NCBI GenBank assembly: GCA_031082315.1
Contig: JAVHLC010000001.1
Span: 221,224-285,223 of the forward strand
Length of the DNA: 64,000 nucleotides
Direction: 5' to 3'
Source: Thermodesulfobacteriota bacterium
GTDB taxonomy: Bacteria > Desulfobacterota > QYQD01
The translations under genes were made by a program, and so were the position numbers. Every line of letters starts with the position of its first letter. Within the stretch, counting starts at the first letter, position 1. Positions 1 to 64,000 of the stretch are shown here, piece after piece. The notes under the pieces are model-generated. The model searched no databases. It had not been told where the DNA came from and was given only the letters and a program-made list of their open reading frames with translations.

Positions 1-81
1 TGAAAGGTCAGCCTTTTTCTTGAAATCAGTATATATACTATCGGCAGTAATCGTCGGAGCACTTTTAGGGCCTTTCCCTAT

Positions 82-2247
82 TTATAGTAAAAAAGAAATA
101 TTCGATACCTTTCCTGTACGTCGGGCAACCAATCGGCAGCTATCCATCTTAACACCATACCGCGGACTATATAAGGCTGGTTCCACGACTACTTCACTAA
201 CACCATTGCACTGTAATTGGACGGAAATATCATCACGCAATAACATCCCACCTTTATAGGTAACCTCAGGATGAAGATTCAGCATGATCAGGCCGCCTGG
301 CTTTTCACTTGCATCATTTATTTGCACTTCCCGCTCTTTCACTAGGAATTCTCTCTGGCATACAAAGTTGAAGCCGCTGTGTTTACCTGCAAAACGGTCA
401 TTGTCGAAATGAATAATTGCAGCCCTGGCTCTATCAGACAGTCTGAAAAGGCTGTTTGCAGGAATATCATTTTGTTCCATATCCGGAAAACCCACAGTAT
501 TGTGAGCCGCTGTGGAGCGAAAGTAATTTCTTTCATTCGGATGTGAGGTGTAGAGATATGTGCCCGGGTCTACAATAAAATCCTTGCCGCATATGGCCAG
601 CTCAAAGGAAAGTTTATCGTTGTGTGCGTGGCCACCTTCGCCGTTTCCACCATTTCTCCCGCAGCTTATTATTAAATATATAGGCCCCTTACGGTAAACG
701 GCAATACCGAAGTCGGGATATAAAACAGCATCCTTCCAAATCTGTTTATCCTTTCTGCAGCCGTCATAAGACCCGGCGCCGAGGCCTTTTTTATTTTTTT
801 CAGTTCCCTTGACCAATATCCTGTCGGCAACCTTAATCAACTCTTCATGGGCATTCAGCTTCCAGTTTGCGACTCCGTTAATCAGTTCAAAAGGTACGGG
901 CAGCCAGAACACCCTCCCGCTGTCATTGTCTCCAATCTGAGGCAGTTCATCGTCCGGCCTTGAAATATCTCTGATAAAACCAATCATCAAACGCAGGCGT
1001 TCAACAAACCAATCAGGGAAGACTTCGAAATGGTCAAAAGAAAATTCATATTCAGGTTTTGACTTGAAAGTTCTTCCGGGCAAACCATGAAACAATAAAC
1101 GCTCGTTCAGCCTTTTCCTCCTCTTCTCAGGAAGGGAAACAATTATCATATAAGAGGCAAGGAACATTTCAGTGACAAGCCGGTGATAGCTGGTGGAGGC
1201 CTCAAAGTGTGTTCCGTCGGAATATACCTGTCGGCGCATCTCTTGTATCAGTTCTTGAATGCCAAAAAGGGTCCAGTCATCGCTGTCTGAAATCCATGGG
1301 GCGCTTGCACCGATAGCTATTAACCCGACCAGATTGCCAAGATAGTGATTGTTGGCCCCAAAGGAGTTCTTTTCAATGTTATGCAGTATAAAACTTGCGT
1401 GTTCGTACAGACTTTTTTGAAGCATCCAGATAAACTCCGGGGTCAGATCCCCTTTACCTCTAAAGAACCCCACGCCTAAAAGCCAGTTTGCCGCCCTAAG
1501 CCCGGCTTCCATGGCGTTCCTCCAGTTGACGCCGTAATATAACGGGTTTCCAACTATCCAGTCTATGATCTGAAGCTGAAACTCTTCAGCAAGGCCGGGT
1601 TTTCGGGTGTGCTGCCAGTAAAGTCCCATTGGGCCGGAATGATAACATCTCGAAAGCTCCCATGTCACCTTCACGTCGGCACCCGAAACGGCCCCCGGCT
1701 TGATATCTCGATACCAAATGTCCTCAGGCCATCGGTAACCCGACTTGAAATCCTTGTGCCATTCAATTGGATTGTACTCGGCCAGGTGCTCAAGCAAAGC
1801 GGCGCCGGGATTAATGCCAGATATTGACTTATGAATCATATCTTTCCTGCGTCTTCCATAGGATACCTGTATGCCGCTTACTGGATCATTATTTACACTT
1901 TCCATTGAAAGGTTGGCATTAAACCATCCCGTGCCGAGAATATCAAAGCAATGTTCCATCGCCTTTTCTACCAGGAAGTTAAGGGAGGTAGAGCATACAG
2001 CATCTTTGCCGTCCTGAAAAGCGACAGGAAACACAGCCATTTGATCTGAATAGAACTTGTCAGCGATATTTAAAGCATAATCCCGTGAGTCTCTCAGGCC
2101 GAACAACCTTACCCACTCGTCCCTCGATCTTTTTCTGTTTCTGTAGCTGTAATAGCGAGTTAGTCTATTGTGGAAGATGCCGGATGCACGGATATGCAAA
2201 ATTTTAACGATATCCTCGATTGATCTGCCACGCACTCTTTCTATCAA
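82..2247 (-). CDS. heparinase II/III-like family protein (polysaccharide lyase-like, commonly found in O-antigen/EPS loci)
   Basis: 721 aa ORF, last gene of the minus-strand locus visible in the window. Alpha/alpha-toroid-like region (NWRNAMEAGLRAANWLL...HYLGNLVGLIAIGA) typical of heparinase II/III-like proteins encoded next to glycosyltransferases. Confidence 0.45.
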   Translation of the reverse strand: MIERVRGRSIEDIVKILHIRASGIFHNRLTRYYSYRNRKRSRDEWVRLFGLRDSRDYALNIADKFYSDQMAVFPVAFQDGKDAVCSTSLNFLVEKAMEHCFDILGTGWFNANLSMESVNNDPVSGIQVSYGRRRKDMIHKSISGINPGAALLEHLAEYNPIEWHKDFKSGYRWPEDIWYRDIKPGAVSGADVKVTWELSRCYHSGPMGLYWQHTRKPGLAEEFQLQIIDWIVGNPLYYGVNWRNAMEAGLRAANWLLGVGFFRGKGDLTPEFIWMLQKSLYEHASFILHNIEKNSFGANNHYLGNLVGLIAIGASAPWISDSDDWTLFGIQELIQEMRRQVYSDGTHFEASTSYHRLVTEMFLASYMIIVSLPEKRRKRLNERLLFHGLPGRTFKSKPEYEFSFDHFEVFPDWFVERLRLMIGFIRDISRPDDELPQIGDNDSGRVFWLPVPFELINGVANWKLNAHEELIKVADRILVKGTEKNKKGLGAGSYDGCRKDKQIWKDAVLYPDFGIAVYRKGPIYLIISCGRNGGNGEGGHAHNDKLSFELAICGKDFIVDPGTYLYTSHPNERNYFRSTAAHNTVGFPDMEQNDIPANSLFRLSDRARAAIIHFDNDRFAGKHSGFNFVCQREFLVKEREVQINDASEKPGGLIMLNLHPEVTYKGGMLLRDDISVQLQCNGVSEVVVEPALYSPRYGVKMDSCRLVARRTGKVSNISFLL

Positions 2248-2274
2248 GCCAAGAAATCCATTCCTGTCATCATA

Positions 2275-2326
2275 TTGAAGCTCCCCGCAGCAAGCAGCGG
2301 GGAATGCGCTCGCTATGCATGTTCAA
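2275..2326 (-). repeat. conserved box (TTGAACATGCATAGCGAGCG, minus-strand sense) plus GC hairpin (CCCCGC-loop-GCGGGG), intra-operon intergenic element, copy 1
   Basis: Shares a 20-nt box, a 16-nt distal arm (CTGCGGGGAGCTTCAA, minus-strand sense) and hairpin architecture with 34889..34977. The stem sequences differ but both form perfect hairpins. Confidence 0.5.
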
Positions 2327-2358
2327 TGTCCTTAAGAGGAAGGCTATTAAGAATCCAA

Positions 2359-3597
2359 TCAGGCCAAAGCCTGATTTATCAATTGCAGCCATCTCTTTGC
2401 CTCTAATGCCTTATCAAACAGTTCTATTGCCCGCTGTCTCGCATTTTTGCCCATCTCTTCCATCAGTTGGGGATTATCCATAAGAGTACAGATCGCCTGT
2501 TCGATCTCAGCCGGCTCGATTCTATCGCGTCCATTCAGCGGTATAACAAGCCCTGTCTCTTTGTCCGATACCGCTTCCTTAATGCCCCCGGAGTCAGAAA
2601 CGATCGCCGGCTTCCCCCATGCCATGGAATCCTTTATCGAGATTCCCATGCATGCCCGCAGCGCCTTGGTGGGGGCAAGCAAAATGCTGCACCTCCGGTA
2701 ATACAACGGCAAAATATCATGAGGCACATCGTGGTGAATAAATACCCTGTCAGGATACTTCAATTGTAACGCCTTAGCCTGTTCGTCCAGTTCTCCTCTG
2801 GCTCCTGCCAAAAGGAAACAGACGTCTTTGTTTTTTTCCAGTACTGAAGGTATGCTCTCAAGAACAACATCCAATCCCATGTCTTTCAGAAAGCGTCCGA
2901 AAAAAAGGACAACCCTGTATTCAGACGGAATAACAACCGCATCCGGATGTTGTTTTTCAGCACCCTCCCTCGCATATTCATCAATATCTACTCCTACATA
3001 AATAACCTCAATCTGCCTGGGATCAAAACCTGTTTTCTCATACAGTCCCGCACAGTATTTACTTGAACTTATTACCCTGTCGGATGCCGATAAAACGGAT
3101 TTTAAAAAATCCCGATATCTGCTGCCTGTTCCCATACCTTGGAGGATCTCCCCGAAGACCATGGTAAACAGGGCTAGTTTTGGGTCAAACTTCTTTTTTA
3201 AATAAAATCCGTAAAGGCTGTCATATAAATTATATGTAACCGCCAGTTTAATATTATGCTCTTTAACGATTTTACAGACTATATGAAACCTTATAATTGT
3301 CGATGCAATATCTCTGATACAGACTCTCTGAACTAAGAGCGATAAAAAAACAGGAATGTTTCCTAAACTGGAAAAAAGAAACCTCCAGTTTTTTTTCTTG
3401 TTTATCCTGATCACCCGAAGTCCCTCTCTTGGAAATTCGGTCTTGTCTTCGCTCTCAAATGAGAGCACGGTTATCTTAAAATCTTCTTTTAATAAAAAAG
3501 CGGTTAGATTGTATATCTGGGTTGAATATCCCCCGTAAACTGGCGGATAGGGCCCCACAAAGAGGATCTGCGGCTTCGTGTTGTCCAGATTCTCCAC
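2359..3597 (-). CDS. glycosyltransferase family 4 (GT-B, retaining)
   Basis: 412 aa. N-terminal FVGPYPPVYGGYSTQ and a C-terminal E-X7-E-like region (GGIKEAVSDKETGLVIP) typical of GT4/GT1 enzymes. Confidence 0.7.
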   Translation of the reverse strand: MENLDNTKPQILFVGPYPPVYGGYSTQIYNLTAFLLKEDFKITVLSFESEDKTEFPREGLRVIRINKKKNWRFLFSSLGNIPVFLSLLVQRVCIRDIASTIIRFHIVCKIVKEHNIKLAVTYNLYDSLYGFYLKKKFDPKLALFTMVFGEILQGMGTGSRYRDFLKSVLSASDRVISSSKYCAGLYEKTGFDPRQIEVIYVGVDIDEYAREGAEKQHPDAVVIPSEYRVVLFFGRFLKDMGLDVVLESIPSVLEKNKDVCFLLAGARGELDEQAKALQLKYPDRVFIHHDVPHDILPLYYRRCSILLAPTKALRACMGISIKDSMAWGKPAIVSDSGGIKEAVSDKETGLVIPLNGRDRIEPAEIEQAICTLMDNPQLMEEMGKNARQRAIELFDKALEAKRWLQLINQALA

Positions 3598-3602
3598 AAG
3601 AT

Positions 3603-4310
3603 TTATCGTTTGGCCTTCAGGTGAATAATGTAGTAAGGATAGTCATATGTATAATACCGGTGATACTTCATAATCGGAAATTGCTTCTTGAAACAATTAT
3701 GTATACATTTTAAGTTTCTGGTAATGTGTTGACCCTTATTTCTGTCGCGAAGCAGATGTCTTTTTATTATGCTGGCGAAAGTCTTTAAATGCATCATGCA
3801 AAAAACAGAAGGGGAAGCGATCAAAATATCCACTATACCTATCGACCTAATATCCTCAGAAAAGTTCTTAAGTTCATTATCACTAAAACAGGACTCCATT
3901 TGAAAAAAAAACAGCGAGTCATGCTTACCTTTCAGTTCTTCGTAATTCCCAGTTACAAGGTCAAATTTGCCTATTTTAAGATTTGGTCTCAGCAGCGATT
4001 TCTGTGCGGTTTCTATAGCTCGATTATTATTGTCAAAAACTTCTATCTTCTTATCTGGAAATCTTTCAAGAATCATATAATCCTTAATGGCATCTACCCC
4101 AAATTCCAAAATGTTAGTAAAGCCTTGCTGTCTTGATAGGTAATCACTTATATATCTGCTTATAATAAAAGTATGTGGTTTTCTTATTGCAACCTCTTTA
4201 AAAATCTTTTCTTTTTGTCCGCTTAATAATGTAGCTTTCAGTATATTTTTTTGGTTCTCATCTTTTTCAATAACATTAAAATGAAATTTCAGAGGTATAG
4301 GAAAAAACAT
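3603..4310 (-). CDS. hypothetical protein, possibly a class I SAM-dependent methyltransferase
   Basis: 235 aa, AT-rich. Weak motif-I-like ILEFGVDAI. No firm family assignment. Confidence 0.3.
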   Translation of the reverse strand: MFFPIPLKFHFNVIEKDENQKNILKATLLSGQKEKIFKEVAIRKPHTFIISRYISDYLSRQQGFTNILEFGVDAIKDYMILERFPDKKIEVFDNNNRAIETAQKSLLRPNLKIGKFDLVTGNYEELKGKHDSLFFFQMESCFSDNELKNFSEDIRSIGIVDILIASPSVFCMMHLKTFASIIKRHLLRDRNKGQHITRNLKCIHNCFKKQFPIMKYHRYYTYDYPYYIIHLKAKR

Positions 4311-4361
4311 TTTCCCTCTTAATTACCGGTTGAATATTTCACGACAGAAATCTATGCGTGT

Positions 4362-5939
4362 TTACCACAGATAAAAAAAGCGGTCTATAGAATCTATAAT
4401 TTTTACATCCAGGGGATACTTAAAATAGCGGTGTTTCCAGCGATACCAGGCGATATGGCCCAGCATATCTCGAACAACACCCGGAATATTCAGCCTCTTA
4501 AGCCGCTGCCGGGCAGTTTTCCAACTAAACGGCACACCCCTATGGGAGCACACGGATACTGCCCAGAGATAATCAACCAGGGGGTGCCACTCCGTATGGG
4601 AACGATGCCCGATCCTGAATTGTCCCCAATCGTATAAGGTTTTCGGGGGATCGAATCCCGCCTCCACAACCTTCTTATGGAGAGGGGTTCCCGGACAAGG
4701 GGCATACAAAAATATCTTGCCCAGTTGTACTGTTTCGGGATAGCCGTTGCGTAATTTATCTATGATATCCATGCTGAGTTCTACATCTCTTTTTTCTTCC
4801 CCGGGAAAACCGCACATCAGGTTCGTCATGAACGTCAAACCGGCTTCGTTTATTTGCTCAACGCCGCTTTTTATATCCCCAATGGTGCAATCCTTTTTAA
4901 TATAATCCAATATCTTCTGCGACCCGGACTCAACACCCACATAAACCTCTACAAGCCCTGATTCCTTTGCTCTTTTCCAAAAATCTACAGTGGTTCTTCT
5001 AAAATATTGAGCACGGCAGGAGGCATGCCATTTCATATCAAGCTTCATCCCTATAAGGCCTTCTATCACCGCAGTTGCACGTTTAAAGTCGGCAAAAAAA
5101 CAATCATCTACCAGGATCAGCTTATCGGGCTTGTATTTATCATAAATGCCTTTCATATCCTTTAAAACCATTTCAGCGCTTTTCTTTCTGAATGTCCTTC
5201 TATGGACCACCAAGACATCGCAAAACTGACACCGGTGAGGGCATCCTCGTTCTGACTGGTACAAAAAGCGGCTGAGGTCGTAATTGTCCATATTGAGCAA
5301 ACTGTAATCGAACTCTAATTGATCATTGAAAGAGAAAAAGGGTCTGTCCTGGTTATGAATTATTTCCCCATCCTTTTTATATGAAACACCATCAACTTTG
5401 GACAGGTCTCCGCCGTCTGTCAGACACTTGGCGAGTTCAGCTGCTGTATGCTCGCCCTCTCCCCGAACTACTATGTCTACAAATTCCGATGTTCTTAATG
5501 ACTGCTCCGGAGTCAATGTGACGTGCACGCCTCCAAAAACTATGGGTATTTTTGGATTCACCTTCCTGACGTGCTGCGCACACTGGAGGCCAAAAAAAAC
5601 ACTGCTGCCGGTAAGGCAAGAAATGCCGACAAAAACCACTTTGTCGTCAAGCTCTTCATTAAGTCTCTTGATTGAATCTTCAACCCTTCCATCTATTATT
5701 ACAGGTTCAAATCCGGCCTTTTGCAAATAAGGAGCAAGCGCTAGAACTGATAATGGCAGGGTCACTTTTTTCTGTAAAAGCCGGGAAAAAATATCTCTTG
5801 TTGCCTTGTAAATTAAAGGAGGCAGCTTGTCCTTAAGGTAAAGACCTATCTCTCCAGGCATTATCAATATAATCTTTTGGGCTTTATTGGAACTCATTCT
5901 CTTATTGTCTCTTTCGTATTTTTCCTGATTTGACGGCAC
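4362..5939 (-). CDS. B12-binding domain-containing radical SAM protein
   Basis: 525 aa. N-terminal cobalamin-binding-like Rossmann region (VFVGISCLTGSS...IVFGGVHVT) followed by a CxxxCxxC radical-SAM cluster motif (GCPHRCQFCDV). Confidence 0.75.
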   Translation of the reverse strand: MPSNQEKYERDNKRMSSNKAQKIILIMPGEIGLYLKDKLPPLIYKATRDIFSRLLQKKVTLPLSVLALAPYLQKAGFEPVIIDGRVEDSIKRLNEELDDKVVFVGISCLTGSSVFFGLQCAQHVRKVNPKIPIVFGGVHVTLTPEQSLRTSEFVDIVVRGEGEHTAAELAKCLTDGGDLSKVDGVSYKKDGEIIHNQDRPFFSFNDQLEFDYSLLNMDNYDLSRFLYQSERGCPHRCQFCDVLVVHRRTFRKKSAEMVLKDMKGIYDKYKPDKLILVDDCFFADFKRATAVIEGLIGMKLDMKWHASCRAQYFRRTTVDFWKRAKESGLVEVYVGVESGSQKILDYIKKDCTIGDIKSGVEQINEAGLTFMTNLMCGFPGEEKRDVELSMDIIDKLRNGYPETVQLGKIFLYAPCPGTPLHKKVVEAGFDPPKTLYDWGQFRIGHRSHTEWHPLVDYLWAVSVCSHRGVPFSWKTARQRLKRLNIPGVVRDMLGHIAWYRWKHRYFKYPLDVKIIDSIDRFFYLW

Positions 5940-7564
5940 CTTTTTTGGGCAAGTTCATCCATTCCCCTTAAGGTTTCCTTAAATTTTTTGTTGCCGCTCA
6001 GGTTATCTAACTCACCCGGATCGCTCTCTAAATCATATAACTCACTTGCGCCAGGATTATTGCCCTCGCTCCATATATATTTATATCTTTCCGTCCTGAT
6101 CGCAATATTAATTTTTTTTCTTTTGAGGTCACATGGTCCTCTCCCATTGTTTTCGCTTATTATGAATTCCCTGTCTTTAGCCGTTGAGCTATATACCGGA
6201 ACACCTTTGAACTGGGTTACCGGTCCGATTCCCATCAGATCCAGTATGGTAGGAGCAAGATCCAGCTGACTGCACATATTGGTTATTTTCTCCGGTTTTA
6301 GCCTGGCATTATAGAATATCATTGGCACCCTTATAAACTCGTCATAAAAAAGTGTTGCTTTGTGGCCTGACCGCTTAATACTGTTATCCTCCATTCCGTG
6401 GTCCGATGTAATTACTAATAATGTCTTATCCAACAAATCTTTTTCTTTTAAAAACCGAATCACTTTGCCCAGTTGATCATCAACGTATTTTATAGCTCTT
6501 CTTGTCGCATATTCATTATAATGTCCCTTAATCTCGTCCCTTTTTAACGTGACTCGTTTTTTCAGAAAGCTTCCGGAAATTGGAGGAAGCTGAATTTTGC
6601 CTGATGTATAATTCCCCTCGTGAATATCCAGAAAATGAGCCCATAAAAAAAAGGGGCTCTCACCCCTTTTATCAATCCAATCTATTATGCACTCTCTAAG
6701 ATATTTAGCACTAACAAAATGATCGTATTTTTTCAAGATATAAGAGTAACCGAATCCAAGCTTATTTTGAAGTCTTACCATTATATCTTCGATCGTTGCA
6801 TTAATGTATGCCTCCATTACTCCAAATGGGCTCTCCCCATACCTAGCAATATTAATAATCCGGTCGTATTTCAACTGCATATCAAATTGCTTTGACAGAT
6901 ATTCCTGCGGATTATTTTCGTATAGATCCAGCTCTCTTAATATCAGTTTTCTAAGCCTTGAATAATCATACGCATGGATAATAGGATTGTATCCAAAAGT
7001 ATTTTCCTTTATCTCGCGATTTTTTTCTTCACAAAACAAAACCAGATATTTGTATGATGCCTTTACTGCTTTGCCTGTAACTTCGCAGAATTCCTCGAAA
7101 TTGATTAATCCCTCTTTCATTAACTGGACGTAATAAGAAAAAAAATTCTTACTCAAGGATTTCCAGAACCTTTTTATGTTGTATATCTCGTGAAATTCGT
7201 CAAATCCCCTATCGTAATAATAAAATCTTCCCAAGAAGTTTACCGTGGCAAAGCCAGCGGTATAAAAACCGTTTCTTTTCATTACCTCCGTAAGGGTTAT
7301 TTCCCTGTTCTTTATCCCCCTGTTATATCCGCCACAATCTAACGGCAAAGTGGATGTAAAAATAGATGGGAAAGCCATTTGCGTCGGCTGTCCGTTTGAA
7401 AATGCATTTGCGCAAGATATGCCTTTCTTTGACAAATCATCCAGGAAAGGCGTGAGGCTTTCGGATTCCGTTGAATTTCCCAGTCTTGTATATGAAAGCG
7501 CGTCAATCGACAGAAATATTATGTTTTGCATTGTTAACGATGTGTCCAATAGGTGCTTTTCCAT
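5894..7564 (-). CDS. alkaline-phosphatase superfamily protein (sulfatase-like fold; Thr-nucleophile phosphotransferase-type rather than a formylglycine sulfatase)
   Basis: 556 aa. N-terminal IFLSIDALSYTRLG and the metal-site motif ITSDHGME. At the position where sulfatases carry C/S-x-P-x-R, the sequence reads GQPTQMAF, with Thr as in LtaS/EptA-type enzymes. No obvious TM segments. Confidence 0.5.
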   Translation of the reverse strand: MEKHLLDTSLTMQNIIFLSIDALSYTRLGNSTESESLTPFLDDLSKKGISCANAFSNGQPTQMAFPSIFTSTLPLDCGGYNRGIKNREITLTEVMKRNGFYTAGFATVNFLGRFYYYDRGFDEFHEIYNIKRFWKSLSKNFFSYYVQLMKEGLINFEEFCEVTGKAVKASYKYLVLFCEEKNREIKENTFGYNPIIHAYDYSRLRKLILRELDLYENNPQEYLSKQFDMQLKYDRIINIARYGESPFGVMEAYINATIEDIMVRLQNKLGFGYSYILKKYDHFVSAKYLRECIIDWIDKRGESPFFLWAHFLDIHEGNYTSGKIQLPPISGSFLKKRVTLKRDEIKGHYNEYATRRAIKYVDDQLGKVIRFLKEKDLLDKTLLVITSDHGMEDNSIKRSGHKATLFYDEFIRVPMIFYNARLKPEKITNMCSQLDLAPTILDLMGIGPVTQFKGVPVYSSTAKDREFIISENNGRGPCDLKRKKINIAIRTERYKYIWSEGNNPGASELYDLESDPGELDNLSGNKKFKETLRGMDELAQKRCRQIRKNTKETIRE

Positions 7565-7659
7565 ATTTCACAGGGAATACTATCTAATAAAACAGCGGCC
7601 ATGCACAAAGATACCCTTTCTTTACCGTCTGCTCCATATATAAAAACTGCCCACTAAGG

Positions 7660-8211
7660 TTATCCTAATTCCTTCTTGAAAAGAAGGCGCTGTTCGATTA
7701 TTTTTTCTGCAAAAGTGGTAAAGTTGTTGGTTTCCTCGTTGTTTTCCAGTACCAAATCACTATTTATCGGTTCTTCAAAGGAAAGATCAACGCCCACAAC
7801 GTTTTTCTCATCCCCTTTCATTGCTTTGCTATATAGGCTTTTCTGATCTCTCTTCAGCAGAACTTCCATTGAAACCTTGACATATATCTGGAAATAATTG
7901 TCTATGTTATTGCGGTTCCAGCATTGCACCTCATGATACAGCGACATTGTCGCGCAAACAACATTGACCCCCTGATCCGCAAGAAAGCAGCACATCCTTG
8001 AGATCCTATATGCGTTTTTTATTCTGTCTTTAGTGTTGTGCTGCAAATCGTTTCCCATTATTTCTCGCATTGCATCGCCATCCAGAAAAACTGCTTTTTC
8101 ATTCCTTGCAACAAGCGCTTTGAATAAAGCCAGCGCAATGCTTGTTTTACCTGCGCCGGCAAGCCCGGTGATCCAGTAAACAGTGCCTGTCTTATCCAGC
8201 TTTATATGCAT
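7660..8211 (-). CDS. cysC: adenylyl-sulfate (APS) kinase
   Basis: 183 aa. P-loop VYWITGLAGAGKTSIA and overall APS-kinase layout. Overlaps the next gene by 10 nt (operonic). Confidence 0.75.
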   Translation of the reverse strand: MHIKLDKTGTVYWITGLAGAGKTSIALALFKALVARNEKAVFLDGDAMREIMGNDLQHNTKDRIKNAYRISRMCCFLADQGVNVVCATMSLYHEVQCWNRNNIDNYFQIYVKVSMEVLLKRDQKSLYSKAMKGDEKNVVGVDLSFEEPINSDLVLENNEETNNFTTFAEKIIEQRLLFKKELG

Positions 8212-9005
8212 TGTCTCCGGTCGATACTAAGGGAATCGCCCACAGCCCTGCAAAAAGATTCAGCTAGGCGAAGATCGCGGAGGCTGTCTATTTCCACCCA
8301 TTTTCCATTGATAGGGATCTCGTAAACAGGCATATCCTCATCAATCAGCTCCTGAAGCATATCCGTCATGTAAAGCGTGTCTATCCTCATTTTTTCTCCG
8401 CCTTCTTGAGAAGACAGAAGGGTTGCTTCCTCGCTGTATTTGCGCCGCAGGACAGACAACCCATTACCCTGAAACACCATCAGGCCTATGTACTGCCCCT
8501 GTATATTCTCCACCTTGTCAGGTTTCTGACCGATCTCAAGTATCCTTCCGTCGGAATCAAGTTTCAGACTTTCGGCATCATCCAGGACGCTTTCAAAGCG
8601 CTTTTCCCAGTAAGAACGCCAATCGTGATCAACAACAACGCCGATCTCATGCCGGCATGAGACGACTTTCTCAAGAACTTCAGGTTCATAAACAATATCT
8701 CCATAGGAAACAACGATGCCTGAATCGAAGAATTTTTCCGCGTACCACAAAGTCCGCAGCATGTTTGTCTGCGCATATCTGGGATTTATGGCTATTGTCC
8801 ACTTCCCGCCTGGAATCGTTTCCGCTTTATGCCCGGCAACGATAACTATATCTTTTTCATTAACCCCGACCTTTTGTGCTGATAGTATCTGCCATTCAAG
8901 CAAATTTCTGCCGGCAAGCGGTAGCATACACTTGGGAATTTCGGTGGTAAGAGGCTGCAATCGCTGCCCCATGCCTGCTGCAAGTATAATCAGTTTCTTG
9001 CTCAT
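8202..9005 (-). CDS. sugar-phosphate or alcohol-phosphate nucleotidyltransferase (MobA/LicC-like NTP-transferase fold)
   Basis: 267 aa. N-terminal LIILAAGMGQRLQPLTTEIPKCMLPLAGRNLLEW signature of nucleotidyltransferases. Confidence 0.6.
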   Translation of the reverse strand: MSKKLIILAAGMGQRLQPLTTEIPKCMLPLAGRNLLEWQILSAQKVGVNEKDIVIVAGHKAETIPGGKWTIAINPRYAQTNMLRTLWYAEKFFDSGIVVSYGDIVYEPEVLEKVVSCRHEIGVVVDHDWRSYWEKRFESVLDDAESLKLDSDGRILEIGQKPDKVENIQGQYIGLMVFQGNGLSVLRRKYSEEATLLSSQEGGEKMRIDTLYMTDMLQELIDEDMPVYEIPINGKWVEIDSLRDLRLAESFCRAVGDSLSIDRRQCI

Positions 9006-9664
9006 GCCTGTTTGAAAATGTCAAAAAGCCAGGTATCGACTCCCCTGGCCGGATTGTTTCTTTCCGGATGCCACTGTACACCCCAGAAAGGCAGCCGTTT
9101 ATGCTTAATCCCTTCCACTATTCCATTGTCATCAACCGCGAAAGGATACATGTCCGGAGCGAGTGTTTCCAGGCTGACCCCGTGGTTATGGTATGAATTG
9201 ACTTCAAATCGAGCCTCCCACTCATGGGGCAATTCAATATAGTCCCTCAATAGGGTTACAGCATGCATCTTGTTTACATGGGTCCCTTTTCCTTTATCCG
9301 CCAGAAAGGGAACTATGGAGCCGCCGTAATAGCAGTTAAGTACGTGTAACCCGCGGCATACACCGACAACCGGAATGTACTTCTCTTCAGCAAAACGAAT
9401 CAGGCTTTCCTCCAGCGAGTCTCTTTCAGCGGCGCTATCAGGAGATCCTTCTATTCCGTAATCATTCCCGCTTGTCAAAAGAACGCCGTCGATATTCCCA
9501 AGCGCACTAAGGAAAGACAACGGGGAAGAGATTGCATTGGGGATAAGAACGGGACAGATATTCCTCTTTTCCAAAAAACCTATCCAGTCGTGGCTTATTG
9601 CATCCCTTTTTTCAGAGTAATTCTGATTTTCTATTACCCTAAGAGTGACTGCTACTTTCACCAT
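9002..9664 (-). CDS. class I glutamine amidotransferase-like / gamma-glutamyl hydrolase (peptidase C26, PuuD-like)
   Basis: GVCRGLHVLN nucleophile elbow and GVQWHPE His motif. Start moved to the internal Met (MVKVAVTLRVIEN) to avoid an 88-nt overlap with the upstream gene; the ORF track gives 9002..9757. Confidence 0.6.
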   Translation of the reverse strand: MVKVAVTLRVIENQNYSEKRDAISHDWIGFLEKRNICPVLIPNAISSPLSFLSALGNIDGVLLTSGNDYGIEGSPDSAAERDSLEESLIRFAEEKYIPVVGVCRGLHVLNCYYGGSIVPFLADKGKGTHVNKMHAVTLLRDYIELPHEWEARFEVNSYHNHGVSLETLAPDMYPFAVDDNGIVEGIKHKRLPFWGVQWHPERNNPARGVDTWLFDIFKQA

Positions 9665-9669
9665 AATTT

Positions 9670-12600
9670 CTAATCTATGATATTTACTCTCTTGCTCGAA
9701 CAGTCCAGCGTTATGAACCGGGAGTTGGAGACACGCTTGAAAAGAATCTCGCCGCATCCAATAGCTGCCGGCAGACCAAACTCAGCGGCCCTTATGGCCA
9801 TGTGCGAGGCAACCCCGCCGTATTGCGTAATAAGTCCTGCTATACCATGTACGAATATCCAGTCGAAGCCCGGATCAGCATTTCTTATGGCAACTATCTT
9901 TCCTTTTATGTTTTTACCCCATGTTGCGTGTTCCTCAAGAAGGATCACCTCGCCGCTGACCGTTTTAGAAGTAACAAAATTTGGTTTGCATTCAAGCAGC
10001 TCGAAGCTGTCTGAATCACCCGGCGTGCGGATGAGGTGGGGAAGCTTTATCGACTGATTGAGTTCGTACCTCTTTTTCTCGAATGAAATAAGTCGCCTAA
10101 GCTTGCTGGATATGGCGCTATGCCGGCTGTTATTGGTCCAGTTCAATATATCGTGTATAGAAAGGTGGGATAACTGGTCTTTGTCCAGTCCCCAGTAGCT
10201 ATTAAGTTTGGTGATCCACTCCAATGCAAGATTTACATTCTTGGTAAATTCGAACTTCGCAAATTCTCTTCCGCTGACCGCAGCGAAAATAAATTCCCGA
10301 AGCTGCGAAGGAGTGCATTTCATCCCGTTTTCATTGAGCATGTCTTCTATTTGGGAGAATTTTGTTTCCAGCAATTCCCATGCAGAAGATACCGCCTTCA
10401 GGCAGTTTCCGGAAGAGCGTTTGCCTATAGCCGGATTCAAATAAACATGTGCGGCCTCACGGTAATTGGGTGAAAGGATGTCATATGTTCCCGGCCGCAG
10501 GTGTCCGTACTTTCCAAGAAATTCCTCCCTGGACATACTGCCATTCAGCGTTAATTCCAGTGCATCTGCTATCTCGGTGGCGATAGTGGGAATATGCAAA
10601 CAAGCTTCATATTCCTCCTCCGTAAGCACTTCCTTGTTCTTCAAAGAGCGGAGGATTGCAAGCGCAATAAATCCATACCTGGCCAGAATACTGAATGGCA
10701 GGGTCCCATACCGGGAGCAGTCGTCCAATAATTGTTTAATCCTTGCCGGCATGGCTACCCTGCTGTCAGATGCCCCGATAAGGAGCACCCGCCTTCTCTC
10801 CATTTCCTTCAGGGCGTCCAGTTGCCGGCCGATCGGCATTATTTCACCTTTTATTATCCTATCCGTCTGTATAAGCAATGCCCGTTTAAGCTCTTCAATC
10901 TCTGACGCCGCAAGTCCCATTGAAAACAGGCGCCTGGAGTGTTCATCGAAGTCAAATGTAAAGCAGGTAACAGCAACTTCAAATTCTATTTTGTCGTGAT
11001 ATTCCGGGTTTTCAGCCAGATAACCGAGGTAACCATTAACGCATTTCTCTGCCGTCGCCCCGCTCACTTCGGCGGGGATGAAAGAGTTAAAGCTGACCCT
11101 CAGATCTATATATGGCTGCCCTGAAACCACAATCATAAGAGGAGACGGATAGGTATCCCTGTAACCTATCAATTTTCTAGCCTCTCCCCACACCCTGTCC
11201 GTAATCAGGTAATGGTAAAGCGAGATCGCCAGCAACCGTGGATGGGTGCCGATCATCTCCGCCGGGTTCCAGTCTGACATGTTGCTCAGAAGAGATGATT
11301 TGCCAAGCAGGTTTGTACTTAATTGAAAGGCCTCGGCCACAATCCTCTTTGCTTCCGTTATTTCAAAATCAAAATCATCGTCCGTAGGAATAAAATGCCG
11401 GCGCTTGGCGGCAATAGGCCGCACTTGCAGTACATATATACGACCGCTTTCATGCATGGCAAACTCAATGTCCAGTGAGTCATAACCAACCAGTGTTTCC
11501 ACTTCCCTTGCCATTTCTATAACTGACAAAAGCCTTTCATCGAGAGCGGAGAGGTCTCCTTTCTTATAGGCTAAAACGGTTTTAAGACCGTCGCTTGTGC
11601 CCGCAGTAACGGTGTCTGTTCGTTCCGTAACATGATAATTGATCACGTAATAGGGAGCACGTGTTTCAATGTCCCTTGTAAAAAGAACCCCACACATCAC
11701 AGTAGAATCAACAAAAGGCTGTATCAGCACCTGGTTGCCATCCTCCTCGGCGCCGTTTTCTCTGTAACTTGCTATGACCTTCTCGACGGCCTGCTTAATG
11801 TGCCGGGTAGAACCCGCATCAACATCAAGCACGCTTTTAAAACGTCCGGCGTTGGATGCCAACCATGCATCTTCCACCAAAGCGGAGCTCCTTACGACCA
11901 GTCGTTCAGTCTTTAAATGTGATCCAATTTTTTCTAAGACGGGCCCTTGCGCCGTCTGCCATTCCCTGACAGTGAATCTTACCTGGTCGAGAATCACGGC
12001 TGTTTTTAATAAAGGCTGTAAACGCTCAAGAGTTTGCGCCTTGCTCCCCAGAACAAAGCGGGCCAGTTCTCCGGGCCGGGTTAAAGAGGACCAATAGCCG
12101 GTAAGATCGACAAGCTGTACATCCACACCAGCTTCCAGCAGTTCCCGGACGAGGTCATGCAATTCAAGTGTCAGGTCCTTTTTTGTCAGCTCTTTAGCCT
12201 TATCAATCAGCGCTCCTGCACCGACATATGAGCATTTAATTAGTCCGGCGAATCTTATCTTTTTTCCCGCCTTATTGGGATAAAACAATACATGTTCGGT
12301 TAACTCCCCCGTCCCTCCCTCTGTTACAGGCTCGATACCAAATACAAGATCGGCCCTTTCTTTCAACAATGCCTTGACCGCTTTTGGACGGAATACACTC
12401 CTGCCGTCAATTACCAACCCGCCTTTTCGTACAAGATATTCCGCATCAAGCAGAGCCTTGAGAGTCCCTTCCTTCTCCCAGTTAGAGTGAAAATGGTAAT
12501 GCAGGTCCGGATATTGCTGAACCACCTTTTCCATGTGGTAGCCGCCTATGTATGTTATGGAAGATATCCCTTCTTTCTTTAAGGCGGCAATGTTCCAATC

Positions 12601-12708
12601 CAGCGCCGATTCATTGCTGCGTATCTTTTTAAGCGAAGTTGGATAACTCTTTTTTGAGTCCAGGAAGCGTACGCCGTAAGAGGAGTCAATTATTATCGTA
12701 TTGATCAT
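9670..12708 (-). CDS. PEP-utilising enzyme family protein (PEP synthase / pyruvate-phosphate-dikinase-like phosphotransferase) with extra N-terminal domain
   Basis: 1012 aa. Central PPDK_N/ATP-grasp-like region (RSSALVEDAWLASNAGRFKSV) and C-terminal PEP-utiliser mobile His domain (GGVASHMAIRAAEFGLPAAIGCG). The N-terminal ~250 aa form an additional nucleotide-binding-like domain. Confidence 0.6.
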   Translation of the reverse strand: MINTIIIDSSYGVRFLDSKKSYPTSLKKIRSNESALDWNIAALKKEGISSITYIGGYHMEKVVQQYPDLHYHFHSNWEKEGTLKALLDAEYLVRKGGLVIDGRSVFRPKAVKALLKERADLVFGIEPVTEGGTGELTEHVLFYPNKAGKKIRFAGLIKCSYVGAGALIDKAKELTKKDLTLELHDLVRELLEAGVDVQLVDLTGYWSSLTRPGELARFVLGSKAQTLERLQPLLKTAVILDQVRFTVREWQTAQGPVLEKIGSHLKTERLVVRSSALVEDAWLASNAGRFKSVLDVDAGSTRHIKQAVEKVIASYRENGAEEDGNQVLIQPFVDSTVMCGVLFTRDIETRAPYYVINYHVTERTDTVTAGTSDGLKTVLAYKKGDLSALDERLLSVIEMAREVETLVGYDSLDIEFAMHESGRIYVLQVRPIAAKRRHFIPTDDDFDFEITEAKRIVAEAFQLSTNLLGKSSLLSNMSDWNPAEMIGTHPRLLAISLYHYLITDRVWGEARKLIGYRDTYPSPLMIVVSGQPYIDLRVSFNSFIPAEVSGATAEKCVNGYLGYLAENPEYHDKIEFEVAVTCFTFDFDEHSRRLFSMGLAASEIEELKRALLIQTDRIIKGEIMPIGRQLDALKEMERRRVLLIGASDSRVAMPARIKQLLDDCSRYGTLPFSILARYGFIALAILRSLKNKEVLTEEEYEACLHIPTIATEIADALELTLNGSMSREEFLGKYGHLRPGTYDILSPNYREAAHVYLNPAIGKRSSGNCLKAVSSAWELLETKFSQIEDMLNENGMKCTPSQLREFIFAAVSGREFAKFEFTKNVNLALEWITKLNSYWGLDKDQLSHLSIHDILNWTNNSRHSAISSKLRRLISFEKKRYELNQSIKLPHLIRTPGDSDSFELLECKPNFVTSKTVSGEVILLEEHATWGKNIKGKIVAIRNADPGFDWIFVHGIAGLITQYGGVASHMAIRAAEFGLPAAIGCGEILFKRVSNSRFITLDCSSKRVNIID

Positions 12709-12747
12709 TGCTGCATCAGGGGCAAACGATAGCGGGTTGCCAACAGT

Positions 12748-13776
12748 CTAACCATTTACAAGACTTTTTGATGTCCGATAGATGCCCTGCATGGTTTTGA
12801 AAACGTTTAACCTTATAAATATTAACAGCAAAAATTCCCGCATGGGGAGATGCTTTAAGGTGTGGATATTCGCTTTTGGATATTTCCAGTAAAAGAATGG
12901 TCGAAATTGCGAAAGCGCATAGCTAAGGCAATCGATTTCCTTCTTATCCAGACTATCTTTATGTGATCCTATAGGCTCTCTGGAGATACCGTTAAATTTA
13001 ATGTTTTGCTGTGAATTTCCTGACCACGGTATGCCATAGCTTGTTGGTGTTTTTAAAGAATCGTGGAAAGATATTTTTAGAAAGTCACATATCTTTTTAA
13101 TATTTTCTTCCTGGCCTTCCAGCAAGTCTTCAAACCGAATGATCATTATCCTTTGGGGATTTCTTTTCTTCAACCATACAATTTTTCTACTTGATTCAAG
13201 CCACTCGTTACAGAACGAAACGGCCGTAACGACACCGCCTTTCTTCTTCATTTTTTTCCGGTACGAGGCGAAATTATCATAAGGGTCCCGCACTAAGTGT
13301 ATAGCTTTTGCATTGGGATACCATTTGAAAAAAAGATCCAGATAAAGCTCGTTGCCATGGGTCTTTTCAATCCACATCTTCGGTTTTGTGCCTTTAAACC
13401 GGGACTTCTCATAAAAGCTCTTTAATAAACTCAATTGCAGGCTTTTTGCCGATTCTCCATCCCAATTCTCCTTAATACTATGACTAAACGCTTCAAAATC
13501 AAAATCGTTATAGTCACGATCCCCGCCTGCTAGAGATGCTCTTTTATGATGAAGACTGTAGATACCTGTTTCCGGCCCGGATGTTAAAAATTTTTCTATA
13601 TTGAAATCATTTACAAACAAACCGTCACGTCTTATTATAGCCCGAAGGTTTGTTTCAACAGGCATAACAAGAAGTTCAGGATGGCCATCTAAAATGTTCC
13701 TCAAAAGAGTTGTTCCGGATGTAGCATGGCCGGTAATAAAAACAGGGTGGTCTAAAAATCCATACTCTGACATCAT
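12748..13776 (-). CDS. PAPS-dependent sulfotransferase
   Basis: 342 aa. 5'-PSB-like FITGHATSGTTLL and classic 3'-PB motif HLVRDPYDNFAS. Confidence 0.7.
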   Translation of the reverse strand: MMSEYGFLDHPVFITGHATSGTTLLRNILDGHPELLVMPVETNLRAIIRRDGLFVNDFNIEKFLTSGPETGIYSLHHKRASLAGGDRDYNDFDFEAFSHSIKENWDGESAKSLQLSLLKSFYEKSRFKGTKPKMWIEKTHGNELYLDLFFKWYPNAKAIHLVRDPYDNFASYRKKMKKKGGVVTAVSFCNEWLESSRKIVWLKKRNPQRIMIIRFEDLLEGQEENIKKICDFLKISFHDSLKTPTSYGIPWSGNSQQNIKFNGISREPIGSHKDSLDKKEIDCLSYALSQFRPFFYWKYPKANIHTLKHLPMREFLLLIFIRLNVFKTMQGIYRTSKSLVNG

Positions 13777-13779
13777 GCT

Positions 13780-15213
13780 TCAATTCAGCCCTGCTGATTT
13801 TCCATCGGCAACGCTTTCTATTAACTTTGCAACCCGCAAACCTGCCTTCCCATCGTTAAACGGGTTGTACTTCAGTTGCAATTCGTTTCTCTGTTTTGAT
13901 TTTTCCTTTGGATGTTTCAGCGCATTTTTTATAAGCTCAACGAGATTTGACGGGGATGAAGCTATATCGGGCGCTCCTGTGGCCATCATCGGCTGATAGC
14001 AGGGATATTCAAGCTCATGCCTTCCAAACTCATCCTGCTCGCTGCCTTTCAGACCTGTCCACTCGTATATAGGCCAGATGATCGGCTTATCAAAATATAC
14101 GGAGTCAAGTGTAATTGTTGATGCGTAGTTGATTATCACGTCGCTGTGCTTCAAAAGGTTTCCAAGGTGGTAAAGAGAGGACGGATCGTTCTTCCATCTG
14201 TGATCCGGCCTTATACTTGGAAAGCACGAGCTATCGGGCACATCGTATATAACATCGGGTATCGGCCCAAGAGTATGACAGTACTGAAGCCTTGTAAGAC
14301 CATGTATTTCACGGATAATCAATTGTGCTTTTTCCGCAAATCCTCCGTTCTGAATAGTCTCAATAATTGATCTGATGTTTTCGCTTTCCTTGTAGTTTGA
14401 ATATTTGCCGCCCCTCGATATATACGTGATGACTTTTTTTGAAGGATCCGCCCCGATGCTTTTTAAAAACGCCGAACGTTCCATAAGCCAGTCATCGTTA
14501 AGGAGGTAATCATGTTGTGGAATGCCTACCGTAAGCACGCTTTCCTCTTTTAACTGAGGATAAAGATAGAGCATCTCGCTTCTCATGATTTCATTCCAGA
14601 CAGTAATATAATCGGCGGGTTCCAGTATTCTCCCTTTCGCTGTAAGGTTATCCCAGCTATGTATCATGCTTATGGTCGGAATGCGGCGATGTTTTGCGTT
14701 AATGACCAACTGCACATCGCCGTCAACGAAGGGGTGTGATGAAAACAAGGCTGAGGGCTTATATTCGTCTATCATATTTTGGTAGTAGGGGCTGATGTAA
14801 ATCTTGCGGACGTAATCAACAGCCCGGCGGTTTAAGAAGGGAAACAGGATAAATATTTTTCCGAAAATGCGATTGAAAAGTTCATCACGTTTGTTAAACT
14901 TGTCTTTCAAAATCAGGTTCAGGGGAACTCCGTGAAAAGACTTCCCGTTGTAAAAGTAGTAGCGGTCTCCATAACGATAAATTCTGAAAATCAGCTTATT
15001 AAGCAAGCTTTTTTTAATTTCAAACACCGATGGTTTAATAACAACGTTTTCTCTTTTAAACTCTTTGTTAAACTCAGGATCATCTGCCATGCTTGAGAAA
15101 ATAACAGTCCTGAACCTGGATGCAAGGTAGTCATAGAAGGGATTGCGGAGGAAGTTCCGGGCAGACATAGGATACGGTAACGAAAGAAATATAGTTTTCT
15201 GCCCGGACATCAC
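13780..15213 (-). CDS. hypothetical protein, possibly TagB/TagF-like CDP-alcohol glycerophosphotransferase family
   Basis: 477 aa, soluble. Weak resemblance to TagF C-terminal motifs (KKVITYISRGG...; YASTITLDSVYFDKPII). Confidence 0.3.
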   Translation of the reverse strand: MMSGQKTIFLSLPYPMSARNFLRNPFYDYLASRFRTVIFSSMADDPEFNKEFKRENVVIKPSVFEIKKSLLNKLIFRIYRYGDRYYFYNGKSFHGVPLNLILKDKFNKRDELFNRIFGKIFILFPFLNRRAVDYVRKIYISPYYQNMIDEYKPSALFSSHPFVDGDVQLVINAKHRRIPTISMIHSWDNLTAKGRILEPADYITVWNEIMRSEMLYLYPQLKEESVLTVGIPQHDYLLNDDWLMERSAFLKSIGADPSKKVITYISRGGKYSNYKESENIRSIIETIQNGGFAEKAQLIIREIHGLTRLQYCHTLGPIPDVIYDVPDSSCFPSIRPDHRWKNDPSSLYHLGNLLKHSDVIINYASTITLDSVYFDKPIIWPIYEWTGLKGSEQDEFGRHELEYPCYQPMMATGAPDIASSPSNLVELIKNALKHPKEKSKQRNELQLKYNPFNDGKAGLRVAKLIESVADGKSAGLN

Positions 15214-15286
15214 CGTCGCCCTTTTGTGTCAATGGTCTGCGCCTTTACGCGACAGTCAAACCTGTTGTCCGCACATCTCATTCCGC

Positions 15287-16438
15287 TCACCCCTTATTTC
15301 CTCGCACGAAATCCATGAACCTTTCTTTCACTTGCACAGGGCTCAGGTTTGGTCTGCCAAGGTCGGAAGCCGCTCCGCTTTTGACTTTCACATGGACGAT
15401 GTGAGGCCCGGGTGACGCGCACGCCCTTTTGATCTCTTTCTCCAGTTCCTCTCTCTCATAAACTGTTACCGCCGATGCAAAACCGCATGCTATCGCTATT
15501 TCAGGAAAATTTACGGAGCCGGACAAGGTCTGCTGGCCACCGGTAGATTCGTATGCCTCATTATCCAGCAAGAAGTGAATGTAATTGGAGGGAGCAAAAT
15601 GACCTATTGAAACCCACGACTCCAGGCGCATAAGCGCCGCTCCATCACCGTCAAGAACGGCGACTCTTTTTCCCGGCTGATACATGGCAAGCCCGAGTCC
15701 GATGCTGGACGCGCATCCCATTGAGCCCACAATGTACATCTGGTTAGGGAGGTCATGCATCGCAAATAGCTCTCTTGATATCTTTCCCGTGGTAGAAACA
15801 ACCATGGTCTGCATCCCCAGAAGCCCCGTGATTATCTCAATCGCTCCCGCACGGCGCAATCTGAGATCACCTCTTTTAGCACACGGGATCAGTTTCCCCC
15901 TGTAAAGGCGCTTGCCCTCATTTTTTGCAGTCTCTACTTTTTCAACCGAGTCCTTACGCATTATGAAAGAGTAGGGGAGACCGCTTTTTTCCATTGTATC
16001 CAGCGCGGCATCTATGCCCTTTTCAATGTTTTCTTCCTTGTCTGGAAAGAAATCGTTTTTCACTTTCATTATGTCCAGCATATCAACCGTTATTTTTCCC
16101 ATTAGCTCATGTTGTGGTTCATCCTTTATCCCGGTTTCTCCACGCAGGGTTATAATCATCAAAATAGGAATCCGATAAACGTAATTCAGAGAGGTTAACG
16201 GGCTCACACAATTCCCCAGCCCGGAGTTCTGCATCATTACAACCGGGCGCTTTCCGGCAAGATAGGCGCCGGTTGCCACGGCAACCGCTTCTCCCTCATT
16301 GTTTACCGGGAGATATTCCAACTTTTCCGATTTAATAGCATAATTGATCAACGGTTTTATAAAGGAGCAGGGAACACCAATAAACGGATTTTGCCCTTTT
16401 GAATTAAGGAGTTCTAAAAAATTACCAGCCCTAATCAA
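15287..16438 (-). CDS. phosphonopyruvate decarboxylase (TPP-dependent, fused alpha/beta)
   Basis: 383 aa two-domain TPP enzyme with the GDG(X)n-N motif (LDGDGAALMRLESW). The size and context, next to a PEP mutase and an AEP transaminase, fit Ppd/AepY. Confidence 0.7.
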   Translation of the reverse strand: MIRAGNFLELLNSKGQNPFIGVPCSFIKPLINYAIKSEKLEYLPVNNEGEAVAVATGAYLAGKRPVVMMQNSGLGNCVSPLTSLNYVYRIPILMIITLRGETGIKDEPQHELMGKITVDMLDIMKVKNDFFPDKEENIEKGIDAALDTMEKSGLPYSFIMRKDSVEKVETAKNEGKRLYRGKLIPCAKRGDLRLRRAGAIEIITGLLGMQTMVVSTTGKISRELFAMHDLPNQMYIVGSMGCASSIGLGLAMYQPGKRVAVLDGDGAALMRLESWVSIGHFAPSNYIHFLLDNEAYESTGGQQTLSGSVNFPEIAIACGFASAVTVYEREELEKEIKRACASPGPHIVHVKVKSGAASDLGRPNLSPVQVKERFMDFVRGNKG

Positions 16439-17601
16439 TGTAAGGCCTCCATAGGCATCGTTATCCCCATCTGTCCAAGAGTCTCCTCAAGTGCATTCAA
16501 AAAATTAATCACATCACCTTTATCTATTGCGCCCATGTTTGCAATTCTGAATGTATCCATTTTGCTTATTTTCCCGGGATAAATCGTAAAGCCACGTTGA
16601 TAGAGCATATCGTGGAGTTTTTCAAAACTAAAATAAGGGCTTGCAGGGAAATAGACAGTGGTCAGTATCCGCGACTGCAGGCCTTCAGGCAACAAAAACC
16701 TGAAGCCTAACTTACGCAAGCCGTCTGTAAGGGTATGCCAGTTTTCCGAATATCGTCTATGGCGAAAAATTCCCCCCCCTTCTTCGAAATACTCTTTTAA
16801 TGCCTGTCTGAGTGCATATACCAACTGTACGGGGGGTGTAAAGGTCATCTCTCTTTTTTCTTCCCAGTAGCGGTACTGCCGGTAAAGATTCAGGTAAAAA
16901 GAACGCGGCGGTATCTCTGAGAGTTTATCCAGCGGTTCTTTTCTGGCGATCACGAAAGAAAGGCCCGCCATTCCTTGAATACACTTGTTTGATGTTGACA
17001 TTATGTAGTCAATTTCATGCCTTTTGACATCAATCGGGATCCCTGCATAAGAGCTTATGGCGTCAATGATAACCTCGCGTCCCAGCCTTTTTGCGATAGC
17101 GCAGACGTCTTCCAGCGGGTTGAGCATCCCGGTAGAGGTCTCATGGTGAACCATCGCTACGTGCGTAACATCTTTGTTTTCAATCAATACTTTTTCCAGC
17201 AAAAGCAGGTCCGGCGGGTCAGTCCACCTGAAAGACAGCTCAAGAAAACCTATGCCATACGCTTCGGCTATTTTCACCATCCGCTCGCCGTATGCTCCGT
17301 TGTTGATAATCAATACTCTCTTCCCCGGTTTTATTGTGGAGTTGATCGTCGCGTCCATGACGGCAGTACCCGAGCCCGAGAAAAGCACGCAAGCGTATCT
17401 TTCGTCAGCGCCTACAACTTCCAAAAGGCCACGCCGAACTTCCTCCATAATTATGGAAAAATCTTTTTCGCGGGGGCAGATATCCGGCACAACCAATGAC
17501 AGCTTCACGCTGTCTGTGGTAGTGGCAGGTCCGGGATTAAGAAGTATGTTCCGTTTTATGTTTAACCCCATGGGATGATGCTCCTTTTTTTTCTGCGGCA
17601 A
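16435..17601 (-). CDS. 2-aminoethylphosphonate:pyruvate aminotransferase-like (class V PLP aminotransferase)
   Basis: 388 aa. NILLNPGPATT start and the PLP-lysine region MSTSNKCIQG of class V aminotransferases. Context is a phosphonate cluster. The start may be the internal Met (MGLNIK). Confidence 0.65.
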   Translation of the reverse strand: MPQKKKEHHPMGLNIKRNILLNPGPATTTDSVKLSLVVPDICPREKDFSIIMEEVRRGLLEVVGADERYACVLFSGSGTAVMDATINSTIKPGKRVLIINNGAYGERMVKIAEAYGIGFLELSFRWTDPPDLLLLEKVLIENKDVTHVAMVHHETSTGMLNPLEDVCAIAKRLGREVIIDAISSYAGIPIDVKRHEIDYIMSTSNKCIQGMAGLSFVIARKEPLDKLSEIPPRSFYLNLYRQYRYWEEKREMTFTPPVQLVYALRQALKEYFEEGGGIFRHRRYSENWHTLTDGLRKLGFRFLLPEGLQSRILTTVYFPASPYFSFEKLHDMLYQRGFTIYPGKISKMDTFRIANMGAIDKGDVINFLNALEETLGQMGITMPMEALH

Positions 17602-18298
17602 GGCCTTGCGCCGTTAGTACATCTTCGGGAAAATCTATCTCTACCCACTTAAGACCATCAACTGCTACATATGATATCGGGCACACATCAAACATCTCTG
17701 AAAACAAGAATTCATAACCGATATTCCTTTCTCCCTCTTCCACTTTCCGTTCCAAAAGGGAAGACATTTTGTCGGCAACTGCTGCAGAGAGCCGGGTGAA
17801 TCCGACCATTTCGCCTAGGACGGTAAAATTTCCTTTTAGACCCCTTGCCTGTGCCACCGCCCTGTCTCCGTCAAAACCTACCATCACCGCTTCGCCATCG
17901 TTTATTGAAGTGGTATCAAGCAGAAAGAAATCCTTCTTAGGTGAAGAAAATATCATGTCTAATATCTCCTCCACAAAATACACATCGGCATCCATTATCA
18001 ACACATCATCGTTTAGCTCTTTTCTTGCGTGCCAAAGGGAGAGTATGCTTCCTTCCTCAAAATCAGGATTTACCACTATCTTGACCCTATCCCCAAAACC
18101 TGACTCTTTAACCTCCGTTTCCAATTTTTCATGCTTATATCCCGCCACGAGAATTATATCCCTTACATTAAAGGCATCAAGAACCCTCATATAGCGTCTA
18201 AGCAAGGTCTCTCCATCGATTTGTAAAAGACATTTAGGCTCGTTTGTATATTGCCCTAACCGCTTTCCTACACCGGCAGCCAGAATAATTGCTTTCAT
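17537..18298 (-). CDS. LicC-like cytidylyltransferase (phosphocholine / phosphonate cytidylyltransferase family)
   Basis: 253 aa. MKAIILAAGVGKRLGQYTNEPKCLLQIDGETLL nucleotidyltransferase signature. Confidence 0.6.
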   Translation of the reverse strand: MKAIILAAGVGKRLGQYTNEPKCLLQIDGETLLRRYMRVLDAFNVRDIILVAGYKHEKLETEVKESGFGDRVKIVVNPDFEEGSILSLWHARKELNDDVLIMDADVYFVEEILDMIFSSPKKDFFLLDTTSINDGEAVMVGFDGDRAVAQARGLKGNFTVLGEMVGFTRLSAAVADKMSSLLERKVEEGERNIGYEFLFSEMFDVCPISYVAVDGLKWVEIDFPEDVLTAQGLAAEKKGASSHGVKHKTEHTS

Positions 18299-18324
18299 AT
18301 CCCGCCTATAACCTTCGTAAAATT

Positions 18325-19050
18325 CTATCTAACCCAAACTGATACATGGAATCTGAACCTGGCGTTGCCGTATTTTTCCTCTGGCCATTCAAGGATCGCG
18401 GCCCTCAAACCATACGATTTGAAGAAATCCGTAAAAAATCCCTTCGTGAAATAGAGATGGCTAAAATCCCCTTCAGATCCTGTCCGGTAGTTCTTCCCAT
18501 CGCTCTCCGCCAGGGACTTGCGCCTTCCCTCGCTCTCTTCTTTTTTTTCCATGTCCGGCACATCGGATATCAGAAGCCCTCCTCCCTTTTTAAGAACACG
18601 CAGCATCTCTGCCATAACTTCCTTTGCGTAATCTTCGTGAGGAAAGTAGTGAAAAACCCCGTGCGATAATACCCTTGAAAAAGAGCCGTCGGGAAATGGT
18701 ATTGAAGAGGCTTCTGAAACTTTTATCTCGGCATCCGGTACGGCTTTTTGGGCAATGCTGACAAGCGGAGCGGAGTAATCTATTCCCGCCAGATTCAGGT
18801 TCATGGCAGAAAGAGGCAACAGCATTGCGCCGGAACCACAGCCAACTTCAAGCAGTGAATCGGCTTCATAGAGTTTCAAGCTGGCCTTAATATTCTCAAC
18901 TCGTTCCGTCCACATCTTCTCATCCATCTTTCCTGCCCCACCATCAAAGCCGTCAGCAGTGATCAGCTCGGAAAGGGTGATGCCTTTAGCTTCCCGCCCC
19001 TTTCTTTCCCAGACGTTTTTCCAGCTTTCAAACCTTTTTTCCCTTTTCAT
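18325..19050 (-). CDS. class I SAM-dependent methyltransferase
   Basis: 241 aa. Motif I LLEVGCGSGAML. Confidence 0.6.
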   Translation of the reverse strand: MKREKRFESWKNVWERKGREAKGITLSELITADGFDGGAGKMDEKMWTERVENIKASLKLYEADSLLEVGCGSGAMLLPLSAMNLNLAGIDYSAPLVSIAQKAVPDAEIKVSEASSIPFPDGSFSRVLSHGVFHYFPHEDYAKEVMAEMLRVLKKGGGLLISDVPDMEKKEESEGRRKSLAESDGKNYRTGSEGDFSHLYFTKGFFTDFFKSYGLRAAILEWPEEKYGNARFRFHVSVWVR

Positions 19051-19081
19051 CTCTCCTTATCCTTTTACAGAATTCCTGATT

Positions 19082-19855
19082 TTATATAACCGTGCCGGGC
19101 AAAAATGCCTTTTTGTTTCTGAGGATAAATACGATTTTTTCTACTAATAGTTTCTCCAAAATAAAAAATGTTCCTATAAGCAGAAAAATATTTACCAGTC
19201 CGAAAAAAGGACCTACAACAAAAAACAGTATCGCGATATCTGCCATGTCCAAAGTAAGGTATGAGACTTTATACTTATTTGTAATCGCCTTGAATTTACC
19301 GGCGAATATCTCGAGAAAGCCCACAAGTTTCTCACCCCGAGCTGATTTATCCACTGCGACCTCTTTATTACTGTTAACCATAGCCTCTCTAAATAATATG
19401 CTCTCGTAGCTTACAAACAGGTATAAAAAGGGAAGCAACATCCCTACAACCAGCCATAATTCACGATTAACAATCACATACTGGCTGTAAATCAAGGCCG
19501 CAAGGCACAAGAAATCACCCGCAGCATCAGCAAGATAATCATAATATTTTCCCATCGGAGATTCTTCTCCCCTGACACGCGCAACCTTTCCATCCACATC
19601 ATCAAGCGTAATGCTTATAAGGTAGGCAAGGGCGCCAAGAATCAGGTAATTCCTTAGCCCAAAATAGAAAAAGAGCGAGGCGCACAATTTAAGAATGAAA
19701 TGTATTAAAGTTATTTTGTTGGGGGTTAATCTTGTGTAATTAACCACAAACCATGCAATCCTTACGGCCAGGAAATCAACTAAGATAAGTCCGCCGATGT
19801 AGTTATAATTTCCCCTTCGGCATCTTTTGATATCTTCAATTGTATATGACGCCAT
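19082..19855 (-). CDS. CDP-alcohol phosphatidyltransferase family membrane protein
   Basis: 257 aa, multi-TM. Signature D-x2-D-G-x2-A-R-x8-G-x3-D-x3-D (LDDVDGKVARVRGEESPMGKYYDYLADAAGD). Confidence 0.7.
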   Translation of the reverse strand: MASYTIEDIKRCRRGNYNYIGGLILVDFLAVRIAWFVVNYTRLTPNKITLIHFILKLCASLFFYFGLRNYLILGALAYLISITLDDVDGKVARVRGEESPMGKYYDYLADAAGDFLCLAALIYSQYVIVNRELWLVVGMLLPFLYLFVSYESILFREAMVNSNKEVAVDKSARGEKLVGFLEIFAGKFKAITNKYKVSYLTLDMADIAILFFVVGPFFGLVNIFLLIGTFFILEKLLVEKIVFILRNKKAFLPGTVI

Positions 19856-19881
19856 AAGTTATCGCAGTATTTTGTATTCTA

Positions 19882-20790
19882 TCATATCTGTTTAGAAACC
19901 GGTTTTTTCGCCAAGACATAAAACAATCTATCCCCAATATAATTTAGTTTGTACTGGGGAATCCTTTTTTTCTTTTCAATGCGAAAGAGGTGCGTGATTG
20001 ACTCAATCATTCTAATAAAATTAGGATCTTTTGATTCGGGTGTATGGCTTTCAAACATGAGATACCCGTCTTCCTTTAATATTCCATGAATCCTTTCCAT
20101 GTGCTCTATAAAGGAAAGATTCAGGTTCTTATCCCCGGTCTGATGGTTGGCGAGCGAAAAAACTAAATCGTATTTTTTATCAAGCTTCATTTTGCTGAAA
20201 TCATCGATTACAAAATTTACATTTTTAATGCCAAGAACCCTCTGCACTTCCCTTCCCATATTCACAATAAACGGGTTAAAATCCACGGCATCCACATGCC
20301 TTACCTTCAGAGCGATTTTCAGCGCTAAAAAACCGCTGTTACATCCTATGTCCAGGGCATATTTCCCCGGCGACAGGTAGTTATCTATTTCGTACTCTTT
20401 TAGCCGCTTATTCGTTTCCCGGAATCCCCGGATGCCTATATCACTCCATCCCTGATAGTAATACCCTCCGGCATAAATGTGACTTCCCCAACCCCTTCCT
20501 TGAGACTCCAGATGCCCTTTGAGTTTTTGGTGCAACGGAATCATTTTCCGCTTAAACAAAGATACGTCCAAGGAATCTCTTGTCCTTAGAAGGGGTATCA
20601 GTATCTTGTTGCGGTGTCTTTTCATAAAAAGAGTGTATCTATTGTTAATTGCCCTATGAATTCTTCGCAATAAAACTTCCTTATCTGCCTGAAGCAAGCA
20701 TAAAAGGAATTTCAAAAATCCCAGTTCACGGATTAATTTACCCGCCGGCTTTTCGCCATTTAAAAACGCATTGAATTCAGACACAGCCAT
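19882..20790 (-). CDS. class I SAM-dependent methyltransferase
   Basis: 302 aa. Motif I YALDIGCNSGFLALK and a downstream acidic motif (VDAVDFNP). Confidence 0.55.
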   Translation of the reverse strand: MAVSEFNAFLNGEKPAGKLIRELGFLKFLLCLLQADKEVLLRRIHRAINNRYTLFMKRHRNKILIPLLRTRDSLDVSLFKRKMIPLHQKLKGHLESQGRGWGSHIYAGGYYYQGWSDIGIRGFRETNKRLKEYEIDNYLSPGKYALDIGCNSGFLALKIALKVRHVDAVDFNPFIVNMGREVQRVLGIKNVNFVIDDFSKMKLDKKYDLVFSLANHQTGDKNLNLSFIEHMERIHGILKEDGYLMFESHTPESKDPNFIRMIESITHLFRIEKKKRIPQYKLNYIGDRLFYVLAKKPVSKQI

Positions 20791-20794
20791 TTAT

Positions 20795-22456
20795 CTATTT
20801 AATCAGCAAACATGCAAGCTTGTAGTTTTCAAATGAGTGTAGTTCCATCCACCCGGAATTCACTTCAATACACGCCACAGGATGGCCCAGGTCAATAATC
20901 TCCTGCAGCAGGTCCGCCAGGCCTGCCCTCTCAAATACAGGGGCCTCATGGAAAGGTTTTCCCGCATATTTTTTAGCAGAGACATCGTAAATTCCCCTGA
21001 ATATTTTGGCTCCCTTTTTTGAAAGCACCAGCAGACCGGGAAATTCAAAATGTGCCTGATCCCTGTCAATCTTCATGCCTATTTGCTTCACCCTTTTTAC
21101 GGAGGCTTCGTGTAATTTACGTTTAGCCTTTACCGGTGCGCTATCGGTGATTACAAGATCCAGAAGCTTGTCTTGTGCATAATCCTTGGAGTCGTAGCCG
21201 GAATCCGCAAGAATTGTAATATCCTCCGGGCTTTTTAAAAGGAGTTCCAGTATCACGTTCTCAAAGTAGATGTCGCCGTAGGAAATTACCGCTTTTGAGT
21301 CCATGTGTTTTCCTGCCTGCATGACGGAATGAAGAATGCCCGTATTTTTATAGTCTGTGTTCTCAAGAAGCCTTACGCCATCCACATCTATTAGTTCTCT
21401 TTTGTAACCGGTTACCACAAATATCTCGGAGATTTCTGATTTGTGCAGTGTTTCAGCCTGCCTTTGTAAAAGCGGCTTGCCATTTATGTCGAGCATGGAG
21501 ATCGGTATTTCGGAAGCAATCTTGTTCATGGAATGTTCTTCCAGATGATCTCCCGCCGCCGCTATAACCGCAATTGTCTTTTCCCTGTCACCATGGAGAA
21601 ACTGTTTTTCATCCTCCTTCATTTTCGGCATGCCTTGAAGCTCGAATATGTACTTCATTGTAGTAATCTTTCCCTCAACGCTCTTTGTAGAACCCGTTCT
21701 CAGAATCTCGCCATATATGGACTCGATTGCCTTCACGGAGGCCCTTATGCCATGGTTTGCATAGACCACGACACTTATCCCGGAATCTGCAAGCTCTTCG
21801 GCGCTTACTTCATAATAGGATGTCGGAACAACTACCAGCGGCAACCGATTTCCCCAGCGGCGTGCGAATTCTAATACCTCATCCGGCGTTTTTTTCTTGG
21901 AATGTATCAATATTGCATCCGCGCCTGCTTCATGGTATGCCTTTGCCCTCATGAGCGCCTCGTCCATTCCGTAGCCTGCTATTAATGCCTCCACCCTGGC
22001 AACTACCATAAAGTCCGGGTCTGTCTGCGCACTCTTGGCAGCCATTATTTTTCCAACAAATTCCGCAACAGACGCGAGTTCCTGCTTTCCTGGGATAAAA
22101 CTGTTTGTTTTCGGAAATTTCTTATCCTCTATACATATTGCAGCGATACCTGCCGCCTCATATTTCTTAACCATATAGATAACATTGTTGGAATTTCCAT
22201 ATCCCGTATCACAGTCCGCCATAACAGGTATGGCAACTGCATCATTTATCTCGCAGGTCCTCTCCAGGTATTGACTCATTGTCAATATGTTTGCATCCGG
22301 CACACAATATGAGGTAGAAATTTCCAGTCCCGATGCCCATATCCCATCAAAGCCCTGGTTTTCACCGAGCTTGGCGGTCAATCCATCATGCGCCCCGATA
22401 AGGCGGACAATTCTTTTTTGTAATATCAGATCGCGTAAAAGTTTTGTTTTTTTCAT
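20795..22456 (-). CDS. phosphoenolpyruvate mutase (PepM) fused to a C-terminal nucleotidyltransferase domain
   Basis: 553 aa. The N-terminal ~290 aa match PEP mutase / isocitrate-lyase superfamily hallmarks (LIGAHDGLTAKLGENQGFDGIWASGLEISTS...ICIEDKKFPKTNS). The C-terminal ~250 aa are NTP-transferase-like (IAVIAAAGDHLEE...). Confidence 0.75.
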   Translation of the reverse strand: MKKTKLLRDLILQKRIVRLIGAHDGLTAKLGENQGFDGIWASGLEISTSYCVPDANILTMSQYLERTCEINDAVAIPVMADCDTGYGNSNNVIYMVKKYEAAGIAAICIEDKKFPKTNSFIPGKQELASVAEFVGKIMAAKSAQTDPDFMVVARVEALIAGYGMDEALMRAKAYHEAGADAILIHSKKKTPDEVLEFARRWGNRLPLVVVPTSYYEVSAEELADSGISVVVYANHGIRASVKAIESIYGEILRTGSTKSVEGKITTMKYIFELQGMPKMKEDEKQFLHGDREKTIAVIAAAGDHLEEHSMNKIASEIPISMLDINGKPLLQRQAETLHKSEISEIFVVTGYKRELIDVDGVRLLENTDYKNTGILHSVMQAGKHMDSKAVISYGDIYFENVILELLLKSPEDITILADSGYDSKDYAQDKLLDLVITDSAPVKAKRKLHEASVKRVKQIGMKIDRDQAHFEFPGLLVLSKKGAKIFRGIYDVSAKKYAGKPFHEAPVFERAGLADLLQEIIDLGHPVACIEVNSGWMELHSFENYKLACLLIK

Positions 22457-22576
22457 ATCTTGTGTTTCTCTATAAAGTTCTATGGTTTTATTAAAATCAG
22501 ATTTCTTTACTGATCTCTAAGGTAGTGTTACATTTCAGAATTACCGTAACGGTCAGTCTGGCAACCAACGCTTTTG

Positions 22577-23911
22577 TTATAATTGCAAGCTCTCCTTGAT
22601 CCTGAACTTCTTACTTACGTCAGAGAAAAATCTTTTGTAATGCAGATAATCAGACCCATCAAGTAACACCAGTTTTTTAAGATTTATATCAGATTCTTTC
22701 GCAAAGATTAAAGCCAAAATAAGTGTAGAAGCGGTGTATGTTATTGTTGAAGATATGGCCGCCCCCCGGATCCCCAAACGGGGAATCAGTAGCAGGTTAA
22801 GAGCAACATTCAGGACAACACTTGATGCGTAAATGTAATTGATCATCCCTACCCTGGCCTTGCCAATAAAATAGTGGTTCAATGATATGCCTGCCCCCAT
22901 TGCCACGATCCCGGGTAAAAGAATCTTAAGCGAAGAAAGCAAGGGCAGAAAATCCTTCCCGTAGAAAATTTCCACGGCGACTGGAGCCAAAAAGTAGACA
23001 AACAATCCTACCACCGCCATAAGCCAAAGTGTATTACGAAAAGCTGTAGCTGTTAGGCCTTTCCCATATTTGTCTTCTCCTGAGGCGACCCTTGGCAGGA
23101 CCAGGATATCAGTTGCATTCAGTAACCATATCTTCTGACCAAAACCTGCTGCCAGACTGTAAAAGGCAACCTGAGGCGGAGTTAAAAAATAAGCAATTAT
23201 CCACAAGTCTATTCTGTAGTGAAGGGAGCTGATAACATTTCTGAGATATACTTTACACCCATAGCTCAGAAGAGAGCGGAAATGAACAACCTTTGATGAT
23301 ACAGAGGGAAATCTTCCCGTTGTAAGCCTGAATTTCCATAATGTGTATAAGGCTGCAAATATATTTATTAAAGAGTGCCCTAAAATGACCGCTCCTATGT
23401 CCAGAGAAGTGGTCAAGAATAAGATAATTCCTGTAATGCCCGGAAGAACACCGTTAATAAACCTTATTCTGTTTATTGTATGAATATCTTCTTTTGCTAC
23501 AAAAATATAGGTAAAGTAATTAATTATGAAACGCGGGGGGAGGGTCACAAGTATGGCAAGAAAATACCAGGTGGCCACCCCATGCTCTTTTATAAAAGTG
23601 GTTATAAAAAGGTCACTATACGCATAAAATAGCAGTGTCGGGATGCTTCCGATTATAAATGATGCAATCAATAAGACAGCGGCGGCATCCCTTATATCCA
23701 TCTCCTTCTTTGATATCTTATAGACCGAGGCTACCCCCATGCCTAAGCGTCCGAACGTCTCAAAGAATTGCGGAATGAGCATAATAATGGCTATGATTCC
23801 GAGCTTGGTAGGCCCCAAAAGCCTTGCAAGCATGATATTTGCCAGCATCCCTATCAGAAGTACAAATATCCTGTTAGAAACGATGGAAACGTATTTATTT
23901 GCGGAAGTCAT
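22577..23911 (-). CDS. oligosaccharide flippase (Wzx / MOP superfamily polysaccharide biosynthesis protein)
   Basis: 444 aa, about 12 predicted TM helices, with a typical Wzx N-terminus. Confidence 0.7.
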   Translation of the reverse strand: MTSANKYVSIVSNRIFVLLIGMLANIMLARLLGPTKLGIIAIIMLIPQFFETFGRLGMGVASVYKISKKEMDIRDAAAVLLIASFIIGSIPTLLFYAYSDLFITTFIKEHGVATWYFLAILVTLPPRFIINYFTYIFVAKEDIHTINRIRFINGVLPGITGIILFLTTSLDIGAVILGHSLINIFAALYTLWKFRLTTGRFPSVSSKVVHFRSLLSYGCKVYLRNVISSLHYRIDLWIIAYFLTPPQVAFYSLAAGFGQKIWLLNATDILVLPRVASGEDKYGKGLTATAFRNTLWLMAVVGLFVYFLAPVAVEIFYGKDFLPLLSSLKILLPGIVAMGAGISLNHYFIGKARVGMINYIYASSVVLNVALNLLLIPRLGIRGAAISSTITYTASTLILALIFAKESDINLKKLVLLDGSDYLHYKRFFSDVSKKFRIKESLQL

Positions 23912-24016
23912 CAGTTTTTAGATATCTTGCGAAGCGGCTCTATAGAGCCAGGCCTGATACGCCGGGGGCAATCGCCAATGGCAAAGTACCTTAATGTCCC
24001 TTGCCGGAGGCCGGGA

Positions 24017-24772
24017 TTACCCTGCTGTCCTTTCCTTATATTTCTTTTGTATATATCCGGCGTCAAAATCAATTTCCCCTTTTTCCAGAAGATATTCTGC
24101 AAATCTGAAATCGACAGGATGGTCTATATTAATCTGGAAATCTTCATCCATTATGAAAGGGAGGCACTTTTCGCCATACAGATCCCCTGTTTTAAACAGG
24201 ACCTCTTTTCTTACAGCATAGACCTGACCGTTCCGCCAATATACCTCCGGCAAGTCCTGTCTCCGCGTAAAATCCTTAACATTCAGGTATGGCCTTAAAA
24301 ACCCGTCCTCAATCTTCCTTACCCAATGGGGATTTACATAATGAGGGGCTTTCATCACCGAGACAACGGAATCAACGCCCTTTTCAAGAAGAAGCTCTAT
24401 GCATGCATCTATTGTCTTATACGTCCTGAACGGCGTTGTCGGTTGCAGTAGTACCACTACATCCGTTTTAAAACCGCTACATTTTTCGATCGCCTCAACC
24501 GCATGAATAAGACATGGCGGCGATGCAGCACTGTCGGATGCGAGTTCGGAAGGCCGCAGGATTATTTCACATTCCAGACTTGATGACAATTCAAGTATTT
24601 CCCTGTCTTCTGAAGAGAGTATCAGCCTTGTTAATCTGCGCGAACGTTGCGCCTCTATAATCGTATATGCTACAAGGGGTACGTTCGCAAGCGGTTTCAT
24701 ATTCTTTCTTTTCACGCCCTTAGACCCGCCCCTCGCAAGGATAACACCCAAAACGTTCATTTCTTTTCCCAT
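24017..24772 (-). CDS. CMP-nonulosonic acid synthetase (acylneuraminate cytidylyltransferase family; NeuA/PseF/LegF-like)
   Basis: 251 aa. ILARGGSKGVKRKNMKPLANVPLV signature of CMP-Kdo/CMP-NeuAc synthetase family. Confidence 0.7.
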   Translation of the reverse strand: MGKEMNVLGVILARGGSKGVKRKNMKPLANVPLVAYTIIEAQRSRRLTRLILSSEDREILELSSSLECEIILRPSELASDSAASPPCLIHAVEAIEKCSGFKTDVVVLLQPTTPFRTYKTIDACIELLLEKGVDSVVSVMKAPHYVNPHWVRKIEDGFLRPYLNVKDFTRRQDLPEVYWRNGQVYAVRKEVLFKTGDLYGEKCLPFIMDEDFQINIDHPVDFRFAEYLLEKGEIDFDAGYIQKKYKERTAG

Positions 24773-25947
24773 GCCCTGCAGATCAAAAAAATCCCTTCCT
24801 TGACCGGTTCATCGTAAATAGGATGGAAAGAAATATTCTTAAAGTATGTCTTCAAAAAATACTCCACGCTTTTAGCAGTGTAATGAGTGACGTGGTTGAA
24901 CCAGTCCCAGCGGTGTCTTCCCTCTTCCACATACTTTTTTGCCGGATACCGGTTTGGAACCGAAAAGACCACGCTTCCATTTCTTTTAAGAAATGCCAGG
25001 ATCTTTTCTATAAGATTCTTATGTATGGAGTGGGGAATGTGTTCAAAGGTTTCGGTCATGTAGACGGCATCAAAGGATTCGGGTTCGAATTCGCATTCTT
25101 CTATCGGTGAGTTAATAAAACTGATGTTCTTTTGTATTTCGGCGGGCAGGTAATTTCTTAATTGTTCAGCTTCCTCGAATAGGTGTGGTACAATTTCCAC
25201 ACCAGTTATTATCTTTCCGTTTTCCGCCAGCTTTGTGGTAATAATGCCGCAACTGCATCCCACATCAAGACACCGCTTGCCCGTCGGTATCGAAAGCAGG
25301 GTTTCTATTCTTTGAGGAACATCTCTCGACGACCGGGATAGAATGGGATCGTGTGTTACATCCTTGCCCCAGTAGTCGCCGAGGTTGTCCTTGTACTTTA
25401 TTGCCTGCTTCATTTGTTCTTCGGTTGAATAATAGAAAGATTCCTTGTCTAAGTACTCATAATATTTGGGTAAATCATCCGCAGAAGAAAGACGCACCGC
25501 CTCTTTCTCGGTTATCATAAAGGGGAAGCAGTCATGCTTGGCAAGCTCGAAATCATCAAACCCCTCAGTTATAATCAGTGCAGGGACCGCAGCTCCCGAT
25601 GGCGCGTGCGTCACCAGATATGTAGCCTCTGTTTCTCTGAACCGCCGCAACCCTTCAGGAATCGTTTTCAGATTGAAAAAGGGGTAGCTCAAATCAACTG
25701 CCGCTTTTAATATGCCTCTGGAATCGCGTAAAAAGCCAAGATTGCCATCGGGGCTCTCCCACTCTACGCCGCGGTCAATGACATTGACAACCGCAGCCGG
25801 AAGCGCATCGCGTATTTCTCTGATACGCTTTTCATGGAAACCGTCAATGCCGAGAATCTCATCAACAGTCCTTTGATGGTAAATATCAACTATAATATTT
25901 TGCATGGATACCTTCAAATTCCTTCGCCCAGCAGGCCACGGTAACAC
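24757..25947 (-). CDS. two-domain protein with C-terminal class I SAM methyltransferase domain
   Basis: 396 aa. Motif I CLDVGCSCGIITTKLAENG in the C-terminal half. The N-terminal half is unassigned. Confidence 0.45.
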   Translation of the reverse strand: MLPWPAGRRNLKVSMQNIIVDIYHQRTVDEILGIDGFHEKRIREIRDALPAAVVNVIDRGVEWESPDGNLGFLRDSRGILKAAVDLSYPFFNLKTIPEGLRRFRETEATYLVTHAPSGAAVPALIITEGFDDFELAKHDCFPFMITEKEAVRLSSADDLPKYYEYLDKESFYYSTEEQMKQAIKYKDNLGDYWGKDVTHDPILSRSSRDVPQRIETLLSIPTGKRCLDVGCSCGIITTKLAENGKIITGVEIVPHLFEEAEQLRNYLPAEIQKNISFINSPIEECEFEPESFDAVYMTETFEHIPHSIHKNLIEKILAFLKRNGSVVFSVPNRYPAKKYVEEGRHRWDWFNHVTHYTAKSVEYFLKTYFKNISFHPIYDEPVKEGIFLICRAWEKK

Positions 25948-26753
25948 TCGTATGTATTCAGCTCTTCTTTCGAGAAAGATTCCGGGTCTTCCCCTTTGAT
26001 TTTTTCAAAAAACACCGCGTAATCCGCTAGTTCCCTCAGTTCCACCGGATCACATGCAAGGTGATGGCTTCTGCCCTTCATTTTCTTGTCCAGTGTAAAA
26101 TGTTTTTCGATCATTACCGCTCCCATCGCAATGGCAGCCTTGGGCACATCGACCCCAAGAGTATGGTCGCTGAATCCCACATTGGGTGTTAATGTCCTAA
26201 GCCAATTCATCCGCATAAGCCTGACTTTTTCAGGCGGCGTGGGGTAAAGGGTGGTGCAGTGCAATAGAGTGAATCTGCATCCGTTTTTGGTCTTGAGCAT
26301 GTCTACCGTTTTTTTGATCTCGTCCCGCGGAACACTGCCGGTTGAGAGGATCAGGTGACTGAAATTATCCGCAAGTTTGCCGACCATCTGCCTGCTTACC
26401 ATGTCATAACTGGCCACTTTTATATTTTTCAGGCCGAGGGACCGCAGAAAATCTATCCGCCCGATGTCGAAGCATGTCGTATAAAATGTTATTCCAGCCT
26501 TCCTGCACTCTTCCATCAATTCAAAATGCGCTTCGTCTGAAAGGTTGACACTCATGAACCTTTCCTTATCCGGATGGTTATCCCGCACATTTGAACCCAG
26601 ATACGACTGAAACTTTATCACGTCCGCACCTGCCTCTTTTGCAGCATGGATCATTTCTCTGGCAATACCGATATCCCCATTATGGTTCGAAGCCGCTTCA
26701 GCAACTATCACCGCTTTCATTTTTCCTCCAGCATATATCCGCTTCTTTTGCAA
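25914..26753 (-). CDS. N-acetylneuraminate / pseudaminate synthase family protein (NeuB/PseI-like, TIM-barrel part only)
   Basis: 279 aa. N-terminal VIVAEAASNHNGDIGIAREMIHAAKEAGADVIKFQ typical of NeuB. It seems to lack the C-terminal SAF domain. Confidence 0.65.
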   Translation of the reverse strand: MQKKRIYAGGKMKAVIVAEAASNHNGDIGIAREMIHAAKEAGADVIKFQSYLGSNVRDNHPDKERFMSVNLSDEAHFELMEECRKAGITFYTTCFDIGRIDFLRSLGLKNIKVASYDMVSRQMVGKLADNFSHLILSTGSVPRDEIKKTVDMLKTKNGCRFTLLHCTTLYPTPPEKVRLMRMNWLRTLTPNVGFSDHTLGVDVPKAAIAMGAVMIEKHFTLDKKMKGRSHHLACDPVELRELADYAVFFEKIKGEDPESFSKEELNTYECYRGLLGEGI

Positions 26754-27520
26754 CCGCCTAAAATAGACCTTATGTTGTGGAAGGCCGTCATCGCATGCTC
26801 GGTCATATTTTTCTCATCGAAAAGGAAATCCTGTGCATTCGCGGAACATAACTTGACCTGACGCCCAAGGTTTCGACCGTTATGGTCTTTTTCACCGTCC
26901 TCAAACCGGAATTCAGACAGGTCCACATCCGTATATACGGGGATAACAGCGTTAATCTCAAACCGTGAGCCTATACTCACCCATCCTTCAAACCGGCTCT
27001 CTTTTTCTTCCCAGCATATTGTGAGGGTGTCCAGGCACTCTCTGCCGAATTCCTCCTTAAATTTTTCCGGGTTAAAGAGCTGCCAACCCGGCACGATCTT
27101 ATCACATTTGTAAACCACTACTTCTTCCCAGAGTTCGCGAACCATGAGGTCGGGTTCCAGTATCTCTTCCGTCGAGTCAAAGCGCCCGGTCGGGATGGTA
27201 AATTTACCAGGGTTTGTCGGCGCACTACCGGAACGCTTTATTAGAGGGAACTGACCGTATCGGTCGAACAAAACCCCCCCGCCGCCTGCAAAAAAAACAG
27301 GTATAAACTCCTTGCAGCCCTGTTTTGAATCCTTATTGAATACGGTCCATCTTTCCAGATCATTGAGATACGATGATATCTCCCAATATTTACCAAACTC
27401 CGCGATAGCTAAACGGTAGTGTCTGTCCGTTATCTTCTCCAGATACCCCTTTGCAGCCCACCATTCACCTATAAACAGTCCTCCCAAGGCGTCCACAGGA
27501 GAAGACTCCTCCCCCAACAA
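26717..27520 (-). CDS. hypothetical protein
   Basis: 267 aa ORF, co-oriented and overlapping its neighbours by about 35 nt. No recognisable motif. Confidence 0.3.
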   Translation of the reverse strand: MLGEESSPVDALGGLFIGEWWAAKGYLEKITDRHYRLAIAEFGKYWEISSYLNDLERWTVFNKDSKQGCKEFIPVFFAGGGGVLFDRYGQFPLIKRSGSAPTNPGKFTIPTGRFDSTEEILEPDLMVRELWEEVVVYKCDKIVPGWQLFNPEKFKEEFGRECLDTLTICWEEKESRFEGWVSIGSRFEINAVIPVYTDVDLSEFRFEDGEKDHNGRNLGRQVKLCSANAQDFLFDEKNMTEHAMTAFHNIRSILGGCKRSGYMLEEK

Positions 27521-27659
27521 TATTTTCCTCTTTAATTCCTGTTTTTTGTATATAGCAACTTAACTAATTGCGCATAGTTTTCTCAGAGCGCTGTTGCCGG
27601 AAGATCATTCCTCGAATTTGGTTTCGATGGCCGTAGCGATGCTATTCAGCGATGGAAAA

Positions 27660-27993
27660 TATTCGCTATGAGTGCAGCGCCTATGTATCAACTTCCAGAC
27701 CCGTTCGATAGGATTGAAGGCCGGACTATAGGGCGACCCGGGCGGTCGGCGCGGATTCAGGGCAGGTTACACCTTGTGCGGCCAGAAGGACGGCATGGAG
27801 CCGATGGTCGTAGCGCGTCTCTTGAGATCGATGAATTTCGTCTTGAAGCGCAAGTATCATAGTTTCCGGATCTGAGATGGCCGGTGTTTTCATGAAAACA
27901 TAGTAATACAAACCAGCATGATACGTAATTACTTATGACATTATTAGTGAACAGCTTGGGGAAACGGAAATGAATTTTATCCACATAGTTCAC
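27660..27993 (-). pseudogene. possible transposase N-terminal (HTH_23-like) remnant in a GC-rich island
   Basis: Two overlapping short minus-strand ORFs. One reads ...ETRYDHRLHAVLLAAQGVTCPESAPTARVAL, resembling the RxxRaxaLLaxxGxS...A HTH of IS630-like transposases. No DDE domain follows. Local GC content is far above the flanks. Confidence 0.25.
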
Positions 27994-29083
27994 GTATCTT
28001 TTTTCCTATGTACCGTATCTTCTCCGGTTCAAGCATTGTATAAAAGGGCAATAGAATACCGGATCGGGCGAAAAGCTCCGAATTCGGCATTCCACCGCCT
28101 CTGGGAAAATTCCTGTAAGGAGGCATTTTGTGCAACGGGTAGAAAAGCGGACGCGTATCAATATTTCTCTTTTTCAGTTCCACTATCAGCTCATCACGGC
28201 TAATATCCAGTATATTTTCATCTATAAATACTGGGAAAAGCCAGTCGGCAATCTCGCCGGGGCTTTCATACCGGAATTCCAATCCGGATATTCCCTGAAG
28301 TTCTTCATAGTATACAAAGCGCAGCGATTTTCTTTTTTCAAGGATCTCATCTAATCTTTCAAGCTGGGCCACTCCAATGGCAGCGCTCAAATTTGTCAGA
28401 CGGTAATTATATCCTATCATGTCGTGCCAATACGTTTTTAGAGGGTTCATCCCATGATCCCGCAAAATCCTCATCTTTTCATAAAGTCGCTGGTCATCGG
28501 TCACGCATATTCCACCTTCGCCCATCGTTATTATTTTGTTCCCGTAAAAGCTGAAACATCCGATCTCGCCTATTGATCCTACCCTCTTGCCGTTTATTGA
28601 GGCCCCATGCGCCTCCGCGCAATCTTCAACTACAAAACATGAATACTCTCCGGCTATTTCGAGGATATCACCCATTAAACATGGATACCCCAGGAGGTGT
28701 ACGGGCATGATAGCCTTCGTTCTGTGAGAAATGACTTTTCTCACTTCCTTCGGATCAATGTTCCAATGGGATTCCATCGAATCCACGAAGACCGGCGTGG
28801 CTCCGGCGTGAATTACGGCGTTTGCACTGGCGGCAAACGTGAGGTTCGGAACAACAACCTCATCACCCTCTCCTATTCCAAGGGCGACAAGCGCCAGGTG
28901 CAGAGCCGTCGTACCGCTTGAGACCGCTACTGCGTATTTTGCGCCTAAAAACCCCGCAAACCCTTTTTCAAACAGCTCAATATATTTTCCCTTTGAGGAT
29001 ATCCAGCCGCTTTGAAGAGCATCCATGAGGTAACGCTCTTCATTCCCCTCAAAGGACGGCTCCATAACCGGAATCATTTTCAT
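27977..29083 (-). CDS. DegT/DnrJ/EryC1/StrS-family PLP-dependent sugar aminotransferase
   Basis: 368 aa. DALQSGWISSKGKYIELFEKGFAGFLGAKYAVAVSSGTTALHLAL and the PLP-lysine region FSFYGNKIITMGEGG. Confidence 0.8.
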   Translation of the reverse strand: MKMIPVMEPSFEGNEERYLMDALQSGWISSKGKYIELFEKGFAGFLGAKYAVAVSSGTTALHLALVALGIGEGDEVVVPNLTFAASANAVIHAGATPVFVDSMESHWNIDPKEVRKVISHRTKAIMPVHLLGYPCLMGDILEIAGEYSCFVVEDCAEAHGASINGKRVGSIGEIGCFSFYGNKIITMGEGGICVTDDQRLYEKMRILRDHGMNPLKTYWHDMIGYNYRLTNLSAAIGVAQLERLDEILEKRKSLRFVYYEELQGISGLEFRYESPGEIADWLFPVFIDENILDISRDELIVELKKRNIDTRPLFYPLHKMPPYRNFPRGGGMPNSELFARSGILLPFYTMLEPEKIRYIGKKIRELCG

Positions 29084-29159
29084 GGCAATATTCCTTGATT
29101 ACTTATGAATTCTTCATACCCATTAATGCTGCGGATATCCTCCGTCTACAATAACAACG

Positions 29160-29828
29160 TTAAAGAACGGTCAAAATCTCCCTTAATTGAGACAAATCAC
29201 TGATTACATAATCTGCAAACTCTCTATCCAAAGCGCTGTCCGGGTTGCCGTTCACTATACCCACACAAATAACGCCCAGCCTGCCCACAAGTCTCATATC
29301 CGCCTTCTCGTCACCTACGAACATGATCTGATCCGTCTTGAGTCCATATTTATTCTTAATATAGCTCATATGGGCTTTCCCCTTTATGAAATCACCGGAA
29401 GCGCCGAGCATTTCCTTAAAATATTTTTTTATATCAAGAAATACAGCTAACTCACATATCTCTTCCTTTACCGCCGAGCTCGAAACGAATAATTCAAAAC
29501 CCCTTGCCGCAAGCCACTGCAGAAGTTCCCTATTCTTTTCATCGAACACCCTGTTTTCCTTATAAGAAGTGGTATTCCTCAAAGTAAATTCTGAACTGAG
29601 CCTGTTAAACTCCAGAAGACTCAACTCTCTGCCCATATTTTCTATTGCAATGAGATTGAAAAGTTCCTTTCTTGAAACACCTGAATATTTCCTGTAGCTC
29701 AATGAGACATTTTCTGCATCCGCATTGTATATTTCTTCGAACATTGATGCGGCATTATTTATCTTCAACGGCATAGTATTGACAATCGTCCCGTCCCAGT
29801 CAAATACTACAGCCTTAATTCTTGCCAC
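29160..29828 (-). CDS. HAD-superfamily phosphatase
   Basis: 222 aa. Motif I VVFDWDGTIVNT and a C-terminal DE-motif region. Confidence 0.6.
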   Translation of the reverse strand: MARIKAVVFDWDGTIVNTMPLKINNAASMFEEIYNADAENVSLSYRKYSGVSRKELFNLIAIENMGRELSLLEFNRLSSEFTLRNTTSYKENRVFDEKNRELLQWLAARGFELFVSSSAVKEEICELAVFLDIKKYFKEMLGASGDFIKGKAHMSYIKNKYGLKTDQIMFVGDEKADMRLVGRLGVICVGIVNGNPDSALDREFADYVISDLSQLREILTVL

Positions 29829-31539
29829 TTAATCCCTCGTAAACAATACCTTCTACTCTTTCTATTTCCGCACAGGGAAATAAATGCCAGCAATCAAAAA
29901 GCAAGGCCGGTTTACTCATGAGATTAGTGAGGCCGAGAATATCCATGTCCAGATATGAACGGTGGTTGTTCATTATTAAAACGCAATCAGCTCCTTTAAA
30001 ACCTTCCCTCAGACTGGCTCCCACAACTCCATTACTTTCTATAACCTCTTTACCGACTACCGGATCATAGCCGGTTAATCGCCATGTTGTCTTGTCCTTA
30101 ATCAGATTTACAAGGTCTATAGCTGTTGAACCCCTTGTATCGGAGGTTTCAGGTTCCCCTTTGAAGGCAAATCCGATAATAAACACCTTTACGTCGTTAG
30201 CGTTATTTTTATACCTTTTCATGAAGGACTCCACCTTCCGAACAATGAACATAGGCATATATTCATTAATTTTTCTACTCATCAATGAGATCTCAGCCTT
30301 ATGTTCGACCTTTTCTGCCGAGTGTGCATACAAGTAAGGGTCTTTCTTTAAACATACTCCCCCAACTCCCGGGCTTGGTACTGGAATAGGATTCCTCGGA
30401 TAACCTTCGTTAGCCGCTTTAACTATATTCACCGCGTCAAGACCCCAGCGGTCACATATGAGGGCTAATTCATTAGCAAAGCCAAAAGAGAGATCTCTGA
30501 ATGAATTATTAATCAGTTTTACCATCTCGGCAGCTTCCAATGAGGGCACCCTTACAACCGTATTATTGAAGTAAGAAAAAAAGTTTACCGACTCATCCAG
30601 ACTTCTCTTATTCAGTCCCCCCATAACCTGAGGAATAGACCTCAGCTCTTCCAATGCGTTACCCTCTACTGTTCTTTCAGGGGCAAATGAAAGGTAAAAA
30701 TCTTCATCGGCCTTTAATCCCGATGCTTCCTCAAGAATGGGAAGGACTAAATTACGGGTTGTTCCGACAGGAACGGTAGATCTCAATATCACAGTATCTC
30801 TTTTCTTCAACACCTTACCCACTTTCCTCGTCGCTTTTCTAAGCAAATCCAGATTCGGCTTCCGATTCTTACCTATTGGTGTGCTGACACTTAAAATATA
30901 AATATCCGCCTTCCCTTCCGTCAGGTCAGAGTCGGCTCTTAAATTCCCTCTAGCCACATGAAATTTCAGGAGCGACGGGAGGCCTTTTTCATAGAAGTGA
31001 GGTCTCCCTGTATTTATATGGTTAACGACCTCTTTATTTATATCATAACCGATTACCTTAAATCCGGCATCGGCCAAAACAATGGACAAGGTAAGACCCA
31101 CAAAACCCAAACCGATAACACAAACCGTCTTATTTTTTACATCAGAGCCTTTCCACAACTCAAAAAAGTTTAAAACATCATCTACCCTTCCGTCCTTATC
31201 CACTATAATTACCTGATCAACCTTTACATCTCTGATCCTTCCGCTCGTTTCCACTTTCTTCGTCACCAATTCAATCATTTTCGTTTCGGAAAGATCTTTT
31301 GGCACTGTTATCGGGTCGTTAATCATAATATTTTCAACAGCAGAATCGATATCAACATCGTTTACCAGTGCCCGTCTTATATCCCCATCGGTTACTATAC
31401 CCAAAAGTTTCTTGTTATTGTTAACCACTAGCGCAATGCCGGTTGGGGCTCCTCTTGATGCAGCTCCGGTAATTATCTTCATAGTCTCACGAATCGTATA
31501 TTTAGATGAAATCATTATGGATTCTATCTTTTTATTCAT
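29815..31539 (-). CDS. CBS-pair domain fused to UDP-glucose/GDP-mannose dehydrogenase-family nucleotide-sugar dehydrogenase
   Basis: 574 aa. N-terminal tandem CBS domains, then the NAD-binding motif KTVCVIGLGFVGLTLSIVLADAG and the catalytic region of TviB/WecC-like dehydrogenases. Confidence 0.7.
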   Translation of the reverse strand: MNKKIESIMISSKYTIRETMKIITGAASRGAPTGIALVVNNNKKLLGIVTDGDIRRALVNDVDIDSAVENIMINDPITVPKDLSETKMIELVTKKVETSGRIRDVKVDQVIIVDKDGRVDDVLNFFELWKGSDVKNKTVCVIGLGFVGLTLSIVLADAGFKVIGYDINKEVVNHINTGRPHFYEKGLPSLLKFHVARGNLRADSDLTEGKADIYILSVSTPIGKNRKPNLDLLRKATRKVGKVLKKRDTVILRSTVPVGTTRNLVLPILEEASGLKADEDFYLSFAPERTVEGNALEELRSIPQVMGGLNKRSLDESVNFFSYFNNTVVRVPSLEAAEMVKLINNSFRDLSFGFANELALICDRWGLDAVNIVKAANEGYPRNPIPVPSPGVGGVCLKKDPYLYAHSAEKVEHKAEISLMSRKINEYMPMFIVRKVESFMKRYKNNANDVKVFIIGFAFKGEPETSDTRGSTAIDLVNLIKDKTTWRLTGYDPVVGKEVIESNGVVGASLREGFKGADCVLIMNNHRSYLDMDILGLTNLMSKPALLFDCWHLFPCAEIERVEGIVYEGLSGKN

Positions 31540-31634
31540 CAGTCACCCTTAATCCTAATTATATTTTTATATTTGCTTCAGTTTCCTGTACATTCCTGAC
31601 TTTTTTAAATGATAAACTAAGCGGCTTCGGTGTG

Positions 31635-33833
31635 TTATCTCCTTTGGATGATTTCTTCCACCTGGAGAGCTATTTCGGTCGCCTGGATCTGTTCCCATAA
31701 CTCAATAGGCCAGTGTCCACCACTTATAAGGGCGTCACAAAAAACATGCATCTCGTCAAATAAGCCCTTGTCCTGATTCTTTTTTTTAAACCCTGAAAGC
31801 TTTGAGCCATGAATATCAACAGATTTATAATCGTTAAGTTCAATTATCATTCCGTCCACATATATCTCCATTCGTTCCTTAGGCAGGTCCCGTGAGCCCA
31901 TGGCCGTATATACCAGGTTAGCAACGGACCCATCTTCGAAAGTGATAGTAGCTATAAAATTATCATTTTCAAGGTAGTAGCCGTTGGCTTTAGAGATTGC
32001 AGCAGCCTGAACAGAAGTGAATTTAGAACCTACAATGTAGGTAAATAGGTCATATATGTGACACGCCTCGCCGATGTTCCGCCCCCCACCCTCAGGACCA
32101 TGTACCCAACTATCGGATGGAATATATCCGGCGTTCATGCGGTAATTTATGATTAATGGATTGGTCCTCTTTTCAACTACTTCTTTTATTCTCCTTATAA
32201 AAGGAGCGAATCTCCTGTTAAAGCCTGCCATAAGGATTTGGCCGCTATTCTCTTTAGCGTTAAAGTAAGCGCATATCTCTTCCATCTCCTTACGCTTTAC
32301 CGCCAGGGGTTTCTCTACAAAGACATGTTTGCCTGCCCTGAGGGCAAGCAGCGCGTACTCGGCATGAAGGTTATGCCGAGTACATATGATAACAGCATCG
32401 GTTTCCCTGTCATCAAGTATCTCATTAATATCCGTTGTCGCATAAGCCGCATCATAGCGCTTCGACACCGTGAGAACTTTGTGCCCGCTACGGCTCATAA
32501 CCCCTCTCAAAATGCATCTATCCGAAAGCCTTTTGATATTCGGGAGATGATTCGATAGGGCAAAATTCCCTGCACCTATTAAAGATATGCCTATTTTTGA
32601 CTTCTTAACAACCTCAGCTGTTGAATTTTTAATGACCAGAGATTCCGCGCCGTTCTTCTTCTCCGGATATTCCAAAAGCACCATCATGGCTCCGGAGCTT
32701 AATTGGGCATAAGCCTGAGGGGCTTCATCTATTATTTTACGGTCGCTTATCAAAGATGCCACGTCTATACTCTTGTTCGCCAGAAGATCAAGGTATGCCG
32801 ACATATTGCGGTTTTCGGTCCATCGAACGTAACCGATCGGATAATCCATCCCATTTTCCTCATATGCCGTATCGTATCTTCCTGGCCCGTAGGATGTTGA
32901 GATAAAAAAATCCAGTTCCTTACTGTAAAAATCGCTTCGATTTAAATTTAATCCGATATCCCCGATCAAAACCACTCTTCCTTTTTTTCTGCACATATTA
33001 AAAGCTGTAGATATAACCTCATCCGAGGGAGTAGATGCACAAATCACCACGCCGTCTGCGCCATGGCCCATTGTCAATCTGTAGGTATGCTGAACGGGAT
33101 CCAAAAGTTTCGAATTGAACGCCCACCGCATTCCCAACGACGCAGCAATGTTCACTCTATCATCATCAGTGTCAATACCAAGCGCTTTACACCCATTCGC
33201 TTTTAGCAGTTGTCCTACAATCTGCCCGATGGCTCCAAGCCCTATTACCACAAAAGTTTCCCCTAATGTGGGCTGCAATCTGCGTATACCCTGAAGCGCA
33301 ATGGCCCCAATCGTTACTGTAGATGCAAGGTCAGCGGCCAGATTGTCCGGCACCTTAACCACAAGGTTCTTGGGGACGCAAACCAACTCGGCATGATTGG
33401 CAAACTGGCCACCAACCGCAACCAAGCCCCCTTCCGGGAATCCCTTTGCGCCTTTTGAGCCCACCACTCTACCCGCTGCAGAGTACCCCATCGGGAATTC
33501 AGCCTCGAGGGTACTACGAGCAATACTAAGCGAATTAGAAAGCCCGCGATCTTTAATGCTATGAATCACTCTGTGGGGTTGTTCGACCACGCGTTTCCAA
33601 AGCGGTTTCGCAGAATTCTTGATTCCAGCCAACTCGGTGCCGCTGGATATGCACGAGTACAGGAGCCGCACCAGCACACGTCCATCAGACAACATTGCGG
33701 CCGGCACATCTTTAACCAAAATCTGTCCTTTTTTGAGTAATACCTGTTTCATTTGTCCACAGTTTTGCCCGCCACACCGAAAATCATTATTAAAGTGCCG
33801 GGAGTCTGTCGGAGTTAGATTTCGGCCCGGCAA
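31635..33833 (-). CDS. bifunctional oxidoreductase: MDR zinc-type alcohol-dehydrogenase-like domain fused to Gfo/Idh/MocA domain
   Basis: 732 aa. N-terminal GroES-like/MDR domain (VIGLGAIGQIVGQLL), C-terminal Gfo/Idh/MocA (IGISLIGAGNFALSNHLPNIKR...EKP). Confidence 0.65.
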   Translation of the reverse strand: MPGRNLTPTDSRHFNNDFRCGGQNCGQMKQVLLKKGQILVKDVPAAMLSDGRVLVRLLYSCISSGTELAGIKNSAKPLWKRVVEQPHRVIHSIKDRGLSNSLSIARSTLEAEFPMGYSAAGRVVGSKGAKGFPEGGLVAVGGQFANHAELVCVPKNLVVKVPDNLAADLASTVTIGAIALQGIRRLQPTLGETFVVIGLGAIGQIVGQLLKANGCKALGIDTDDDRVNIAASLGMRWAFNSKLLDPVQHTYRLTMGHGADGVVICASTPSDEVISTAFNMCRKKGRVVLIGDIGLNLNRSDFYSKELDFFISTSYGPGRYDTAYEENGMDYPIGYVRWTENRNMSAYLDLLANKSIDVASLISDRKIIDEAPQAYAQLSSGAMMVLLEYPEKKNGAESLVIKNSTAEVVKKSKIGISLIGAGNFALSNHLPNIKRLSDRCILRGVMSRSGHKVLTVSKRYDAAYATTDINEILDDRETDAVIICTRHNLHAEYALLALRAGKHVFVEKPLAVKRKEMEEICAYFNAKENSGQILMAGFNRRFAPFIRRIKEVVEKRTNPLIINYRMNAGYIPSDSWVHGPEGGGRNIGEACHIYDLFTYIVGSKFTSVQAAAISKANGYYLENDNFIATITFEDGSVANLVYTAMGSRDLPKERMEIYVDGMIIELNDYKSVDIHGSKLSGFKKKNQDKGLFDEMHVFCDALISGGHWPIELWEQIQATEIALQVEEIIQRR

Positions 33834-33860
33834 GCGGATTCAAGCCCACGCCTCCGATTT

Positions 33861-34691
33861 TTACTCATTAGCTTTTTTTCTACGGGCAAATGATTCCTGT
33901 ATAAAGGCACCAAATACACCAATCATAAAACCTGAAAACGTACCTAATGATACAACGCGAAACGTTTTGGGTCTGGCAGACCCTTCGGGCAATATGGCGG
34001 GGTCTACAACCCTGGTATTTTCTGAGCGCAGTGGGCTGTTGGCTAACCGAACTTCTCCAAGCCTTTGTTTTAAGGTACCCAGGTTGTTTCCCCTATCGTT
34101 TAAGTTTGCGGTAAATAGGATTACCGCCGGGACGTCAATTTTTGGATTCCTCTGGATTTTCGCCAGGTTTTCCCTCAACACCCTGATTTCTGCTTCGGAA
34201 GCAGCTATCCGGACGTTTAAATCTGCTTCAATGTCCCTGGCTACTCTCATGGCCTCATCAAACCTTACTTTATGCCTTTCTACTACCTCGTTAGCTACGG
34301 CATTTACAATCGCCACGGCCTGTTCGGGAGATTCAGCCTCGGTCTGAACATTGATTAAGTTGGTGTTTCGCTCTACAGAGGCATTTATATTTAGATGCTT
34401 CGGTTTAAGACCATTTTTCTGTATAACCGTGGCCAGAAAAGGCCTGCTTTTAATTTGGGCTGCAACATTATTCACATCATCGATACTGCCCATATTCCCT
34501 ATACATCCTACGCTCAAAATTAGCTCAGAGCGGTAACTCTTGGGGAGCAGAAGGCTTATGACGGCAGCCGATATAGCGCAGAGGAGGGTAATAGACAAAA
34601 TAAGCACTTTTCTTTTCCACAGAACTCCAAGATAAGCCCACAGGTCTATTTCGTCTTCGCAGATATCGGGAAGTCTTTCGTTGGTATTCAT
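33861..34691 (-). CDS. Wzz-like polysaccharide chain-length determinant (PCP family)
   Basis: 276 aa. N-terminal DEIDLWAYLGVLWKRKVLILSITLLCAI TM segment plus a second C-terminal TM segment and a coiled middle region. Confidence 0.6.
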   Translation of the reverse strand: MNTNERLPDICEDEIDLWAYLGVLWKRKVLILSITLLCAISAAVISLLLPKSYRSELILSVGCIGNMGSIDDVNNVAAQIKSRPFLATVIQKNGLKPKHLNINASVERNTNLINVQTEAESPEQAVAIVNAVANEVVERHKVRFDEAMRVARDIEADLNVRIAASEAEIRVLRENLAKIQRNPKIDVPAVILFTANLNDRGNNLGTLKQRLGEVRLANSPLRSENTRVVDPAILPEGSARPKTFRVVSLGTFSGFMIGVFGAFIQESFARRKKANE

Positions 34692-34888
34692 GAAGTCTCC
34701 TTAAAAAGATGGCGGGCTGGAATGTTCTGGAGGGGGATTAAACCACCAGTCGAGAAATTTCCTTGCTACTTTAACCGCCTTTTCGCATCTCTCCTTGATT
34801 TCAAAGACAGAAGCCAGTTTGTATTTGTTAGTTCTTTCTCATTTCAAGTGGGTAATCCAAACATCCCCGATCGTTTCTTTCACAAGTT

Positions 34889-34977
34889 TTGAAGCTCCCC
34901 GCAGTCCGCCTTGGGCGGACGGGGAATCTCCGTATGCAAGGTAAAATGCATCGTATTCGCTCGCTATGCATGTTCAA
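34889..34977 (-). repeat. conserved box plus hairpin intra-operon element, copy 2 (longer hairpin with a 34-nt insertion)
   Basis: Same flanks as 2275..2326 (TTGAAGCTCCCCGCAG ... CGCTCGCTATGCATGTTCAA). Hairpin CCCCGCAGTCCGCC-TTG-GGCGGACGGGG. The box overlaps the last 4 codons of the uxs-like gene. Confidence 0.5.
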
Positions 34978-35902
34978 AATATATAATTGTCTGTTTTAAG
35001 CCCTCTTCCAGGCCGATCTTCGGTTCCCAGCCGAGTGTCTCTCTGGCCAGTGTGATATCCGGTTGTCTCTGGATCGGGTCGTCCTGGGGGAGCGGTTTGA
35101 ATACGATCCTGGACTTTGAGTTGGTCAGGCCGATGATTTTTTGAGCCAGCTCCAGGATAGTAAACTCTCCTGGGTTGCCCAGATTGACCGGCCCGGTAAG
35201 GTCGTCCGGGGAGTCCATGAGGCGGATAAAGGCCTCGATCATGTCATCCACATAGCAAAAAGACCGGCTCTGAGAGCCAGCGCCAAAGACAGTGATGTCC
35301 TTTCCAGAAAGGGCCTGCACTATAAAGTTGCTTACCACCCGGCCGTCGTTGGGATGCATGCGCGGGCCGTAGGTATTGAATATCCTGGCCACCTTGATGC
35401 GCAGTCTGTGCTGACGGTGGTAATCAAAAAATAAGGTCTCGGCACAGCGCTTACCCTCATCGTAGCAGGAGCGGAACCCAATGGGATTGACGTTTCCCCA
35501 GTAGCTTTCTGGTTGTGGATGAACCTTCGGGTCTCCATAAACCTCGCTGGTCGAGGCCTGAAGTATCTTGGCCTTGAGCCGTTTGGCCAGCCCCAGCATA
35601 TTGATAGCGCCATGTACGCTGGTCTTGGTAGTTTGGACCGGATCATGCTGGTAGTGAATGGGGCTGGCCGGGCAGGCCAGGTTGTAGATTTCATCCACCT
35701 CGACATATAGAGGAAAGGTGATATCGTGGCGCAACACCTCAAGGCAGGAATGGTCCAGGAGAGGCTGAATATTCGCCTTTGTACCGGTAAAAAAGTTATC
35801 GACGCATATCACCTCATGGCCGTCTTTAAGCAGTCTCTCGCAGAGATGGGAACCAAGAAATCCGGCTCCGCCGGTAACCAGAATTCGCTTACGTAGGTGC
35901 AT
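34964..35902 (-). CDS. UDP-glucuronate decarboxylase (UXS-type SDR; NAD-dependent epimerase/dehydratase family)
   Basis: 312 aa. [34 protein letters not shown] and the YxxxK region. First biosynthetic gene downstream of the terminator. Confidence 0.8.
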
Positions 35903-35947
35903 ATAGATAACCTCGCTTTCTTTATTATTCAGAAAATCCTTTTAAAT

Positions 35948-35984
35948 CCCCCCAGCCCCCCTTTGCAAAAGGGGGGCTGGGGGG
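35948..35984 (-). terminator. strong intrinsic-terminator-like hairpin (C6-AG-C6 / G6-CT-G6 perfect stem) between the regulator gene and the biosynthetic operon
   Basis: 37-nt perfect palindrome CCCCCCAGCCCCCCTTTGCAAAAGGGGGGCTGGGGGG. On the minus strand it is followed by ATTTAAAAGGATTTT. It lies 40 nt downstream of the 36027 stop and only about 45 nt upstream of the uxs start. Confidence 0.6.
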
Positions 35985-36026
35985 ATTTTCATGGTTCGCA
36001 GGTGGTGCCTCCACAACGAGCAATTG

Positions 36027-36641
36027 TTAGGGATTAGACGTAATTTGGTGCGGCGCCAATGAGAGTAAATCAAAAACCATCCGCTCAGAGCCGCCGTTTT
36101 CTCTTATGTCTCTTATTTTTTCATCACAGTCTTCTATAGTGGTTATAAATATCGCGGCCTCGGGTAGCGTGGAAAGGTCCTCCGGCGAACAGATCGGATG
36201 ACCGAAGAAGGTACCCCCTTCGTTTTTTCTGTCAATTATACCCACCAGGGTTATGGAGCTTCCGTACAAACAGTGGTACAACAATTCCGCTGTCTCTCCG
36301 GCGCCGTAAAAAATGATTGCCCGGATGCGGTCATTCTCAAGTTCCCGGAGTCTTTTCTGAATAGCTTTTCTTATATCCCGGTAAAACCTGAAACAATAGT
36401 CGAAGTACTCTGCAACCAGGCGTGATTTTGCATCCCGGCCTTTTGGCGTCAATACGTATGTTGAATGTTTAGGCGGCAGGACACAAACCTCGAAATATCC
36501 GTCTCTGACGGCGCGTTTTATAAAGAGGTTGATGAGGCCGAGGGATATATTGAGCCTTTTTGACAACTCCCGTTGGGTCACATGGCCGTTTTGTTCAACG
36601 GCATCAAGTAGGCGCAAAAAATGACGTTTTTCTCTTTCCAT
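36027..36641 (-). CDS. winged-HTH transcriptional regulator fused to a Rossmann-like domain resembling the N-terminal domain of PglD/NeuD/WbaP-type sugar-modifying enzymes
   Basis: 204 aa. N-terminal HTH (VTQRELSKRLNISLGLINLFIKRAV). C-terminal IIFYGAGETAELLYHCLYGSSITLVGIIDRKNEGGTFFGHPICSPEDLSTLPEAAIFITTIED. Confidence 0.5.
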   Translation of the reverse strand: MEREKRHFLRLLDAVEQNGHVTQRELSKRLNISLGLINLFIKRAVRDGYFEVCVLPPKHSTYVLTPKGRDAKSRLVAEYFDYCFRFYRDIRKAIQKRLRELENDRIRAIIFYGAGETAELLYHCLYGSSITLVGIIDRKNEGGTFFGHPICSPEDLSTLPEAAIFITTIEDCDEKIRDIRENGGSERMVFDLLSLAPHQITSNP

Positions 36642-36761
36642 TATTCAAGAGATGCGTAATGGGTCATGAGTGATTAGCAAGAAAAGGACATAGCTCCGCT
36701 TTGTCGGTTACATACGTATTACCTGGTAACCGATTAAGGGGTGATTGATGGGTAGGTTAAA

Positions 36762-37364
36762 TCACAGCGGCGTTACATCCGCCGCATCCAGTTCTACAGA
36801 AACAGATCGTTGCAAAAGTTCAAGAGAGATAACCAGCCGGTCTTTCCCTGTATTCATACGAACCAGTAAACCCTCACACCCTTCAAATGGCCCTTTGCGG
36901 ACACGCACCCTCTGGCCGACCCGGAGATAGGCAAACGGCAAGATCTGCTCACCGGATGCGATAACAGTCTTTAGTGATTCAATCTGGATATCGGGTATGT
37001 CCACCGGGCGTTGGTTGTTTTCTCCGAGAAAGCGAACCACGCCATTTATTTTTAAGACCTCAAGGGCGTGATAAGGGGTAAAATTGATTCTTATGAAGAT
37101 ATAGCCAGGGAATAGCGGCACCTGGATTTTTAGCTTCCGGTCTTTTCTACGACTCCACCGGGTAACACAGGGGAAGAAATTTTCAATGGATTTTTTTTGT
37201 AATTGAGACCAGATGGTAAACTCGTGATGGCATCGGGTATAGATAGCATACCAACCGGCTGAAGGCGCCAGACAGGTTTGATCCGGAACGCCTCCAAGGC
37301 ATGCCGGATTCTGTCCTGAGATATCTTCGTCCCTGAAGAATGGTTGAGAGTTTGACATATCCAC
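36762..37364 (-). CDS. NusG-family paralog (RfaH/UpxY/LoaP-like operon-specific transcription antiterminator)
   Basis: 200 aa. NGN-like N-terminus (WYAIYTRCHHEF...) and a C-terminal KOW motif (VGQRVRVRKGPFEGCEGLLVRMNTGKDRLVISLELL). First gene of the 37-kb minus-strand locus. Confidence 0.7.
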   Translation of the reverse strand: MDMSNSQPFFRDEDISGQNPACLGGVPDQTCLAPSAGWYAIYTRCHHEFTIWSQLQKKSIENFFPCVTRWSRRKDRKLKIQVPLFPGYIFIRINFTPYHALEVLKINGVVRFLGENNQRPVDIPDIQIESLKTVIASGEQILPFAYLRVGQRVRVRKGPFEGCEGLLVRMNTGKDRLVISLELLQRSVSVELDAADVTPL

Positions 37365-37537
37365 GCTCGATTTTCGGCGCCCAAGGCGTTCAGTTTGTGA
37401 ACACTATAGGAACACGAAGAACTTGTCAAGCAAAAACGCTAACAGTTGGGATAAATCAGGGCGTGGCTAAGGCGTTACAATGGCCATATATCTGGGTGGC
37501 TACTTGGTTATGGCCTGAGAACAGGATTGGGTAAGAA

Positions 37538-37741
37538 TTAGAATATAGTGAATTTTTCTTTAGCCACCCAGATGTCATCCCCGGCCTTTACCGAAATTTG
37601 GGCCTGGCTTTTAAGCACCCTGACCAAGAGGTCGTTTTGGCGCTCCATGATGATGCCGGCGAATACCTTATTTTCCCGGTCGGCCCAGCAGGGCTCAACC
37701 TCGGCCGGTATGAAAAATCCATATTTTTTGTAGTACGGCAT
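37538..37741 (-). CDS. small hypothetical protein (67 aa) upstream of the NusG paralog
   Basis: ORF only, no motif. Could instead be untranslated leader. Confidence 0.2.
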   Translation of the reverse strand: MPYYKKYGFFIPAEVEPCWADRENKVFAGIIMERQNDLLVRVLKSQAQISVKAGDDIWVAKEKFTIF

Positions 37742-38052
37742 GGTGTCACCTCTTGATTGAGTAATGTTTCACAATTAGATACCGCAAGGAAAAATCTTTG
37801 TCAAGTACATTTTGTGAAAAAAAGAACAACATAAATTTTGGCAAATTCGTGAAAAAGCCTTTTCACCACTGAGTACGCAGAGCCCCCAGAGAAAAATATA
37901 AACTATTCAATGCGTTATCTCAGCATTCTCCGCGATCTCTGCGGTAATTTTTTACTTTTTACGAGGCTATCAATTTTGGATGCCTCCATTATTATTTGAC
38001 CATTTCCTGCAAAAAGATATAAAGTCCAACGTTAGGAAAAGAGGATCTGCCT
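37742..38052. promoter_or_regulatory. divergent promoter region between the minus-strand glycan locus and radA
   Basis: 310-nt AT-rich non-coding gap between divergent genes. The plus strand has a TTGACC-17 nt-ATAAAG candidate for radA. radA appears to start with TTG, preceded by AAAAGAGGA. Confidence 0.35.
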
Positions 38053-39423
38053 TTGAAGACAAAGAGTGTACGAACTACATTTAATTGCCAGGTCTGTGGT
38101 TACCAGAGCATCAAGTGGCTGGGCCGTTGTCCGGACTGCGGCGAGTGGAATACCATGGTAGAGGAAAAGGTAGTGAAGGACGCCGGGCCTGGCGCCGTAG
38201 CCATGGGTCTCAGTTCAGAAGATAAGCCGACGGCGATAAACGAGATAGCCCTGACTGAAGAAAAACGTCTGTCCAGCGGCAGTACAGAACTGGATCGCGT
38301 CCTGGGAGGTGGACTGGTTTCAGGTTCCATCGTACTCATTGGCGGTGACCCGGGCATCGGGAAATCCACCCTTCTCCTTCAGACGCTCTATCATGTAGGC
38401 CGGGTAGGGGCCAGGATCTTGTACGTCTCAGGCGAGGAGTCCGTCAAACAAATCCGGTTACGTAGCGAACGGATCGGGGCCGTCCATCCGAACATGTACA
38501 TTGTGACGGAAAGTTCTGTAGAAAAAATCATGGGCCTGTTTCAGGATATAAAGCCTGATCTTCTAGCCGTTGATTCCATTCAAACCCTCTATACGTCTGA
38601 AATAGGGTCTGCCCCGGGAAGTGTCAGTCAGGTACGGGAATCCGCCGCCAAACTTATGGTGCTGGCCAAGGAGACCGGCGTACCGGTCATCCTGGTCGGG
38701 CATGTGACTAAGGACGGTACCTTAGCCGGGCCGCGTGTTCTTGAACACATGGTGGATGCCGTCCTCTATTTTGAGGGAGACCGGGGGCACGCCTTTCGCA
38801 TCCTGCGCACGGTTAAAAACCGATACGGCTCAACCAATGAAATCGGTGTCTTCGAGATGAAAGATCGGGGGCTGATGGAAGTAGCTAACCCCTCCGAGAT
38901 CTTTCTGGCGGAACGCCCGGTGGAGGCCTCGGGATCGGTGGTCGTACCCTGTTTAGAAGGGACGCGCCCTATCCTGGTAGAGGTGCAGGCCCTGGTAAGC
39001 CCCGCCGGATTTGGTATGCCCCGCCGTACCGCCATCGGTGTCGATCCTCAGCGGGTATCACTGCTTGTGGCCGTCCTGGAGAAAAAAGTCGGCCTTATGC
39101 TGCACGACCGGGATATCTATGTGAATGTGGCGGGCGGAATCCGGATCGATGAGCCGGCGCTGGATCTGGGGGCGGTGGTGGCTATTGCCTCGAGCTTTTT
39201 GGACCGGCCGGTTGATCATAAGATGGTGGTCTTTGGTGAGGTAGGTCTGGCCGGAGAGGTGCGCGGGGTAAGCCAGGTGGATATACGACTGACAGAGGCC
39301 GCCAGATTGGGTTTTACACGTTGCCTGCTTTCCCGAAACAATCTCGATCAGGCCAGGGAAGGGCAGGCCATCAGCCTGACCGGCGTTTCCAATCTCCAGG
39401 AAGTCATGGAGAATATATTCTAG
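38053..39423 (+). CDS. radA: DNA repair protein RadA (Sms)
   Basis: 456 aa. N-terminal C4 zinc ribbon (CQVCGYQSIKWLGRCPDCGEW), Walker A GGDPGIGKSTLLLQ, KNRFG motif (VKNRYGSTNE), Lon-like C-terminus. Confidence 0.9.
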   Translation: MKTKSVRTTFNCQVCGYQSIKWLGRCPDCGEWNTMVEEKVVKDAGPGAVAMGLSSEDKPTAINEIALTEEKRLSSGSTELDRVLGGGLVSGSIVLIGGDPGIGKSTLLLQTLYHVGRVGARILYVSGEESVKQIRLRSERIGAVHPNMYIVTESSVEKIMGLFQDIKPDLLAVDSIQTLYTSEIGSAPGSVSQVRESAAKLMVLAKETGVPVILVGHVTKDGTLAGPRVLEHMVDAVLYFEGDRGHAFRILRTVKNRYGSTNEIGVFEMKDRGLMEVANPSEIFLAERPVEASGSVVVPCLEGTRPILVEVQALVSPAGFGMPRRTAIGVDPQRVSLLVAVLEKKVGLMLHDRDIYVNVAGGIRIDEPALDLGAVVAIASSFLDRPVDHKMVVFGEVGLAGEVRGVSQVDIRLTEAARLGFTRCLLSRNNLDQAREGQAISLTGVSNLQEVMENIF

Positions 39424-39512
39424 CTATCAGCCATCAGCTATCAGACGTCAGCAAAATATAAGGTAAACAACATAAGGCTGAATGCTGAGAGCTGAACGCT
39501 GACTGCTCATTG
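39424..39512. repeat. heptamer-based palindromic intergenic repeat (GCYATCA x4 ... GCTGANN x4), convergent-gene spacer
   Basis: AGCTATCAGCCATCAGCTATCAGACGTCAGC ... GCTGAATGCTGAGAGCTGAACGCTGACTGCT. The two halves are near reverse complements. Confidence 0.6.
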
Positions 39513-40934
39513 TTAAGGGGCCTGCAAAAATGCCCGGAGGGCCTTGTAAGTCATATAGAGATCACCCTTATGAGCAACCTCAAAAGGCGAGTGCATGGAG
39601 AGAAGCGGCGCGCCCATATCCACGATCTCCATACCATAAATAGCCAGGAACTTAGCCACGGTGCCTCCGCCTCCCTCATCAACCTTTCCCATCCCGGCGG
39701 CCTGCCAGACGACCTTATTTTCATTGAGAATTTTTCGGATCCAGCTCATATATTCGGCATTGGCATCGCTGGCCCCGTATTTGCCTCCGGATCCGGTGTA
39801 CTTGGTCAGACACACGCCATAACCCATTTTGGCATCATTTCTCTTTTCATGGACATCCTGAAAGTCCGGATCTATGGCCGCATTAACATCGGCCGATATG
39901 GCCTTGGAGCGCATTAAACAGGCATCGATGGTGTCTGACTCGATGGGAAGTTTGGCTAACCTGGCCAGGTCAAAGACAAAGCTTTCCAGGAACCTGGACT
40001 TGGCCCCGGTACTACCGTCACTACCGATCTCTTCTTTATCCAGAAACAGGGCGATGCAGGTATAGGTCGGGTCTTTTATGGACAACATGGCCGCCAGGCT
40101 GGCATAGGCTGAGGAGCGATCGTCCTGCCCGTAAGCGCCGACCATGCTGCGATCCAAACCTATCTCCCTTGCCCGGCCGGCCGGGACCACCTCCAGCTCT
40201 GCGCTGATGAAGTCTTCTTCTACGATGCCCAAATTTTCTTTTAGATAAGCCAAAATCTGTAATTTAAAACGCTCCTTGGCCTCCTTCTCTGGAAAAGGAA
40301 GGCTTCCGATCAGGACGTTTAGTTTTTCACCGACGATTATTTCGGGTAGTTTTTTCTCATATTGCGTACGCCGGGCCAAGTGGGGCAAGAGGTCGGTTAT
40401 GGTGAAGACGGGATCGCCCTCTTCTTCACCGATCACTACCTTCACCCTGGATCCATCCGTCTTGATAATGACGCCGTGCAGGGATAGCGGGCGGGTTACC
40501 CACTGGTATTTTTTAATGCCCCCATAATAGTGGGTCTTCAGAAAAACCAGGTCTACATCCTCATAGAGTGGTTTTTGTTTTAGATCGAGGCGCGGGGCAT
40601 CCAGGTGCGAGGTTACGATACGCAATCCATCCGAGAGAGGACGTTGACCAATAACCGCAAGGGCCATGCATTTGCCTTTATATATCCGATATACCTTAGT
40701 CCCTTTTGCGGCCGCCTCTACCGGCATACACCCTTGGCCAGAGACCTTTTCTACTATGGTTTCTACGGCCTCCCGTTCGGTCTTGGCGGCGTCCAGAAAG
40801 GCCATGTATTCCCTGGCAAAGGAGAAGACCTCCTTTTTGTCCTCATCATCGACTGTATCCCAGACCAGCCGGGCGGAAATGGTCAGTTCTTCCTGTAGCC
40901 GCTTTATATCTTTTGCCGTCTTTTTTCGCGCCAT
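39513..40934 (-). CDS. M18-family aminopeptidase (aspartyl/aminopeptidase-1-like)
   Basis: 473 aa. Metal-ligand region LFLDKEEIGSDGSTGAKS and overall M18/M42-like layout. Confidence 0.55.
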   Translation of the reverse strand: MARKKTAKDIKRLQEELTISARLVWDTVDDEDKKEVFSFAREYMAFLDAAKTEREAVETIVEKVSGQGCMPVEAAAKGTKVYRIYKGKCMALAVIGQRPLSDGLRIVTSHLDAPRLDLKQKPLYEDVDLVFLKTHYYGGIKKYQWVTRPLSLHGVIIKTDGSRVKVVIGEEEGDPVFTITDLLPHLARRTQYEKKLPEIIVGEKLNVLIGSLPFPEKEAKERFKLQILAYLKENLGIVEEDFISAELEVVPAGRAREIGLDRSMVGAYGQDDRSSAYASLAAMLSIKDPTYTCIALFLDKEEIGSDGSTGAKSRFLESFVFDLARLAKLPIESDTIDACLMRSKAISADVNAAIDPDFQDVHEKRNDAKMGYGVCLTKYTGSGGKYGASDANAEYMSWIRKILNENKVVWQAAGMGKVDEGGGGTVAKFLAIYGMEIVDMGAPLLSMHSPFEVAHKGDLYMTYKALRAFLQAP

Positions 40935-41120
40935 GGTAGGTTACCTCTCCCATCCTTTCCCGTTTTCCTAACATAATCACAGGTAGGGGTCAAGATGGAA
41001 AGAGAAGTCCTGTTTCTAAAAAATCCTTGACAAGGCTGGCTTACATGGTTATTACAGGCGTACATTGCTCCTTGCCCCTGCATTAAGGCAGTGGCCAAAA
41101 GTCCATAAGGAGGTTCTAAG

Positions 41121-41513
41121 ATGGGAGTCCCAAGGAGATACGAAACTATTTTTATTGCCAAGCCAAATCTGTCCCCTGATGATCTCAAAAATCTGGCCGA
41201 CAAGATGAGAGATATCATGGTTCAGGGTGGCGGCCAGATCGTTAAGTTTGATGAGTGGGGTGTAAAGCGCCTGGCCTATGCGGTCAAGAGGCATAATCAA
41301 GGCTTTTATTTTTTCACTGACTACGCCGGCACCCCGGCTCTGGTCAAAGAACTGGAAAGAAATCTCAAGATCGACGACCGGGTGATAAAGTACCTAACGG
41401 TCAAAATAGAAGATGCCCTCCATGCGGAGTCGCTCCAGGTAGAAGCCGAAGAAGAAAAAGCGAAAGAAGAACCGGCTTCGGTGGATAACCCACCTGCGAA
41501 AGCGGCTGAGTAA
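41121..41513 (+). CDS. rpsF: 30S ribosomal protein S6
   Basis: RYETIFIAKPNLSPDD...FDEWGVKRLAYAVKRHNQGFYFF plus an acidic C-terminal tail. Confidence 0.9.
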   Translation: MGVPRRYETIFIAKPNLSPDDLKNLADKMRDIMVQGGGQIVKFDEWGVKRLAYAVKRHNQGFYFFTDYAGTPALVKELERNLKIDDRVIKYLTVKIEDALHAESLQVEAEEEKAKEEPASVDNPPAKAAE

Positions 41514-41552
41514 TCCCGTAGAGTAAAAGAATGGCATTGACGAGGAGGCATC

Positions 41553-41801
41553 ATGGCTAATTATAATCCAAGAAAGAGAACATTTATCCGTCGTAAAATA
41601 TGTCGTTTCTGCGCCGACCGTAGCTTGAAAATCGACTATAAAGATTCCCGCACCCTTAGATTCTTTATTACCGAAAGAGGCAAAATTTTACCGAAGCGTA
41701 TCTCCGGTAATTGCGCCGTACACCAGCGCCAACTTACCCTGGCCATTAAGCGCGCCCGTAATATTGCCCTGTTACCATACACGATTACTATCACTAAATA
41801 G
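41553..41801 (+). CDS. rpsR: 30S ribosomal protein S18
   Basis: [59 protein letters not shown]. Confidence 0.9.
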
Positions 41802-41812
41802 GAATACGTGGC

Positions 41813-42766
41813 TTGGAAGAGAGAACTGGCGGAATCCCCTGGAAAGGTATCCTCCGGGGGACAATGGTGGTTTCTTTCTTTTGTTTATCCCCGGGTACCA
41901 TACCAATTTTAGGTAGTATCATTGGTATTTTTACGCCCATAGCTACCCTTTTTTATCTGGTCAAGCTAGGGTGGGGCTATGGCCTGGCAGTCCTGGGTAT
42001 CGCCCTTGTCTTTTCCATCTTTTTGTGGCCCTTGTTTGGAAGTGGCTCTGAGTACTTTTTTGTAGAAATTCTCATATTGGGGCCGGTCCTCTTTAGCTTC
42101 CTCAAGAGGGGTTTTTCCATCACTAAAACAGTAGGTTACGCTACCGGCCTCTTGCTTTTATTGCTATCCGCATACCTGATCTTATGGGGCATTAAGACCG
42201 GATATAATCCTTATCAGGCAGTGGTTTCTGAAATTAACCGGGGCATGGAATCCTCCCTTCGTTTTTATGAGCCGCTAAACCTTCCAAAAACCACAGTGGG
42301 GGCTATGCGAGATGCCTTACAGGATATTAAAATACTGGTGGCCAGGCTTTGGCCGGGTTTTGCCGCAGCCTCTTTATTAGTATTGGTATGGATGAATGTC
42401 TGGCTTGGTGACCGCATCCTGGAGCGCTATGGTCTGGTGAATTTTCAATTTGGCGACCTGTCGCAATGGAGCCTTCCGGACGTTCTCGTCTGGTTGGTCA
42501 TCTTGGGCGCCGGGTTGGCCCTCCTACCCTACCCTGGTCCACAGACTGTGGGCACAAATCTTCTGATTTTTTTTGCTATGGCCTATCTTTTCCAGGGCCT
42601 GGCTATAGTAAGTTTTTATCTCAAAAAATATGGATTTTCCCGTTTTAAAAGGATATTATTATACAGCTTAATATGGATTCAGACCTACATGATAATAATT
42701 GTAGCGCTGGTGGGGCTGTTTGACATCTGGGCGGACTTCCGGAGATTAAAGAAAGCAGCGGATTAA
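41813..42766 (+). CDS. DUF2232/YybS-like integral membrane protein
   Basis: 317 aa, polytopic. Sits between rpsR and rplI, as yybS does in Firmicutes. Confidence 0.55.
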   Translation: MEERTGGIPWKGILRGTMVVSFFCLSPGTIPILGSIIGIFTPIATLFYLVKLGWGYGLAVLGIALVFSIFLWPLFGSGSEYFFVEILILGPVLFSFLKRGFSITKTVGYATGLLLLLLSAYLILWGIKTGYNPYQAVVSEINRGMESSLRFYEPLNLPKTTVGAMRDALQDIKILVARLWPGFAAASLLVLVWMNVWLGDRILERYGLVNFQFGDLSQWSLPDVLVWLVILGAGLALLPYPGPQTVGTNLLIFFAMAYLFQGLAIVSFYLKKYGFSRFKRILLYSLIWIQTYMIIIVALVGLFDIWADFRRLKKAAD

Positions 42767-42789
42767 CCTATTCACCGCAGAGACACAGA

Positions 42790-42960
42790 GGGCACAGAGA
42801 AAGAATTAAACGGCAGACAGCTATCAGCAGTCCGCTTAACGTGTTGTTTGTCTTAGTTTTTTGAGGAATTCGGGTTCCCCCTTTCACAAAGGGGGATAAG
42901 GTAGTCAATGGTCAGAAGTAAAAGCTGAAAGCTGATGGCTGAAGGCTGACAGCTAAACAA
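42790..42960. repeat. heptamer-based palindromic intergenic repeat with central TCCCCCTT-TCAC-AAGGGGGA hairpin
   Basis: CAGCTATCAGCAGTC...GTGTTGTTTGTCTTAG...GCTGAAAGCTGATGGCTGAAGGCTGACAGCT. Shares the TGTTGTTTGTCTTAG module with the 53762 and 59950 copies. Confidence 0.55.
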
Positions 42961-42981
42961 AGTGGTAAAGGGGGGTATCTT

Positions 42982-43428
42982 ATGCAGGTCATACTAATAG
43001 AAGATATAAAGGCCATGGGCAAAGAAGGGCAAATAATAAAGGTTACCGATGGCTATGCCCGGAACTTTCTTTTGCCTCAAAGCAAGGCATTAGAGGCCAC
43101 ACCTAAAAATATAGCCCTCTGGGAAAAAAAGAAGGCCGAGATACGAGCCAGACTGGAGAGGGAAAAGGCTAAGGCCGTTGAACTATCTAAAAAAATAGAG
43201 TCCGGCTTATGTATCATTAAACATAAAGTAGGTAAAAATGACAAACTCTATGGCTCGGTAACTACATCCGATATAGCCGATTGTCTTGCGGCGCAGGGTA
43301 TTAACATAGATCGTAAGAAGATACAGATGGCCGAACCCATAAAGAGTCTGGGGGAGTTTTCCGTATCTATAAGGCTCTATCCAGAGATTACGGCTACTGC
43401 CAGGGTACAGATTGTAAAGAATGAATGA
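42982..43428 (+). CDS. rplI: 50S ribosomal protein L9
   Basis: MQVILIEDIKAMGKEGQIIKVTDGYARNFLLPQSKA. Confidence 0.9.
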   Translation: MQVILIEDIKAMGKEGQIIKVTDGYARNFLLPQSKALEATPKNIALWEKKKAEIRARLEREKAKAVELSKKIESGLCIIKHKVGKNDKLYGSVTTSDIADCLAAQGINIDRKKIQMAEPIKSLGEFSVSIRLYPEITATARVQIVKNE

Positions 43429-43439
43429 CAAATTCAAAG

Positions 43440-43545
43440 CTCAAAGTTCAAAAAAAGCCTAAATGACTAAATGACGAAAACTTCACGGTCTGGGTTTTGC
43501 CATTTGTCATTTATTTGAACTTTGGATTTTGGCCTTTAGATTTTC
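43440..43545 (+). terminator. long imperfect palindrome (CAAAGTTCAAA...AATGACTAAATGAC / GTCATTTGTCATTTATTTGAACTTTG) downstream of rplI
   Basis: Inverted repeat seen directly. Function as terminator or attenuator ahead of dnaB is inferred. Confidence 0.35.
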
Positions 43546-43572
43546 CGGCTGTTTGGCCGGAACAGGTAGTTT

Positions 43573-44931
43573 ATGGCTAGAAAGACAAGAGAAACTATAA
43601 CCCCTCCGGCCAGGGTCCCGCCGCAGAATATCGAGGCTGAGCAGTGGGTCCTAGGCGGCATCTTAATCGAAAACGGGGCGCTCTTCCGGGTCTTAGAAGT
43701 AATCTTGGGAGAAGAGTTTTACCGGGAGGCACACCGCAAGATATTTGCCGCCATGCTGGGTCTCTATGAAAAAAATGAGCCCCAGGACATCGTCACGGTA
43801 TCGGATTTTCTCCGCAATAGAAATGAGCTGGAAGACGTAGGGGGTATGTCCTATTTAGCCACGTTAGCGGATACTGTACCCACTGCTGCAAACATCGTCC
43901 ATTATGCAAAGATCATAAGGGAAAAAGCCATCTTACGCGCCCTGATCCAGAAAACCTCAGAGATCAGCTACCGCTGCTATGAAAAGCACGACGATGTGGA
44001 TAATATCCTCGATGAGGCCGAGCAGGCCATCTTTGAAATTTCGCAGGCCAAGGTCAAGCAATCTTTTTATCCAATAAAACATATTATAAAAGATAGCTTT
44101 AAAAAAATCGAACAGCTTTATGAGCGCAAGGAGCTTATAACCGGTGTCCCCACTGGATTTGATGATATAAATAAGCTCACGGCCGGGTTTCAACCTTCAG
44201 ATCTTATAATTATCGCCGGCCGTCCCAGTATGGGCAAGACCTCCCTGGCCCTGAATATTGCGCAACATGCCGCCATCAAGGCAAACATTCCAGTGGCTAT
44301 CTTTTCCCTGGAGATGTCTAATGAACAATTGGCAATGCGCATGCTCTGTGCCGAGGCCACGGTTGATGCCAGAAGTGTGCGCACCGGATTTTTGACTGAA
44401 AAAGATTGGCAGAAGTTGACGCAGGCGGCCAGTCACCTTTCGACCGCGCCTATCTTCATTGATGATACCCCGGCGATTTCCATACTGGAGATGCGTGCCA
44501 AGGCCCGGAGGCTGAAATCGGAGCATGGCCTGGGATTGGTTATAATCGACTACCTGCAACTGATGCGTAGCAGAGGGCCTGTTGAACGGCGGGAACAAGA
44601 AATATCCGAGATCTCCCGCTCACTAAAAGCCATGGCCAAAGAACTCCACGTGCCCGTGGTTGCCCTTTCCCAGCTCAACCGGCGGGTGGAGGAAAGGCCG
44701 AACAAGCGGCCTCAACTGTCGGATTTGAGGGAGTCCGGCGCCATCGAACAGGACGCTGATGTCATCATGTTCATTTACCGGGACAAGGTCTATAACAAGA
44801 ATAGCGATGATATGACTGCCGAAGTCATTATCGGTAAGCAGCGCAATGGGCCTACCGGCCTGGCCAAGCTGACCTTCCTCGAACAATATTCATGCTTTAA
44901 GGATCAGTCCCCTACTGATCTCGTTGTATAA
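43573..44931 (+). CDS. dnaB: replicative DNA helicase DnaB
   Basis: 452 aa. Walker A GRPSMGKTSLALNIAQ and DnaB C-terminal RecA-like domain motifs. Confidence 0.9.
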   Translation: MARKTRETITPPARVPPQNIEAEQWVLGGILIENGALFRVLEVILGEEFYREAHRKIFAAMLGLYEKNEPQDIVTVSDFLRNRNELEDVGGMSYLATLADTVPTAANIVHYAKIIREKAILRALIQKTSEISYRCYEKHDDVDNILDEAEQAIFEISQAKVKQSFYPIKHIIKDSFKKIEQLYERKELITGVPTGFDDINKLTAGFQPSDLIIIAGRPSMGKTSLALNIAQHAAIKANIPVAIFSLEMSNEQLAMRMLCAEATVDARSVRTGFLTEKDWQKLTQAASHLSTAPIFIDDTPAISILEMRAKARRLKSEHGLGLVIIDYLQLMRSRGPVERREQEISEISRSLKAMAKELHVPVVALSQLNRRVEERPNKRPQLSDLRESGAIEQDADVIMFIYRDKVYNKNSDDMTAEVIIGKQRNGPTGLAKLTFLEQYSCFKDQSPTDLVV

Positions 44932-44947
44932 ACTTGAACACAGGCTT

Positions 44948-47158
44948 CTAGCGGGCCGCCGCGAATGCCAGCGGGCCAAAATCACCCACCCCATAAAGAG
45001 AAAAGAGGACAAAGAAGCGGCGATCTTCTCGTGTCTTGCTAAACTGGACACTGACCCCCCAGCACTGGGCCTGGTAATTAAGGCCGGCCTTTGATTCCAA
45101 ATTCTTATCTAAATCCAAAGACCGTCTGTTTTCATAACTAACGGTAACGGCCGGAGTCACAACCACCGAGAGGCCTGTATTGAGTTCATGCAGACTGCCT
45201 TTTGTGTAACGATAATCAACAGAAAGGCTGTCTCTGCGCTTATCTGAAAGCCTCAACAATCCGTTATAACTCTCACAGGTGCTATCATATGTATTATAAG
45301 ATGTATCATACCGGGCATATATCCTATCTGTGGGGGCAAGCTCGGCCTCCAAAGACACATTGGAAAATGGCCGCCGCCTTTCTTCGGCAGCCAATAGCCG
45401 GCGTTCCTCTCTGATATTGTAGCTCTGACTCAGTTTAAGACGGAAAATATCTTTATATACTGACCCGCCATCTTTCCTGACCTGCTTGGTGGTCAGGTAG
45501 TTCGTCAGCGAATAGGTAACGATATTTTGAGAGCTTATACGATCAACGTCATCCAGATTGGGTAGATCGTTCTGGTCCTTGACCGGCAGGTAATCATAAA
45601 CCACCGATGGTTTAATGGTATGCTTGATCTTGGTTATTGATTTCCCGGCCAGCTTAAAGACCCGGCCTACTTCGGTGGAAAGGTCGGCCTGGAAGTTATG
45701 GAGGGTGCGTGTGGGCAGGTCTTTTTTTATCTGCGCGGCATAAGAGTCATCGCCATAGTTTTCCACATCATAGACCGTCTCCCTGACGCCAAAAAGACCC
45801 TGAAGATCGAGATAGGGACCGATCCTCAGCGGCCAGGAAATCTTGGGATAGATATCAAGGCGATGCATACCGATGCCCTGTTTACGCCAGTAGTGGATAT
45901 AGTCGATATTTCCTTCATAATAGAGCGGCGTATCGGGTAGGGCCTGCCTGGAGGCCTGAAAATTGAGCGAAGGCAGGACTTGCAGGGTAGTCTCACGCTC
46001 GGCACGGTTAAGGTTATCATAGTACTTACACTGCCCGGATAAGTAAAAATTCGTCCACCGTCTGTTTATCTGGGCGGTCGATTCTCTGACTAGAGCGGTC
46101 TTATCCGCCAGGCTCCGGCCGAAATTATCGAGAATCGCCTGATTGGTCTTGGTAAAACCGGTGAGGCCGTCATCAAACTCATGGAGATAGTCACGATCGC
46201 TTACCAGGTCCAAATCCAGGATGGTCATAATATCCAGCGGGAGGTATTGATCTATCTTGCCCCGTATCCACCAACGGTTTCTGCTGCTGCGAAAGACCCC
46301 GTCCTTGTCGTAGTCGTCGTCTTCCAGGCGGTCATGGAGATAGTTGGCCAGCAGGATGCCCTTAGAATTTTGATCGCCGGCATAGCGATATTCCACCCCT
46401 TCCATCCACCCCCGTTTAGACAGGTAATGCTGGTAAAACGTGGCATCAGAACAGGGGTCTATGGCCCAATAAAAAGGTAGATTCAAACTCAGCCCATCCC
46501 TTTCACCGTAAGAAAGCTCCGGGAATAATAACCCGGACTGCCTCTTCGTTTTCGCCGGTAATACAAGATACGGGCTGTATATGACAGGGAGAGACCTGAC
46601 CCAGAAGGCCGAATGTCGAGCCTTTGCATAACCCTCCACGGTTACGTCCAGATGACTGCAGGAAAACCTCCAGGCGGGATGTTCTCCGTCACAGGTAGTA
46701 ATGACGGCCTCCTCAAGACTATATTGATCCTCAGCTACGCGCACTATCTCTGCCGCCTTCAGGTGTACATTGTTTTTCTTCAAGAACAATCCTCCGGGCT
46801 TAACCGTACCGGTTTGTCTATCCAGATTTATCTCGCCTTCTTCCCCGGTGAGGATGTCTTCTCCCATAGTGATATTCAGATGTCCCTTGGCCCAGGCCAG
46901 GCTATCCACCCGGCGATAGCGTATGTAATCGGCCCTTACCTCCATATCGCCACGGCTGAGGATAACATTACCTTCAGCTATAATTATCTTTCCGTCTTCT
47001 AACGTGGTCACCTTGTCGGCGTACATAAGCCACGGCTGGTTATCAGGGCTTGCGCCTCCTTCAATGGCAATAGCATTTGTCGGCAGGACGGTAACATAAA
47101 GCAGGCATAGGGATAAAATAATCGGGATTAAGAGAAACCTGATGGGCAATTGTGACAA
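44948..47158 (-). CDS. lptD: LPS-assembly outer-membrane protein LptD (OstA family)
   Basis: 736 aa. Signal peptide, N-terminal OstA-like beta-jellyroll (MYADKVTTLEDGKIIIAEGNVILSRGDMEVRADYIRY), large C-terminal beta-barrel region ending in an aromatic residue. Confidence 0.7.
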   Translation of the reverse strand: MSQLPIRFLLIPIILSLCLLYVTVLPTNAIAIEGGASPDNQPWLMYADKVTTLEDGKIIIAEGNVILSRGDMEVRADYIRYRRVDSLAWAKGHLNITMGEDILTGEEGEINLDRQTGTVKPGGLFLKKNNVHLKAAEIVRVAEDQYSLEEAVITTCDGEHPAWRFSCSHLDVTVEGYAKARHSAFWVRSLPVIYSPYLVLPAKTKRQSGLLFPELSYGERDGLSLNLPFYWAIDPCSDATFYQHYLSKRGWMEGVEYRYAGDQNSKGILLANYLHDRLEDDDYDKDGVFRSSRNRWWIRGKIDQYLPLDIMTILDLDLVSDRDYLHEFDDGLTGFTKTNQAILDNFGRSLADKTALVRESTAQINRRWTNFYLSGQCKYYDNLNRAERETTLQVLPSLNFQASRQALPDTPLYYEGNIDYIHYWRKQGIGMHRLDIYPKISWPLRIGPYLDLQGLFGVRETVYDVENYGDDSYAAQIKKDLPTRTLHNFQADLSTEVGRVFKLAGKSITKIKHTIKPSVVYDYLPVKDQNDLPNLDDVDRISSQNIVTYSLTNYLTTKQVRKDGGSVYKDIFRLKLSQSYNIREERRLLAAEERRRPFSNVSLEAELAPTDRIYARYDTSYNTYDSTCESYNGLLRLSDKRRDSLSVDYRYTKGSLHELNTGLSVVVTPAVTVSYENRRSLDLDKNLESKAGLNYQAQCWGVSVQFSKTREDRRFFVLFSLYGVGDFGPLAFAAAR

Positions 47159-47207
47159 ACCTCTGCACCTAATAGTGAGAGGTTACTATCATATCAGAAG
47201 CTTTCTT

Positions 47208-48485
47208 TCAATGAAGAAATGAGGGTTGTATTATCTCGCGGGCCTCGCCGACCAGATATAGAGAACCCGCGATGCAGATGAGGTCGTTTTCTTCGGCCAG
47301 TATTTTGGCTTTGTTAATGGCCTCAGAGACCTGACTAGTCAGATAAACTGCTCCGCCAAGGAGTCCCAGTTGGGCTGAAAGCATGTCTGGATCCGCAGCC
47401 CTTCTATTCCGGGGCTTTGTAAAGATGATGGCCTGGGCCATCGGCGCAAGTTGCTTTAACATGGCCCGGTGATCTTTATCCGCCATCCCTCCCCAGATCA
47501 GGATTAACCGATTATAGACAAAATCCCTGGACAGGGCCCGGCAAAGGGTCTTTACCCCGGAAGGATTATGGGCCCCATCAATCAATATGGTAGGGCTCCC
47601 ATCAAATACCTCTTGCCGTCCGGGCCAGTTAACCTTCTTTAAGCCTTCACCTATCACTTTTTCATCCACAGACAACCCTTTGCTGCCCATGAGTTCTATG
47701 ACAGCCATGGCTAAAGCAGCGTTGCCAAGCTGGTGCTGCCCCTGTAATCCGACCTCGAGACCGGTCAGTTTGCGCCACATTCCTTGATAGGAGAATCCGT
47801 TCATCCCAACCCGGCGGATGCGAAAATGCTGCCCGAAGACATAAATGGAGTTATCAAAGGCCCGGCAGCTTTCTTGGATAGCGCCAAGCAATTTAGGCTG
47901 GTGAACGCCGGTAACCAGGCTAAGTCCTGGTTTGATGATCCCGGCCTTCTCTCTGGTTATAGAGAACAGAGACCTGCCCAGATGGGCCTCATGGTCACGG
48001 CCAATATTGGTGATGACCGCTAACTCCGGAGTGAGAACATTGGTGGCATCCAGCCGCCCCCCCATGCCCGTCTCCACAATAGCTAAATCCACCTTTTCCC
48101 GGGCAAAGAGTAAAAAGGCCGTGGCCGTGGTAAATTCAAAATAGGTTACCGGGATGTCCGCGGCCAGAGCGGCCTTGACCTCCGTAGTCAGCCGGTAAAA
48201 ACGCTCTTCCGAAATGATACGCTCATTAATACGAAATCTTTCCCGAATACTGACCAAGTGGGGTGAGGTATAAAGACCGACTTTATATCCTGCTTCGGTA
48301 AAAATGGCCGAAAGCATGGCGCTTACAGAACCCTTGCCATTGGTTCCGGCAATATGTACAGATTTAAACTGACGGTGGGGGTTCCCCATGGCAGCAAGCA
48401 GGGTGGTGATATTCTTCAGTCCTAGCTTGATGCCGAAGAATTCCAGACTGGTTACGTAATCAACGGCTTCCTGATAATTATTCAT
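47208..48485 (-). CDS. folC: bifunctional folylpolyglutamate synthase / dihydrofolate synthase
   Basis: 425 aa. P-loop VHIAGTNGKGSVSAM and Mur-ligase-family layout. Confidence 0.85.
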   Translation of the reverse strand: MNNYQEAVDYVTSLEFFGIKLGLKNITTLLAAMGNPHRQFKSVHIAGTNGKGSVSAMLSAIFTEAGYKVGLYTSPHLVSIRERFRINERIISEERFYRLTTEVKAALAADIPVTYFEFTTATAFLLFAREKVDLAIVETGMGGRLDATNVLTPELAVITNIGRDHEAHLGRSLFSITREKAGIIKPGLSLVTGVHQPKLLGAIQESCRAFDNSIYVFGQHFRIRRVGMNGFSYQGMWRKLTGLEVGLQGQHQLGNAALAMAVIELMGSKGLSVDEKVIGEGLKKVNWPGRQEVFDGSPTILIDGAHNPSGVKTLCRALSRDFVYNRLILIWGGMADKDHRAMLKQLAPMAQAIIFTKPRNRRAADPDMLSAQLGLLGGAVYLTSQVSEAINKAKILAEENDLICIAGSLYLVGEAREIIQPSFLH

Positions 48486-48499
48486 AATAGAACCACAGG

Positions 48500-49261
48500 T
48501 TATATAATGATAAGGTCACCCTGTGTCAAGGGCTTTACCAGGAAGGGGGGAAGATATTTTAGCTCCTCTTGAATACGTTCCAGGTGCATGGGTTTCATAT
48601 GAAAGACATAGACGGGCACATCCGGGCGATTCATTTTAGATAGTTCCTTATGCAGCAAGGCCGGGGTAAGGTGACCGCTTAGCGCCGCCAACTCACGCAA
48701 CTCGTCAGGGAATGATACCTCCACGATAACCGCACGGAGGTCTTTGAGGGTTCGCGCCAGATCCCAGATGCGCTGCGTGGCGCCGGTGTCTCCGGTATAA
48801 ATTATGGCGCCATTACAGTCTCTAACTATATAGCCTACCGCTTCTACCGTGTGGTCCACCTTAATTGCCTTACAGGTAATTTCATTTAGCTGAATGTCCT
48901 TTTCCTCATCCAGGTGGAGATAAATTAAAACCGGGCCTCTCTCCGGTATAACCGTAAAGTCAGGCCAGATTGAATTATTGAGTATATGTACCTTAATCTG
49001 TTCAATAATCGCGGGCAAGCTGACAATACATATAGGGTGATAATTTTGCTCGATAATGTTGTCAGCCAGGAAGAGGATGTCTTTAATGTGATCTAAATGG
49101 GAATGGGTGATGAGGATATGGGTTATCTGCAATTGCTCTTCGAGACTAAGTACGGAAGTTATAGCCCCGGCATCCAGCAGTAAGCTCTTATTGATCAAAA
49201 AAGAAGTAGGCCGAAAACCGGGCATTTCAGAGCCATAGCACCCCAGGACTCTTATTTCCAT
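48500..49261 (-). CDS. MBL-fold metallo-hydrolase
   Basis: 253 aa. HxHxDH motif ITHSHLDHIKD. Confidence 0.6.
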   Translation of the reverse strand: MEIRVLGCYGSEMPGFRPTSFLINKSLLLDAGAITSVLSLEEQLQITHILITHSHLDHIKDILFLADNIIEQNYHPICIVSLPAIIEQIKVHILNNSIWPDFTVIPERGPVLIYLHLDEEKDIQLNEITCKAIKVDHTVEAVGYIVRDCNGAIIYTGDTGATQRIWDLARTLKDLRAVIVEVSFPDELRELAALSGHLTPALLHKELSKMNRPDVPVYVFHMKPMHLERIQEELKYLPPFLVKPLTQGDLIII

Positions 49262-49267
49262 CGCTCA

Positions 49268-49404
49268 CCGCGCTACAACTGGATTTTTACGAAAGCATTA
49301 TCCCTGCCTTAGTAACCGTTCACCGTTATCAGTTCACCGTTGTCCGTGAAAAGCACGAAAAGCTTCTTTTTTGGTGAACGTTGAACGGTAAACGGTGAAC
49401 ATAT
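49268..49404. repeat. palindromic GTTCACCGTT-motif region between the UvrD-like helicase and MBL hydrolase genes
   Basis: CAGTTCACCGTTGTCCGTG ... GGTGAACGTTGAACGGTAAACGGTGAAC inverted repeats around an A/T-rich centre. Confidence 0.4.
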
Positions 49405-49406
49405 CC

Positions 49407-51644
49407 CTACCTTATTATAGATAAGGTCGTATAACCAAGATGGAGGGTTTTGAGTCCGGTCCCGTCAAAGTGTACAACCACCTTCTGTCCACCCAGGACC
49501 TGTCTTACCTGGCCTGTTCCAAATATAGTATGATGTACATGCGCCCCTGCCTGTAGCATTCCATCCCTTGTCTTTAATCCGGCCTCGTCGTCTGCATCTC
49601 TTATTTTGTCTGTTGTCCGTTGTCCGTTATCAGTAGCCTGAGGCATGAAGTCTCTGGTCTCAGGTCTGCGGTCTGTAGTCTCAAACATAGATCGCGGGAT
49701 ATCATTTATAAAGCGGGATGGCCGGGCCATAATATGACCGTCTTTCGGGGTATAGGTAGAAATCGGATAGGAAAGGAAGAGGTTTTCTTTGGCCCTGGTC
49801 ACGGCTACATACATTAATCTTCTTTCTTCTTCTATAGCCTCATCGGACTCACAGGCATAACTGGAAGGGAACCGCCCCTCGGCGAGGGATATAATAAAAA
49901 CAGTGTGCCATTCCAGCCCCTTGGCCGAATGTATGGTGGATAGGGTCAATCTCTCTGTATCTCTGTCACTCATAGCGGCATCGGCCGCGCCGGCCTCCGG
50001 GGGTTCCAGGACCATATCGGTCAATAAGGTCTCCAACGATTCATAATTATTTGTAATAACGGCCAATTGTTCTAAATCCTTTAACCTTTTAGGGTAGTCG
50101 TCATAATATATGCGCCTTAAAATCGGTTCGTAGTAAGCCATTAATCGCTCCAGGCGCGCCTGGGGTTTCAATCCCGGTGTGCTGATAGCTTCCAGCGCCT
50201 TGCAAAGATCCGCAAGACCTTCTTCAATCCGGGGGCCGATGGGATATTCTCCAAGGCGGGAAATGGAAAACTCCGTATCCCTTAACCAATCCATTATGCG
50301 CTGGCAGGTTTTATGGCCGATGTTATTTATTAAAAGCAGAATACGATGCCAGCTTAAAAGATCACAGGGATTCACCACCACGCGGAGGTGCGCCAGCACG
50401 TCTTTGATATGAGCGGCTTCCATAAGCTTAAGGCCGCCATATTTAACAAAGGAAATCCCCGCCCTGGTAAGTTCAAGCTCTAAATTAAAAGAATGAAAGC
50501 CTGCCCTGAAAAGAACCGCTATCCCGGATAGAGGGACGCCGCTTCTTCTTAGGGATAGTATTCTTTCGCATATAAAACGTGATTGGGCATTTTCATCCGG
50601 GACCGGTACCAGACGGGCGCTGACTCCACTTGGCCGGCGTGTGAAAAGGCATTTAGTATATTTTTCCCTGGCCTTGGCAATAAGGGAATTGGCCAGGGAC
50701 AATATCTGTTGGGTGCTACGATAGTTTTCTTCTAATTTTATGATGCGCGTCCCGGGGAAGTGGTTTGGGAACTCCATGATATTCTTAAAATTAGCCCCCC
50801 GGAAGGAATAGATAGACTGAGAGTCATCGCCTACCACCATGACATTATTGTGGGTGGCCGCCATAAGCCGGACAATATCGGCCTGGAGCCTGTTGGTGTC
50901 CTGATATTCGTCCACCATGATATACTGGAAACGCCGGGAAACCAGGTCACGGATTTCGGGCCGCTCTTCCAGGAGATTTTTCCATTTAACCAGAAGGTCG
51001 TCATAATCCATGAGTTGATGGCTATTTTTATATTCTGTATAAAGAAAATATAATTTTTTCAGGGCCTCGCTATGTTCCATGAAATGGAGAAATTCTTCCT
51101 CCAGGGCCTGTTCTATAGTTATAGCCTTATTGACTGCCTTGCTGAATATCTCGGCAATGGTATCCTTTTTGGGGAAACGCCTGGCCTTTTCATCCAGGCC
51201 AAGGCTTAAACGGAGCAAATTGATGGCGTCTGCGCTGTCGGAACGATCCAGGATGGTGAAAGAAGGGGAAAAGCCGATATGATGGCTGAATTTTCGGAGC
51301 ATCTGGTTGGCCAGGGAATGAAACGTACCGCCCCTCACCTGCTGACAGGTGTCTGAAAGTATGAGGCTGGCCCGCTGCAGCATCTCCCGCGCCGCCCTGC
51401 AGGTAAAGGTCAGCAGCAAGATAGACTGGGGCGGGATGCCTTTTTCAACCAACCTGGCTACCCGATAGACCAAGGTGCGTGTCTTGCCGCTGCCCGCACC
51501 GGCTATAACCAGAGCAGGACCGGTAAGCATGCATACAGCTTCCAGCTGTTGAGGATTCAGGGCTTTTTCGTAGTCAATCCCCCCTAACCCCTCTTTCCCC
51601 AAGGGTGGAATTGCTTCTATATTCCTTTGAAACTCATAGGGCAT
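49407..51644 (-). CDS. UvrD/Rep/PcrA-family ATP-dependent DNA helicase
   Basis: 745 aa. Walker A AGAGSGKTRTLVYR, DEYQDTN, and a C-terminal UvrD_C-like tail. Confidence 0.8.
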   Translation of the reverse strand: MPYEFQRNIEAIPPLGKEGLGGIDYEKALNPQQLEAVCMLTGPALVIAGAGSGKTRTLVYRVARLVEKGIPPQSILLLTFTCRAAREMLQRASLILSDTCQQVRGGTFHSLANQMLRKFSHHIGFSPSFTILDRSDSADAINLLRLSLGLDEKARRFPKKDTIAEIFSKAVNKAITIEQALEEEFLHFMEHSEALKKLYFLYTEYKNSHQLMDYDDLLVKWKNLLEERPEIRDLVSRRFQYIMVDEYQDTNRLQADIVRLMAATHNNVMVVGDDSQSIYSFRGANFKNIMEFPNHFPGTRIIKLEENYRSTQQILSLANSLIAKAREKYTKCLFTRRPSGVSARLVPVPDENAQSRFICERILSLRRSGVPLSGIAVLFRAGFHSFNLELELTRAGISFVKYGGLKLMEAAHIKDVLAHLRVVVNPCDLLSWHRILLLINNIGHKTCQRIMDWLRDTEFSISRLGEYPIGPRIEEGLADLCKALEAISTPGLKPQARLERLMAYYEPILRRIYYDDYPKRLKDLEQLAVITNNYESLETLLTDMVLEPPEAGAADAAMSDRDTERLTLSTIHSAKGLEWHTVFIISLAEGRFPSSYACESDEAIEEERRLMYVAVTRAKENLFLSYPISTYTPKDGHIMARPSRFINDIPRSMFETTDRRPETRDFMPQATDNGQRTTDKIRDADDEAGLKTRDGMLQAGAHVHHTIFGTGQVRQVLGGQKVVVHFDGTGLKTLHLGYTTLSIIR

Positions 51645-51658
51645 AAGTATTCTTAAAG

Positions 51659-52333
51659 TTACCGGTAACGTTTCTTAAAAATCCAGATCAGGCCTGCACC
51701 GGTGATAAAGCCTCCTATGTGCGCGAACCAGGCTACGCCTCCCGCCAACGCGCGGGTGGTTATAGCCAAACTGCCACTGAAGAATTGCATAATAAACCAA
51801 AAGGCGAGAAAAAAGAAGGCGGGAATCTCTATTATCTGAAAAAAGAAAAAGATGGGAATCAATGTCAAAATACGGGCATGGGGATATAGGAAGAAGTAAG
51901 CGCCCATGACACCGGCGATGGCGCCACTGGCCCCCACCATCGGCACTCTTGCGTAGGGATTGACCCAGAATTGAGTCAGTGCCGCGGCTATCCCACAGGC
52001 CAGATAGAAGAGGATGTAACGCAGATGTCCCATGCGGTCTTCGACATTATCTCCAAATATCCACAAGATCCACATATTGGAGATAAGATGTACCCAACCG
52101 CCGTGCATGAACATGGAAGTAAAAATGGGATAGCTCCGCAGGGGAATATTTGCCGGAGCCACCTCAGAAAGGTATTGATATACCGCCGGCGTAAATCCAT
52201 AATGCAAAATGAATTTTTCTATATATGGCCCCAGGGAAAGTTCATAAATGAAGACCAGGGTGTTGAGAATAATTATAGAGACATTGACCAGAGGCCAGCT
52301 ACGGGAAGGGATGTTATCTCTTAGGGGGATCAT
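51659..52333 (-). CDS. rhomboid-family intramembrane serine protease
   Basis: 224 aa. FMHGGWVHLISNMWILWIFG and the catalytic GASGAIAG plus a distal His. Confidence 0.75.
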   Translation of the reverse strand: MIPLRDNIPSRSWPLVNVSIIILNTLVFIYELSLGPYIEKFILHYGFTPAVYQYLSEVAPANIPLRSYPIFTSMFMHGGWVHLISNMWILWIFGDNVEDRMGHLRYILFYLACGIAAALTQFWVNPYARVPMVGASGAIAGVMGAYFFLYPHARILTLIPIFFFFQIIEIPAFFFLAFWFIMQFFSGSLAITTRALAGGVAWFAHIGGFITGAGLIWIFKKRYR

Positions 52334-53760
52334 TAATTATTGGAGCAGGGAAGGATGAAATAGAAATTGTTTCCCTCCGGAACCGGTTCATAGCCCACCA
52401 CGCCGCCGTGTACCTCGATGACGCTCTTTATAAAGTGCAGGCCGTGTCCGGTGCCTGATTGATTTGTGGCATTAGCGCCACGGTAGCCTTCATCGAAAAT
52501 ACGGGCCGCCTCTTCCGGTGCAAGGTGGAGGCCGGTTGTAAATACGTTGAATTTAATCCCGCACTTACCATGGCCGAAACAATCACTGATCCGCTCCCGG
52601 CCAAAGGCCAGGCGCTTCACACGCCGGCCGTCAGCGGCTATTACGCCCTGCGTGTACTTGACGGCATTAGAGAACAGATTGGCATAGACCTGTGCTATTA
52701 AACCGGCATCGACGGTAAGTTCGATATCCTCTTCCGGTATCCCTCCCATACGGTTATCAATCTCAACTCCCCTGTCCTCTAGTTGTTTTTGATAACGTTC
52801 CAACTGGGGGGTGATAATATCCCGGTTAAAGTTGATATGACTTTTTCGCAGGGTCCATTGCCCGCGCTCGAAATGCCCGCGACGGAATAAGGTCTCCAAA
52901 AACAGGCTGGTGTTTCTGTAATGCTGATAGACCTGCTCATAGTCCTGCTTCATTTTATTTGTCAATTCATCCAGTTGATCTAAGATGCCGTCCGGGTAAT
53001 CTCTATTTTCAACTAAAACCCGGGAGAGAGTCTCTCTCAATTTATTTTCAACTACCTGACATTGCGCTATCTTTTTCTGGAGGTTTTTAAAAAACACCTG
53101 GTAGTAAATGTTGGGCGTAATTACATTGTGTTCAATATCAGCCACCAGGCTGTTTATAAACTTGATGTGGTCGATATTTTGTTGCCAGACGATCTTGGCA
53201 TTGATGTTATATCCGATACGGTTTGCGTATTTTTGGAAGAAAAATTTATCCTGATCGGCAAAACCTCTTGCCGGAAACACTTCAAGCATGCCGATAAGCT
53301 GGTCTTTGGCATAGAACGGTAGTCTTTCCGTCAGGAGGCGGTTGCCTTTGATAGGAAAGACGTAAGATTCATCGGCCAGGTAGGCCTGATTTTCTATACG
53401 TACGGCCGCATTGGTATCCGATTCTTCAAGATAGAGGTCTTTGGCGCTGGAACAGACCAGCCTCAAGTTATTTACAGGACTGACCAGGTAGAGCCTGCTC
53501 TCCAGGTTAAAATATTCCTTCGGGACTATAACGCAGACCCGGTAGAGATTCTGCAGGGTATCGTATTCCTGGGCCAGGTCAAAAAAAGTCTTTAAGGCAT
53601 TGCTTTGTATCTCTGAAAAATTATACCGCGCGTAATCTCCCCTTTTTTCCTGGACGCGTCTTCTAACCAGGTCCATATCCGCTGAGATGGCCACTTCTCT
53701 GTCCCTACCCCTGTTAGTATTCATCCGGAACCCCAAAAATTCCGGATGAGCTGTCAGCAC
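52333..53760 (-). CDS. cytoplasmic GAF-like sensor histidine kinase (HATPase_c family)
   Basis: 475 aa. C-terminal G-boxes (GTGHGLHFIKSVIEVHGG). No TM segments. Confidence 0.5.
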   Translation of the reverse strand: MLTAHPEFLGFRMNTNRGRDREVAISADMDLVRRRVQEKRGDYARYNFSEIQSNALKTFFDLAQEYDTLQNLYRVCVIVPKEYFNLESRLYLVSPVNNLRLVCSSAKDLYLEESDTNAAVRIENQAYLADESYVFPIKGNRLLTERLPFYAKDQLIGMLEVFPARGFADQDKFFFQKYANRIGYNINAKIVWQQNIDHIKFINSLVADIEHNVITPNIYYQVFFKNLQKKIAQCQVVENKLRETLSRVLVENRDYPDGILDQLDELTNKMKQDYEQVYQHYRNTSLFLETLFRRGHFERGQWTLRKSHINFNRDIITPQLERYQKQLEDRGVEIDNRMGGIPEEDIELTVDAGLIAQVYANLFSNAVKYTQGVIAADGRRVKRLAFGRERISDCFGHGKCGIKFNVFTTGLHLAPEEAARIFDEGYRGANATNQSGTGHGLHFIKSVIEVHGGVVGYEPVPEGNNFYFILPCSNN

Positions 53761-53761
53761 T

Positions 53762-53865
53762 CAGCTATCAGCGTTCAGTTTAATGTGTTATTTGTCTTAG
53801 GTTTTTGCTGACAGCTAATCGCTGATCGCTGAAAGCGTGAAGCCGGAAACAGTAGTTTCCGAATG
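53762..53865. repeat. inverted copy of the composite intergenic repeat (heptamer arms + GGAAAC-N4-GTTTCC hairpin + CTTCACGCTTTCAGC module)
   Basis: The reverse complement reads CATTCGGAAACTACTGTTTCCGGCTTCACGCTTTCAGC..., matching the elements beside both tRNA-Ser genes. Confidence 0.55.
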
Positions 53866-53900
53866 AATACTGCTTATTTTTCATAATAGCATCTGTGTCC

Positions 53901-53936
53901 AAAAAAAGAAAGGCGCAGGTTGAGCCTGCGCCTTTC
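53901..53936 (-). terminator. rho-independent terminator of the por operon
   Basis: 12-bp stem GAAAGGCGCAGG/CCTGCGCCTTTC with loop TTGAG, followed on the minus strand by a run of seven T. Lies 25 nt downstream of the porB stop. Confidence 0.7.
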
Positions 53937-53960
53937 GAAATATTACTAAATCCAGGACAG

Positions 53961-54902
53961 TTATGCGGTCTCACCGGCCAGCTTTAGCAGCTTGTCATAT
54001 TCTTCGTCCACCTGTCTCTGGATCTGGGCAATAAGGTCATCGGTCAAATGACGGAACCGGCCCTGCTTCTTCAGATACTCGGCTACGGGTTTTGGTTTTG
54101 TAATCTTACGGTTAATTATGTACTTACCTTCTATGACCTCATAAAGCGGGAAGACATTGGTCTCTACAGCTAATTTACTTATCTCAATGGCCAGGTCGCC
54201 GCCGTGTCTCCAGCCGGTGGGACAGGATGAGTAAATATGCAGATAAGCGGGCCCCTTGACCAAGGCGGCCTTTTTGGCCTTGTTCATTAAGTCCAGGAAA
54301 TAGGCCGGCGAAGCCGTCGCTACGTAAGGAATATTATGAGCCACGGCAATGGCCGGAACGTTCTTTTTCTTCGTCGCCTGCCCAAAACTCTTTTTCCCCG
54401 GCGGAGAAGTGGTGGTCATGGCGCCATAGGGCGTAGAGCTTGAACGCTGTACGCCGGTGTTCATGTAGGCCTCGTTATCCAGGCAGATATAGACAAAGTC
54501 GTGGCCCCTCTCCATGGCGCCGGATAAGGACTGGAGACCGATATCGGCGGTTGCCCCATCTCCGCCTATGGCTACGATATCGATATGTTTCTGGGGAATT
54601 TTGCCCTTGCGCATAAGCACCTTCAGGGCCGCTTCCGTGCCCGAGGCCACAGCAGCCGCATTTTCAAAGGCGACATGCAGCCAGGGTACATTCCAGGCCG
54701 TTTGCGGGAAGGTGGAGGTGATAATCTCCATACAGCCCGTGGCGCTGACGACGATACTGTTCATACCGATAGCCTTCATAGCCAGTTTAAGCGCCAGGAC
54801 CTCGCCACAGCCCTGACAGGCCCGGTGCCCGGAGGCCAGAGGATCTGCGAGAGGCAGCTTCTTTGCCGAAAATCCCTTGAAGTTTTCAAGCTCTTTGATC
54901 AT
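53961..54902 (-). CDS. porB: 2-oxoacid:ferredoxin oxidoreductase beta subunit (pyruvate/ketoisovalerate type, TPP-binding)
   Basis: 313 aa. Cys cluster ligands (CQGCGE...C) and the TPP motif [16 protein letters not shown]. Confidence 0.8.
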
Positions 54903-56077
54903 ATCTCCCTCACTCCGATCATTTCGTAAAGTTGCTTCGGTCTCTTTTTGGCATAAGTAAATGCCTTTGAAACTATCTCTTCAAAATTTTCTACCGTAAC
55001 ATCACGACCACCCAGGCCGGCAATAAAGTTATAGACCTTCGGCCGGCCACGTTCTGCATAGAGGGCGGCCTTGATCTCTTCGGCCACCGGGCCGCAGGCC
55101 CCACCCGGAGATAAAGCCCGATCTACTACGGCCAGTGTCTGGGCGCCGGCGATAGCCTTTTTGAACTCCGGAGCCGGGAAAGGCTTCCAAAGGCGGAAAC
55201 GTACCAGACCTACCTGCATCCCTTTTTCGCGCATCTTATCAATGGCGGTCATGGCGGTCTCGGAGATGCTCCCCATCGTAATGAGAATAACTTCGGCTCC
55301 TTCGGTCTTATATGACTCCACGGGGTTGTAATAACGCCCGAAGAGGTCGCCGAATTCCTTCCAGGCCTTGAGAACGACCCTTTTAGAGTTAATCAGGGCC
55401 TCATTCGTGGCCTTTTTAGCCTCCGTATATATCTCTGGTATCCCTACCAGACCCATAGACACCGGCTTTCTCGGATCCAGGCGCACCTTCGGCTTGTATG
55501 GGGGGAGATACTTATCCACCTCGGCCTTATCCAGTATCTCAATGGGTTCAATGACGTGGCTCAAGGTAAAACCATCCAGGTTGACAATGACCGGCAACAA
55601 GACCTTAGAATCTTCGGCCACCCGGAAGGCATGCAGGACCAGGTCAAAGACCTCCTGCCCGTTCTCCGCAAAGGTCTGTATCCAGGCGATATCCTGCTCG
55701 GCCATGATGTCGCTATGATCATTCCATATACTAATTGGGCCGGAAAGCGCGCGATTGGCTACTACCATGACGATAGGCAGTCTCATGGCAGGGGCGATAA
55801 AGAGAATCTCGTGCATAAGGGCGAGGCCCTGTGAGCTTGTAGCCGTAAAGGTCCGGGCGCCTGCGGCTGAAGAGCCGATACAACAGCTCATAGCGGAATG
55901 CTCGGATTCTACCGGAACAAAAGCGGCGTCCAGTTCCCCATCTGCCACTACCTCCGAGAGGTGTTCAACAATATGTGTCTGTGGAGTGATCGGATAAGCC
56001 GCAATAAGATCGACATCCGCCAATTTGACGGCCTCACTGGCGGCTATGGAAACCTCCATCCCAATGCGTTTTGCCAT
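54899..56077 (-). CDS. porA: 2-oxoacid:ferredoxin oxidoreductase alpha subunit
   Basis: 392 aa. Typical alpha-subunit size and sequence. Overlaps porB by 4 nt. Confidence 0.8.
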
Positions 56078-56082
56078 ATTAA

Positions 56083-56376
56083 CTAATCCTCCTCTAAAAC
56101 CATGGTAATGGCGTCTTTAGGACATTCTTTGGCACAGATGCCGCAACCCTTGCAGTAATCCAGATTGACCTTGTAATACCCCTCCTCTGCCGGGACCATA
56201 GCCAGATCAGGGCAATAAACCCAACATAACCCACACTTAATACATTTGTCCCTATCCACAACCGGCCGTTGCGACCGCCAATCTCCTGTTTTGAAGGCGC
56301 GGGAACTGCCCGGCTGCCGTATGACACAGCCCAAATCGAGTTCTTTCCAACCCATTACGGCGTCTATCTTTGCCAT
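56083..56376 (-). CDS. porD: 2-oxoacid:ferredoxin oxidoreductase delta subunit (2x[4Fe-4S] ferredoxin-like)
   Basis: 97 aa with two CxxCxxCxxxCP motifs (CIKCGLCWVYCPD; CKGCGICAKECP). Confidence 0.8.
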   Translation of the reverse strand: MAKIDAVMGWKELDLGCVIRQPGSSRAFKTGDWRSQRPVVDRDKCIKCGLCWVYCPDLAMVPAEEGYYKVNLDYCKGCGICAKECPKDAITMVLEED

Positions 56377-56377
56377 A

Positions 56378-56947
56378 TTACGACTCCCTTATGATAGTTT
56401 CAGTCATGGCCCGGTTGAAGGCTGTCTTGTTCTTCTCCGCAATGCGCCCGAAGCGTTTATCAATGGCCTTTCCTAACGCATCGCTACTTACTATACCGGT
56501 AGATTTAACTAAGGCCCCAAGCATGGTCGTATTGGTTATGGGGACCCCCATGCTCTCCATGGCGATCTTGGTAGCATCCACCGTAGCAATCTTTGCCTTG
56601 ACATTTAATAACCCGGCCATCTCTTCCGGTGTCTTGGAGGTATTTATAATTACCGTCCCTCCGTCTTTCAGTCCGGCAGTCACGTTGATGATTTTAAGAA
56701 TGCTCGGATCGAGGACCATGACTACATTTGGTCCATAAACCTTTTCCCGCGTCCTGATGGGCTTATCGCTTACCCTTATAAAGGCCGCTACAGGCGCCCC
56801 CCGCCGTTCCGGGCCGAAACTCGGAAAGGCCTGCGCATACTTCCCGTCATCAATGGCCGCAATGGCCACCAGTTCGGCTGAAGTAACCGCTCCCTGGCCA
56901 CCCCTGCCATGGATTCTGATCTCGATCATGGTTTGATTCTCCTCCAC
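56378..56947 (-). CDS. porG: 2-oxoacid:ferredoxin oxidoreductase gamma subunit
   Basis: 189 aa. MIEIRIHGRGGQGAVTSAELVA N-terminus characteristic of gamma subunits. Gene order porG-D-A-B. Confidence 0.8.
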   Translation of the reverse strand: MEENQTMIEIRIHGRGGQGAVTSAELVAIAAIDDGKYAQAFPSFGPERRGAPVAAFIRVSDKPIRTREKVYGPNVVMVLDPSILKIINVTAGLKDGGTVIINTSKTPEEMAGLLNVKAKIATVDATKIAMESMGVPITNTTMLGALVKSTGIVSSDALGKAIDKRFGRIAEKNKTAFNRAMTETIIRES

Positions 56948-57077
56948 CCAGTCTGCTTCTTCTGTAAATTGGTAACCGATTTATTGCTAACAGTGAGGCC
57001 TTTGCGTAGCACGCAGCATTTTTTTTGTCAAGTCTTTTGGCTTGTTATTAATTTAACAAAGACTATTGCCTGTAGCT

Positions 57078-57677
57078 TTATGCCCCGGTCCTGGCTTCTA
57101 ACGCCCGCCTGAGGGTCATTTCATCATTATATTTAAGGTCTGTACCCATGGGAACTCCGCAGGCAATACGGGTCACAGTTACATCTTCATTTTGAAGCAA
57201 TCCGGCCAGGTAGGCAGCGGTGGCTTCTCCAGCCACAGTTGGGCTGGTCGCCAAGATTACCTCTTTCACCTGGCCGCTTTTTATACGTAAAAGAAGCTCT
57301 TTTATCTTAAGCTCGTCCGGGCCAATCCCATCCATAGGCGAAAGCACACCATGCAAGACGTGATAACGCCCCTTAAAGCCGCCGGATTTTTCTATAGCCA
57401 TCATATCCCCCGGGTCTTCGACTACGCAAATCGCATCAGTGGTTCGTTTGGGGTCTGCACAGATGGCACAGGGATCAGTTTCCGTAAAACTGAAACAGGT
57501 AGAACAAAACCGTATCTTTTCCTTGACTTCATCAATACTTTGGGCCAGTTCTTTGGCCCTCACATCGGGCCAACGGAGTATAGCCAAGGCAAGACGTGTC
57601 GCCGTCTTTTCTCCAATACCAGGTAAGTTGCCCAGATTTCGGATAAGTCGTAAAAGCGCCGGTGGGAAAACGGACAT
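57078..57677 (-). CDS. recR: recombination protein RecR
   Basis: 199 aa. HhH N-terminus, C4 zinc finger (CSTCFSFTETDPCAICAD) and Toprim domain. Confidence 0.9.
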   Translation of the reverse strand: MSVFPPALLRLIRNLGNLPGIGEKTATRLALAILRWPDVRAKELAQSIDEVKEKIRFCSTCFSFTETDPCAICADPKRTTDAICVVEDPGDMMAIEKSGGFKGRYHVLHGVLSPMDGIGPDELKIKELLLRIKSGQVKEVILATSPTVAGEATAAYLAGLLQNEDVTVTRIACGVPMGTDLKYNDEMTLRRALEARTGA

Positions 57678-57685
57678 GGCTATGA

Positions 57686-58000
57686 TTACAAGAGCCCCGG
57701 GATCTTAAAGCCACCGGCGACCTGGGCCATCTCTTCCTGCATCATCTGCTGAGATTTCTTCAGGGCATCATTTACCGCAGCCAAGATCAGGTCCTGTAAC
57801 ATATCAAGGTCGTTAGGGTCTACGACTTCTCGTTCTATCTTTATAGATACTATTTCCTGCCGGCCATTGGCTACGACCGTTACCATCCCGCCACCCGCAG
57901 AGCTTTCCACGGTCTTGTCGGCCAGTTCCTCCTGTATCTTGGCCATCTTAGCCTGTATTTTTTGTGCCTGTTTAACTAATCCTCCCAGATCTTTCACCAT
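57686..58000 (-). CDS. ybaB: nucleoid-associated protein YbaB/EbfC
   Basis: 104 aa. [37 protein letters not shown]. Confidence 0.85.
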
Positions 58001-58052
58001 ATACTCCTTATACTCCTTAGAAACGTTTTTACGGGCGTTCGGCTATCAGCAG

Positions 58053-59690
58053 TCAGCGATCGGCTCTTTTTTCTATCTTGATCTCCTCAATATGTCCGCC
58101 TAAGATGCTTAACGCCTCTTGAACCAGGGGATGTTTTACTATCTCCTCCCGGGCGGTGCGTTCCCGGCCGGTCTCCTCTGCTGTTTCACGACCAGGGGTT
58201 GCCACTGATTCTGAAAGTATGTCTATTCTTATGTCTCGCTGGTAATATTCCCGACAAATCTCGCGCAGCCGTGCGTTATAAAAAGGATCTTTTAAGAGAT
58301 CGGAGAGGGAATGATCGGCAAACACAATAACCAGTGTATCATTTTTTACCGTCAACCTCTGACATTGCTGTAGAATCGAGGCCAGAGGGAGGCTCTTGAT
58401 TTTAACGAAACCTAAAAAGTCCTCCGGTCTGCCAGATACAAAGGGGGCTTCTGGTTCTTTCCCTTCGTGCCTGCAGCTATCCAGGCCTGACCCCGGAGGA
58501 TAGGCCGTGGGTTGATCCTGGATGGGTAACGGACCCTCATTCTCTTTAATGCCAGAGGCCAGAATGGAAATCTTTTCCAGTATCTTTTCCACTGGAATAA
58601 CATCCTGTAACAGGCTCGCTCGCATCAGTATCATCTCAAGGGTCAATCTGGGCTGTGAAGATCTTCTCAATTCCTCCCACCCCTGGATCAGCAGCTGGAG
58701 ATACAGGTAAATGGTCTCGGTACTTTTTGCCTGCCCCAGTCTATCCAGTTCTTCTTTTTCATCGTCTGCAACATTTATTAACGGACCTGGTTTCCGGCAG
58801 GTCTTAATAATGACCAGATTTCGAAGGGCCTCTACCAGGTCGGCATAAAACCGCTTTAGGTCCTGACCATGGGTATAAATCTGATCTATCAGGTCGATAC
58901 TTCGCTCAAGGTTATGTTCAAATATGGCCACTATCATCTCTATAACCAGCCTCTGGTCAACAAGGCCAAAGACAGCGGCTATCTCTTCGTCCCCAATTTC
59001 ATCCCCACCATAGGAGATAATCCGATCCAGGAGGCTCAGGGCATCACGCATACTCCCCTCGGCCTCCCGGACAATAAAGCGCAGTCCTCCTGCGCTCAGC
59101 TTTATACCTTCCTGATCGATGATGGCCTTAAGGTGGCCTGTAATCACTGACGCGGGAAGCCGTTTAAAGTCATAGCGCTGGCAGCGCGAAAGGATGGTAA
59201 TGGGAATCTTGTGCGGTTCTGTAGTAGCAAAAATAAAGATGACATGTGCCGGCGGCTCCTCTAAGGTCTTGAGAAGGGCATTAAAGGCTGGTTCGGTGAG
59301 CATGTGCACTTCATCGATAATGTATATCTTATACCGGCATTTGGCGGGAAGGTACCTGGCGTTTTCTCTTAACTCGCGGATCTCGTCAATACCGCGGTTA
59401 GAAGCCCCGTCTATCTCATAGATATCTACAGATGAACTATTTGTGATCTCCCGGCAGACAGGACATTGATTGCAAGGTGTTTCCGTAGGACCGCTTTCGC
59501 ATTCTAAAGCCTTGGCCAGGATGCGCGCCACTGAGGTCTTCCCGACACCACGGGCTCCCGCAAAGAGGTAGGCATGGGCCACCCGTCCCTGCCGGATGGC
59601 ATTTCGCAGGGCCTGGACCACATGACTCTGACCCATGACTTCAGAAAAATTTTGCGGCCGCCACTTTCTGGCCAGGACGAGGTAGGCCAT
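58053..59690 (-). CDS. dnaX: DNA polymerase III subunit gamma/tau
   Basis: AAA+ Walker A GARGVGKTSVARILAKAL, zinc module CNQCPVCREI, SRC motif. Start set at MAYLVLARKWRP, which is preceded by GAGGA. The ORF track's 42-aa N-terminal extension to 59816 runs into the intergenic repeat. Confidence 0.85.
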   Translation of the reverse strand: MAYLVLARKWRPQNFSEVMGQSHVVQALRNAIRQGRVAHAYLFAGARGVGKTSVARILAKALECESGPTETPCNQCPVCREITNSSSVDIYEIDGASNRGIDEIRELRENARYLPAKCRYKIYIIDEVHMLTEPAFNALLKTLEEPPAHVIFIFATTEPHKIPITILSRCQRYDFKRLPASVITGHLKAIIDQEGIKLSAGGLRFIVREAEGSMRDALSLLDRIISYGGDEIGDEEIAAVFGLVDQRLVIEMIVAIFEHNLERSIDLIDQIYTHGQDLKRFYADLVEALRNLVIIKTCRKPGPLINVADDEKEELDRLGQAKSTETIYLYLQLLIQGWEELRRSSQPRLTLEMILMRASLLQDVIPVEKILEKISILASGIKENEGPLPIQDQPTAYPPGSGLDSCRHEGKEPEAPFVSGRPEDFLGFVKIKSLPLASILQQCQRLTVKNDTLVIVFADHSLSDLLKDPFYNARLREICREYYQRDIRIDILSESVATPGRETAEETGRERTAREEIVKHPLVQEALSILGGHIEEIKIEKRADR

Positions 59691-59694
59691 TTTC

Positions 59695-59790
59695 TTTGAT
59701 CCTCGTTTCGTAAGCGCTCCGGTATCAGCGTTCAGACCCTCTGTAGGCAGACTGATTACTGAACGCTGATAGCCAATAGCTAAAATTAAT
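59695..59790. repeat. palindromic repeat unit (TATCAGCGTTCAG - 23 nt - CTGAACGCTGATA) in the dnaX leader
   Basis: Perfect 13-bp inverted repeat seen directly. Same heptamer vocabulary as the other intergenic copies. Confidence 0.5.
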
Positions 59791-59897
59791 GATAGCCAGG
59801 CGCCCCTGCGGCACACGAAAGTTCTTGCTGCCGTTGCTTCCTTCCGGACCTAGCGGGGTTCGCAAGTTTCCGTTGCGCAGGACCCGGCTATCAAATT

Positions 59898-60024
59898 GTT
59901 TAGTGTTCACCCGGAAACTACCGTTTCCGACTTCACGCTTTCAGCCATCAGCTATTAGCTATAAACAAGACAAACGACATCTGAGCTGAAAGCTGATAGC
60001 TGACCGCTGATTGCTATTTAAAAC
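59898..60024. repeat. composite intergenic repeat copy A (hairpin CGGAAACTACCGTTTCCG + CTTCACGCTTTCAGCC + GCTGANN heptamer array), abutting tRNA-Ser(GGA)
   Basis: About 95% identical to 60129..60262 over about 125 nt. Confidence 0.7.
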
Positions 60025-60117
60025 TGGCGGAGAGAGTGGGATTTGAACCCACGGTCCCGCTTTTGGCGGAACACACGATTTCCAGTCGTGCTCCTTCGGC
60101 CGCTCGGACATCTCTCC
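60025..60117 (-). tRNA. tRNA-Ser (anticodon GGA), 93 nt including the encoded CCA
   Basis: Minus-strand sequence GGAGAGATGTCCGAGCGG...CACGA-CTGGAAA-TCGTG...long variable arm...GTGGGTTCAAATCCCAC-TCTCTCC-GCCA. The 7-bp acceptor stem and 5-bp anticodon stem were checked by eye. Confidence 0.8.
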
Positions 60118-60128
60118 GCGGGTTACCT

Positions 60129-60262
60129 AATAAGTGTTCATCAGGAAACTACCGTTTCCGACTTCACGCTTTCAGCCATCAGCTATTAGCTATAAGCAAG
60201 ACAAACGACATCTGAGCTGAAAGCTGATAGCTGATAGCTGACTGCTGATTGCTATTTAAAAC
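60129..60262. repeat. composite intergenic repeat copy B, abutting tRNA-Ser(CGA)
   Basis: AGGAAACTACCGTTTCCGACTTCACGCTTTCAGCCATCAGCTATTAGCTATAAGCAAGACAAACGACATCTGAGCTGAAAGCTGATAGCTGATAGCTGACTGCTGATTGCT. Confidence 0.7.
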
Positions 60263-60356
60263 TGGCGGAGAGGGTGGGATTCGAACCCACGTAGGGGTGA
60301 TTAGCCCCTAAGTCGATTTCGAGTCGACCCCGTTACGGCCACTTCGGTACCTCTCC
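60263..60356 (-). tRNA. tRNA-Ser (anticodon CGA), 94 nt including the encoded CCA
   Basis: Minus-strand GGAGAGGTACCGAAGTGG...GTCGA-CTCGAAA-TCGAC...long variable arm...GTGGGTTCGAATCCCAC-CCTCTCC-GCCA. Confidence 0.8.
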
Positions 60357-60925
60357 CCCGATCGTTTATGCCGGAAAAAGGCCTGCATTATGGACTGGGC
60401 TTCACCAGCCAGAATACCTGAAATGACCTCGATGCGATGGTTTAGCCTGTGGTCTTGAGCCAGATTATACAGCGAACCGAACACCCCTCCCTTAGGATCA
60501 TACGCACCAAAGACCAATTTCTTGACTCGGGCCTGCAAGATAGCGCCGGCACACATCAAACAAGGCTCGATAGTGACGTAAAGAGTTGTTCCCGGTAATC
60601 TGTAGTTAACATGAGTTTTCGCTGCCTGGCGGAGAGCCAGTATCTCCGCATGGGCCGTGGGATCACTCAGTGCGATGACCTGGTTGTAGCCCACCCCTAA
60701 AATCTGGTCATCTTCTCCCACAAGAACCGCCCCCACCGGAACCTCCCCTGTCTTTTGGGCCTGGCTGGCGGCCTCGAGGGCCTTACGCATAAAGCTTTCG
60801 TGATACCCCGGGCTTTCGTCTTCTTTTAACATTTCAAACAGCAATTTTGATTCTATAAAGGCTCTTGCAAAACTCCGTTTTTTGTCATTTCCGCAACGCT
60901 TGAGCGGGAATCTGGTTTTATTCAA
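60308..60925 (-). CDS. tadA: tRNA-specific adenosine deaminase TadA
   Basis: CDA zinc motifs HAEILALRQA and PCLMCAGAI. The true start is probably an internal Met (MLKEDE at 60832 or FMRKAL). The last 49 nt of the ORF, up to its stop, overlap the 5' half of tRNA-Ser(CGA) on the same strand. Confidence 0.8.
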   Translation of the reverse strand: MNKTRFPLKRCGNDKKRSFARAFIESKLLFEMLKEDESPGYHESFMRKALEAASQAQKTGEVPVGAVLVGEDDQILGVGYNQVIALSDPTAHAEILALRQAAKTHVNYRLPGTTLYVTIEPCLMCAGAILQARVKKLVFGAYDPKGGVFGSLYNLAQDHRLNHRIEVISGILAGEAQSIMQAFFRHKRSGERYRSGRNGVDSKST

Positions 60926-61152
60926 GTAAAAACAATATCCCTGATAGAATCATTCGGGGATGACAGACAATTTTGCAAGAGGCTCTGTTAAAGTTAGAAT
61001 CCTTATATTACCGAGTGAGGCCGACTTGTCAAGGTGAATCAGAAAAGCACGCTTATACCTAATCTAGGCGGCAGTATAACTGATTGACTTTGCTTGCGCA
61101 ACTGTGGTAACCATTAACAAATGGGCACATACTCCATTAGCGGGAGGACGCT

Positions 61153-61419
61153 ATGCCTGGATTTTTGGAAGAAAAAGAAAAACTTACTAAGGATCGGGTT
61201 AAAGAAATTATTATAAATAAGGAATACTCATATCTTGAGGAGAAGGTCTCTCTGGAGGGCATAGAAGGCGACAACTTGATATTTAAGATATCCCTCCTGC
61301 TTGACTATAAGAAGCAAATGATATTCATTGAAGAAAAAGATAAGATCGTTATCCCATATAAAGAATTCAAGGTAGAAAACTGGGGGGAAGGCATTCGTAA
61401 GATCGAGGATATTGCCTGA
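61153..61419 (+). CDS. small hypothetical protein (88 aa), AT-rich
   Basis: Strong SD (GGGAGGA) 5 nt upstream of the ATG. Lys/Glu/Ile-rich. No motif. Confidence 0.4.
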   Translation: MPGFLEEKEKLTKDRVKEIIINKEYSYLEEKVSLEGIEGDNLIFKISLLLDYKKQMIFIEEKDKIVIPYKEFKVENWGEGIRKIEDIA

Positions 61420-61424
61420 GGGCC

Positions 61425-62417
61425 TCAGCCCCCAATTTGCGACATCTGACGGCGGCACTGATGTATTAACCGGCCATATCCCGCATGCTCAAGGGGTTTT
61501 TGTTTAACCGCTTTTAGTATTAATCCTGCCAATTCTGCATCCTGCATGCCAGAGCGTAGATATTTTTTTACATCCAGTTCGTCATCTGAAAAAAGGCACA
61601 TCCTCAGTTGTCCATCCGGTGTGATACGCATCCTGTTACAGAAAGCACAAAAACTCTGACTAATAGAGTTTATAAAGCCTATTTCACCTGCCGCCCCGGC
61701 AAACGTGTAAACTACGGCCGGCCCTGCATCCTCTTTATGCCTCAGAGGCAACAGGTCCCCCACTTTCCTTACCCGCTCCATGCACTCAGCCCCGGGCATA
61801 TAGACATCACCACTCCATCGGCTTCCACAGCCAACCGGCATAAACTCTATGAACCGCACCTGCAAGGGATATTTATAGGCCAGACGGGCAAAGGCCTCTA
61901 TTTCGTCATCGTTTATGCCCTTCATAACTACCACATTAAGCTTAACCTCGACATCACCGAATGACAGGGCCTTTTCAATAGCTTCCCAGACCTTATGCCA
62001 GAAAGGGCGGGTGGTTATCACATGATATTTCTGCGCGTCTAAGGTGTCCAGGCTTATGTTTATCCTATTAATACCGGCCGCATACAGTTCATCAATTTTT
62101 TCCCCCAGAAGGGTACCGTTCGTAGTGAGACAGACTGCCCGGAGCCCATCGATGCGCCTGAGTGACCGGATAAATTCGGTAATGCCGCGGCGAACCAAGG
62201 GTTCTCCTCCCGTCAGCCGAACCTTCTTTATGCCCAATGGGATTAAAACCCGCACCAGGCGTAAAAATTCCTCATAGCGCAATATCTCTTCACGGGCAAT
62301 CTTCCGGACACCACCGGGGGGCATGCAGTATTGACAACGCAGGTTGCAATGATCTGTAACCGATAAGCGAAGGTAGGTAATGGTCCGGTTATAATTATCG
62401 ACGAGCATCTCTGTCAA
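61425..62417 (-). CDS. moaA: GTP 3',8-cyclase (molybdenum cofactor biosynthesis protein A)
   Basis: 330 aa. Radical-SAM CNLRCQYCMP motif and C-terminal Cys cluster (CAFCNRMRITPDGQLRMC). Confidence 0.85.
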   Translation of the reverse strand: MTEMLVDNYNRTITYLRLSVTDHCNLRCQYCMPPGGVRKIAREEILRYEEFLRLVRVLIPLGIKKVRLTGGEPLVRRGITEFIRSLRRIDGLRAVCLTTNGTLLGEKIDELYAAGINRINISLDTLDAQKYHVITTRPFWHKVWEAIEKALSFGDVEVKLNVVVMKGINDDEIEAFARLAYKYPLQVRFIEFMPVGCGSRWSGDVYMPGAECMERVRKVGDLLPLRHKEDAGPAVVYTFAGAAGEIGFINSISQSFCAFCNRMRITPDGQLRMCLFSDDELDVKKYLRSGMQDAELAGLILKAVKQKPLEHAGYGRLIHQCRRQMSQIGG

Positions 62418-63994
62418 GACCTGTCCTCTGCGCTGCGCGGCAAGGTGATATAAACACGTACCCCGGCATCTAACCCGCTGGAAATATCCATTTTGCCTTT
62501 GTGCGCCCTGACAATCTGTTCCGCTATATTCAATCCCAGACCAACGCCGTAAGTTTTGGTTGTAAAAAAGGGTTGTCGGGCCCTATCCAGCATCTCTCCG
62601 TGCATGCCCGTTCCAGTATCACTAATCTCAACCTCTATATTCTGGGGGATAACTCGGGTGTTGACCCTGAGCCTGCCACCTGAAGGCATAGCCTCGACAG
62701 AATTTTTGCATATATTAATAATAGCCTGTCTCATCTGATTACCATCAAGCTCTGAATCAGGCATATCCGGGGCAAAAGCTGTTTCCACCTCGATGTGAAA
62801 TTTCTCAAACGAAGGGCTGAGGGCGCCAAGGGAAGAAGACACTATATCGTTCAAATTTTGCCGGCTCAGCGTCAATTGCGGAGATTGAATGAATTTAAAT
62901 ACCTGGGCCAGAATCTCTTCCATTTTCTCCGTCTCTTTCACGATACTATCCAGATGTTTTTGGTGCTTATCCTCCTTCGTATGCCTCTGTATAAACCGGG
63001 CCAGGCCTCCGATCGAGGCCAACGGATTCCTCATCTCATGGGCTATCTGGGCAGCCATCTCGCCTATGGCCGAAAGCCGCTCGGCCCGGATCAACATATC
63101 CCGGCTTTCCTGTAAGTCCTTATTAGCAGTCTCCAGCATAGCCAGTTTGCCAGCCAATTCCGAGTAAAGTCTGCTCTTTTCTATGGCCATACTGGCCTGG
63201 TTGGCAAAGAGTTCAATGGCGGCAATATCCTCTTCCTTGATCGGCTTGCCGGTGATAAAGTTATCGGCAATAATAATGCCCTGTACCCGATACGGGGAAC
63301 AGAGTGGAACAACCGCAAACTCGTCAACACCAAAGAGATTTACAATATCGTCTCTCACCGGCCGGCCGTCAATACGTCTCCCCAGCACATGAAATGCACG
63401 CCGTTCCTGTGCCGCCCGTATAAAAACATGATCCGTGTCCGTGCCGGGCACCATTATCCCGCGGACAATCCGGTTAACCCTTGCGTCCTGAGGCTGACAG
63501 GCCCGACCGCATTTCTCAAGTGCCTCGGCCAGTGTATATTTCGTCTCCTGCAATGCCGACCATATCCTTCCGGCCTCTTCCGGGCTGTCCGGCCCAACGG
63601 CCATTTTCCCCCGCAACACGCCGCCATCATCATCAAATAATGCCAAAAAGGCACGGTTAAACCCTAATCCCACGCCTGCAGTGATACCAACCAGTATGGT
63701 CCTGAAGATGTCTTCCAGTTCGACTGTGCTTAAAAGGTAATAAGCCACCTTTACGGAGAGGTCATGCAATATCTCCAGCCTAAGGTTCTTTTCTTCTATG
63801 CTTCGCTGGTACTCTTTATTTTCAATCTCTAAACGTCTCTTATTAAGGGCCCTCGCTACCACAACATGCAGCTCGTCCACTGTGAACGGCTTGATAATGT
63901 AATCAAAGGCCCCGCTCCGGATGGCAGAGACTGCGGTTCGAATATCCACTACACCGGTCATCATAACTGCACAGATATCTTCATCTCGTTCCAT
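62414..63994 (-). CDS. hybrid sensor histidine kinase (REC-GAF-HisKA-HATPase), 5' end outside the window
   Basis: H-box AAQIAHEMRNPLASIGG, G-boxes ISDTGTGM/GVGLGLNIAEQIV, a GAF-like middle region, and an N-terminal receiver-domain tail (AVSAIRSGAFDYIIKPF). The receiver domain's start lies beyond position 64000. Confidence 0.7.
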   Translation of the reverse strand: MERDEDICAVMMTGVVDIRTAVSAIRSGAFDYIIKPFTVDELHVVVARALNKRRLEIENKEYQRSIEEKNLRLEILHDLSVKVAYYLLSTVELEDIFRTILVGITAGVGLGFNRAFLALFDDDGGVLRGKMAVGPDSPEEAGRIWSALQETKYTLAEALEKCGRACQPQDARVNRIVRGIMVPGTDTDHVFIRAAQERRAFHVLGRRIDGRPVRDDIVNLFGVDEFAVVPLCSPYRVQGIIIADNFITGKPIKEEDIAAIELFANQASMAIEKSRLYSELAGKLAMLETANKDLQESRDMLIRAERLSAIGEMAAQIAHEMRNPLASIGGLARFIQRHTKEDKHQKHLDSIVKETEKMEEILAQVFKFIQSPQLTLSRQNLNDIVSSSLGALSPSFEKFHIEVETAFAPDMPDSELDGNQMRQAIINICKNSVEAMPSGGRLRVNTRVIPQNIEVEISDTGTGMHGEMLDRARQPFFTTKTYGVGLGLNIAEQIVRAHKGKMDISSGLDAGVRVYITLPRSAEDRS

Positions 63995-64000
63995 TATCTG

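What the first reader, a model, noticed from the sequence alone, without database searches (positions are those of the whole stretch)
5894..13776. PAPS-generation and sulfation module inside the same glycan operon
An APS kinase (7660..8211) and a PAPS-type sulfotransferase with clear 5'-PSB and 3'-PB motifs (12748..13776) are co-transcribed with the glycan genes, which implies a sulfated polysaccharide. The neighbouring 556-aa alkaline-phosphatase-superfamily protein (5894..7564) has the sulfatase fold and the SDHG metal site, but it carries Thr where formylglycine sulfatases carry the C/S-x-P-x-R nucleophile. That makes it more like the Thr-dependent phospho-alcohol transferases (LtaS/EptA type). 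It could therefore be the enzyme that moves a phospho- or phosphono-head group onto the polymer. Bacterial glycans carrying both sulfate and phosphonate would be highly unusual.
Basis: partly seen in the sequence, partly recalled or inferred. Interest (0 to 1): 0.6.

Follow-up and report, generated by a model that had tools for sequence, protein, structure and literature searches.

The report
Phosphoramidate-donor pathway, not PAPS synthesis
The gene read as an APS kinase is the last of four enzymes that make a nitrogen-phosphorus (phosphoramidate) donor first described in Campylobacter capsules, so this operon probably decorates a sugar polymer with phosphoramidate and phosphonate groups, and sulfation is unproven.

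Summary
The three ORFs exist as described, all on the minus strand of one long glycan operon in a Thermodesulfobacteriota MAG.

**Kinase (7660-8211).** It is not a PAPS-generating CysC. It ends a four-gene block, 7660-12708, that matches the C. jejuni Cj1418-Cj1415 pathway: glutamine kinase, gamma-glutamyl-CDP-amidate hydrolase, cytidylyltransferase, cytidine diphosphoramidate kinase. That pathway makes 3'-phospho-CDP-amidate. A close relative's cluster carries this kinase and, separately, a canonical cysC next to cysDN.

**Sulfotransferase (12748-13776).** The fold is real, and the 3'-phosphate motif and the catalytic Glu are present. It carries Thr where 114 of 120 homologues have the catalytic Lys/Arg. 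Across 83 glutamine-kinase loci, sulfotransferase-fold genes occur only where this kinase occurs (12/26 vs 0/57). It may therefore use the PAPS-like phosphoramidate donor. True sulfation with PAPS made elsewhere is about equally likely.

**Sulfatase-like protein (5894-7564).** The Thr nucleophile is confirmed, with no CxPxR motif. It belongs to a large uncharacterised soluble clade found beside kinase-type phosphoramidate genes or phosphonate genes.

No PAPS synthesis is encoded in the window.

The parts
9670..12708 (-). L-glutamine kinase homologue (Cj1418 type), 1012 aa. Residues ~215-1012 hold the PPDK_N ATP-grasp and the PEP-utilizers swivel domain, with an invariant His969. Residues ~1-215 are an extra nucleotidyltransferase-like domain.
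   Evidence: NCBIfam PRK05849 scores 869 bits against a cut-off of 501 over residues 215-1011. Pfam finds PPDK_N and PEP-utilizers. Homologues at 36-41% identity are named 'glutamine kinase' by JGI. Invariant GGxxSHM is seen in alignment A1.
9002..9757 (-). Class-I glutamine-amidotransferase / Peptidase_C26 hydrolase, candidate gamma-glutamyl-CDP-amidate hydrolase (Cj1417 type). The real start is probably the Met at about 9664, giving ~220 aa as in relatives.
   Evidence: The best NCBIfam hit is NF045546, gamma-glutamyl-CDP-amidate hydrolase, at E 4e-29 and 102 bits, which is below the equivalog cut-off of 250. A homologue is present in 73 of 80 glutamine-kinase loci. The orthologues in L007 and L006 are 219-220 aa.
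8202..9005 (-). Nucleotidyltransferase, candidate CTP:phosphoglutamine cytidylyltransferase (Cj1416 type).
   Evidence: Pfam finds NTP_transferase and NTP_transf_3. A homologue is present in 76 of 80 glutamine-kinase loci. The gene overlaps both neighbours by 4 and 10 nt. NCBI names it 'phosphocholine cytidylyltransferase family'.
7660..8211 (-). APS-kinase-fold kinase of the Cj1415 clade, candidate cytidine diphosphoramidate 3'-kinase.
   Evidence: It passes the PRK05541 subfamily model only. It is 33% identical to a canonical CysC and 49-73% identical to kinases linked to glutamine-kinase genes. Both aromatic positions conserved as Phe in the three CysC-type sequences aligned are changed (His and Val). 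'FISP' is replaced by 'TMSL'.
12748..13776 (-). Sulfotransferase-fold protein lying between the TagF-like gene and the glutamine kinase. It has Thr in place of the PSB-loop Lys/Arg. It is a candidate transferase for 3'-phospho-CDP-amidate, or a true PAPS sulfotransferase.
   Evidence: Pfam Sulfotransfer_3. The AF2 model has pLDDT 92, and the top Foldseek hits are CurM ST, OLS ST and TPST1/2. Association with the kinase is 12/26 vs 0/57 loci.
13780..15213 (-). TagF-like (Glyphos_transf) CDP-activated phospho-head-group transferase. It is a candidate transferase for CMP-aminoethylphosphonate or CDP-amidate.
   Evidence: Pfam Glyphos_transf at E 1e-11. It is conserved next to the sulfotransferase in L006 and L007. 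Its family, c21, was found only in kinase-type loci: WIN, L006, L007, L030, L031 and L040.
5894..7564 (-). Soluble alkaline-phosphatase-superfamily protein with S1-sulfatase architecture, a Thr nucleophile (motif PTQxxxP) and a ~170-residue helical insertion. It is a candidate phospho-head-group transferase or by-product phosphodiesterase.
18325..19050 (-). SAM methyltransferase (241 aa). Its family recurs in 12 glutamine-kinase loci, 9 of them kinase-type.
   Evidence: Pfam and clustering.
19882..20790 (-). SAM methyltransferase (302 aa). Its family is present in 40 of 83 glutamine-kinase loci. It is a candidate O-methyltransferase of the phosphoramidate.
   Evidence: Pfam and clustering.
19082..19855 (-). 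Membrane CDP-alcohol phosphatidyltransferase-family protein with six hydrophobic segments. It is another possible user of a CMP- or CDP-activated head group.
   Evidence: Pfam and hydrophobic segments. A member of the same family follows the methyltransferase in L082 (Pfam-tested) and, by clustering, in L065.
20795..22456 (-). PEP mutase fused to a nucleotidyltransferase. This is the entry step of the phosphonate branch.
   Evidence: TIGR02320 PEP_mutase scores 340 bits against a cut-off of 319.6, and NTP_transf_3 is also found.
15287..17601 (-). Phosphonopyruvate decarboxylase-like TPP enzyme (15287-16438) and class-V aminotransferase (16435-17601). Together they form the 2-aminoethylphosphonate branch.
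   Evidence: Pfam finds TPP_enzyme_N/C and Aminotran_5.
3603..5939 (-). B12-binding radical SAM enzyme (4362-5939) and a conserved 235-aa protein with no family hit (3603-4310). Both are syntenic in relative L007.

Best explanation
**Proposed pathway.** Genes 7660-12708 encode the four-enzyme route to the activated phosphoramidate donor known from Campylobacter jejuni capsule O-methyl phosphoramidate (MeOPN) synthesis.
1. A glutamine kinase phosphorylates the amide N of L-glutamine.
2. A cytidylyltransferase joins it to CMP, giving CDP-glutamine.
3. A C26 amidohydrolase releases glutamate, leaving CDP-amidate.
4. The APS-kinase-fold enzyme (7660-8211) phosphorylates the 3'-OH, giving 3'-phospho-CDP-amidate. 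This is a structural analogue of PAPS.

**Consequence.** The window encodes no PAPS synthesis. The operon also makes CMP-activated 2-aminoethylphosphonate, so the product is most likely a glycan carrying phosphoramidate and phosphonate groups. The phosphoramidate is possibly O-methylated.

**Which enzyme moves the phosphoramidate** is inferred, not shown. These are my own estimates.
- Sulfotransferase-fold protein 12748-13776, using the 3'-phosphorylated donor: about 0.4.
- Thr-type sulfatase-like protein 5894-7564: about 0.25.
- TagF-like protein 13780-15213: about 0.25.

**Shown:** homology, synteny, clade membership and co-occurrence statistics. **Inferred:** substrates and products.
For: **Gene order and coupling.** The four genes are contiguous. 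Two junctions overlap by 4 and 10 nt. The third has an ~88-nt ORF overlap that shrinks to a ~5-nt gap with the likely start.

**Family scores.**
- The glutamine kinase scores PRK05849 869 bits.
- The C26 protein's best hit is gamma-glutamyl-CDP-amidate hydrolase.
- The kinase passes only the PRK05541 subfamily model.

**Literature.** Cj1415-Cj1418 make CDP-phosphoramidate 3'-phosphate from glutamine, ATP and CTP (PMC11800397; PMC6429109).

**Natural control.** The relative's contig (L001/L006/L091) has a canonical CysC next to cysD/cysN, scoring PRK03846 284 bits. It also has a second, 179-aa kinase, 73% identical to the window's, directly after the C26 and NTP-transferase genes.

**Kinase relatives.** Its nearest homologues include JGI-named 'cytidine diphosphoramidate kinase' proteins. 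They also include kinases from Sulfuricurvum, Marinarcus and Arcobacteraceae modules of the form kinase-MT-GlnK-C26-NTPt.

**Distribution.** In 80 genome loci anchored on the glutamine kinase, 73 carry the C26 gene and 76 the NTP transferase. In 23 of the 80 a kinase closer to the window's than to CysC lies on the same strand within 0-5 kb. With the window and two relatives this makes the 26 kinase-type loci used in the tests.

**Signature residues.** The kinase clade differs from the CysC-type sequences at the two conserved Phe positions and at FISP.

**Transferase inference.**
- Sulfotransferase-fold genes occur in 12/26 kinase-type loci and 0/57 kinase-less loci (p=1e-7).
- Strong matches (hmmsearch E<1e-70) to TagF-like family c6, defined in the full report, occur in 0/26 vs 23/57 (p=4e-5).
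- In Sulfuricurvum a sulfotransferase-family gene overlaps the kinase start. It sits in the slot held by a TagF-like gene in Marinarcus.
Against: - No C. jejuni sequence could be fetched. Orthology to Cj1415-Cj1418 therefore rests on family models, source names, Campylobacterota relatives and synteny, not on a direct alignment.
- The C26 and NTP-transferase proteins score below any equivalog cut-off.

**Against the sulfotransferase as phosphoramidate transferase.**
- Its nearest outgroup (33-35% identity, PKSGTT loop) sits in nonulosonic-acid clusters with no glutamine kinase or kinase within 10 kb. Those are probably true sulfotransferases.
- The relative's operon begins with a sulfate transporter, cysC, cysD and cysN, and has no other visible sulfotransferase.
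- Some kinase-type loci carry TagF-like genes instead.
- The association could be confounded by cluster type. Only four kinase-less loci have nonulosonic-acid genes.
- Many loci are cut by contig ends, so absences are soft.
Confidence: 0.8

Rival explanations
1. Hybrid reading. The four genes make the phosphoramidate donor, but 12748-13776 is a genuine PAPS-dependent sulfotransferase supplied by PAPS made elsewhere in the genome. The glycan then carries sulfate as well as phosphoramidate and phosphonate. The phosphoramidate is moved by the TagF-like or the sulfatase-like protein.
For: - The sulfotransferase fold, the 3'-PB motif and the Glu base are intact.
- The nearest outgroup sulfotransferases, in two of three cases beside a TagF-like gene, sit in NeuB-type clusters without any glutamine kinase. 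The window also has NeuB and a CMP-sugar synthetase.
- The 62%-identical orthologue sits in an operon headed by a sulfate ABC transporter, cysC, cysD and cysN. cysN overlaps the next gene by 7 nt.
- TagF-like genes are frequent partners of the pathway elsewhere.
Against: - The catalytic PSB Lys/Arg is Thr (or Ala) in exactly this clade and K/R in 114/120 homologues.
- No PAPS synthesis gene is in the window.
- Sulfotransferase-family genes in glutamine-kinase loci occur only with the Cj1415-like kinase.
- The gene sits directly against the glutamine kinase in all three relatives.
Confidence: 0.4
2. 7660-8211 is an APS kinase that turns cellular APS into PAPS for the sulfotransferase. The neighbouring PEP-utilizer, C26 and NTP-transferase genes are unrelated.
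For: - Pfam APS_kinase at E 3e-35, with the P-loop and DGD motif intact.
- NCBI annotates it 'adenylyl-sulfate kinase'.
- Sulfate-reducing relatives would have abundant APS (general knowledge).
- The kinase and sulfotransferase families co-occur.
Against: - It scores below the curated cut-offs of the CysC equivalog models.
- It is 33% identical to a canonical CysC and about 50% identical to Campylobacterota MeOPN-module kinases.
- The relative carries a canonical cysC in addition.
- The kinase is present in 14 glutamine-kinase loci that have no sulfotransferase. It always lies within the GlnK-C26-NTPt block.
- The two Phe positions conserved in the aligned CysC-type sequences are replaced.
Confidence: 0.07
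3. The sulfatase-like protein is not a transferase. It is a hydrolase that clears the 3',5'-cytidine bisphosphate by-product or trims a phosphodiester, playing the role CysQ plays for PAP.
For: - It is soluble, with an S1-sulfatase (hydrolase) architecture.
- In the 83 glutamine-kinase-anchored loci (80 from the genome scan plus the window and two relatives), its clade occurs only where the kinase occurs: 5/26 vs 0/57.
- Another kinase-type locus carries an Inositol_P/CysQ-family gene instead (L141).
Against: - Relatives also sit beside PepM+Ppd genes with no kinase (L095, L119) and in nonulosonic-acid clusters.
- In Haloferax elongans it is the first gene of a five-gene operon with no other transferase candidate.
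Confidence: 0.3

Closest known systems
Campylobacter jejuni MeOPN donor pathway: Cj1418 L-glutamine kinase, Cj1416 CTP:phosphoglutamine cytidylyltransferase, Cj1417 gamma-glutamyl-CDP-amidate hydrolase, Cj1415 cytidine diphosphoramidate kinase
   Same: The same four enzyme families lie in one contiguous block inside a surface-glycan operon, with SAM methyltransferases nearby. The kinase is about 50% identical to kinases of Campylobacterota modules with the same content.
   Different: - The glutamine kinase has an extra ~215-residue N-terminal nucleotidyltransferase-like domain. It is 1012 aa, against ~773-776 aa in the Campylobacterota modules.
- The gene order differs.
- The block sits inside a phosphonate operon.
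- Its partner genes are a sulfotransferase-fold protein, a Thr-type sulfatase-like protein and a TagF-like protein. Their relation to the C. jejuni transferases Cj1421/Cj1422 could not be tested.
Canonical APS kinase CysC (TIGR00455 / PRK03846)
   Same: The P-loop kinase fold, the GxxGxGKT loop and the DGD motif are shared. Solved APS kinases match at E 1e-25.
   Different: It scores below the curated cut-offs. It has no cysDN/sat partner. 'DLGF', 'HFTG' and 'FISP' are replaced by 'DLQH', 'NVVG' and 'TMSL'. It is 33% identical to the CysC of the relative's cluster.
PAPS-dependent sulfotransferases of the CurM ST / TPST type (PF13469)
   Same: Fold (Foldseek E 1e-9, probability 1.0), the SGTT loop, the 3'-phosphate-binding RDP...S motif, and a Glu at the general-base position.
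   Different: Thr replaces the PSB Lys/Arg. The Arg of 'RDPR' is Tyr, as it is in CurM ST. The gene is fixed next to a glutamine kinase. No PAPS supply is encoded in the locus.
S1 formylglycine sulfatases / phosphonate monoester hydrolases, and the Thr-dependent LtaS/EptA transferases
   Same: It has the two-domain S1 architecture and the Asp/Asp-His metal site, like S1 sulfatases. It has a Thr nucleophile, like LtaS/EptA.
   Different: There is no C/S-x-P-x-R motif, so no formylglycine. There is no membrane anchor, unlike LtaS/EptA. It has a ~170-residue helical insertion. Its own conserved motif is PTQ[FM]x[FL]P.
Nucleotide-activated phosphonate decoration (PepM-cytidylyltransferase fusions of the PntC type)
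   Same: The PepM-nucleotidyltransferase fusion, Ppd and the AEP transaminase are in the same operon. A PntC-aminotransferase fusion structure, 6pd1, weakly matches the Cj1416-like transferase.
   Different: Here the phosphonate genes are interleaved with a phosphoramidate donor pathway. A similar pairing has been noted in Borg elements (bioRxiv 10.1101/2024.11.05.622173).

Membership tests
APS kinase CysC (PAPS synthesis) | Scores above the curated cut-off of the equivalog models | tested here: not met
   TIGR00455 scores 130.1 against 138.7 and PRK03846 scores 108.9 against 163. The CysC of the relative scores 269 and 284 on the same models.
APS kinase CysC (PAPS synthesis) | Conserved APS-site residues: two aromatic residues and the FISP motif | tested here: not met
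   'DLGF', 'HFTG' and 'FISP' in three CysC-type sequences read 'DLQH', 'NVVG' and 'TMSL' in the window. The same holds across the clade linked to glutamine kinases. That the two Phe stack on adenine is recalled from the P. chrysogenum structure and was not re-derived here.
APS kinase CysC (PAPS synthesis) | Genomic link to ATP sulfurylase (cysDN or sat) | tested here: not met
   None is present in the 64-kb window. The rest of the MAG was not searchable.
Cj1415-type cytidine diphosphoramidate kinase | APS-kinase fold encoded inside a block with glutamine kinase, C26 hydrolase and nucleotidyltransferase | tested here: met
   Window gene order. The same linkage is seen in 23 of the 80 genome loci, plus the window and relatives L006 and L007 (26 kinase-type loci in all), and in L089, L090 and L139-L141.
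Cj1415-type cytidine diphosphoramidate kinase | Closer to characterised Cj1415 than to CysC | tested here: inconclusive
   The Cj1415 sequence could not be obtained. Proxies are 49-53% identity to JGI-named 'cytidine diphosphoramidate kinase' proteins and to Campylobacterota module kinases, against 33% to CysC.
Cj1415-type cytidine diphosphoramidate kinase | Phosphorylates CDP-amidate at the 3'-OH | not testable with these tools
   This needs an enzyme assay.
Cj1418-type L-glutamine kinase | ATP-grasp plus phosphohistidine swivel domain with a catalytic His, and family model above cut-off | tested here: met
   PRK05849 scores 869 against 501. His969 lies in an invariant GGxxSHM. Homologues carry JGI 'glutamine kinase' names. 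That PRK05849 contains Cj1418 is from memory.
PAPS-dependent sulfotransferase | Sulfotransferase fold | tested here: met
   AF2 pLDDT is 92. All top Foldseek hits are sulfotransferases.
PAPS-dependent sulfotransferase | 5'-PSB loop with catalytic Lys/Arg before SGTT | tested here: not met
   The window reads 'GHATSGTT'. The position is K or R in 114/120 homologues and in CurM ST, OLS ST and TPST2.
PAPS-dependent sulfotransferase | 3'-phosphate-binding motif (Arg...Ser) and general base | tested here: met
   R163 is invariant in 'VRDPYDNFAS'. The Glu in 'PVET' aligns with the 'PPEL' Glu of CurM ST.
PAPS-dependent sulfotransferase | Uses PAPS as donor | not testable with these tools
   This needs an assay with PAPS against 3'-phospho-CDP-amidate.
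S1 formylglycine sulfatase | C/S-x-P-x-R formylglycine motif | tested here: not met
   T-Q-M-A-F occupies the place of S-T-P-S-R. The best 150 representatives have T in 139, S in 7, and no CxPxR.
S1 formylglycine sulfatase | Two-domain S1 fold and metal ligands | tested here: met
   The top 50 Foldseek hits are S1 sulfatases or phosphonate monoester hydrolases at E 1e-18. D21, D388 and H389 are invariant.
LtaS/EptA-type phospho-alcohol transferase | Thr nucleophile | tested here: met
LtaS/EptA-type phospho-alcohol transferase | N-terminal multi-pass membrane domain with an extracytoplasmic catalytic domain | tested here: not met
   No hydrophobic segment is found in the window protein or its clade. 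The sulfatase-family proteins of kinase-less loci have five.

The most novel reading that the evidence does not exclude
Sulfotransferase-fold proteins encoded beside Cj1415-like kinases, including 12748-13776, are phosphoramidate transferases. They would take 3'-phospho-CDP-amidate in place of PAPS. This would explain why the pathway 3'-phosphorylates its donor. It would also give the sulfotransferase fold a new reaction: transfer of a P-N group. Pathways that lack the kinase would instead use TagF-like enzymes with plain CDP-amidate. The soluble Thr-type 'sulfatases' would be a third, uncharacterised class of head-group enzymes for phosphoramidate and phosphonate.
Probability: 0.35. Interest if true: 0.8.

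Novelty: new variant of a known kind. Interest (0 to 1): 0.6.

Why it matters
- **Annotation.** The public record names these genes 'adenylyl-sulfate kinase' and 'sulfotransferase'. Anyone reading it would infer sulfation.
- **Distribution.** A 2022 review still calls the glutamine kinase C. jejuni-specific (PMC9561416). Relatives were confirmed in at least 582 stretches of species-representative genomes, in bacteria and archaea.
- **A testable split.** Kinase-containing loci carry sulfotransferase-fold or soluble Thr-sulfatase-like genes. Kinase-less loci carry family-c6 TagF-like genes, and some also carry membrane LtaS-like genes. This gives a testable answer to two open questions. First, why is the donor 3'-phosphorylated? 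Second, which enzymes transfer phosphoramidate outside Campylobacter?
- **Chemistry.** A glycan carrying both C-P and N-P groups, and possibly sulfate, in a Thermodesulfobacteriota organism would be chemically unusual.

Tried and rejected
- **C. jejuni sequences.** I could not obtain Cj1415-Cj1422. The top 120 lists held no Campylobacter entry, the genome scan kept only the 80 best loci, and the key Raushel papers are not held. The fold of the real MeOPN transferases therefore remains untested.
- **Solved structures.** Sequence searches of solved structures with the kinase, the glutamine kinase, the C26 protein and the NTP transferase returned only generic relatives.
- **Literature.** Searches for a link between sulfotransferases and phosphoramidate transfer found nothing relevant.
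- **Promoters and terminators.** The scan over 1-20000 gave no more sites than shuffled sequence, so operon structure rests on strand and spacing only.
- **Defence systems.** PADLOC gave nothing meaningful, so a defence role was dropped.
- **Clean dichotomy rejected.** The idea 'kinase means sulfotransferase, no kinase means TagF' does not hold strictly. L012, L084, L087, L089 and L141 carry TagF-like genes related to family c6, and L139 and L140 carry other GT-B/Glyphos_transf-type genes, beside the kinase.
- **Thr as a hallmark rejected.** Loss of the PSB Lys/Arg is not general among kinase-linked sulfotransferases. Other such proteins keep Arg.
- **Methyltransferases.** BLAST between the module methyltransferases of L089, L090, L139 and L140 and the window ORFs found nothing, so no window methyltransferase can be equated with them.
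- **Donor base.** Clade-specific residue analysis of the sulfotransferase did not reveal the donor base.

Full report
**1. What is there**

The window's first ~36 kb is one minus-strand run of glycan genes.
- 7660-8211: Pfam APS_kinase, E 3e-35.
- 12748-13776: Sulfotransfer_3, E 5e-26.
- 5894-7564: Sulfatase, E 6e-35.

Around them lie several groups of genes.
- **A phosphonate branch.** It comprises the PepM-nucleotidyltransferase fusion 20795-22456, the Ppd-like TPP enzyme 15287-16438, the class-V aminotransferase 16435-17601 and a further NTP_transf_3 protein.
- **Two methyltransferases** and a CDP-alcohol phosphatidyltransferase.
- **A TagF-like Glyphos_transf protein** at 13780-15213.
- **Glycan assembly genes.** These are a flippase, NeuB and a CMP-sugar synthetase, a GT4 and a heparinase-like protein.

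Beyond 36 kb the genes are housekeeping (radA, dnaB, lptD, uvrD, dnaX). An identical 1012-aa protein is on record from a Thermodesulfobacteriota MAG on a 404-kb contig. NCBI names the kinase 'adenylyl-sulfate kinase' and the transferase 'sulfotransferase'.

**2. The 'APS kinase' belongs to a phosphoramidate pathway**

- A 1012-aa PPDK_N/PEP-utilizers protein. It scores NCBIfam PRK05849 869 bits against a cut-off of 501.
- A Peptidase_C26 amidohydrolase. Its best NCBIfam hit is gamma-glutamyl-CDP-amidate hydrolase, at 102 bits, which is below the equivalog cut-off.
- A nucleotidyltransferase.

With the kinase, this is the enzyme set Cj1418, Cj1417, Cj1416 and Cj1415. In C. jejuni that set makes CDP-phosphoramidate 3'-phosphate from glutamine, ATP and CTP. 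The product is the presumed donor of the capsule O-methyl phosphoramidate (MeOPN) (PMC11800397; PMC6429109).

Four lines of evidence place the kinase in the Cj1415 clade rather than with CysC.
- **Family models.** It fails the curated cut-offs of the CysC models and passes only subfamily PRK05541.
- **A natural control.** A related contig (L001/L006/L091) shares 62-73% protein identity and the same gene content. It carries two APS-kinase-family genes. One is a canonical CysC, scoring PRK03846 284 bits, next to cysD and cysN. The other is a 179-aa gene directly after the C26 and NTP-transferase genes. The window kinase is 73% identical to the second and 33% identical to the first.
- **Nearest homologues.** Among its 511 homologues, the nearest are 49-73% identical. 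They include proteins JGI names 'cytidine diphosphoramidate kinase'. They also include kinases of Sulfuricurvum, Marinarcus and Arcobacteraceae. There the order is transferase-kinase-methyltransferase-short glutamine kinase-C26-NTP transferase, partly in flagellin-glycosylation loci.
- **Signature residues.** The linked clade differs from the CysC-type sequences aligned at 'DLGF', 'HFTG' and 'FISP'.

**3. Comparative survey**

A genome scan with an alignment of glutamine-kinase homologues confirmed at least 582 matching stretches and returned 80 loci from many phyla, including archaea. Together with the window and two relatives, this gave 83 loci for the tests.
- tblastn found C26 homologues in 73 of the 80 scan loci and NTP-transferase homologues in 76.
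- A Cj1415-like kinase was found in 23 of the 80 scan loci, or 26 of the 83. It lies on the same strand, within 0-5 kb of the glutamine kinase.

I clustered all ORFs of these loci by sequence similarity and numbered the families. TagF-like proteins fall into c6, c21 and c99, and the soluble sulfatase-like clade is c26. Clustering and HMM searches then showed a split.

| Gene family | Kinase-type loci (n=26) | Kinase-less loci (n=57) | Fisher p |
|---|---|---|---|
| Sulfotransferase-family ORF (E<1e-15) | 12 | 0 | 1e-7 |
| TagF-like family c6, strong matches (E<1e-70) | 0 | 23 | 4e-5 |
| Soluble sulfatase-like clade (c26) | 5 | 0 | 0.002 |

In the kinase-less loci, the c6 gene is often accompanied by membrane-anchored sulfatase/LtaS-like proteins and a YidC-like protein.

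In Sulfuricurvum, a Sulfotransfer_1 gene overlaps the kinase start. It sits in the position held by a TagF-like gene in Marinarcus.

The split is not absolute. Several kinase-type loci have TagF-like or other GT-B-type genes beside the kinase.

**4. The sulfotransferase-fold protein**

- The AF2 model (pLDDT 92) matches CurM ST, OLS ST and TPST1/2.
- The SGTT loop, the invariant Arg163 of 'VRDPYDNFAS' and the Glu of 'PVET' are conserved.
- The residue before SGTT is Thr. It is K/R in 114 of 120 homologues and in the solved enzymes. Only the window's own clade has Thr, or Ala in L007.
- The nearest outgroup enzymes keep PKSGTT. They sit in NeuB-type clusters without a glutamine kinase, and two of the three have a TagF-like gene nearby.
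- The relative's operon starts with cysC-cysD-cysN.

Two readings are therefore about equally likely.
- It is a true sulfotransferase fed by PAPS made elsewhere.
- It is a recruit that uses the PAPS-like 3'-phospho-CDP-amidate.

The loss of the Lys/Arg is explained by neither reading.

**5. The sulfatase-like protein**

Thr sits at the formylglycine position and there is no C/S-x-P-x-R.
- The family is large: 407 representatives at E<=1e-30. The nucleophile column is Thr or Ser in all of the best 150 that cover it.
- The protein has no membrane segment.
- The model (pLDDT 91) is closest to S1 sulfatases and phosphonate monoester hydrolases, and it has a large helical insertion.
- A metagenome scan shows three kinds of context. 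The closest relatives sit beside Cj1415-like kinase and glutamine-kinase genes. Others sit beside PepM+Ppd (+Fe-ADH) without those genes. More distant ones sit in nonulosonic-acid clusters.
- In Haloferax elongans it is the first gene of a five-gene operon with the four pathway genes.

**6. Verdict**

The module is a MeOPN-type phosphoramidate-donor pathway embedded in a phosphonate glycan operon. PAPS generation is not encoded. Sulfation is possible but unproven. The comparative pattern suggests new transferase classes for phosphoramidate.

Noticed in passing
window 9670-12708, residues 1-215 of the product: The glutamine kinase carries an extra N-terminal nucleotidyltransferase-like domain. 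Most of the ~1000-aa homologues in many phyla share it. The Campylobacterota versions (773-776 aa) lack it. Its role is unknown, since a separate cytidylyltransferase is also encoded.
   Followed up: partly
L010 15133-15828, L082 7698-8369, L020 15674-16336, L141 8552-9301; fused in L061 6702-7784: In many kinase-type loci a second, ~220-250-aa paralogue follows the kinase directly, before a methyltransferase. It has a degenerate P-loop and no Pfam hit. The window has no copy.
   Followed up: partly
L011, L015-L017, L019, L021, L024, L026 and others (kinase-less glutamine-kinase loci): Kinase-less loci form a distinct architecture. A ~384-aa TagF-like protein is often followed by a five-helix membrane sulfatase/LtaS-like protein and a YidC-like (60KD_IMP) protein. 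This suggests a periplasmic or membrane step.
   Followed up: partly
L141 10075-10884: An Inositol_P (CysQ-type bisphosphate nucleotidase family) gene lies 1.5 kb downstream of a Cj1415-like kinase. This fits a need to clear a 3',5'-bisphosphonucleotide by-product.
   Followed up: no
window 4362-5939; L091 13376-18985: A B12-binding radical SAM enzyme follows the sulfatase-like gene, and the relative has three. Its best NCBIfam hits (HpnJ, ApyD, PhpK family) are all far below cut-off. It may C- or P-methylate the phosphonate.
   Followed up: no
window 3603-4310: A conserved 235-aa protein has no Pfam, NCBIfam or PADLOC hit. It is 34% identical to a syntenic gene in L007. A 'LEFGVD' stretch faintly resembles a SAM-binding motif.
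   Followed up: partly
window 82-2247: A heparinase II/III-like protein is the last gene of the operon. A polysaccharide lyase-type protein is odd in a biosynthetic cluster. It is syntenic in L007.
   Followed up: no
L095 6163-11603 and L119 4844-11476: Relatives of the sulfatase-like protein sit beside PepM and Ppd. In L095 an Fe-alcohol dehydrogenase is also present, which points to a hydroxyethylphosphonate route. No glutamine kinase is present in either. This links the family to phosphonate as well as phosphoramidate chemistry.
   Followed up: partly
L063 6211-7995 and L081 6352-8175 (Cohnella): A different soluble Thr-type sulfatase-family protein, with an N-terminal extra domain, lies directly upstream of an APS-kinase-family gene next to a glutamine kinase. 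That kinase is intermediate between CysC and the Cj1415-like clade.
   Followed up: no
window 26717-27520 and 29160-29828: NUDIX-like and HAD-family hydrolase genes sit inside the glycan operon. They may act on nucleotide-activated intermediates.
   Followed up: no

What the first reader, a model, noticed from the sequence alone, without database searches (positions are those of the whole stretch)
9670..12708. 1012-aa PEP-synthase/PPDK-like phosphotransferase with an extra N-terminal domain inside a glycan locus
The protein has the two hallmark modules of PEP-utilising enzymes: an ATP-grasp/PPDK_N-type nucleotide domain and the swivelling phospho-His domain (GGVASHMAIRAAEFG). It also has about 250 additional N-terminal residues, and it sits between a glutamine-amidotransferase-like gene and a sulfotransferase. 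Enzymes of this family that are not PEP synthase act as ATP-dependent phosphotransferases toward small molecules (e.g. rifampicin phosphotransferase). Here the likely substrate is a sugar or the polymer itself, which would be an unexplored way to phosphorylate a polysaccharide.
Basis: partly seen in the sequence, partly recalled or inferred. Interest (0 to 1): 0.6.

Follow-up and report, generated by a model that had tools for sequence, protein, structure and literature searches.

The report
Glutamine kinase starting phosphoramidate glycan decoration
This gene most likely encodes a glutamine kinase, the first enzyme of a known four-step pathway that makes a nitrogen-phosphorus (phosphoramidate) decoration for surface sugars; it does not phosphorylate a sugar, but it carries an extra, apparently inactive, domain that has not been studied.

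Summary
ORF 9670-12708 (-) encodes a 1012-aa protein with an ATP-grasp (PPDK_N) domain, a helical middle domain and a C-terminal swivelling phospho-His domain (GGVASH969M). It has no PEP/pyruvate TIM barrel, and about 214 extra N-terminal residues. The interpretation (a sugar or polymer phosphotransferase) is not supported. The protein matches NCBIfam NF004508 end to end. Homologues 36-41% identical are named "glutamine kinase" by JGI. It heads a tightly coupled operon: kinase, Peptidase_C26 amidotransferase (best match gamma-glutamyl-CDP-amidate hydrolase), nucleotidyltransferase, APS-kinase homologue. This is the gene order of Campylobacter jejuni Cj1418-Cj1417-Cj1416-Cj1415, which makes 3'-phospho-CDP-amidate, the donor of capsule O-methyl phosphoramidate. 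The kinase-hydrolase-transferase core recurs in about 76 of 83 related loci across many phyla. The extra domain is a paralogue of the pathway's cytidylyltransferase that has lost the catalytic residues here. It is common in environmental homologues and I found no description of it. So this is a known enzyme kind in a variant architecture. In passing: loci with the kinase often carry sulfotransferase-fold genes, including the upstream neighbour here, whereas kinase-less loci carry TagF-like genes. These may be the two phosphoramidate transferases.

The parts
9670..12708 (-). Long-form L-glutamine kinase homologue (Cj1418 family), 1012 aa
   Evidence: NCBIfam NF004508 scores 869 bits against a cut-off of 501 and covers residues 215-1011. 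Homologues 36-41% identical are named 'glutamine kinase' by JGI. Pfam finds PPDK_N and PEP-utilizers. The AF2 model and Foldseek give a rifampin-phosphotransferase-like architecture.
12067..12708 (-). N-terminal nucleotidyltransferase-like domain (aa 1-214), probably catalytically dead
   Evidence: hhalign of this domain family against the standalone cytidylyltransferase family gives probability 99.96%, E 3.9e-39, and the domain lacks a ~35-residue insert. Foldseek hits PntC, RmlA and LicC. In this protein the G-loop is IIIDSSYGVRF where the family consensus is IILGAGRGxRR, the PK lysine is Thr24, and YGD is DGR.
11404..12042 (-). ATP-grasp nucleotide-binding domain (aa 223-435)
   Evidence: Pfam PPDK_N. 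AF2 secondary structure. Invariant K223, R273, E279, D280, Q330, E415, Q428, R430.
10009..11382 (-). Central all-helical domain (aa 443-900), presumed glutamine-binding domain
   Evidence: The AF2 model is helical here with pLDDT mostly above 90. It aligns to the rifampin-binding domain region of RPH. Invariant motifs: M477-x-DWNPAE484, D572-K-x-EF576, G735-HLR738, R814-E-x-x-K818.
9673..10008 (-). Swivelling phospho-histidine domain (aa 901-1012); catalytic His969 at nt 9802-9804
   Evidence: Pfam PEP-utilizers 935-1005. GGVASH969M is invariant in 120 homologues.
9002..9664 (-). Class-I glutamine amidotransferase / Peptidase_C26, predicted gamma-glutamyl-CDP-amidate hydrolase (Cj1417-like)
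   Evidence: Pfam Peptidase_C26. The best NCBIfam hit is NF045546, gamma-glutamyl-CDP-amidate hydrolase, at 102 bits (below its cut-off of 250; the next family scores 54). GVCRG and HPE catalytic motifs are present. The gene lies immediately downstream of the kinase in nearly all of the 76 loci that carry it.
8202..9005 (-). Standalone nucleotidyltransferase with intact motifs, predicted CTP:phosphoglutamine cytidylyltransferase (Cj1416-like)
   Evidence: Pfam NTP_transferase and NTP_transf_3. Intact LAAGMGQRL, PKCML and YGD motifs. Closest solved structure is LicC, 1jyk. Found in 77 of 83 loci, typically right after the amidotransferase. Its start overlaps the upstream stop as ATGA.
7660..8211 (-). 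APS-kinase homologue of the cassette type, predicted cytidine diphosphoramidate 3'-kinase (Cj1415-like)
   Evidence: Pfam APS_kinase. NCBIfam NF004041, 196 bits. It carries the cassette-type signature (LQH for LGFS, VVG for FTG, plus a WNR motif) that separates it from the true CysC found in L001, L009 and L075. The same kinase type is fused to the glutamine kinase in L077 and L079. It overlaps the upstream gene by 11 nt.
12748..13776 (-). Sulfotransferase-fold protein immediately upstream. It is either a candidate phosphoramidate transferase using the PAPS-like donor (hypothesis) or a genuine sulfotransferase.
   Evidence: Pfam Sulfotransfer_3. A 3'-phosphate-binding motif RDPYDNFAS is present. 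Strong homologues (>200 bits) occur in 11 of 31 kinase-containing loci and 0 of 52 kinase-less loci. The adjacency to the glutamine kinase is kept in L001, L002, L068 and L083.
13780..15213 (-). TagF-like CDP-alcohol phosphotransferase (Glyphos_transf). Candidate transferase for CMP-aminoethylphosphonate or a CDP-type donor; its role is unresolved.
   Evidence: Pfam Glyphos_transf. It has an orthologue in L001 next to the phosphonate genes. It belongs to a different subfamily from the TagF-like cluster of the kinase-less loci.

Best explanation
The gene encodes a long-form L-glutamine kinase (Cj1418 family, EC 2.7.3.13).

Mechanism, inferred from the family:
- The ATP-grasp domain binds ATP.
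- His969 on the swivelling C-terminal domain picks up phosphate. ATP ends as AMP plus Pi, as in PEP synthase and rifampin phosphotransferase.
- The His domain carries the phosphate to the helical middle domain, where it is transferred to the amide nitrogen of free L-glutamine.

The three genes translationally coupled downstream then act in turn:
- The nucleotidyltransferase (8202-9005) joins phosphoglutamine to CTP, giving CDP-glutamine.
- The Peptidase_C26 amidotransferase (9002-9664) cuts off glutamate, leaving cytidine diphosphoramidate.
- The APS-kinase homologue (7660-8211) phosphorylates the 3'-OH, giving a PAPS-like donor.
- A separate transferase puts the phosphoramidate on the glycan made by this roughly 36-kb locus. 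The same locus also makes 2-aminoethylphosphonate.

The extra N-terminal domain is a duplicated copy of the pathway's cytidylyltransferase. In this protein it has lost its catalytic residues. It most likely acts as a docking or regulatory module, for example pairing with the active cytidylyltransferase so that labile phosphoglutamine is handed on.

Shown here: domain architecture, family membership by profile, operon conservation, degeneracy of the N-terminal domain.
Inferred: substrate, chemistry, role of the N-terminal domain.
For: Family.
- NF004508 scores 869 bits (cut-off 501) over residues 215-1011. All PEP-synthase, PPDK, RPH and PigC models fall far below their cut-offs.
- Proteins of the same length, 36-41% identical, are named 'glutamine kinase' by JGI.

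Architecture.
- PPDK_N plus a C-terminal PEP-utilizers domain, no TIM barrel.
- AF2 model pLDDT 88; best PDB match is rifampin phosphotransferase, E 5e-24.
- His969 and the substrate-domain motifs are invariant.

Operon.
- Four genes with a 5-nt gap, an ATGA overlap and an 11-nt overlap.
- The amidotransferase's best family is gamma-glutamyl-CDP-amidate hydrolase.
- Among 83 related loci from bacteria and archaea, 76 have the amidotransferase (almost always directly downstream) and 77 the nucleotidyltransferase.
- The APS-kinase homologue is a distinct cassette type. It is fused to the glutamine kinase in L077 and L079.

Literature.
- Cj1415-Cj1418 make CDP-phosphoramidate 3'-phosphate from glutamine, ATP and CTP (PMC11800397).
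- A preprint on Borg elements made the same inference for a similar cluster next to a PepM fusion (10.1101/2024.11.05.622173).

N-terminal domain.
- hhalign E 3.9e-39 to the standalone cytidylyltransferase family.
- The catalytic G-loop, the PK lysine and the YGD aspartate are lost here.
- The standalone enzyme is still present in 58 of 63 long-form loci.
Against: - I could not obtain the Cj1418 sequence, so there is no direct alignment to the characterised enzyme. The link rests on an unnamed NCBIfam model, on JGI names for homologues and on operon context.
- The amidotransferase scores below the equivalog cut-off (102 against 250 bits), so exact orthology to Cj1417 is not proven.
- No biochemistry exists for any long-form member.
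- No phosphoramidate has been reported from this lineage.
- The docking role for the N-terminal domain is speculation. Most family members keep a plausible GAGRGxRR loop, so in other members the domain might bind a nucleotide or even be active.
Confidence: 0.85

Rival explanations
1. One reading: an ATP-dependent dikinase that phosphorylates a sugar or the polysaccharide itself, in the manner of plant alpha-glucan water dikinase.
For: The same superfamily includes glucan water dikinases (established knowledge). The gene lies in a large glycan locus with glycosyltransferases, a flippase and Wzz.
Against: Pfam detected no carbohydrate-binding module. The middle domain is the conserved helical domain of the NF004508 family. 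The gene is locked in an operon with a gamma-glutamyl hydrolase and a nucleotidyltransferase in about 76 of 83 loci, which only makes sense for a small-molecule glutamine-derived intermediate.
Confidence: 0.04
2. A bifunctional enzyme: the N-terminal domain is an active cytidylyltransferase, so that one polypeptide makes CDP-glutamine from glutamine, ATP and CTP.
For: The N-terminal domain is a clear homologue of the pathway's cytidylyltransferase. Other pathway enzymes are fused at the same position elsewhere: an APS-kinase domain in L077 and L079, and a CTP_transf_like domain in L050. Many family members keep a GAGRGxRR loop.
Against: In this protein G8, G10, R/K11, the PK lysine and the YGD aspartate are replaced by D, S, Y, T and R. 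The whole family lacks a ~35-residue insert of the active enzymes and rarely keeps the lysine (9 of 120). A standalone enzyme with intact motifs is encoded two genes downstream here and in 58 of 63 long-form loci.
Confidence: 0.07
3. A rifampin-phosphotransferase-like or PigC-like enzyme acting on another small molecule (antibiotic inactivation or natural-product ligation), or a true PEP synthase.
For: Rifampin phosphotransferase is the best solved-structure match. There are weak NCBIfam hits to PpsA, RPH, PigC and RedH.
Against: Those scores are 44-66 bits against cut-offs of 598-1350, while NF004508 scores 869 bits. There is no TIM barrel. Identity to RPH is 13-14%. The operon context is specific to the phosphoramidate pathway.
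Confidence: 0.03

Closest known systems
Cj1418, L-glutamine kinase of Campylobacter jejuni (EC 2.7.3.13), with Cj1417, Cj1416 and Cj1415
   Same: Same superfamily and the same three-domain kinase core. Same four-gene order: kinase, Peptidase_C26 hydrolase, nucleotidyltransferase, APS-kinase homologue. Same setting in a surface-polysaccharide locus with SAM methyltransferases nearby (PMC3907429, PMC11800397).
   Different: About 214 extra N-terminal residues form a degenerate cytidylyltransferase-like domain that the ~790-aa short forms lack. The host is a Thermodesulfobacteriota MAG, not Campylobacter. The locus also makes aminoethylphosphonate.
Rifampin phosphotransferase RPH-Lm (PDB 5hv1, 5fbs)
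   Same: The order ATP-grasp, helical substrate domain, C-terminal swivelling His domain. No TIM barrel. Best structural match, E 5e-24.
   Different: 13-14% identity. The RPH equivalog model scores 44.5 bits against a cut-off of 999. Different substrate and genomic context. RPH has no N-terminal nucleotidyltransferase-like domain.
PEP synthase (PpsA) / pyruvate phosphate dikinase
   Same: PPDK_N and PEP-utilizers domains and phospho-His chemistry.
   Different: In those enzymes the His domain is central and is followed by a PEP/pyruvate TIM barrel. Here the His domain is C-terminal and there is no barrel. The PpsA model scores 66 bits against 598.
Borg (Methanoperedens extrachromosomal element) cluster Cobalt 308-311
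   Same: A predicted glutamine kinase, hydrolase and cytidylyltransferase next to a PepM-nucleotidyltransferase fusion, i.e. P-N and P-C pathways side by side (10.1101/2024.11.05.622173). The window has the same PepM-NTP_transf_3 fusion at 20795-22456.
   Different: Archaeal element versus bacterial chromosome. The preprint does not describe an N-terminal domain or the kinase/transferase dichotomy. No sequence comparison was made here.
LicC/PntC-type cytidylyltransferases (for the N-terminal domain)
   Same: Same fold (Foldseek E about 1e-8 to 6pd1/6pd2, 1jyk). Clear profile homology to the cassette's own cytidylyltransferase.
   Different: G-loop, PK lysine and YGD aspartate are not conserved in this protein, and a ~35-residue segment is deleted.

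Membership tests
L-glutamine kinase (Cj1418 family, EC 2.7.3.13) | ATP-grasp (PPDK_N-type) nucleotide-binding domain | tested here: met
   Pfam PF01326, 52.7 bits. ATP-grasp at residues 223-435 in the AF2 model.
L-glutamine kinase (Cj1418 family, EC 2.7.3.13) | C-terminal swivelling domain with the phospho-accepting histidine | tested here: met
   PF00391 at 935-1005. His969 in GGVASHM is invariant in 120 homologues and lies 43 residues from the C-terminus.
L-glutamine kinase (Cj1418 family, EC 2.7.3.13) | Full-length match to the family profile above its curated cut-off | tested here: met
   NF004508 (PRK05849) equivalog, 869 bits against a cut-off of 501, model positions 6-788 of 789. Caveat: NCBI still labels the model 'hypothetical protein'. 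The link to glutamine kinase comes from JGI names of homologues.
L-glutamine kinase (Cj1418 family, EC 2.7.3.13) | Direct sequence similarity to, and phylogenetic grouping with, the characterised Cj1418 | not tested
   I found no route to the Cj1418 sequence. C. jejuni was not among the 80 loci returned, and the primary papers are not held.
L-glutamine kinase (Cj1418 family, EC 2.7.3.13) | Operon with gamma-glutamyl-CDP-amidate hydrolase and phosphoglutamine cytidylyltransferase (and a CDP-amidate kinase) | tested here: met
   All three follow the gene with a 5-nt gap, an ATGA overlap and an 11-nt overlap. The core is conserved in 76-77 of 83 loci.
L-glutamine kinase (Cj1418 family, EC 2.7.3.13) | ATP + L-Gln + H2O -> AMP + Pi + N-phospho-L-glutamine | not testable with these tools
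   Needs an enzyme assay.
PEP synthase / pyruvate phosphate dikinase | C-terminal PEP/pyruvate-binding TIM barrel (PEP-utilizers_C) | tested here: not met
   No Pfam hit. The model ends with the His domain, and the middle domain is all-helical.
PEP synthase / pyruvate phosphate dikinase | Score above the curated family cut-off | tested here: not met
   NF005057 66 bits against 598; TIGR01418 57 against 740; TIGR01828 21 against 843.
Rifampin phosphotransferase | Equivalog-level sequence match | tested here: not met
   NF041857 44.5 bits against 999. Fold and domain order are shared, but identity is 13-14%.
Sugar-phosphate/phospho-alcohol nucleotidyltransferase (for the N-terminal domain) | Rossmann-like NTP-transferase fold | tested here: met
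   Foldseek hits to PntC, RmlA and LicC. hhalign probability 99.96% to the cassette's cytidylyltransferase family.
Sugar-phosphate/phospho-alcohol nucleotidyltransferase (for the N-terminal domain) | Catalytic signature: G-x-G-x-R loop, Lys of the P-K motif, Asp of Y-G-D | tested here: not met
   This protein has DSSYGVR, P-T and D-G-R at those positions. The importance of these residues is taken from established knowledge of GlmU, RmlA and LicC.
Alpha-glucan water dikinase (polysaccharide-phosphorylating dikinase) | Carbohydrate-binding module(s) and a His domain placed before the nucleotide-binding domain | tested here: not met
   No CBM in Pfam. The domain order is nucleotide-binding domain first, His domain last.

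The most novel reading that the evidence does not exclude
The phosphoramidate pathway may exist in two mechanistic versions, and this locus may point to the transferase of one of them.

- Version 1, with the APS-kinase homologue (as here): the donor is 3'-phospho-CDP-amidate, a PAPS look-alike. The sulfotransferase-fold protein next to the glutamine kinase (12748-13776) would be the phosphoramidate transferase. A fold known for sulfuryl transfer would then be moving a phosphoramidate.
- Version 2, without the kinase: a TagF-like enzyme would use CDP-amidate directly.

In addition, the dead N-terminal cytidylyltransferase domain of the long-form kinase would dock the active cytidylyltransferase to channel phosphoglutamine. 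The product here would be a glycan carrying both P-N and P-C groups.
Probability: 0.3. Interest if true: 0.7.

Novelty: new variant of a known kind. Interest (0 to 1): 0.42.

Why it matters
Phosphoramidate decoration of glycans is described in the literature as essentially a Campylobacter speciality (PMC6429109, PMC3907429). This window and its relatives suggest otherwise.
- The pathway genes occur in at least 597 species genomes from many bacterial and archaeal phyla.
- They form about 1570 sequence clusters at E<=1e-30.
- Most of the closest relatives are a long form with an extra domain that, as far as I could find, nobody has examined.

Correct annotation matters in practice, because these proteins are deposited as 'PEP-utilizing enzyme' or 'PEP/pyruvate-binding domain-containing protein'.

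The comparative data also give testable candidates for the transfer step: sulfotransferase-fold proteins in kinase-containing loci and TagF-like proteins in kinase-less loci. In Campylobacter that step is assigned to Cj1421/Cj1422 from gene knockouts (PMC11800397). To my knowledge, which I did not check here, it has not been reconstituted biochemically.

Finally, the locus pairs P-N and P-C chemistry on one glycan.

Tried and rejected
- Primary papers. I tried to read the Raushel-lab papers (PMC5629633, PMC6643271, PMC5938751, PMC5938747); none is held. Pathway facts are cited from later open papers instead.
- Cj1418 and Cj1421 sequences. I looked for a route to them. The genome scan returned only the 80 best loci and no Campylobacter. 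PDB holds no structure of the four enzymes. The AFDB library was unavailable.
- PpsA/PPDK, RPH and PigC/RedH membership: rejected on scores and on the missing TIM barrel.
- The N-terminal domain replacing the standalone cytidylyltransferase: rejected, because 58 of 63 long-form loci keep both.
- Single-linkage cluster 3 looked like a conserved unknown protein. It turned out to be a chain of APS-kinase and methyltransferase ORFs and was dropped.
- The 235-aa ORF 3603-4310 has no Pfam or NCBIfam hit and no homologue in the related loci.
- L055, L057 and L081 looked like split long forms in the tblastn table. They are true short forms; the N-terminal match there is the standalone transferase.
- The cluster-7 TagF-like profile does not hit the window's TagF-like protein. 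The window protein is therefore not assigned to that group.
- Literature searches for MeOPN plus sulfotransferase found nothing relevant.


Full report

Yes. ORF 9670-12708 on the minus strand starts with ATG and encodes 1012 aa. An identical protein is in NCBI as "PEP-utilizing enzyme" from a Thermodesulfobacteriota MAG, on a 404-kb contig.

Pfam finds PPDK_N (residues 259-356) and PEP-utilizers (935-1005), both above their gathering thresholds, and no PEP-utilizers_C. The motif GGVASHMAIRAAEFG lies at residues 964-978, with the histidine at 969 (nt 9802-9804).

An AlphaFold2 model built on 40 homologues is confident (pLDDT 88.3, pTM 0.84). It shows four parts:
- an alpha/beta domain, residues 1-220
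- an ATP-grasp, 223-435
- an all-helical domain, 443-900
- a beta-rich swivel domain, 901-1012

Against the PDB, the best matches are rifampin phosphotransferase structures (5hv1, E 5e-24; 5fbs, 5fbt). Nucleotidyltransferases (PntC 6pd1/6pd2, RmlA, LicC 1jyk) follow and cover the N-terminal domain.

One correction concerns the downstream amidotransferase. It most likely starts at Met32 (nt 9664), 5 nt after the target's stop codon, not at 9757.

**2. What is it?**

*Family.* NCBIfam gives one overwhelming hit: NF004508 (PRK05849, an equivalog of 789 positions, still labelled "hypothetical protein"). It scores 869 bits against a cut-off of 501 and covers residues 215-1011. PEP synthase, PPDK, rifampin phosphotransferase and PigC/RedH models score 21-66 bits against cut-offs of 598-1350. 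In the 5.8-billion-protein collection the best 120 relatives are all 960-1247 aa long, and several at 36-41% identity are named "glutamine kinase" by JGI.

*Neighbourhood.* On the same strand, directly downstream, lie three genes:
- A Peptidase_C26/class-I amidotransferase. Its best NCBIfam family by far is gamma-glutamyl-CDP-amidate hydrolase (NF045546, 102 bits, below the cut-off of 250).
- A nucleotidyltransferase with intact LAAGMGQRL, PKCML and YGD motifs.
- An APS-kinase homologue.
The junctions are a 5-nt gap, an ATGA overlap and an 11-nt overlap, so this is one operon.

*Match to the known pathway.* This is the gene order cj1418-cj1417-cj1416-cj1415 of Campylobacter jejuni. [quoted passage not shown] Cj1418 is the ATP-dependent L-glutamine kinase that phosphorylates the amide nitrogen, and it was formerly mis-annotated as PEP synthase/PPDK (PMC10971088, PMC6429109). 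Mutants of cj1416-cj1418 lose the O-methyl phosphoramidate of the capsule (PMC3907429, PMC3546167).

**3. Is the context conserved?**

I collected 83 related loci. They span Proteobacteria, Bacteroidota, Planctomycetota, Verrucomicrobiota, Actinomycetota, Chloroflexota, Cyanobacteria, CPR, haloarchaea, Methanosarcinales and DPANN. An exhaustive HMMER scan found 1570 50%-identity representatives at E<=1e-30.

In the 83 loci:
- The amidotransferase is present in 76, almost always starting within 0-7 nt of the kinase's stop codon.
- The nucleotidyltransferase is present in 77, typically right after it.

Such a conserved kinase/gamma-glutamyl-hydrolase/nucleotidyltransferase trio fits a glutamine-derived small-molecule intermediate. 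It does not fit a sugar or polymer substrate.

The APS-kinase homologue is present in 31 of the 83 loci. It is not an ordinary CysC:
- Cassette-linked kinases share a signature. LGFS becomes LGH(T/S), REENIRR becomes R.KNA.R, ISP becomes LS(L/I), FTG becomes VVG, and a WNR motif is added. This sets them apart from the true CysC copies found in L001, L009 and L075. The window's protein has the cassette signature.
- From my knowledge of APS-kinase structures, the two replaced phenylalanines are the ones that sandwich the adenine. That would fit a switch to a cytidine substrate.
- In two loci (L077, L079) this kinase type is fused to the N-terminus of the glutamine kinase itself, a Rosetta-stone link.

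**4. The extra N-terminal domain**

Short forms of the family (about 780-830 aa) begin at residues ~214-220 of this protein. They correspond to the length of the NF004508 model. From memory, Cj1418 is of this short type; I could not check that here.

The N-terminal domain family is a clear homologue of the cassette's own standalone cytidylyltransferase family (hhalign probability 99.96%, E 3.9e-39). It lacks a ~35-residue segment present in the active enzymes.

| Position | Family consensus | Active nucleotidyltransferases | This protein |
|---|---|---|---|
| G-loop | IILGAGRGxRRLD | LAAGxGxRL | IIIDSSYGVRF |
| P-K motif | Lys kept in only 9 of 120 | PK | P-T |
| Y-G-D motif | Asp kept in 77 of 120 | YGD | DGR |

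The window protein therefore lacks G8, G10, R/K11, the lysine and the aspartate. I conclude that the domain is catalytically dead here. This is an inference from the known roles of these residues in GlmU, RmlA and LicC.

The domain does not replace the standalone enzyme, which is present in 58 of 63 long-form loci and in this window. The N-terminus of the kinase seems to be a hot spot for fusions with pathway partners: an NTP-transferase-like domain in most, an APS-kinase domain in L077 and L079, and a CTP_transf_like domain in L050. In L013 the domain is a separate ORF, split off by a single stop codon.

My best guess is a docking or regulatory role. It might pair with the active cytidylyltransferase, since these enzymes commonly dimerise, or it might sense a cytidine nucleotide. 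This is not tested.

**5. Mechanism**

*Shown here:* the architecture, the invariant His969, invariant ATP-grasp residues, and invariant motifs in the helical domain (M477xDWNPAE, D572KxEF, G735HLR, R814ExxK).

*Inferred by analogy with the family:*
- ATP binds the ATP-grasp.
- His969 is phosphorylated, with ATP ending as AMP plus Pi.
- The His domain swivels to the helical domain.
- The phosphoryl group is transferred to the amide N of L-glutamine.
- The cytidylyltransferase then makes CDP-glutamine.
- The amidotransferase releases glutamate to give cytidine diphosphoramidate.
- The kinase makes the 3'-phosphate.

**6. The wider locus**

All genes from about 36 kb down to 82 are on the minus strand and form a surface-glycan locus. 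It contains:
- *Export and regulation:* a NusG paralogue, Wzz and a flippase.
- *Nonulosonic acid synthesis:* NeuB and a CMP-sugar synthetase.
- *2-Aminoethylphosphonate pathway:* a PepM-NTP_transf_3 fusion (20795-22456), phosphonopyruvate decarboxylase (15287-16438), an aminotransferase (16435-17601) and a PntC-like cytidylyltransferase (17537-18298).
- *Candidate transferases:* a CDP-alcohol phosphatidyltransferase, a TagF-like protein and a glycosyltransferase.
- *Modifying enzymes and others:* several SAM methyltransferases, a B12-radical-SAM enzyme, a sulfatase-family protein and a heparinase II/III-like protein.

The closest relative of the target (L001, 67% identity) has the same gene set in a different order. 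The same juxtaposition of P-N and P-C pathways was noted in Borg elements (10.1101/2024.11.05.622173).

**7. A lead on the transfer step**

Across the 83 loci the kinase and a particular TagF-like cluster are nearly exclusive. This TagF-like cluster is of the Pfam Glyphos_transf family and usually sits right after the cytidylyltransferase. It occurs in 0 of 31 kinase-containing loci and 28 of 52 kinase-less loci (Fisher p = 8e-8).

Conversely, an iterative search seeded with the window's sulfotransferase finds strong homologues (>200 bits) in 11 of 31 kinase-containing loci and 0 of 52 kinase-less ones (p = 5e-6).
- They often sit inside the operon or directly upstream of the glutamine kinase (L001, L002, L083).
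- The carriers include a CPR Nomurabacteria operon with no sulfate-activation genes in view and DPANN archaea (L029, L051).
- These proteins keep the 3'-phosphate-binding RDP...S motif.
- The 64-kb window has no CysD, CysN or true CysC.

A mechanistically tidy reading follows. The PAPS-like donor would be used by a sulfotransferase-fold transferase, and plain CDP-amidate by a TagF-like one. For the second there is a precedent of a CDP-amino-acid phosphotransferase in the C. difficile flagellar glycan pathway (10.64898/2026.02.12.704994).

Caveats:
- The associations follow clades of the kinase tree, so independent events are few.
- L001 carries genuine CysC, CysD and CysN in the same locus, and the window has a sulfatase-family gene, so real sulfation remains plausible.
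- I could not check whether the Campylobacter transferases Cj1421/Cj1422 have this fold.
- The window's own TagF-like protein belongs to a different subfamily and sits next to the phosphonate genes.

**8. Comparison with known systems, and verdict**

The protein works like Cj1418 and meets every family feature I could test. A direct alignment to Cj1418 and the enzyme activity remain untested. It is not a PEP synthase/PPDK (no TIM barrel, scores far below cut-off). It is not a rifampin phosphotransferase (same architecture, 13-14% identity). It is not a glucan-water-dikinase-type polymer kinase (no CBM, different domain order).

Novelty: a new architectural variant of a known enzyme kind, in a lineage and glycan context where phosphoramidates have not been reported.

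Interest is moderate. The main identity is already known biology. The widespread long form, the apparent breadth of the pathway and the candidate transferases are worth follow-up.

Noticed in passing
window 15287-22456 (-): A complete 2-aminoethylphosphonate pathway lies next to the phosphoramidate cassette. It comprises a PepM fused to NTP_transf_3 (20795-22456), phosphonopyruvate decarboxylase (15287-16438), a class-V aminotransferase (16435-17601), a PntC-like cytidylyltransferase (17537-18298), a CDP-alcohol phosphatidyltransferase (19082-19855) and two SAM methyltransferases. The glycan or lipid may therefore carry both P-C and P-N groups.
   Followed up: partly
L001-L083 (related loci), e.g. 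L003 18933-20063, L018 14425-15603: A TagF-like (Glyphos_transf) gene follows the cytidylyltransferase in 28 of 52 loci that lack the APS-kinase homologue and in 0 of 31 that have it. It is a candidate CDP-amidate:acceptor phosphoramidate transferase for a kinase-less version of the pathway.
   Followed up: partly
window 12748-13776 (-); L002 8311-9927, L083 8002-9381, L084 16607-17638: A subfamily of sulfotransferase-fold proteins co-occurs only with kinase-containing cassettes (11 of 31 against 0 of 52). The carriers include CPR and DPANN genomes, and one of them shows no sulfate-activation genes nearby.
   Followed up: partly
L077 9563-12511; L079 9401-12316; L050 9512-12457: Alternative N-terminal fusions occur on the glutamine kinase: an APS_kinase domain (an Alphaproteobacteria MAG and an Eremiobacteraceae MAG) and a CTP_transf_like domain (a Methanosarcinales archaeon).
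   Followed up: partly
window 7660-8211 (-) and APS-kinase homologues in the related loci: Cassette-linked APS-kinase homologues have lost both phenylalanines that, in true APS kinases, stack on the adenine (LGFS becomes LGH(T/S), FTG becomes VVG), and they gain a WNR motif. This could serve as a sequence signature for telling CDP-amidate kinases from CysC in annotation.
   Followed up: partly
window 4362-5939 (-): A B12-binding radical SAM enzyme. Its NCBIfam matches include HpnJ, PhpK-family P-methyltransferases and the Sden_1168 family of P-methyltransferases, all below cut-off. It may be a C- or P-methylase acting on the phosphonate.
   Followed up: no
window 5894-7564 (-) and 82-2247 (-): A sulfatase-family protein (556 aa; only the C-terminal half matches arylsulfatase or choline-sulfatase) and a heparinase II/III-like protein lie at the end of the locus. 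The sulfatase-family orthologue is kept in L001.
   Followed up: no
window 24017-26753 (-): NeuB and CTP_transf_3 (nonulosonic acid synthesis and activation). The same two families are enriched in kinase-containing cassette loci (7 vs 1 and 7 vs 2 loci), so a nonulosonic acid might be the decorated sugar.
   Followed up: no
window 36027-37364 (-): A NusG paralogue and a small winged-HTH protein sit at the head of the ~36-kb minus-strand glycan locus. This suggests RfaH/LoaP-type antitermination of the long operon.
   Followed up: no
window 3603-4310 (-) and 26717-27520 (-): Two ORFs of 235 and 267 aa inside the locus have no Pfam hit. The first also has no NCBIfam hit and no homologue in the 83 related loci.
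   Followed up: partly
L013 9971-12955: In a Kangiellaceae MAG, a single stop codon separates the N-terminal nucleotidyltransferase-like domain from the kinase ORF. This is either a sequencing error, a pseudogene or a naturally split form.
   Followed up: no
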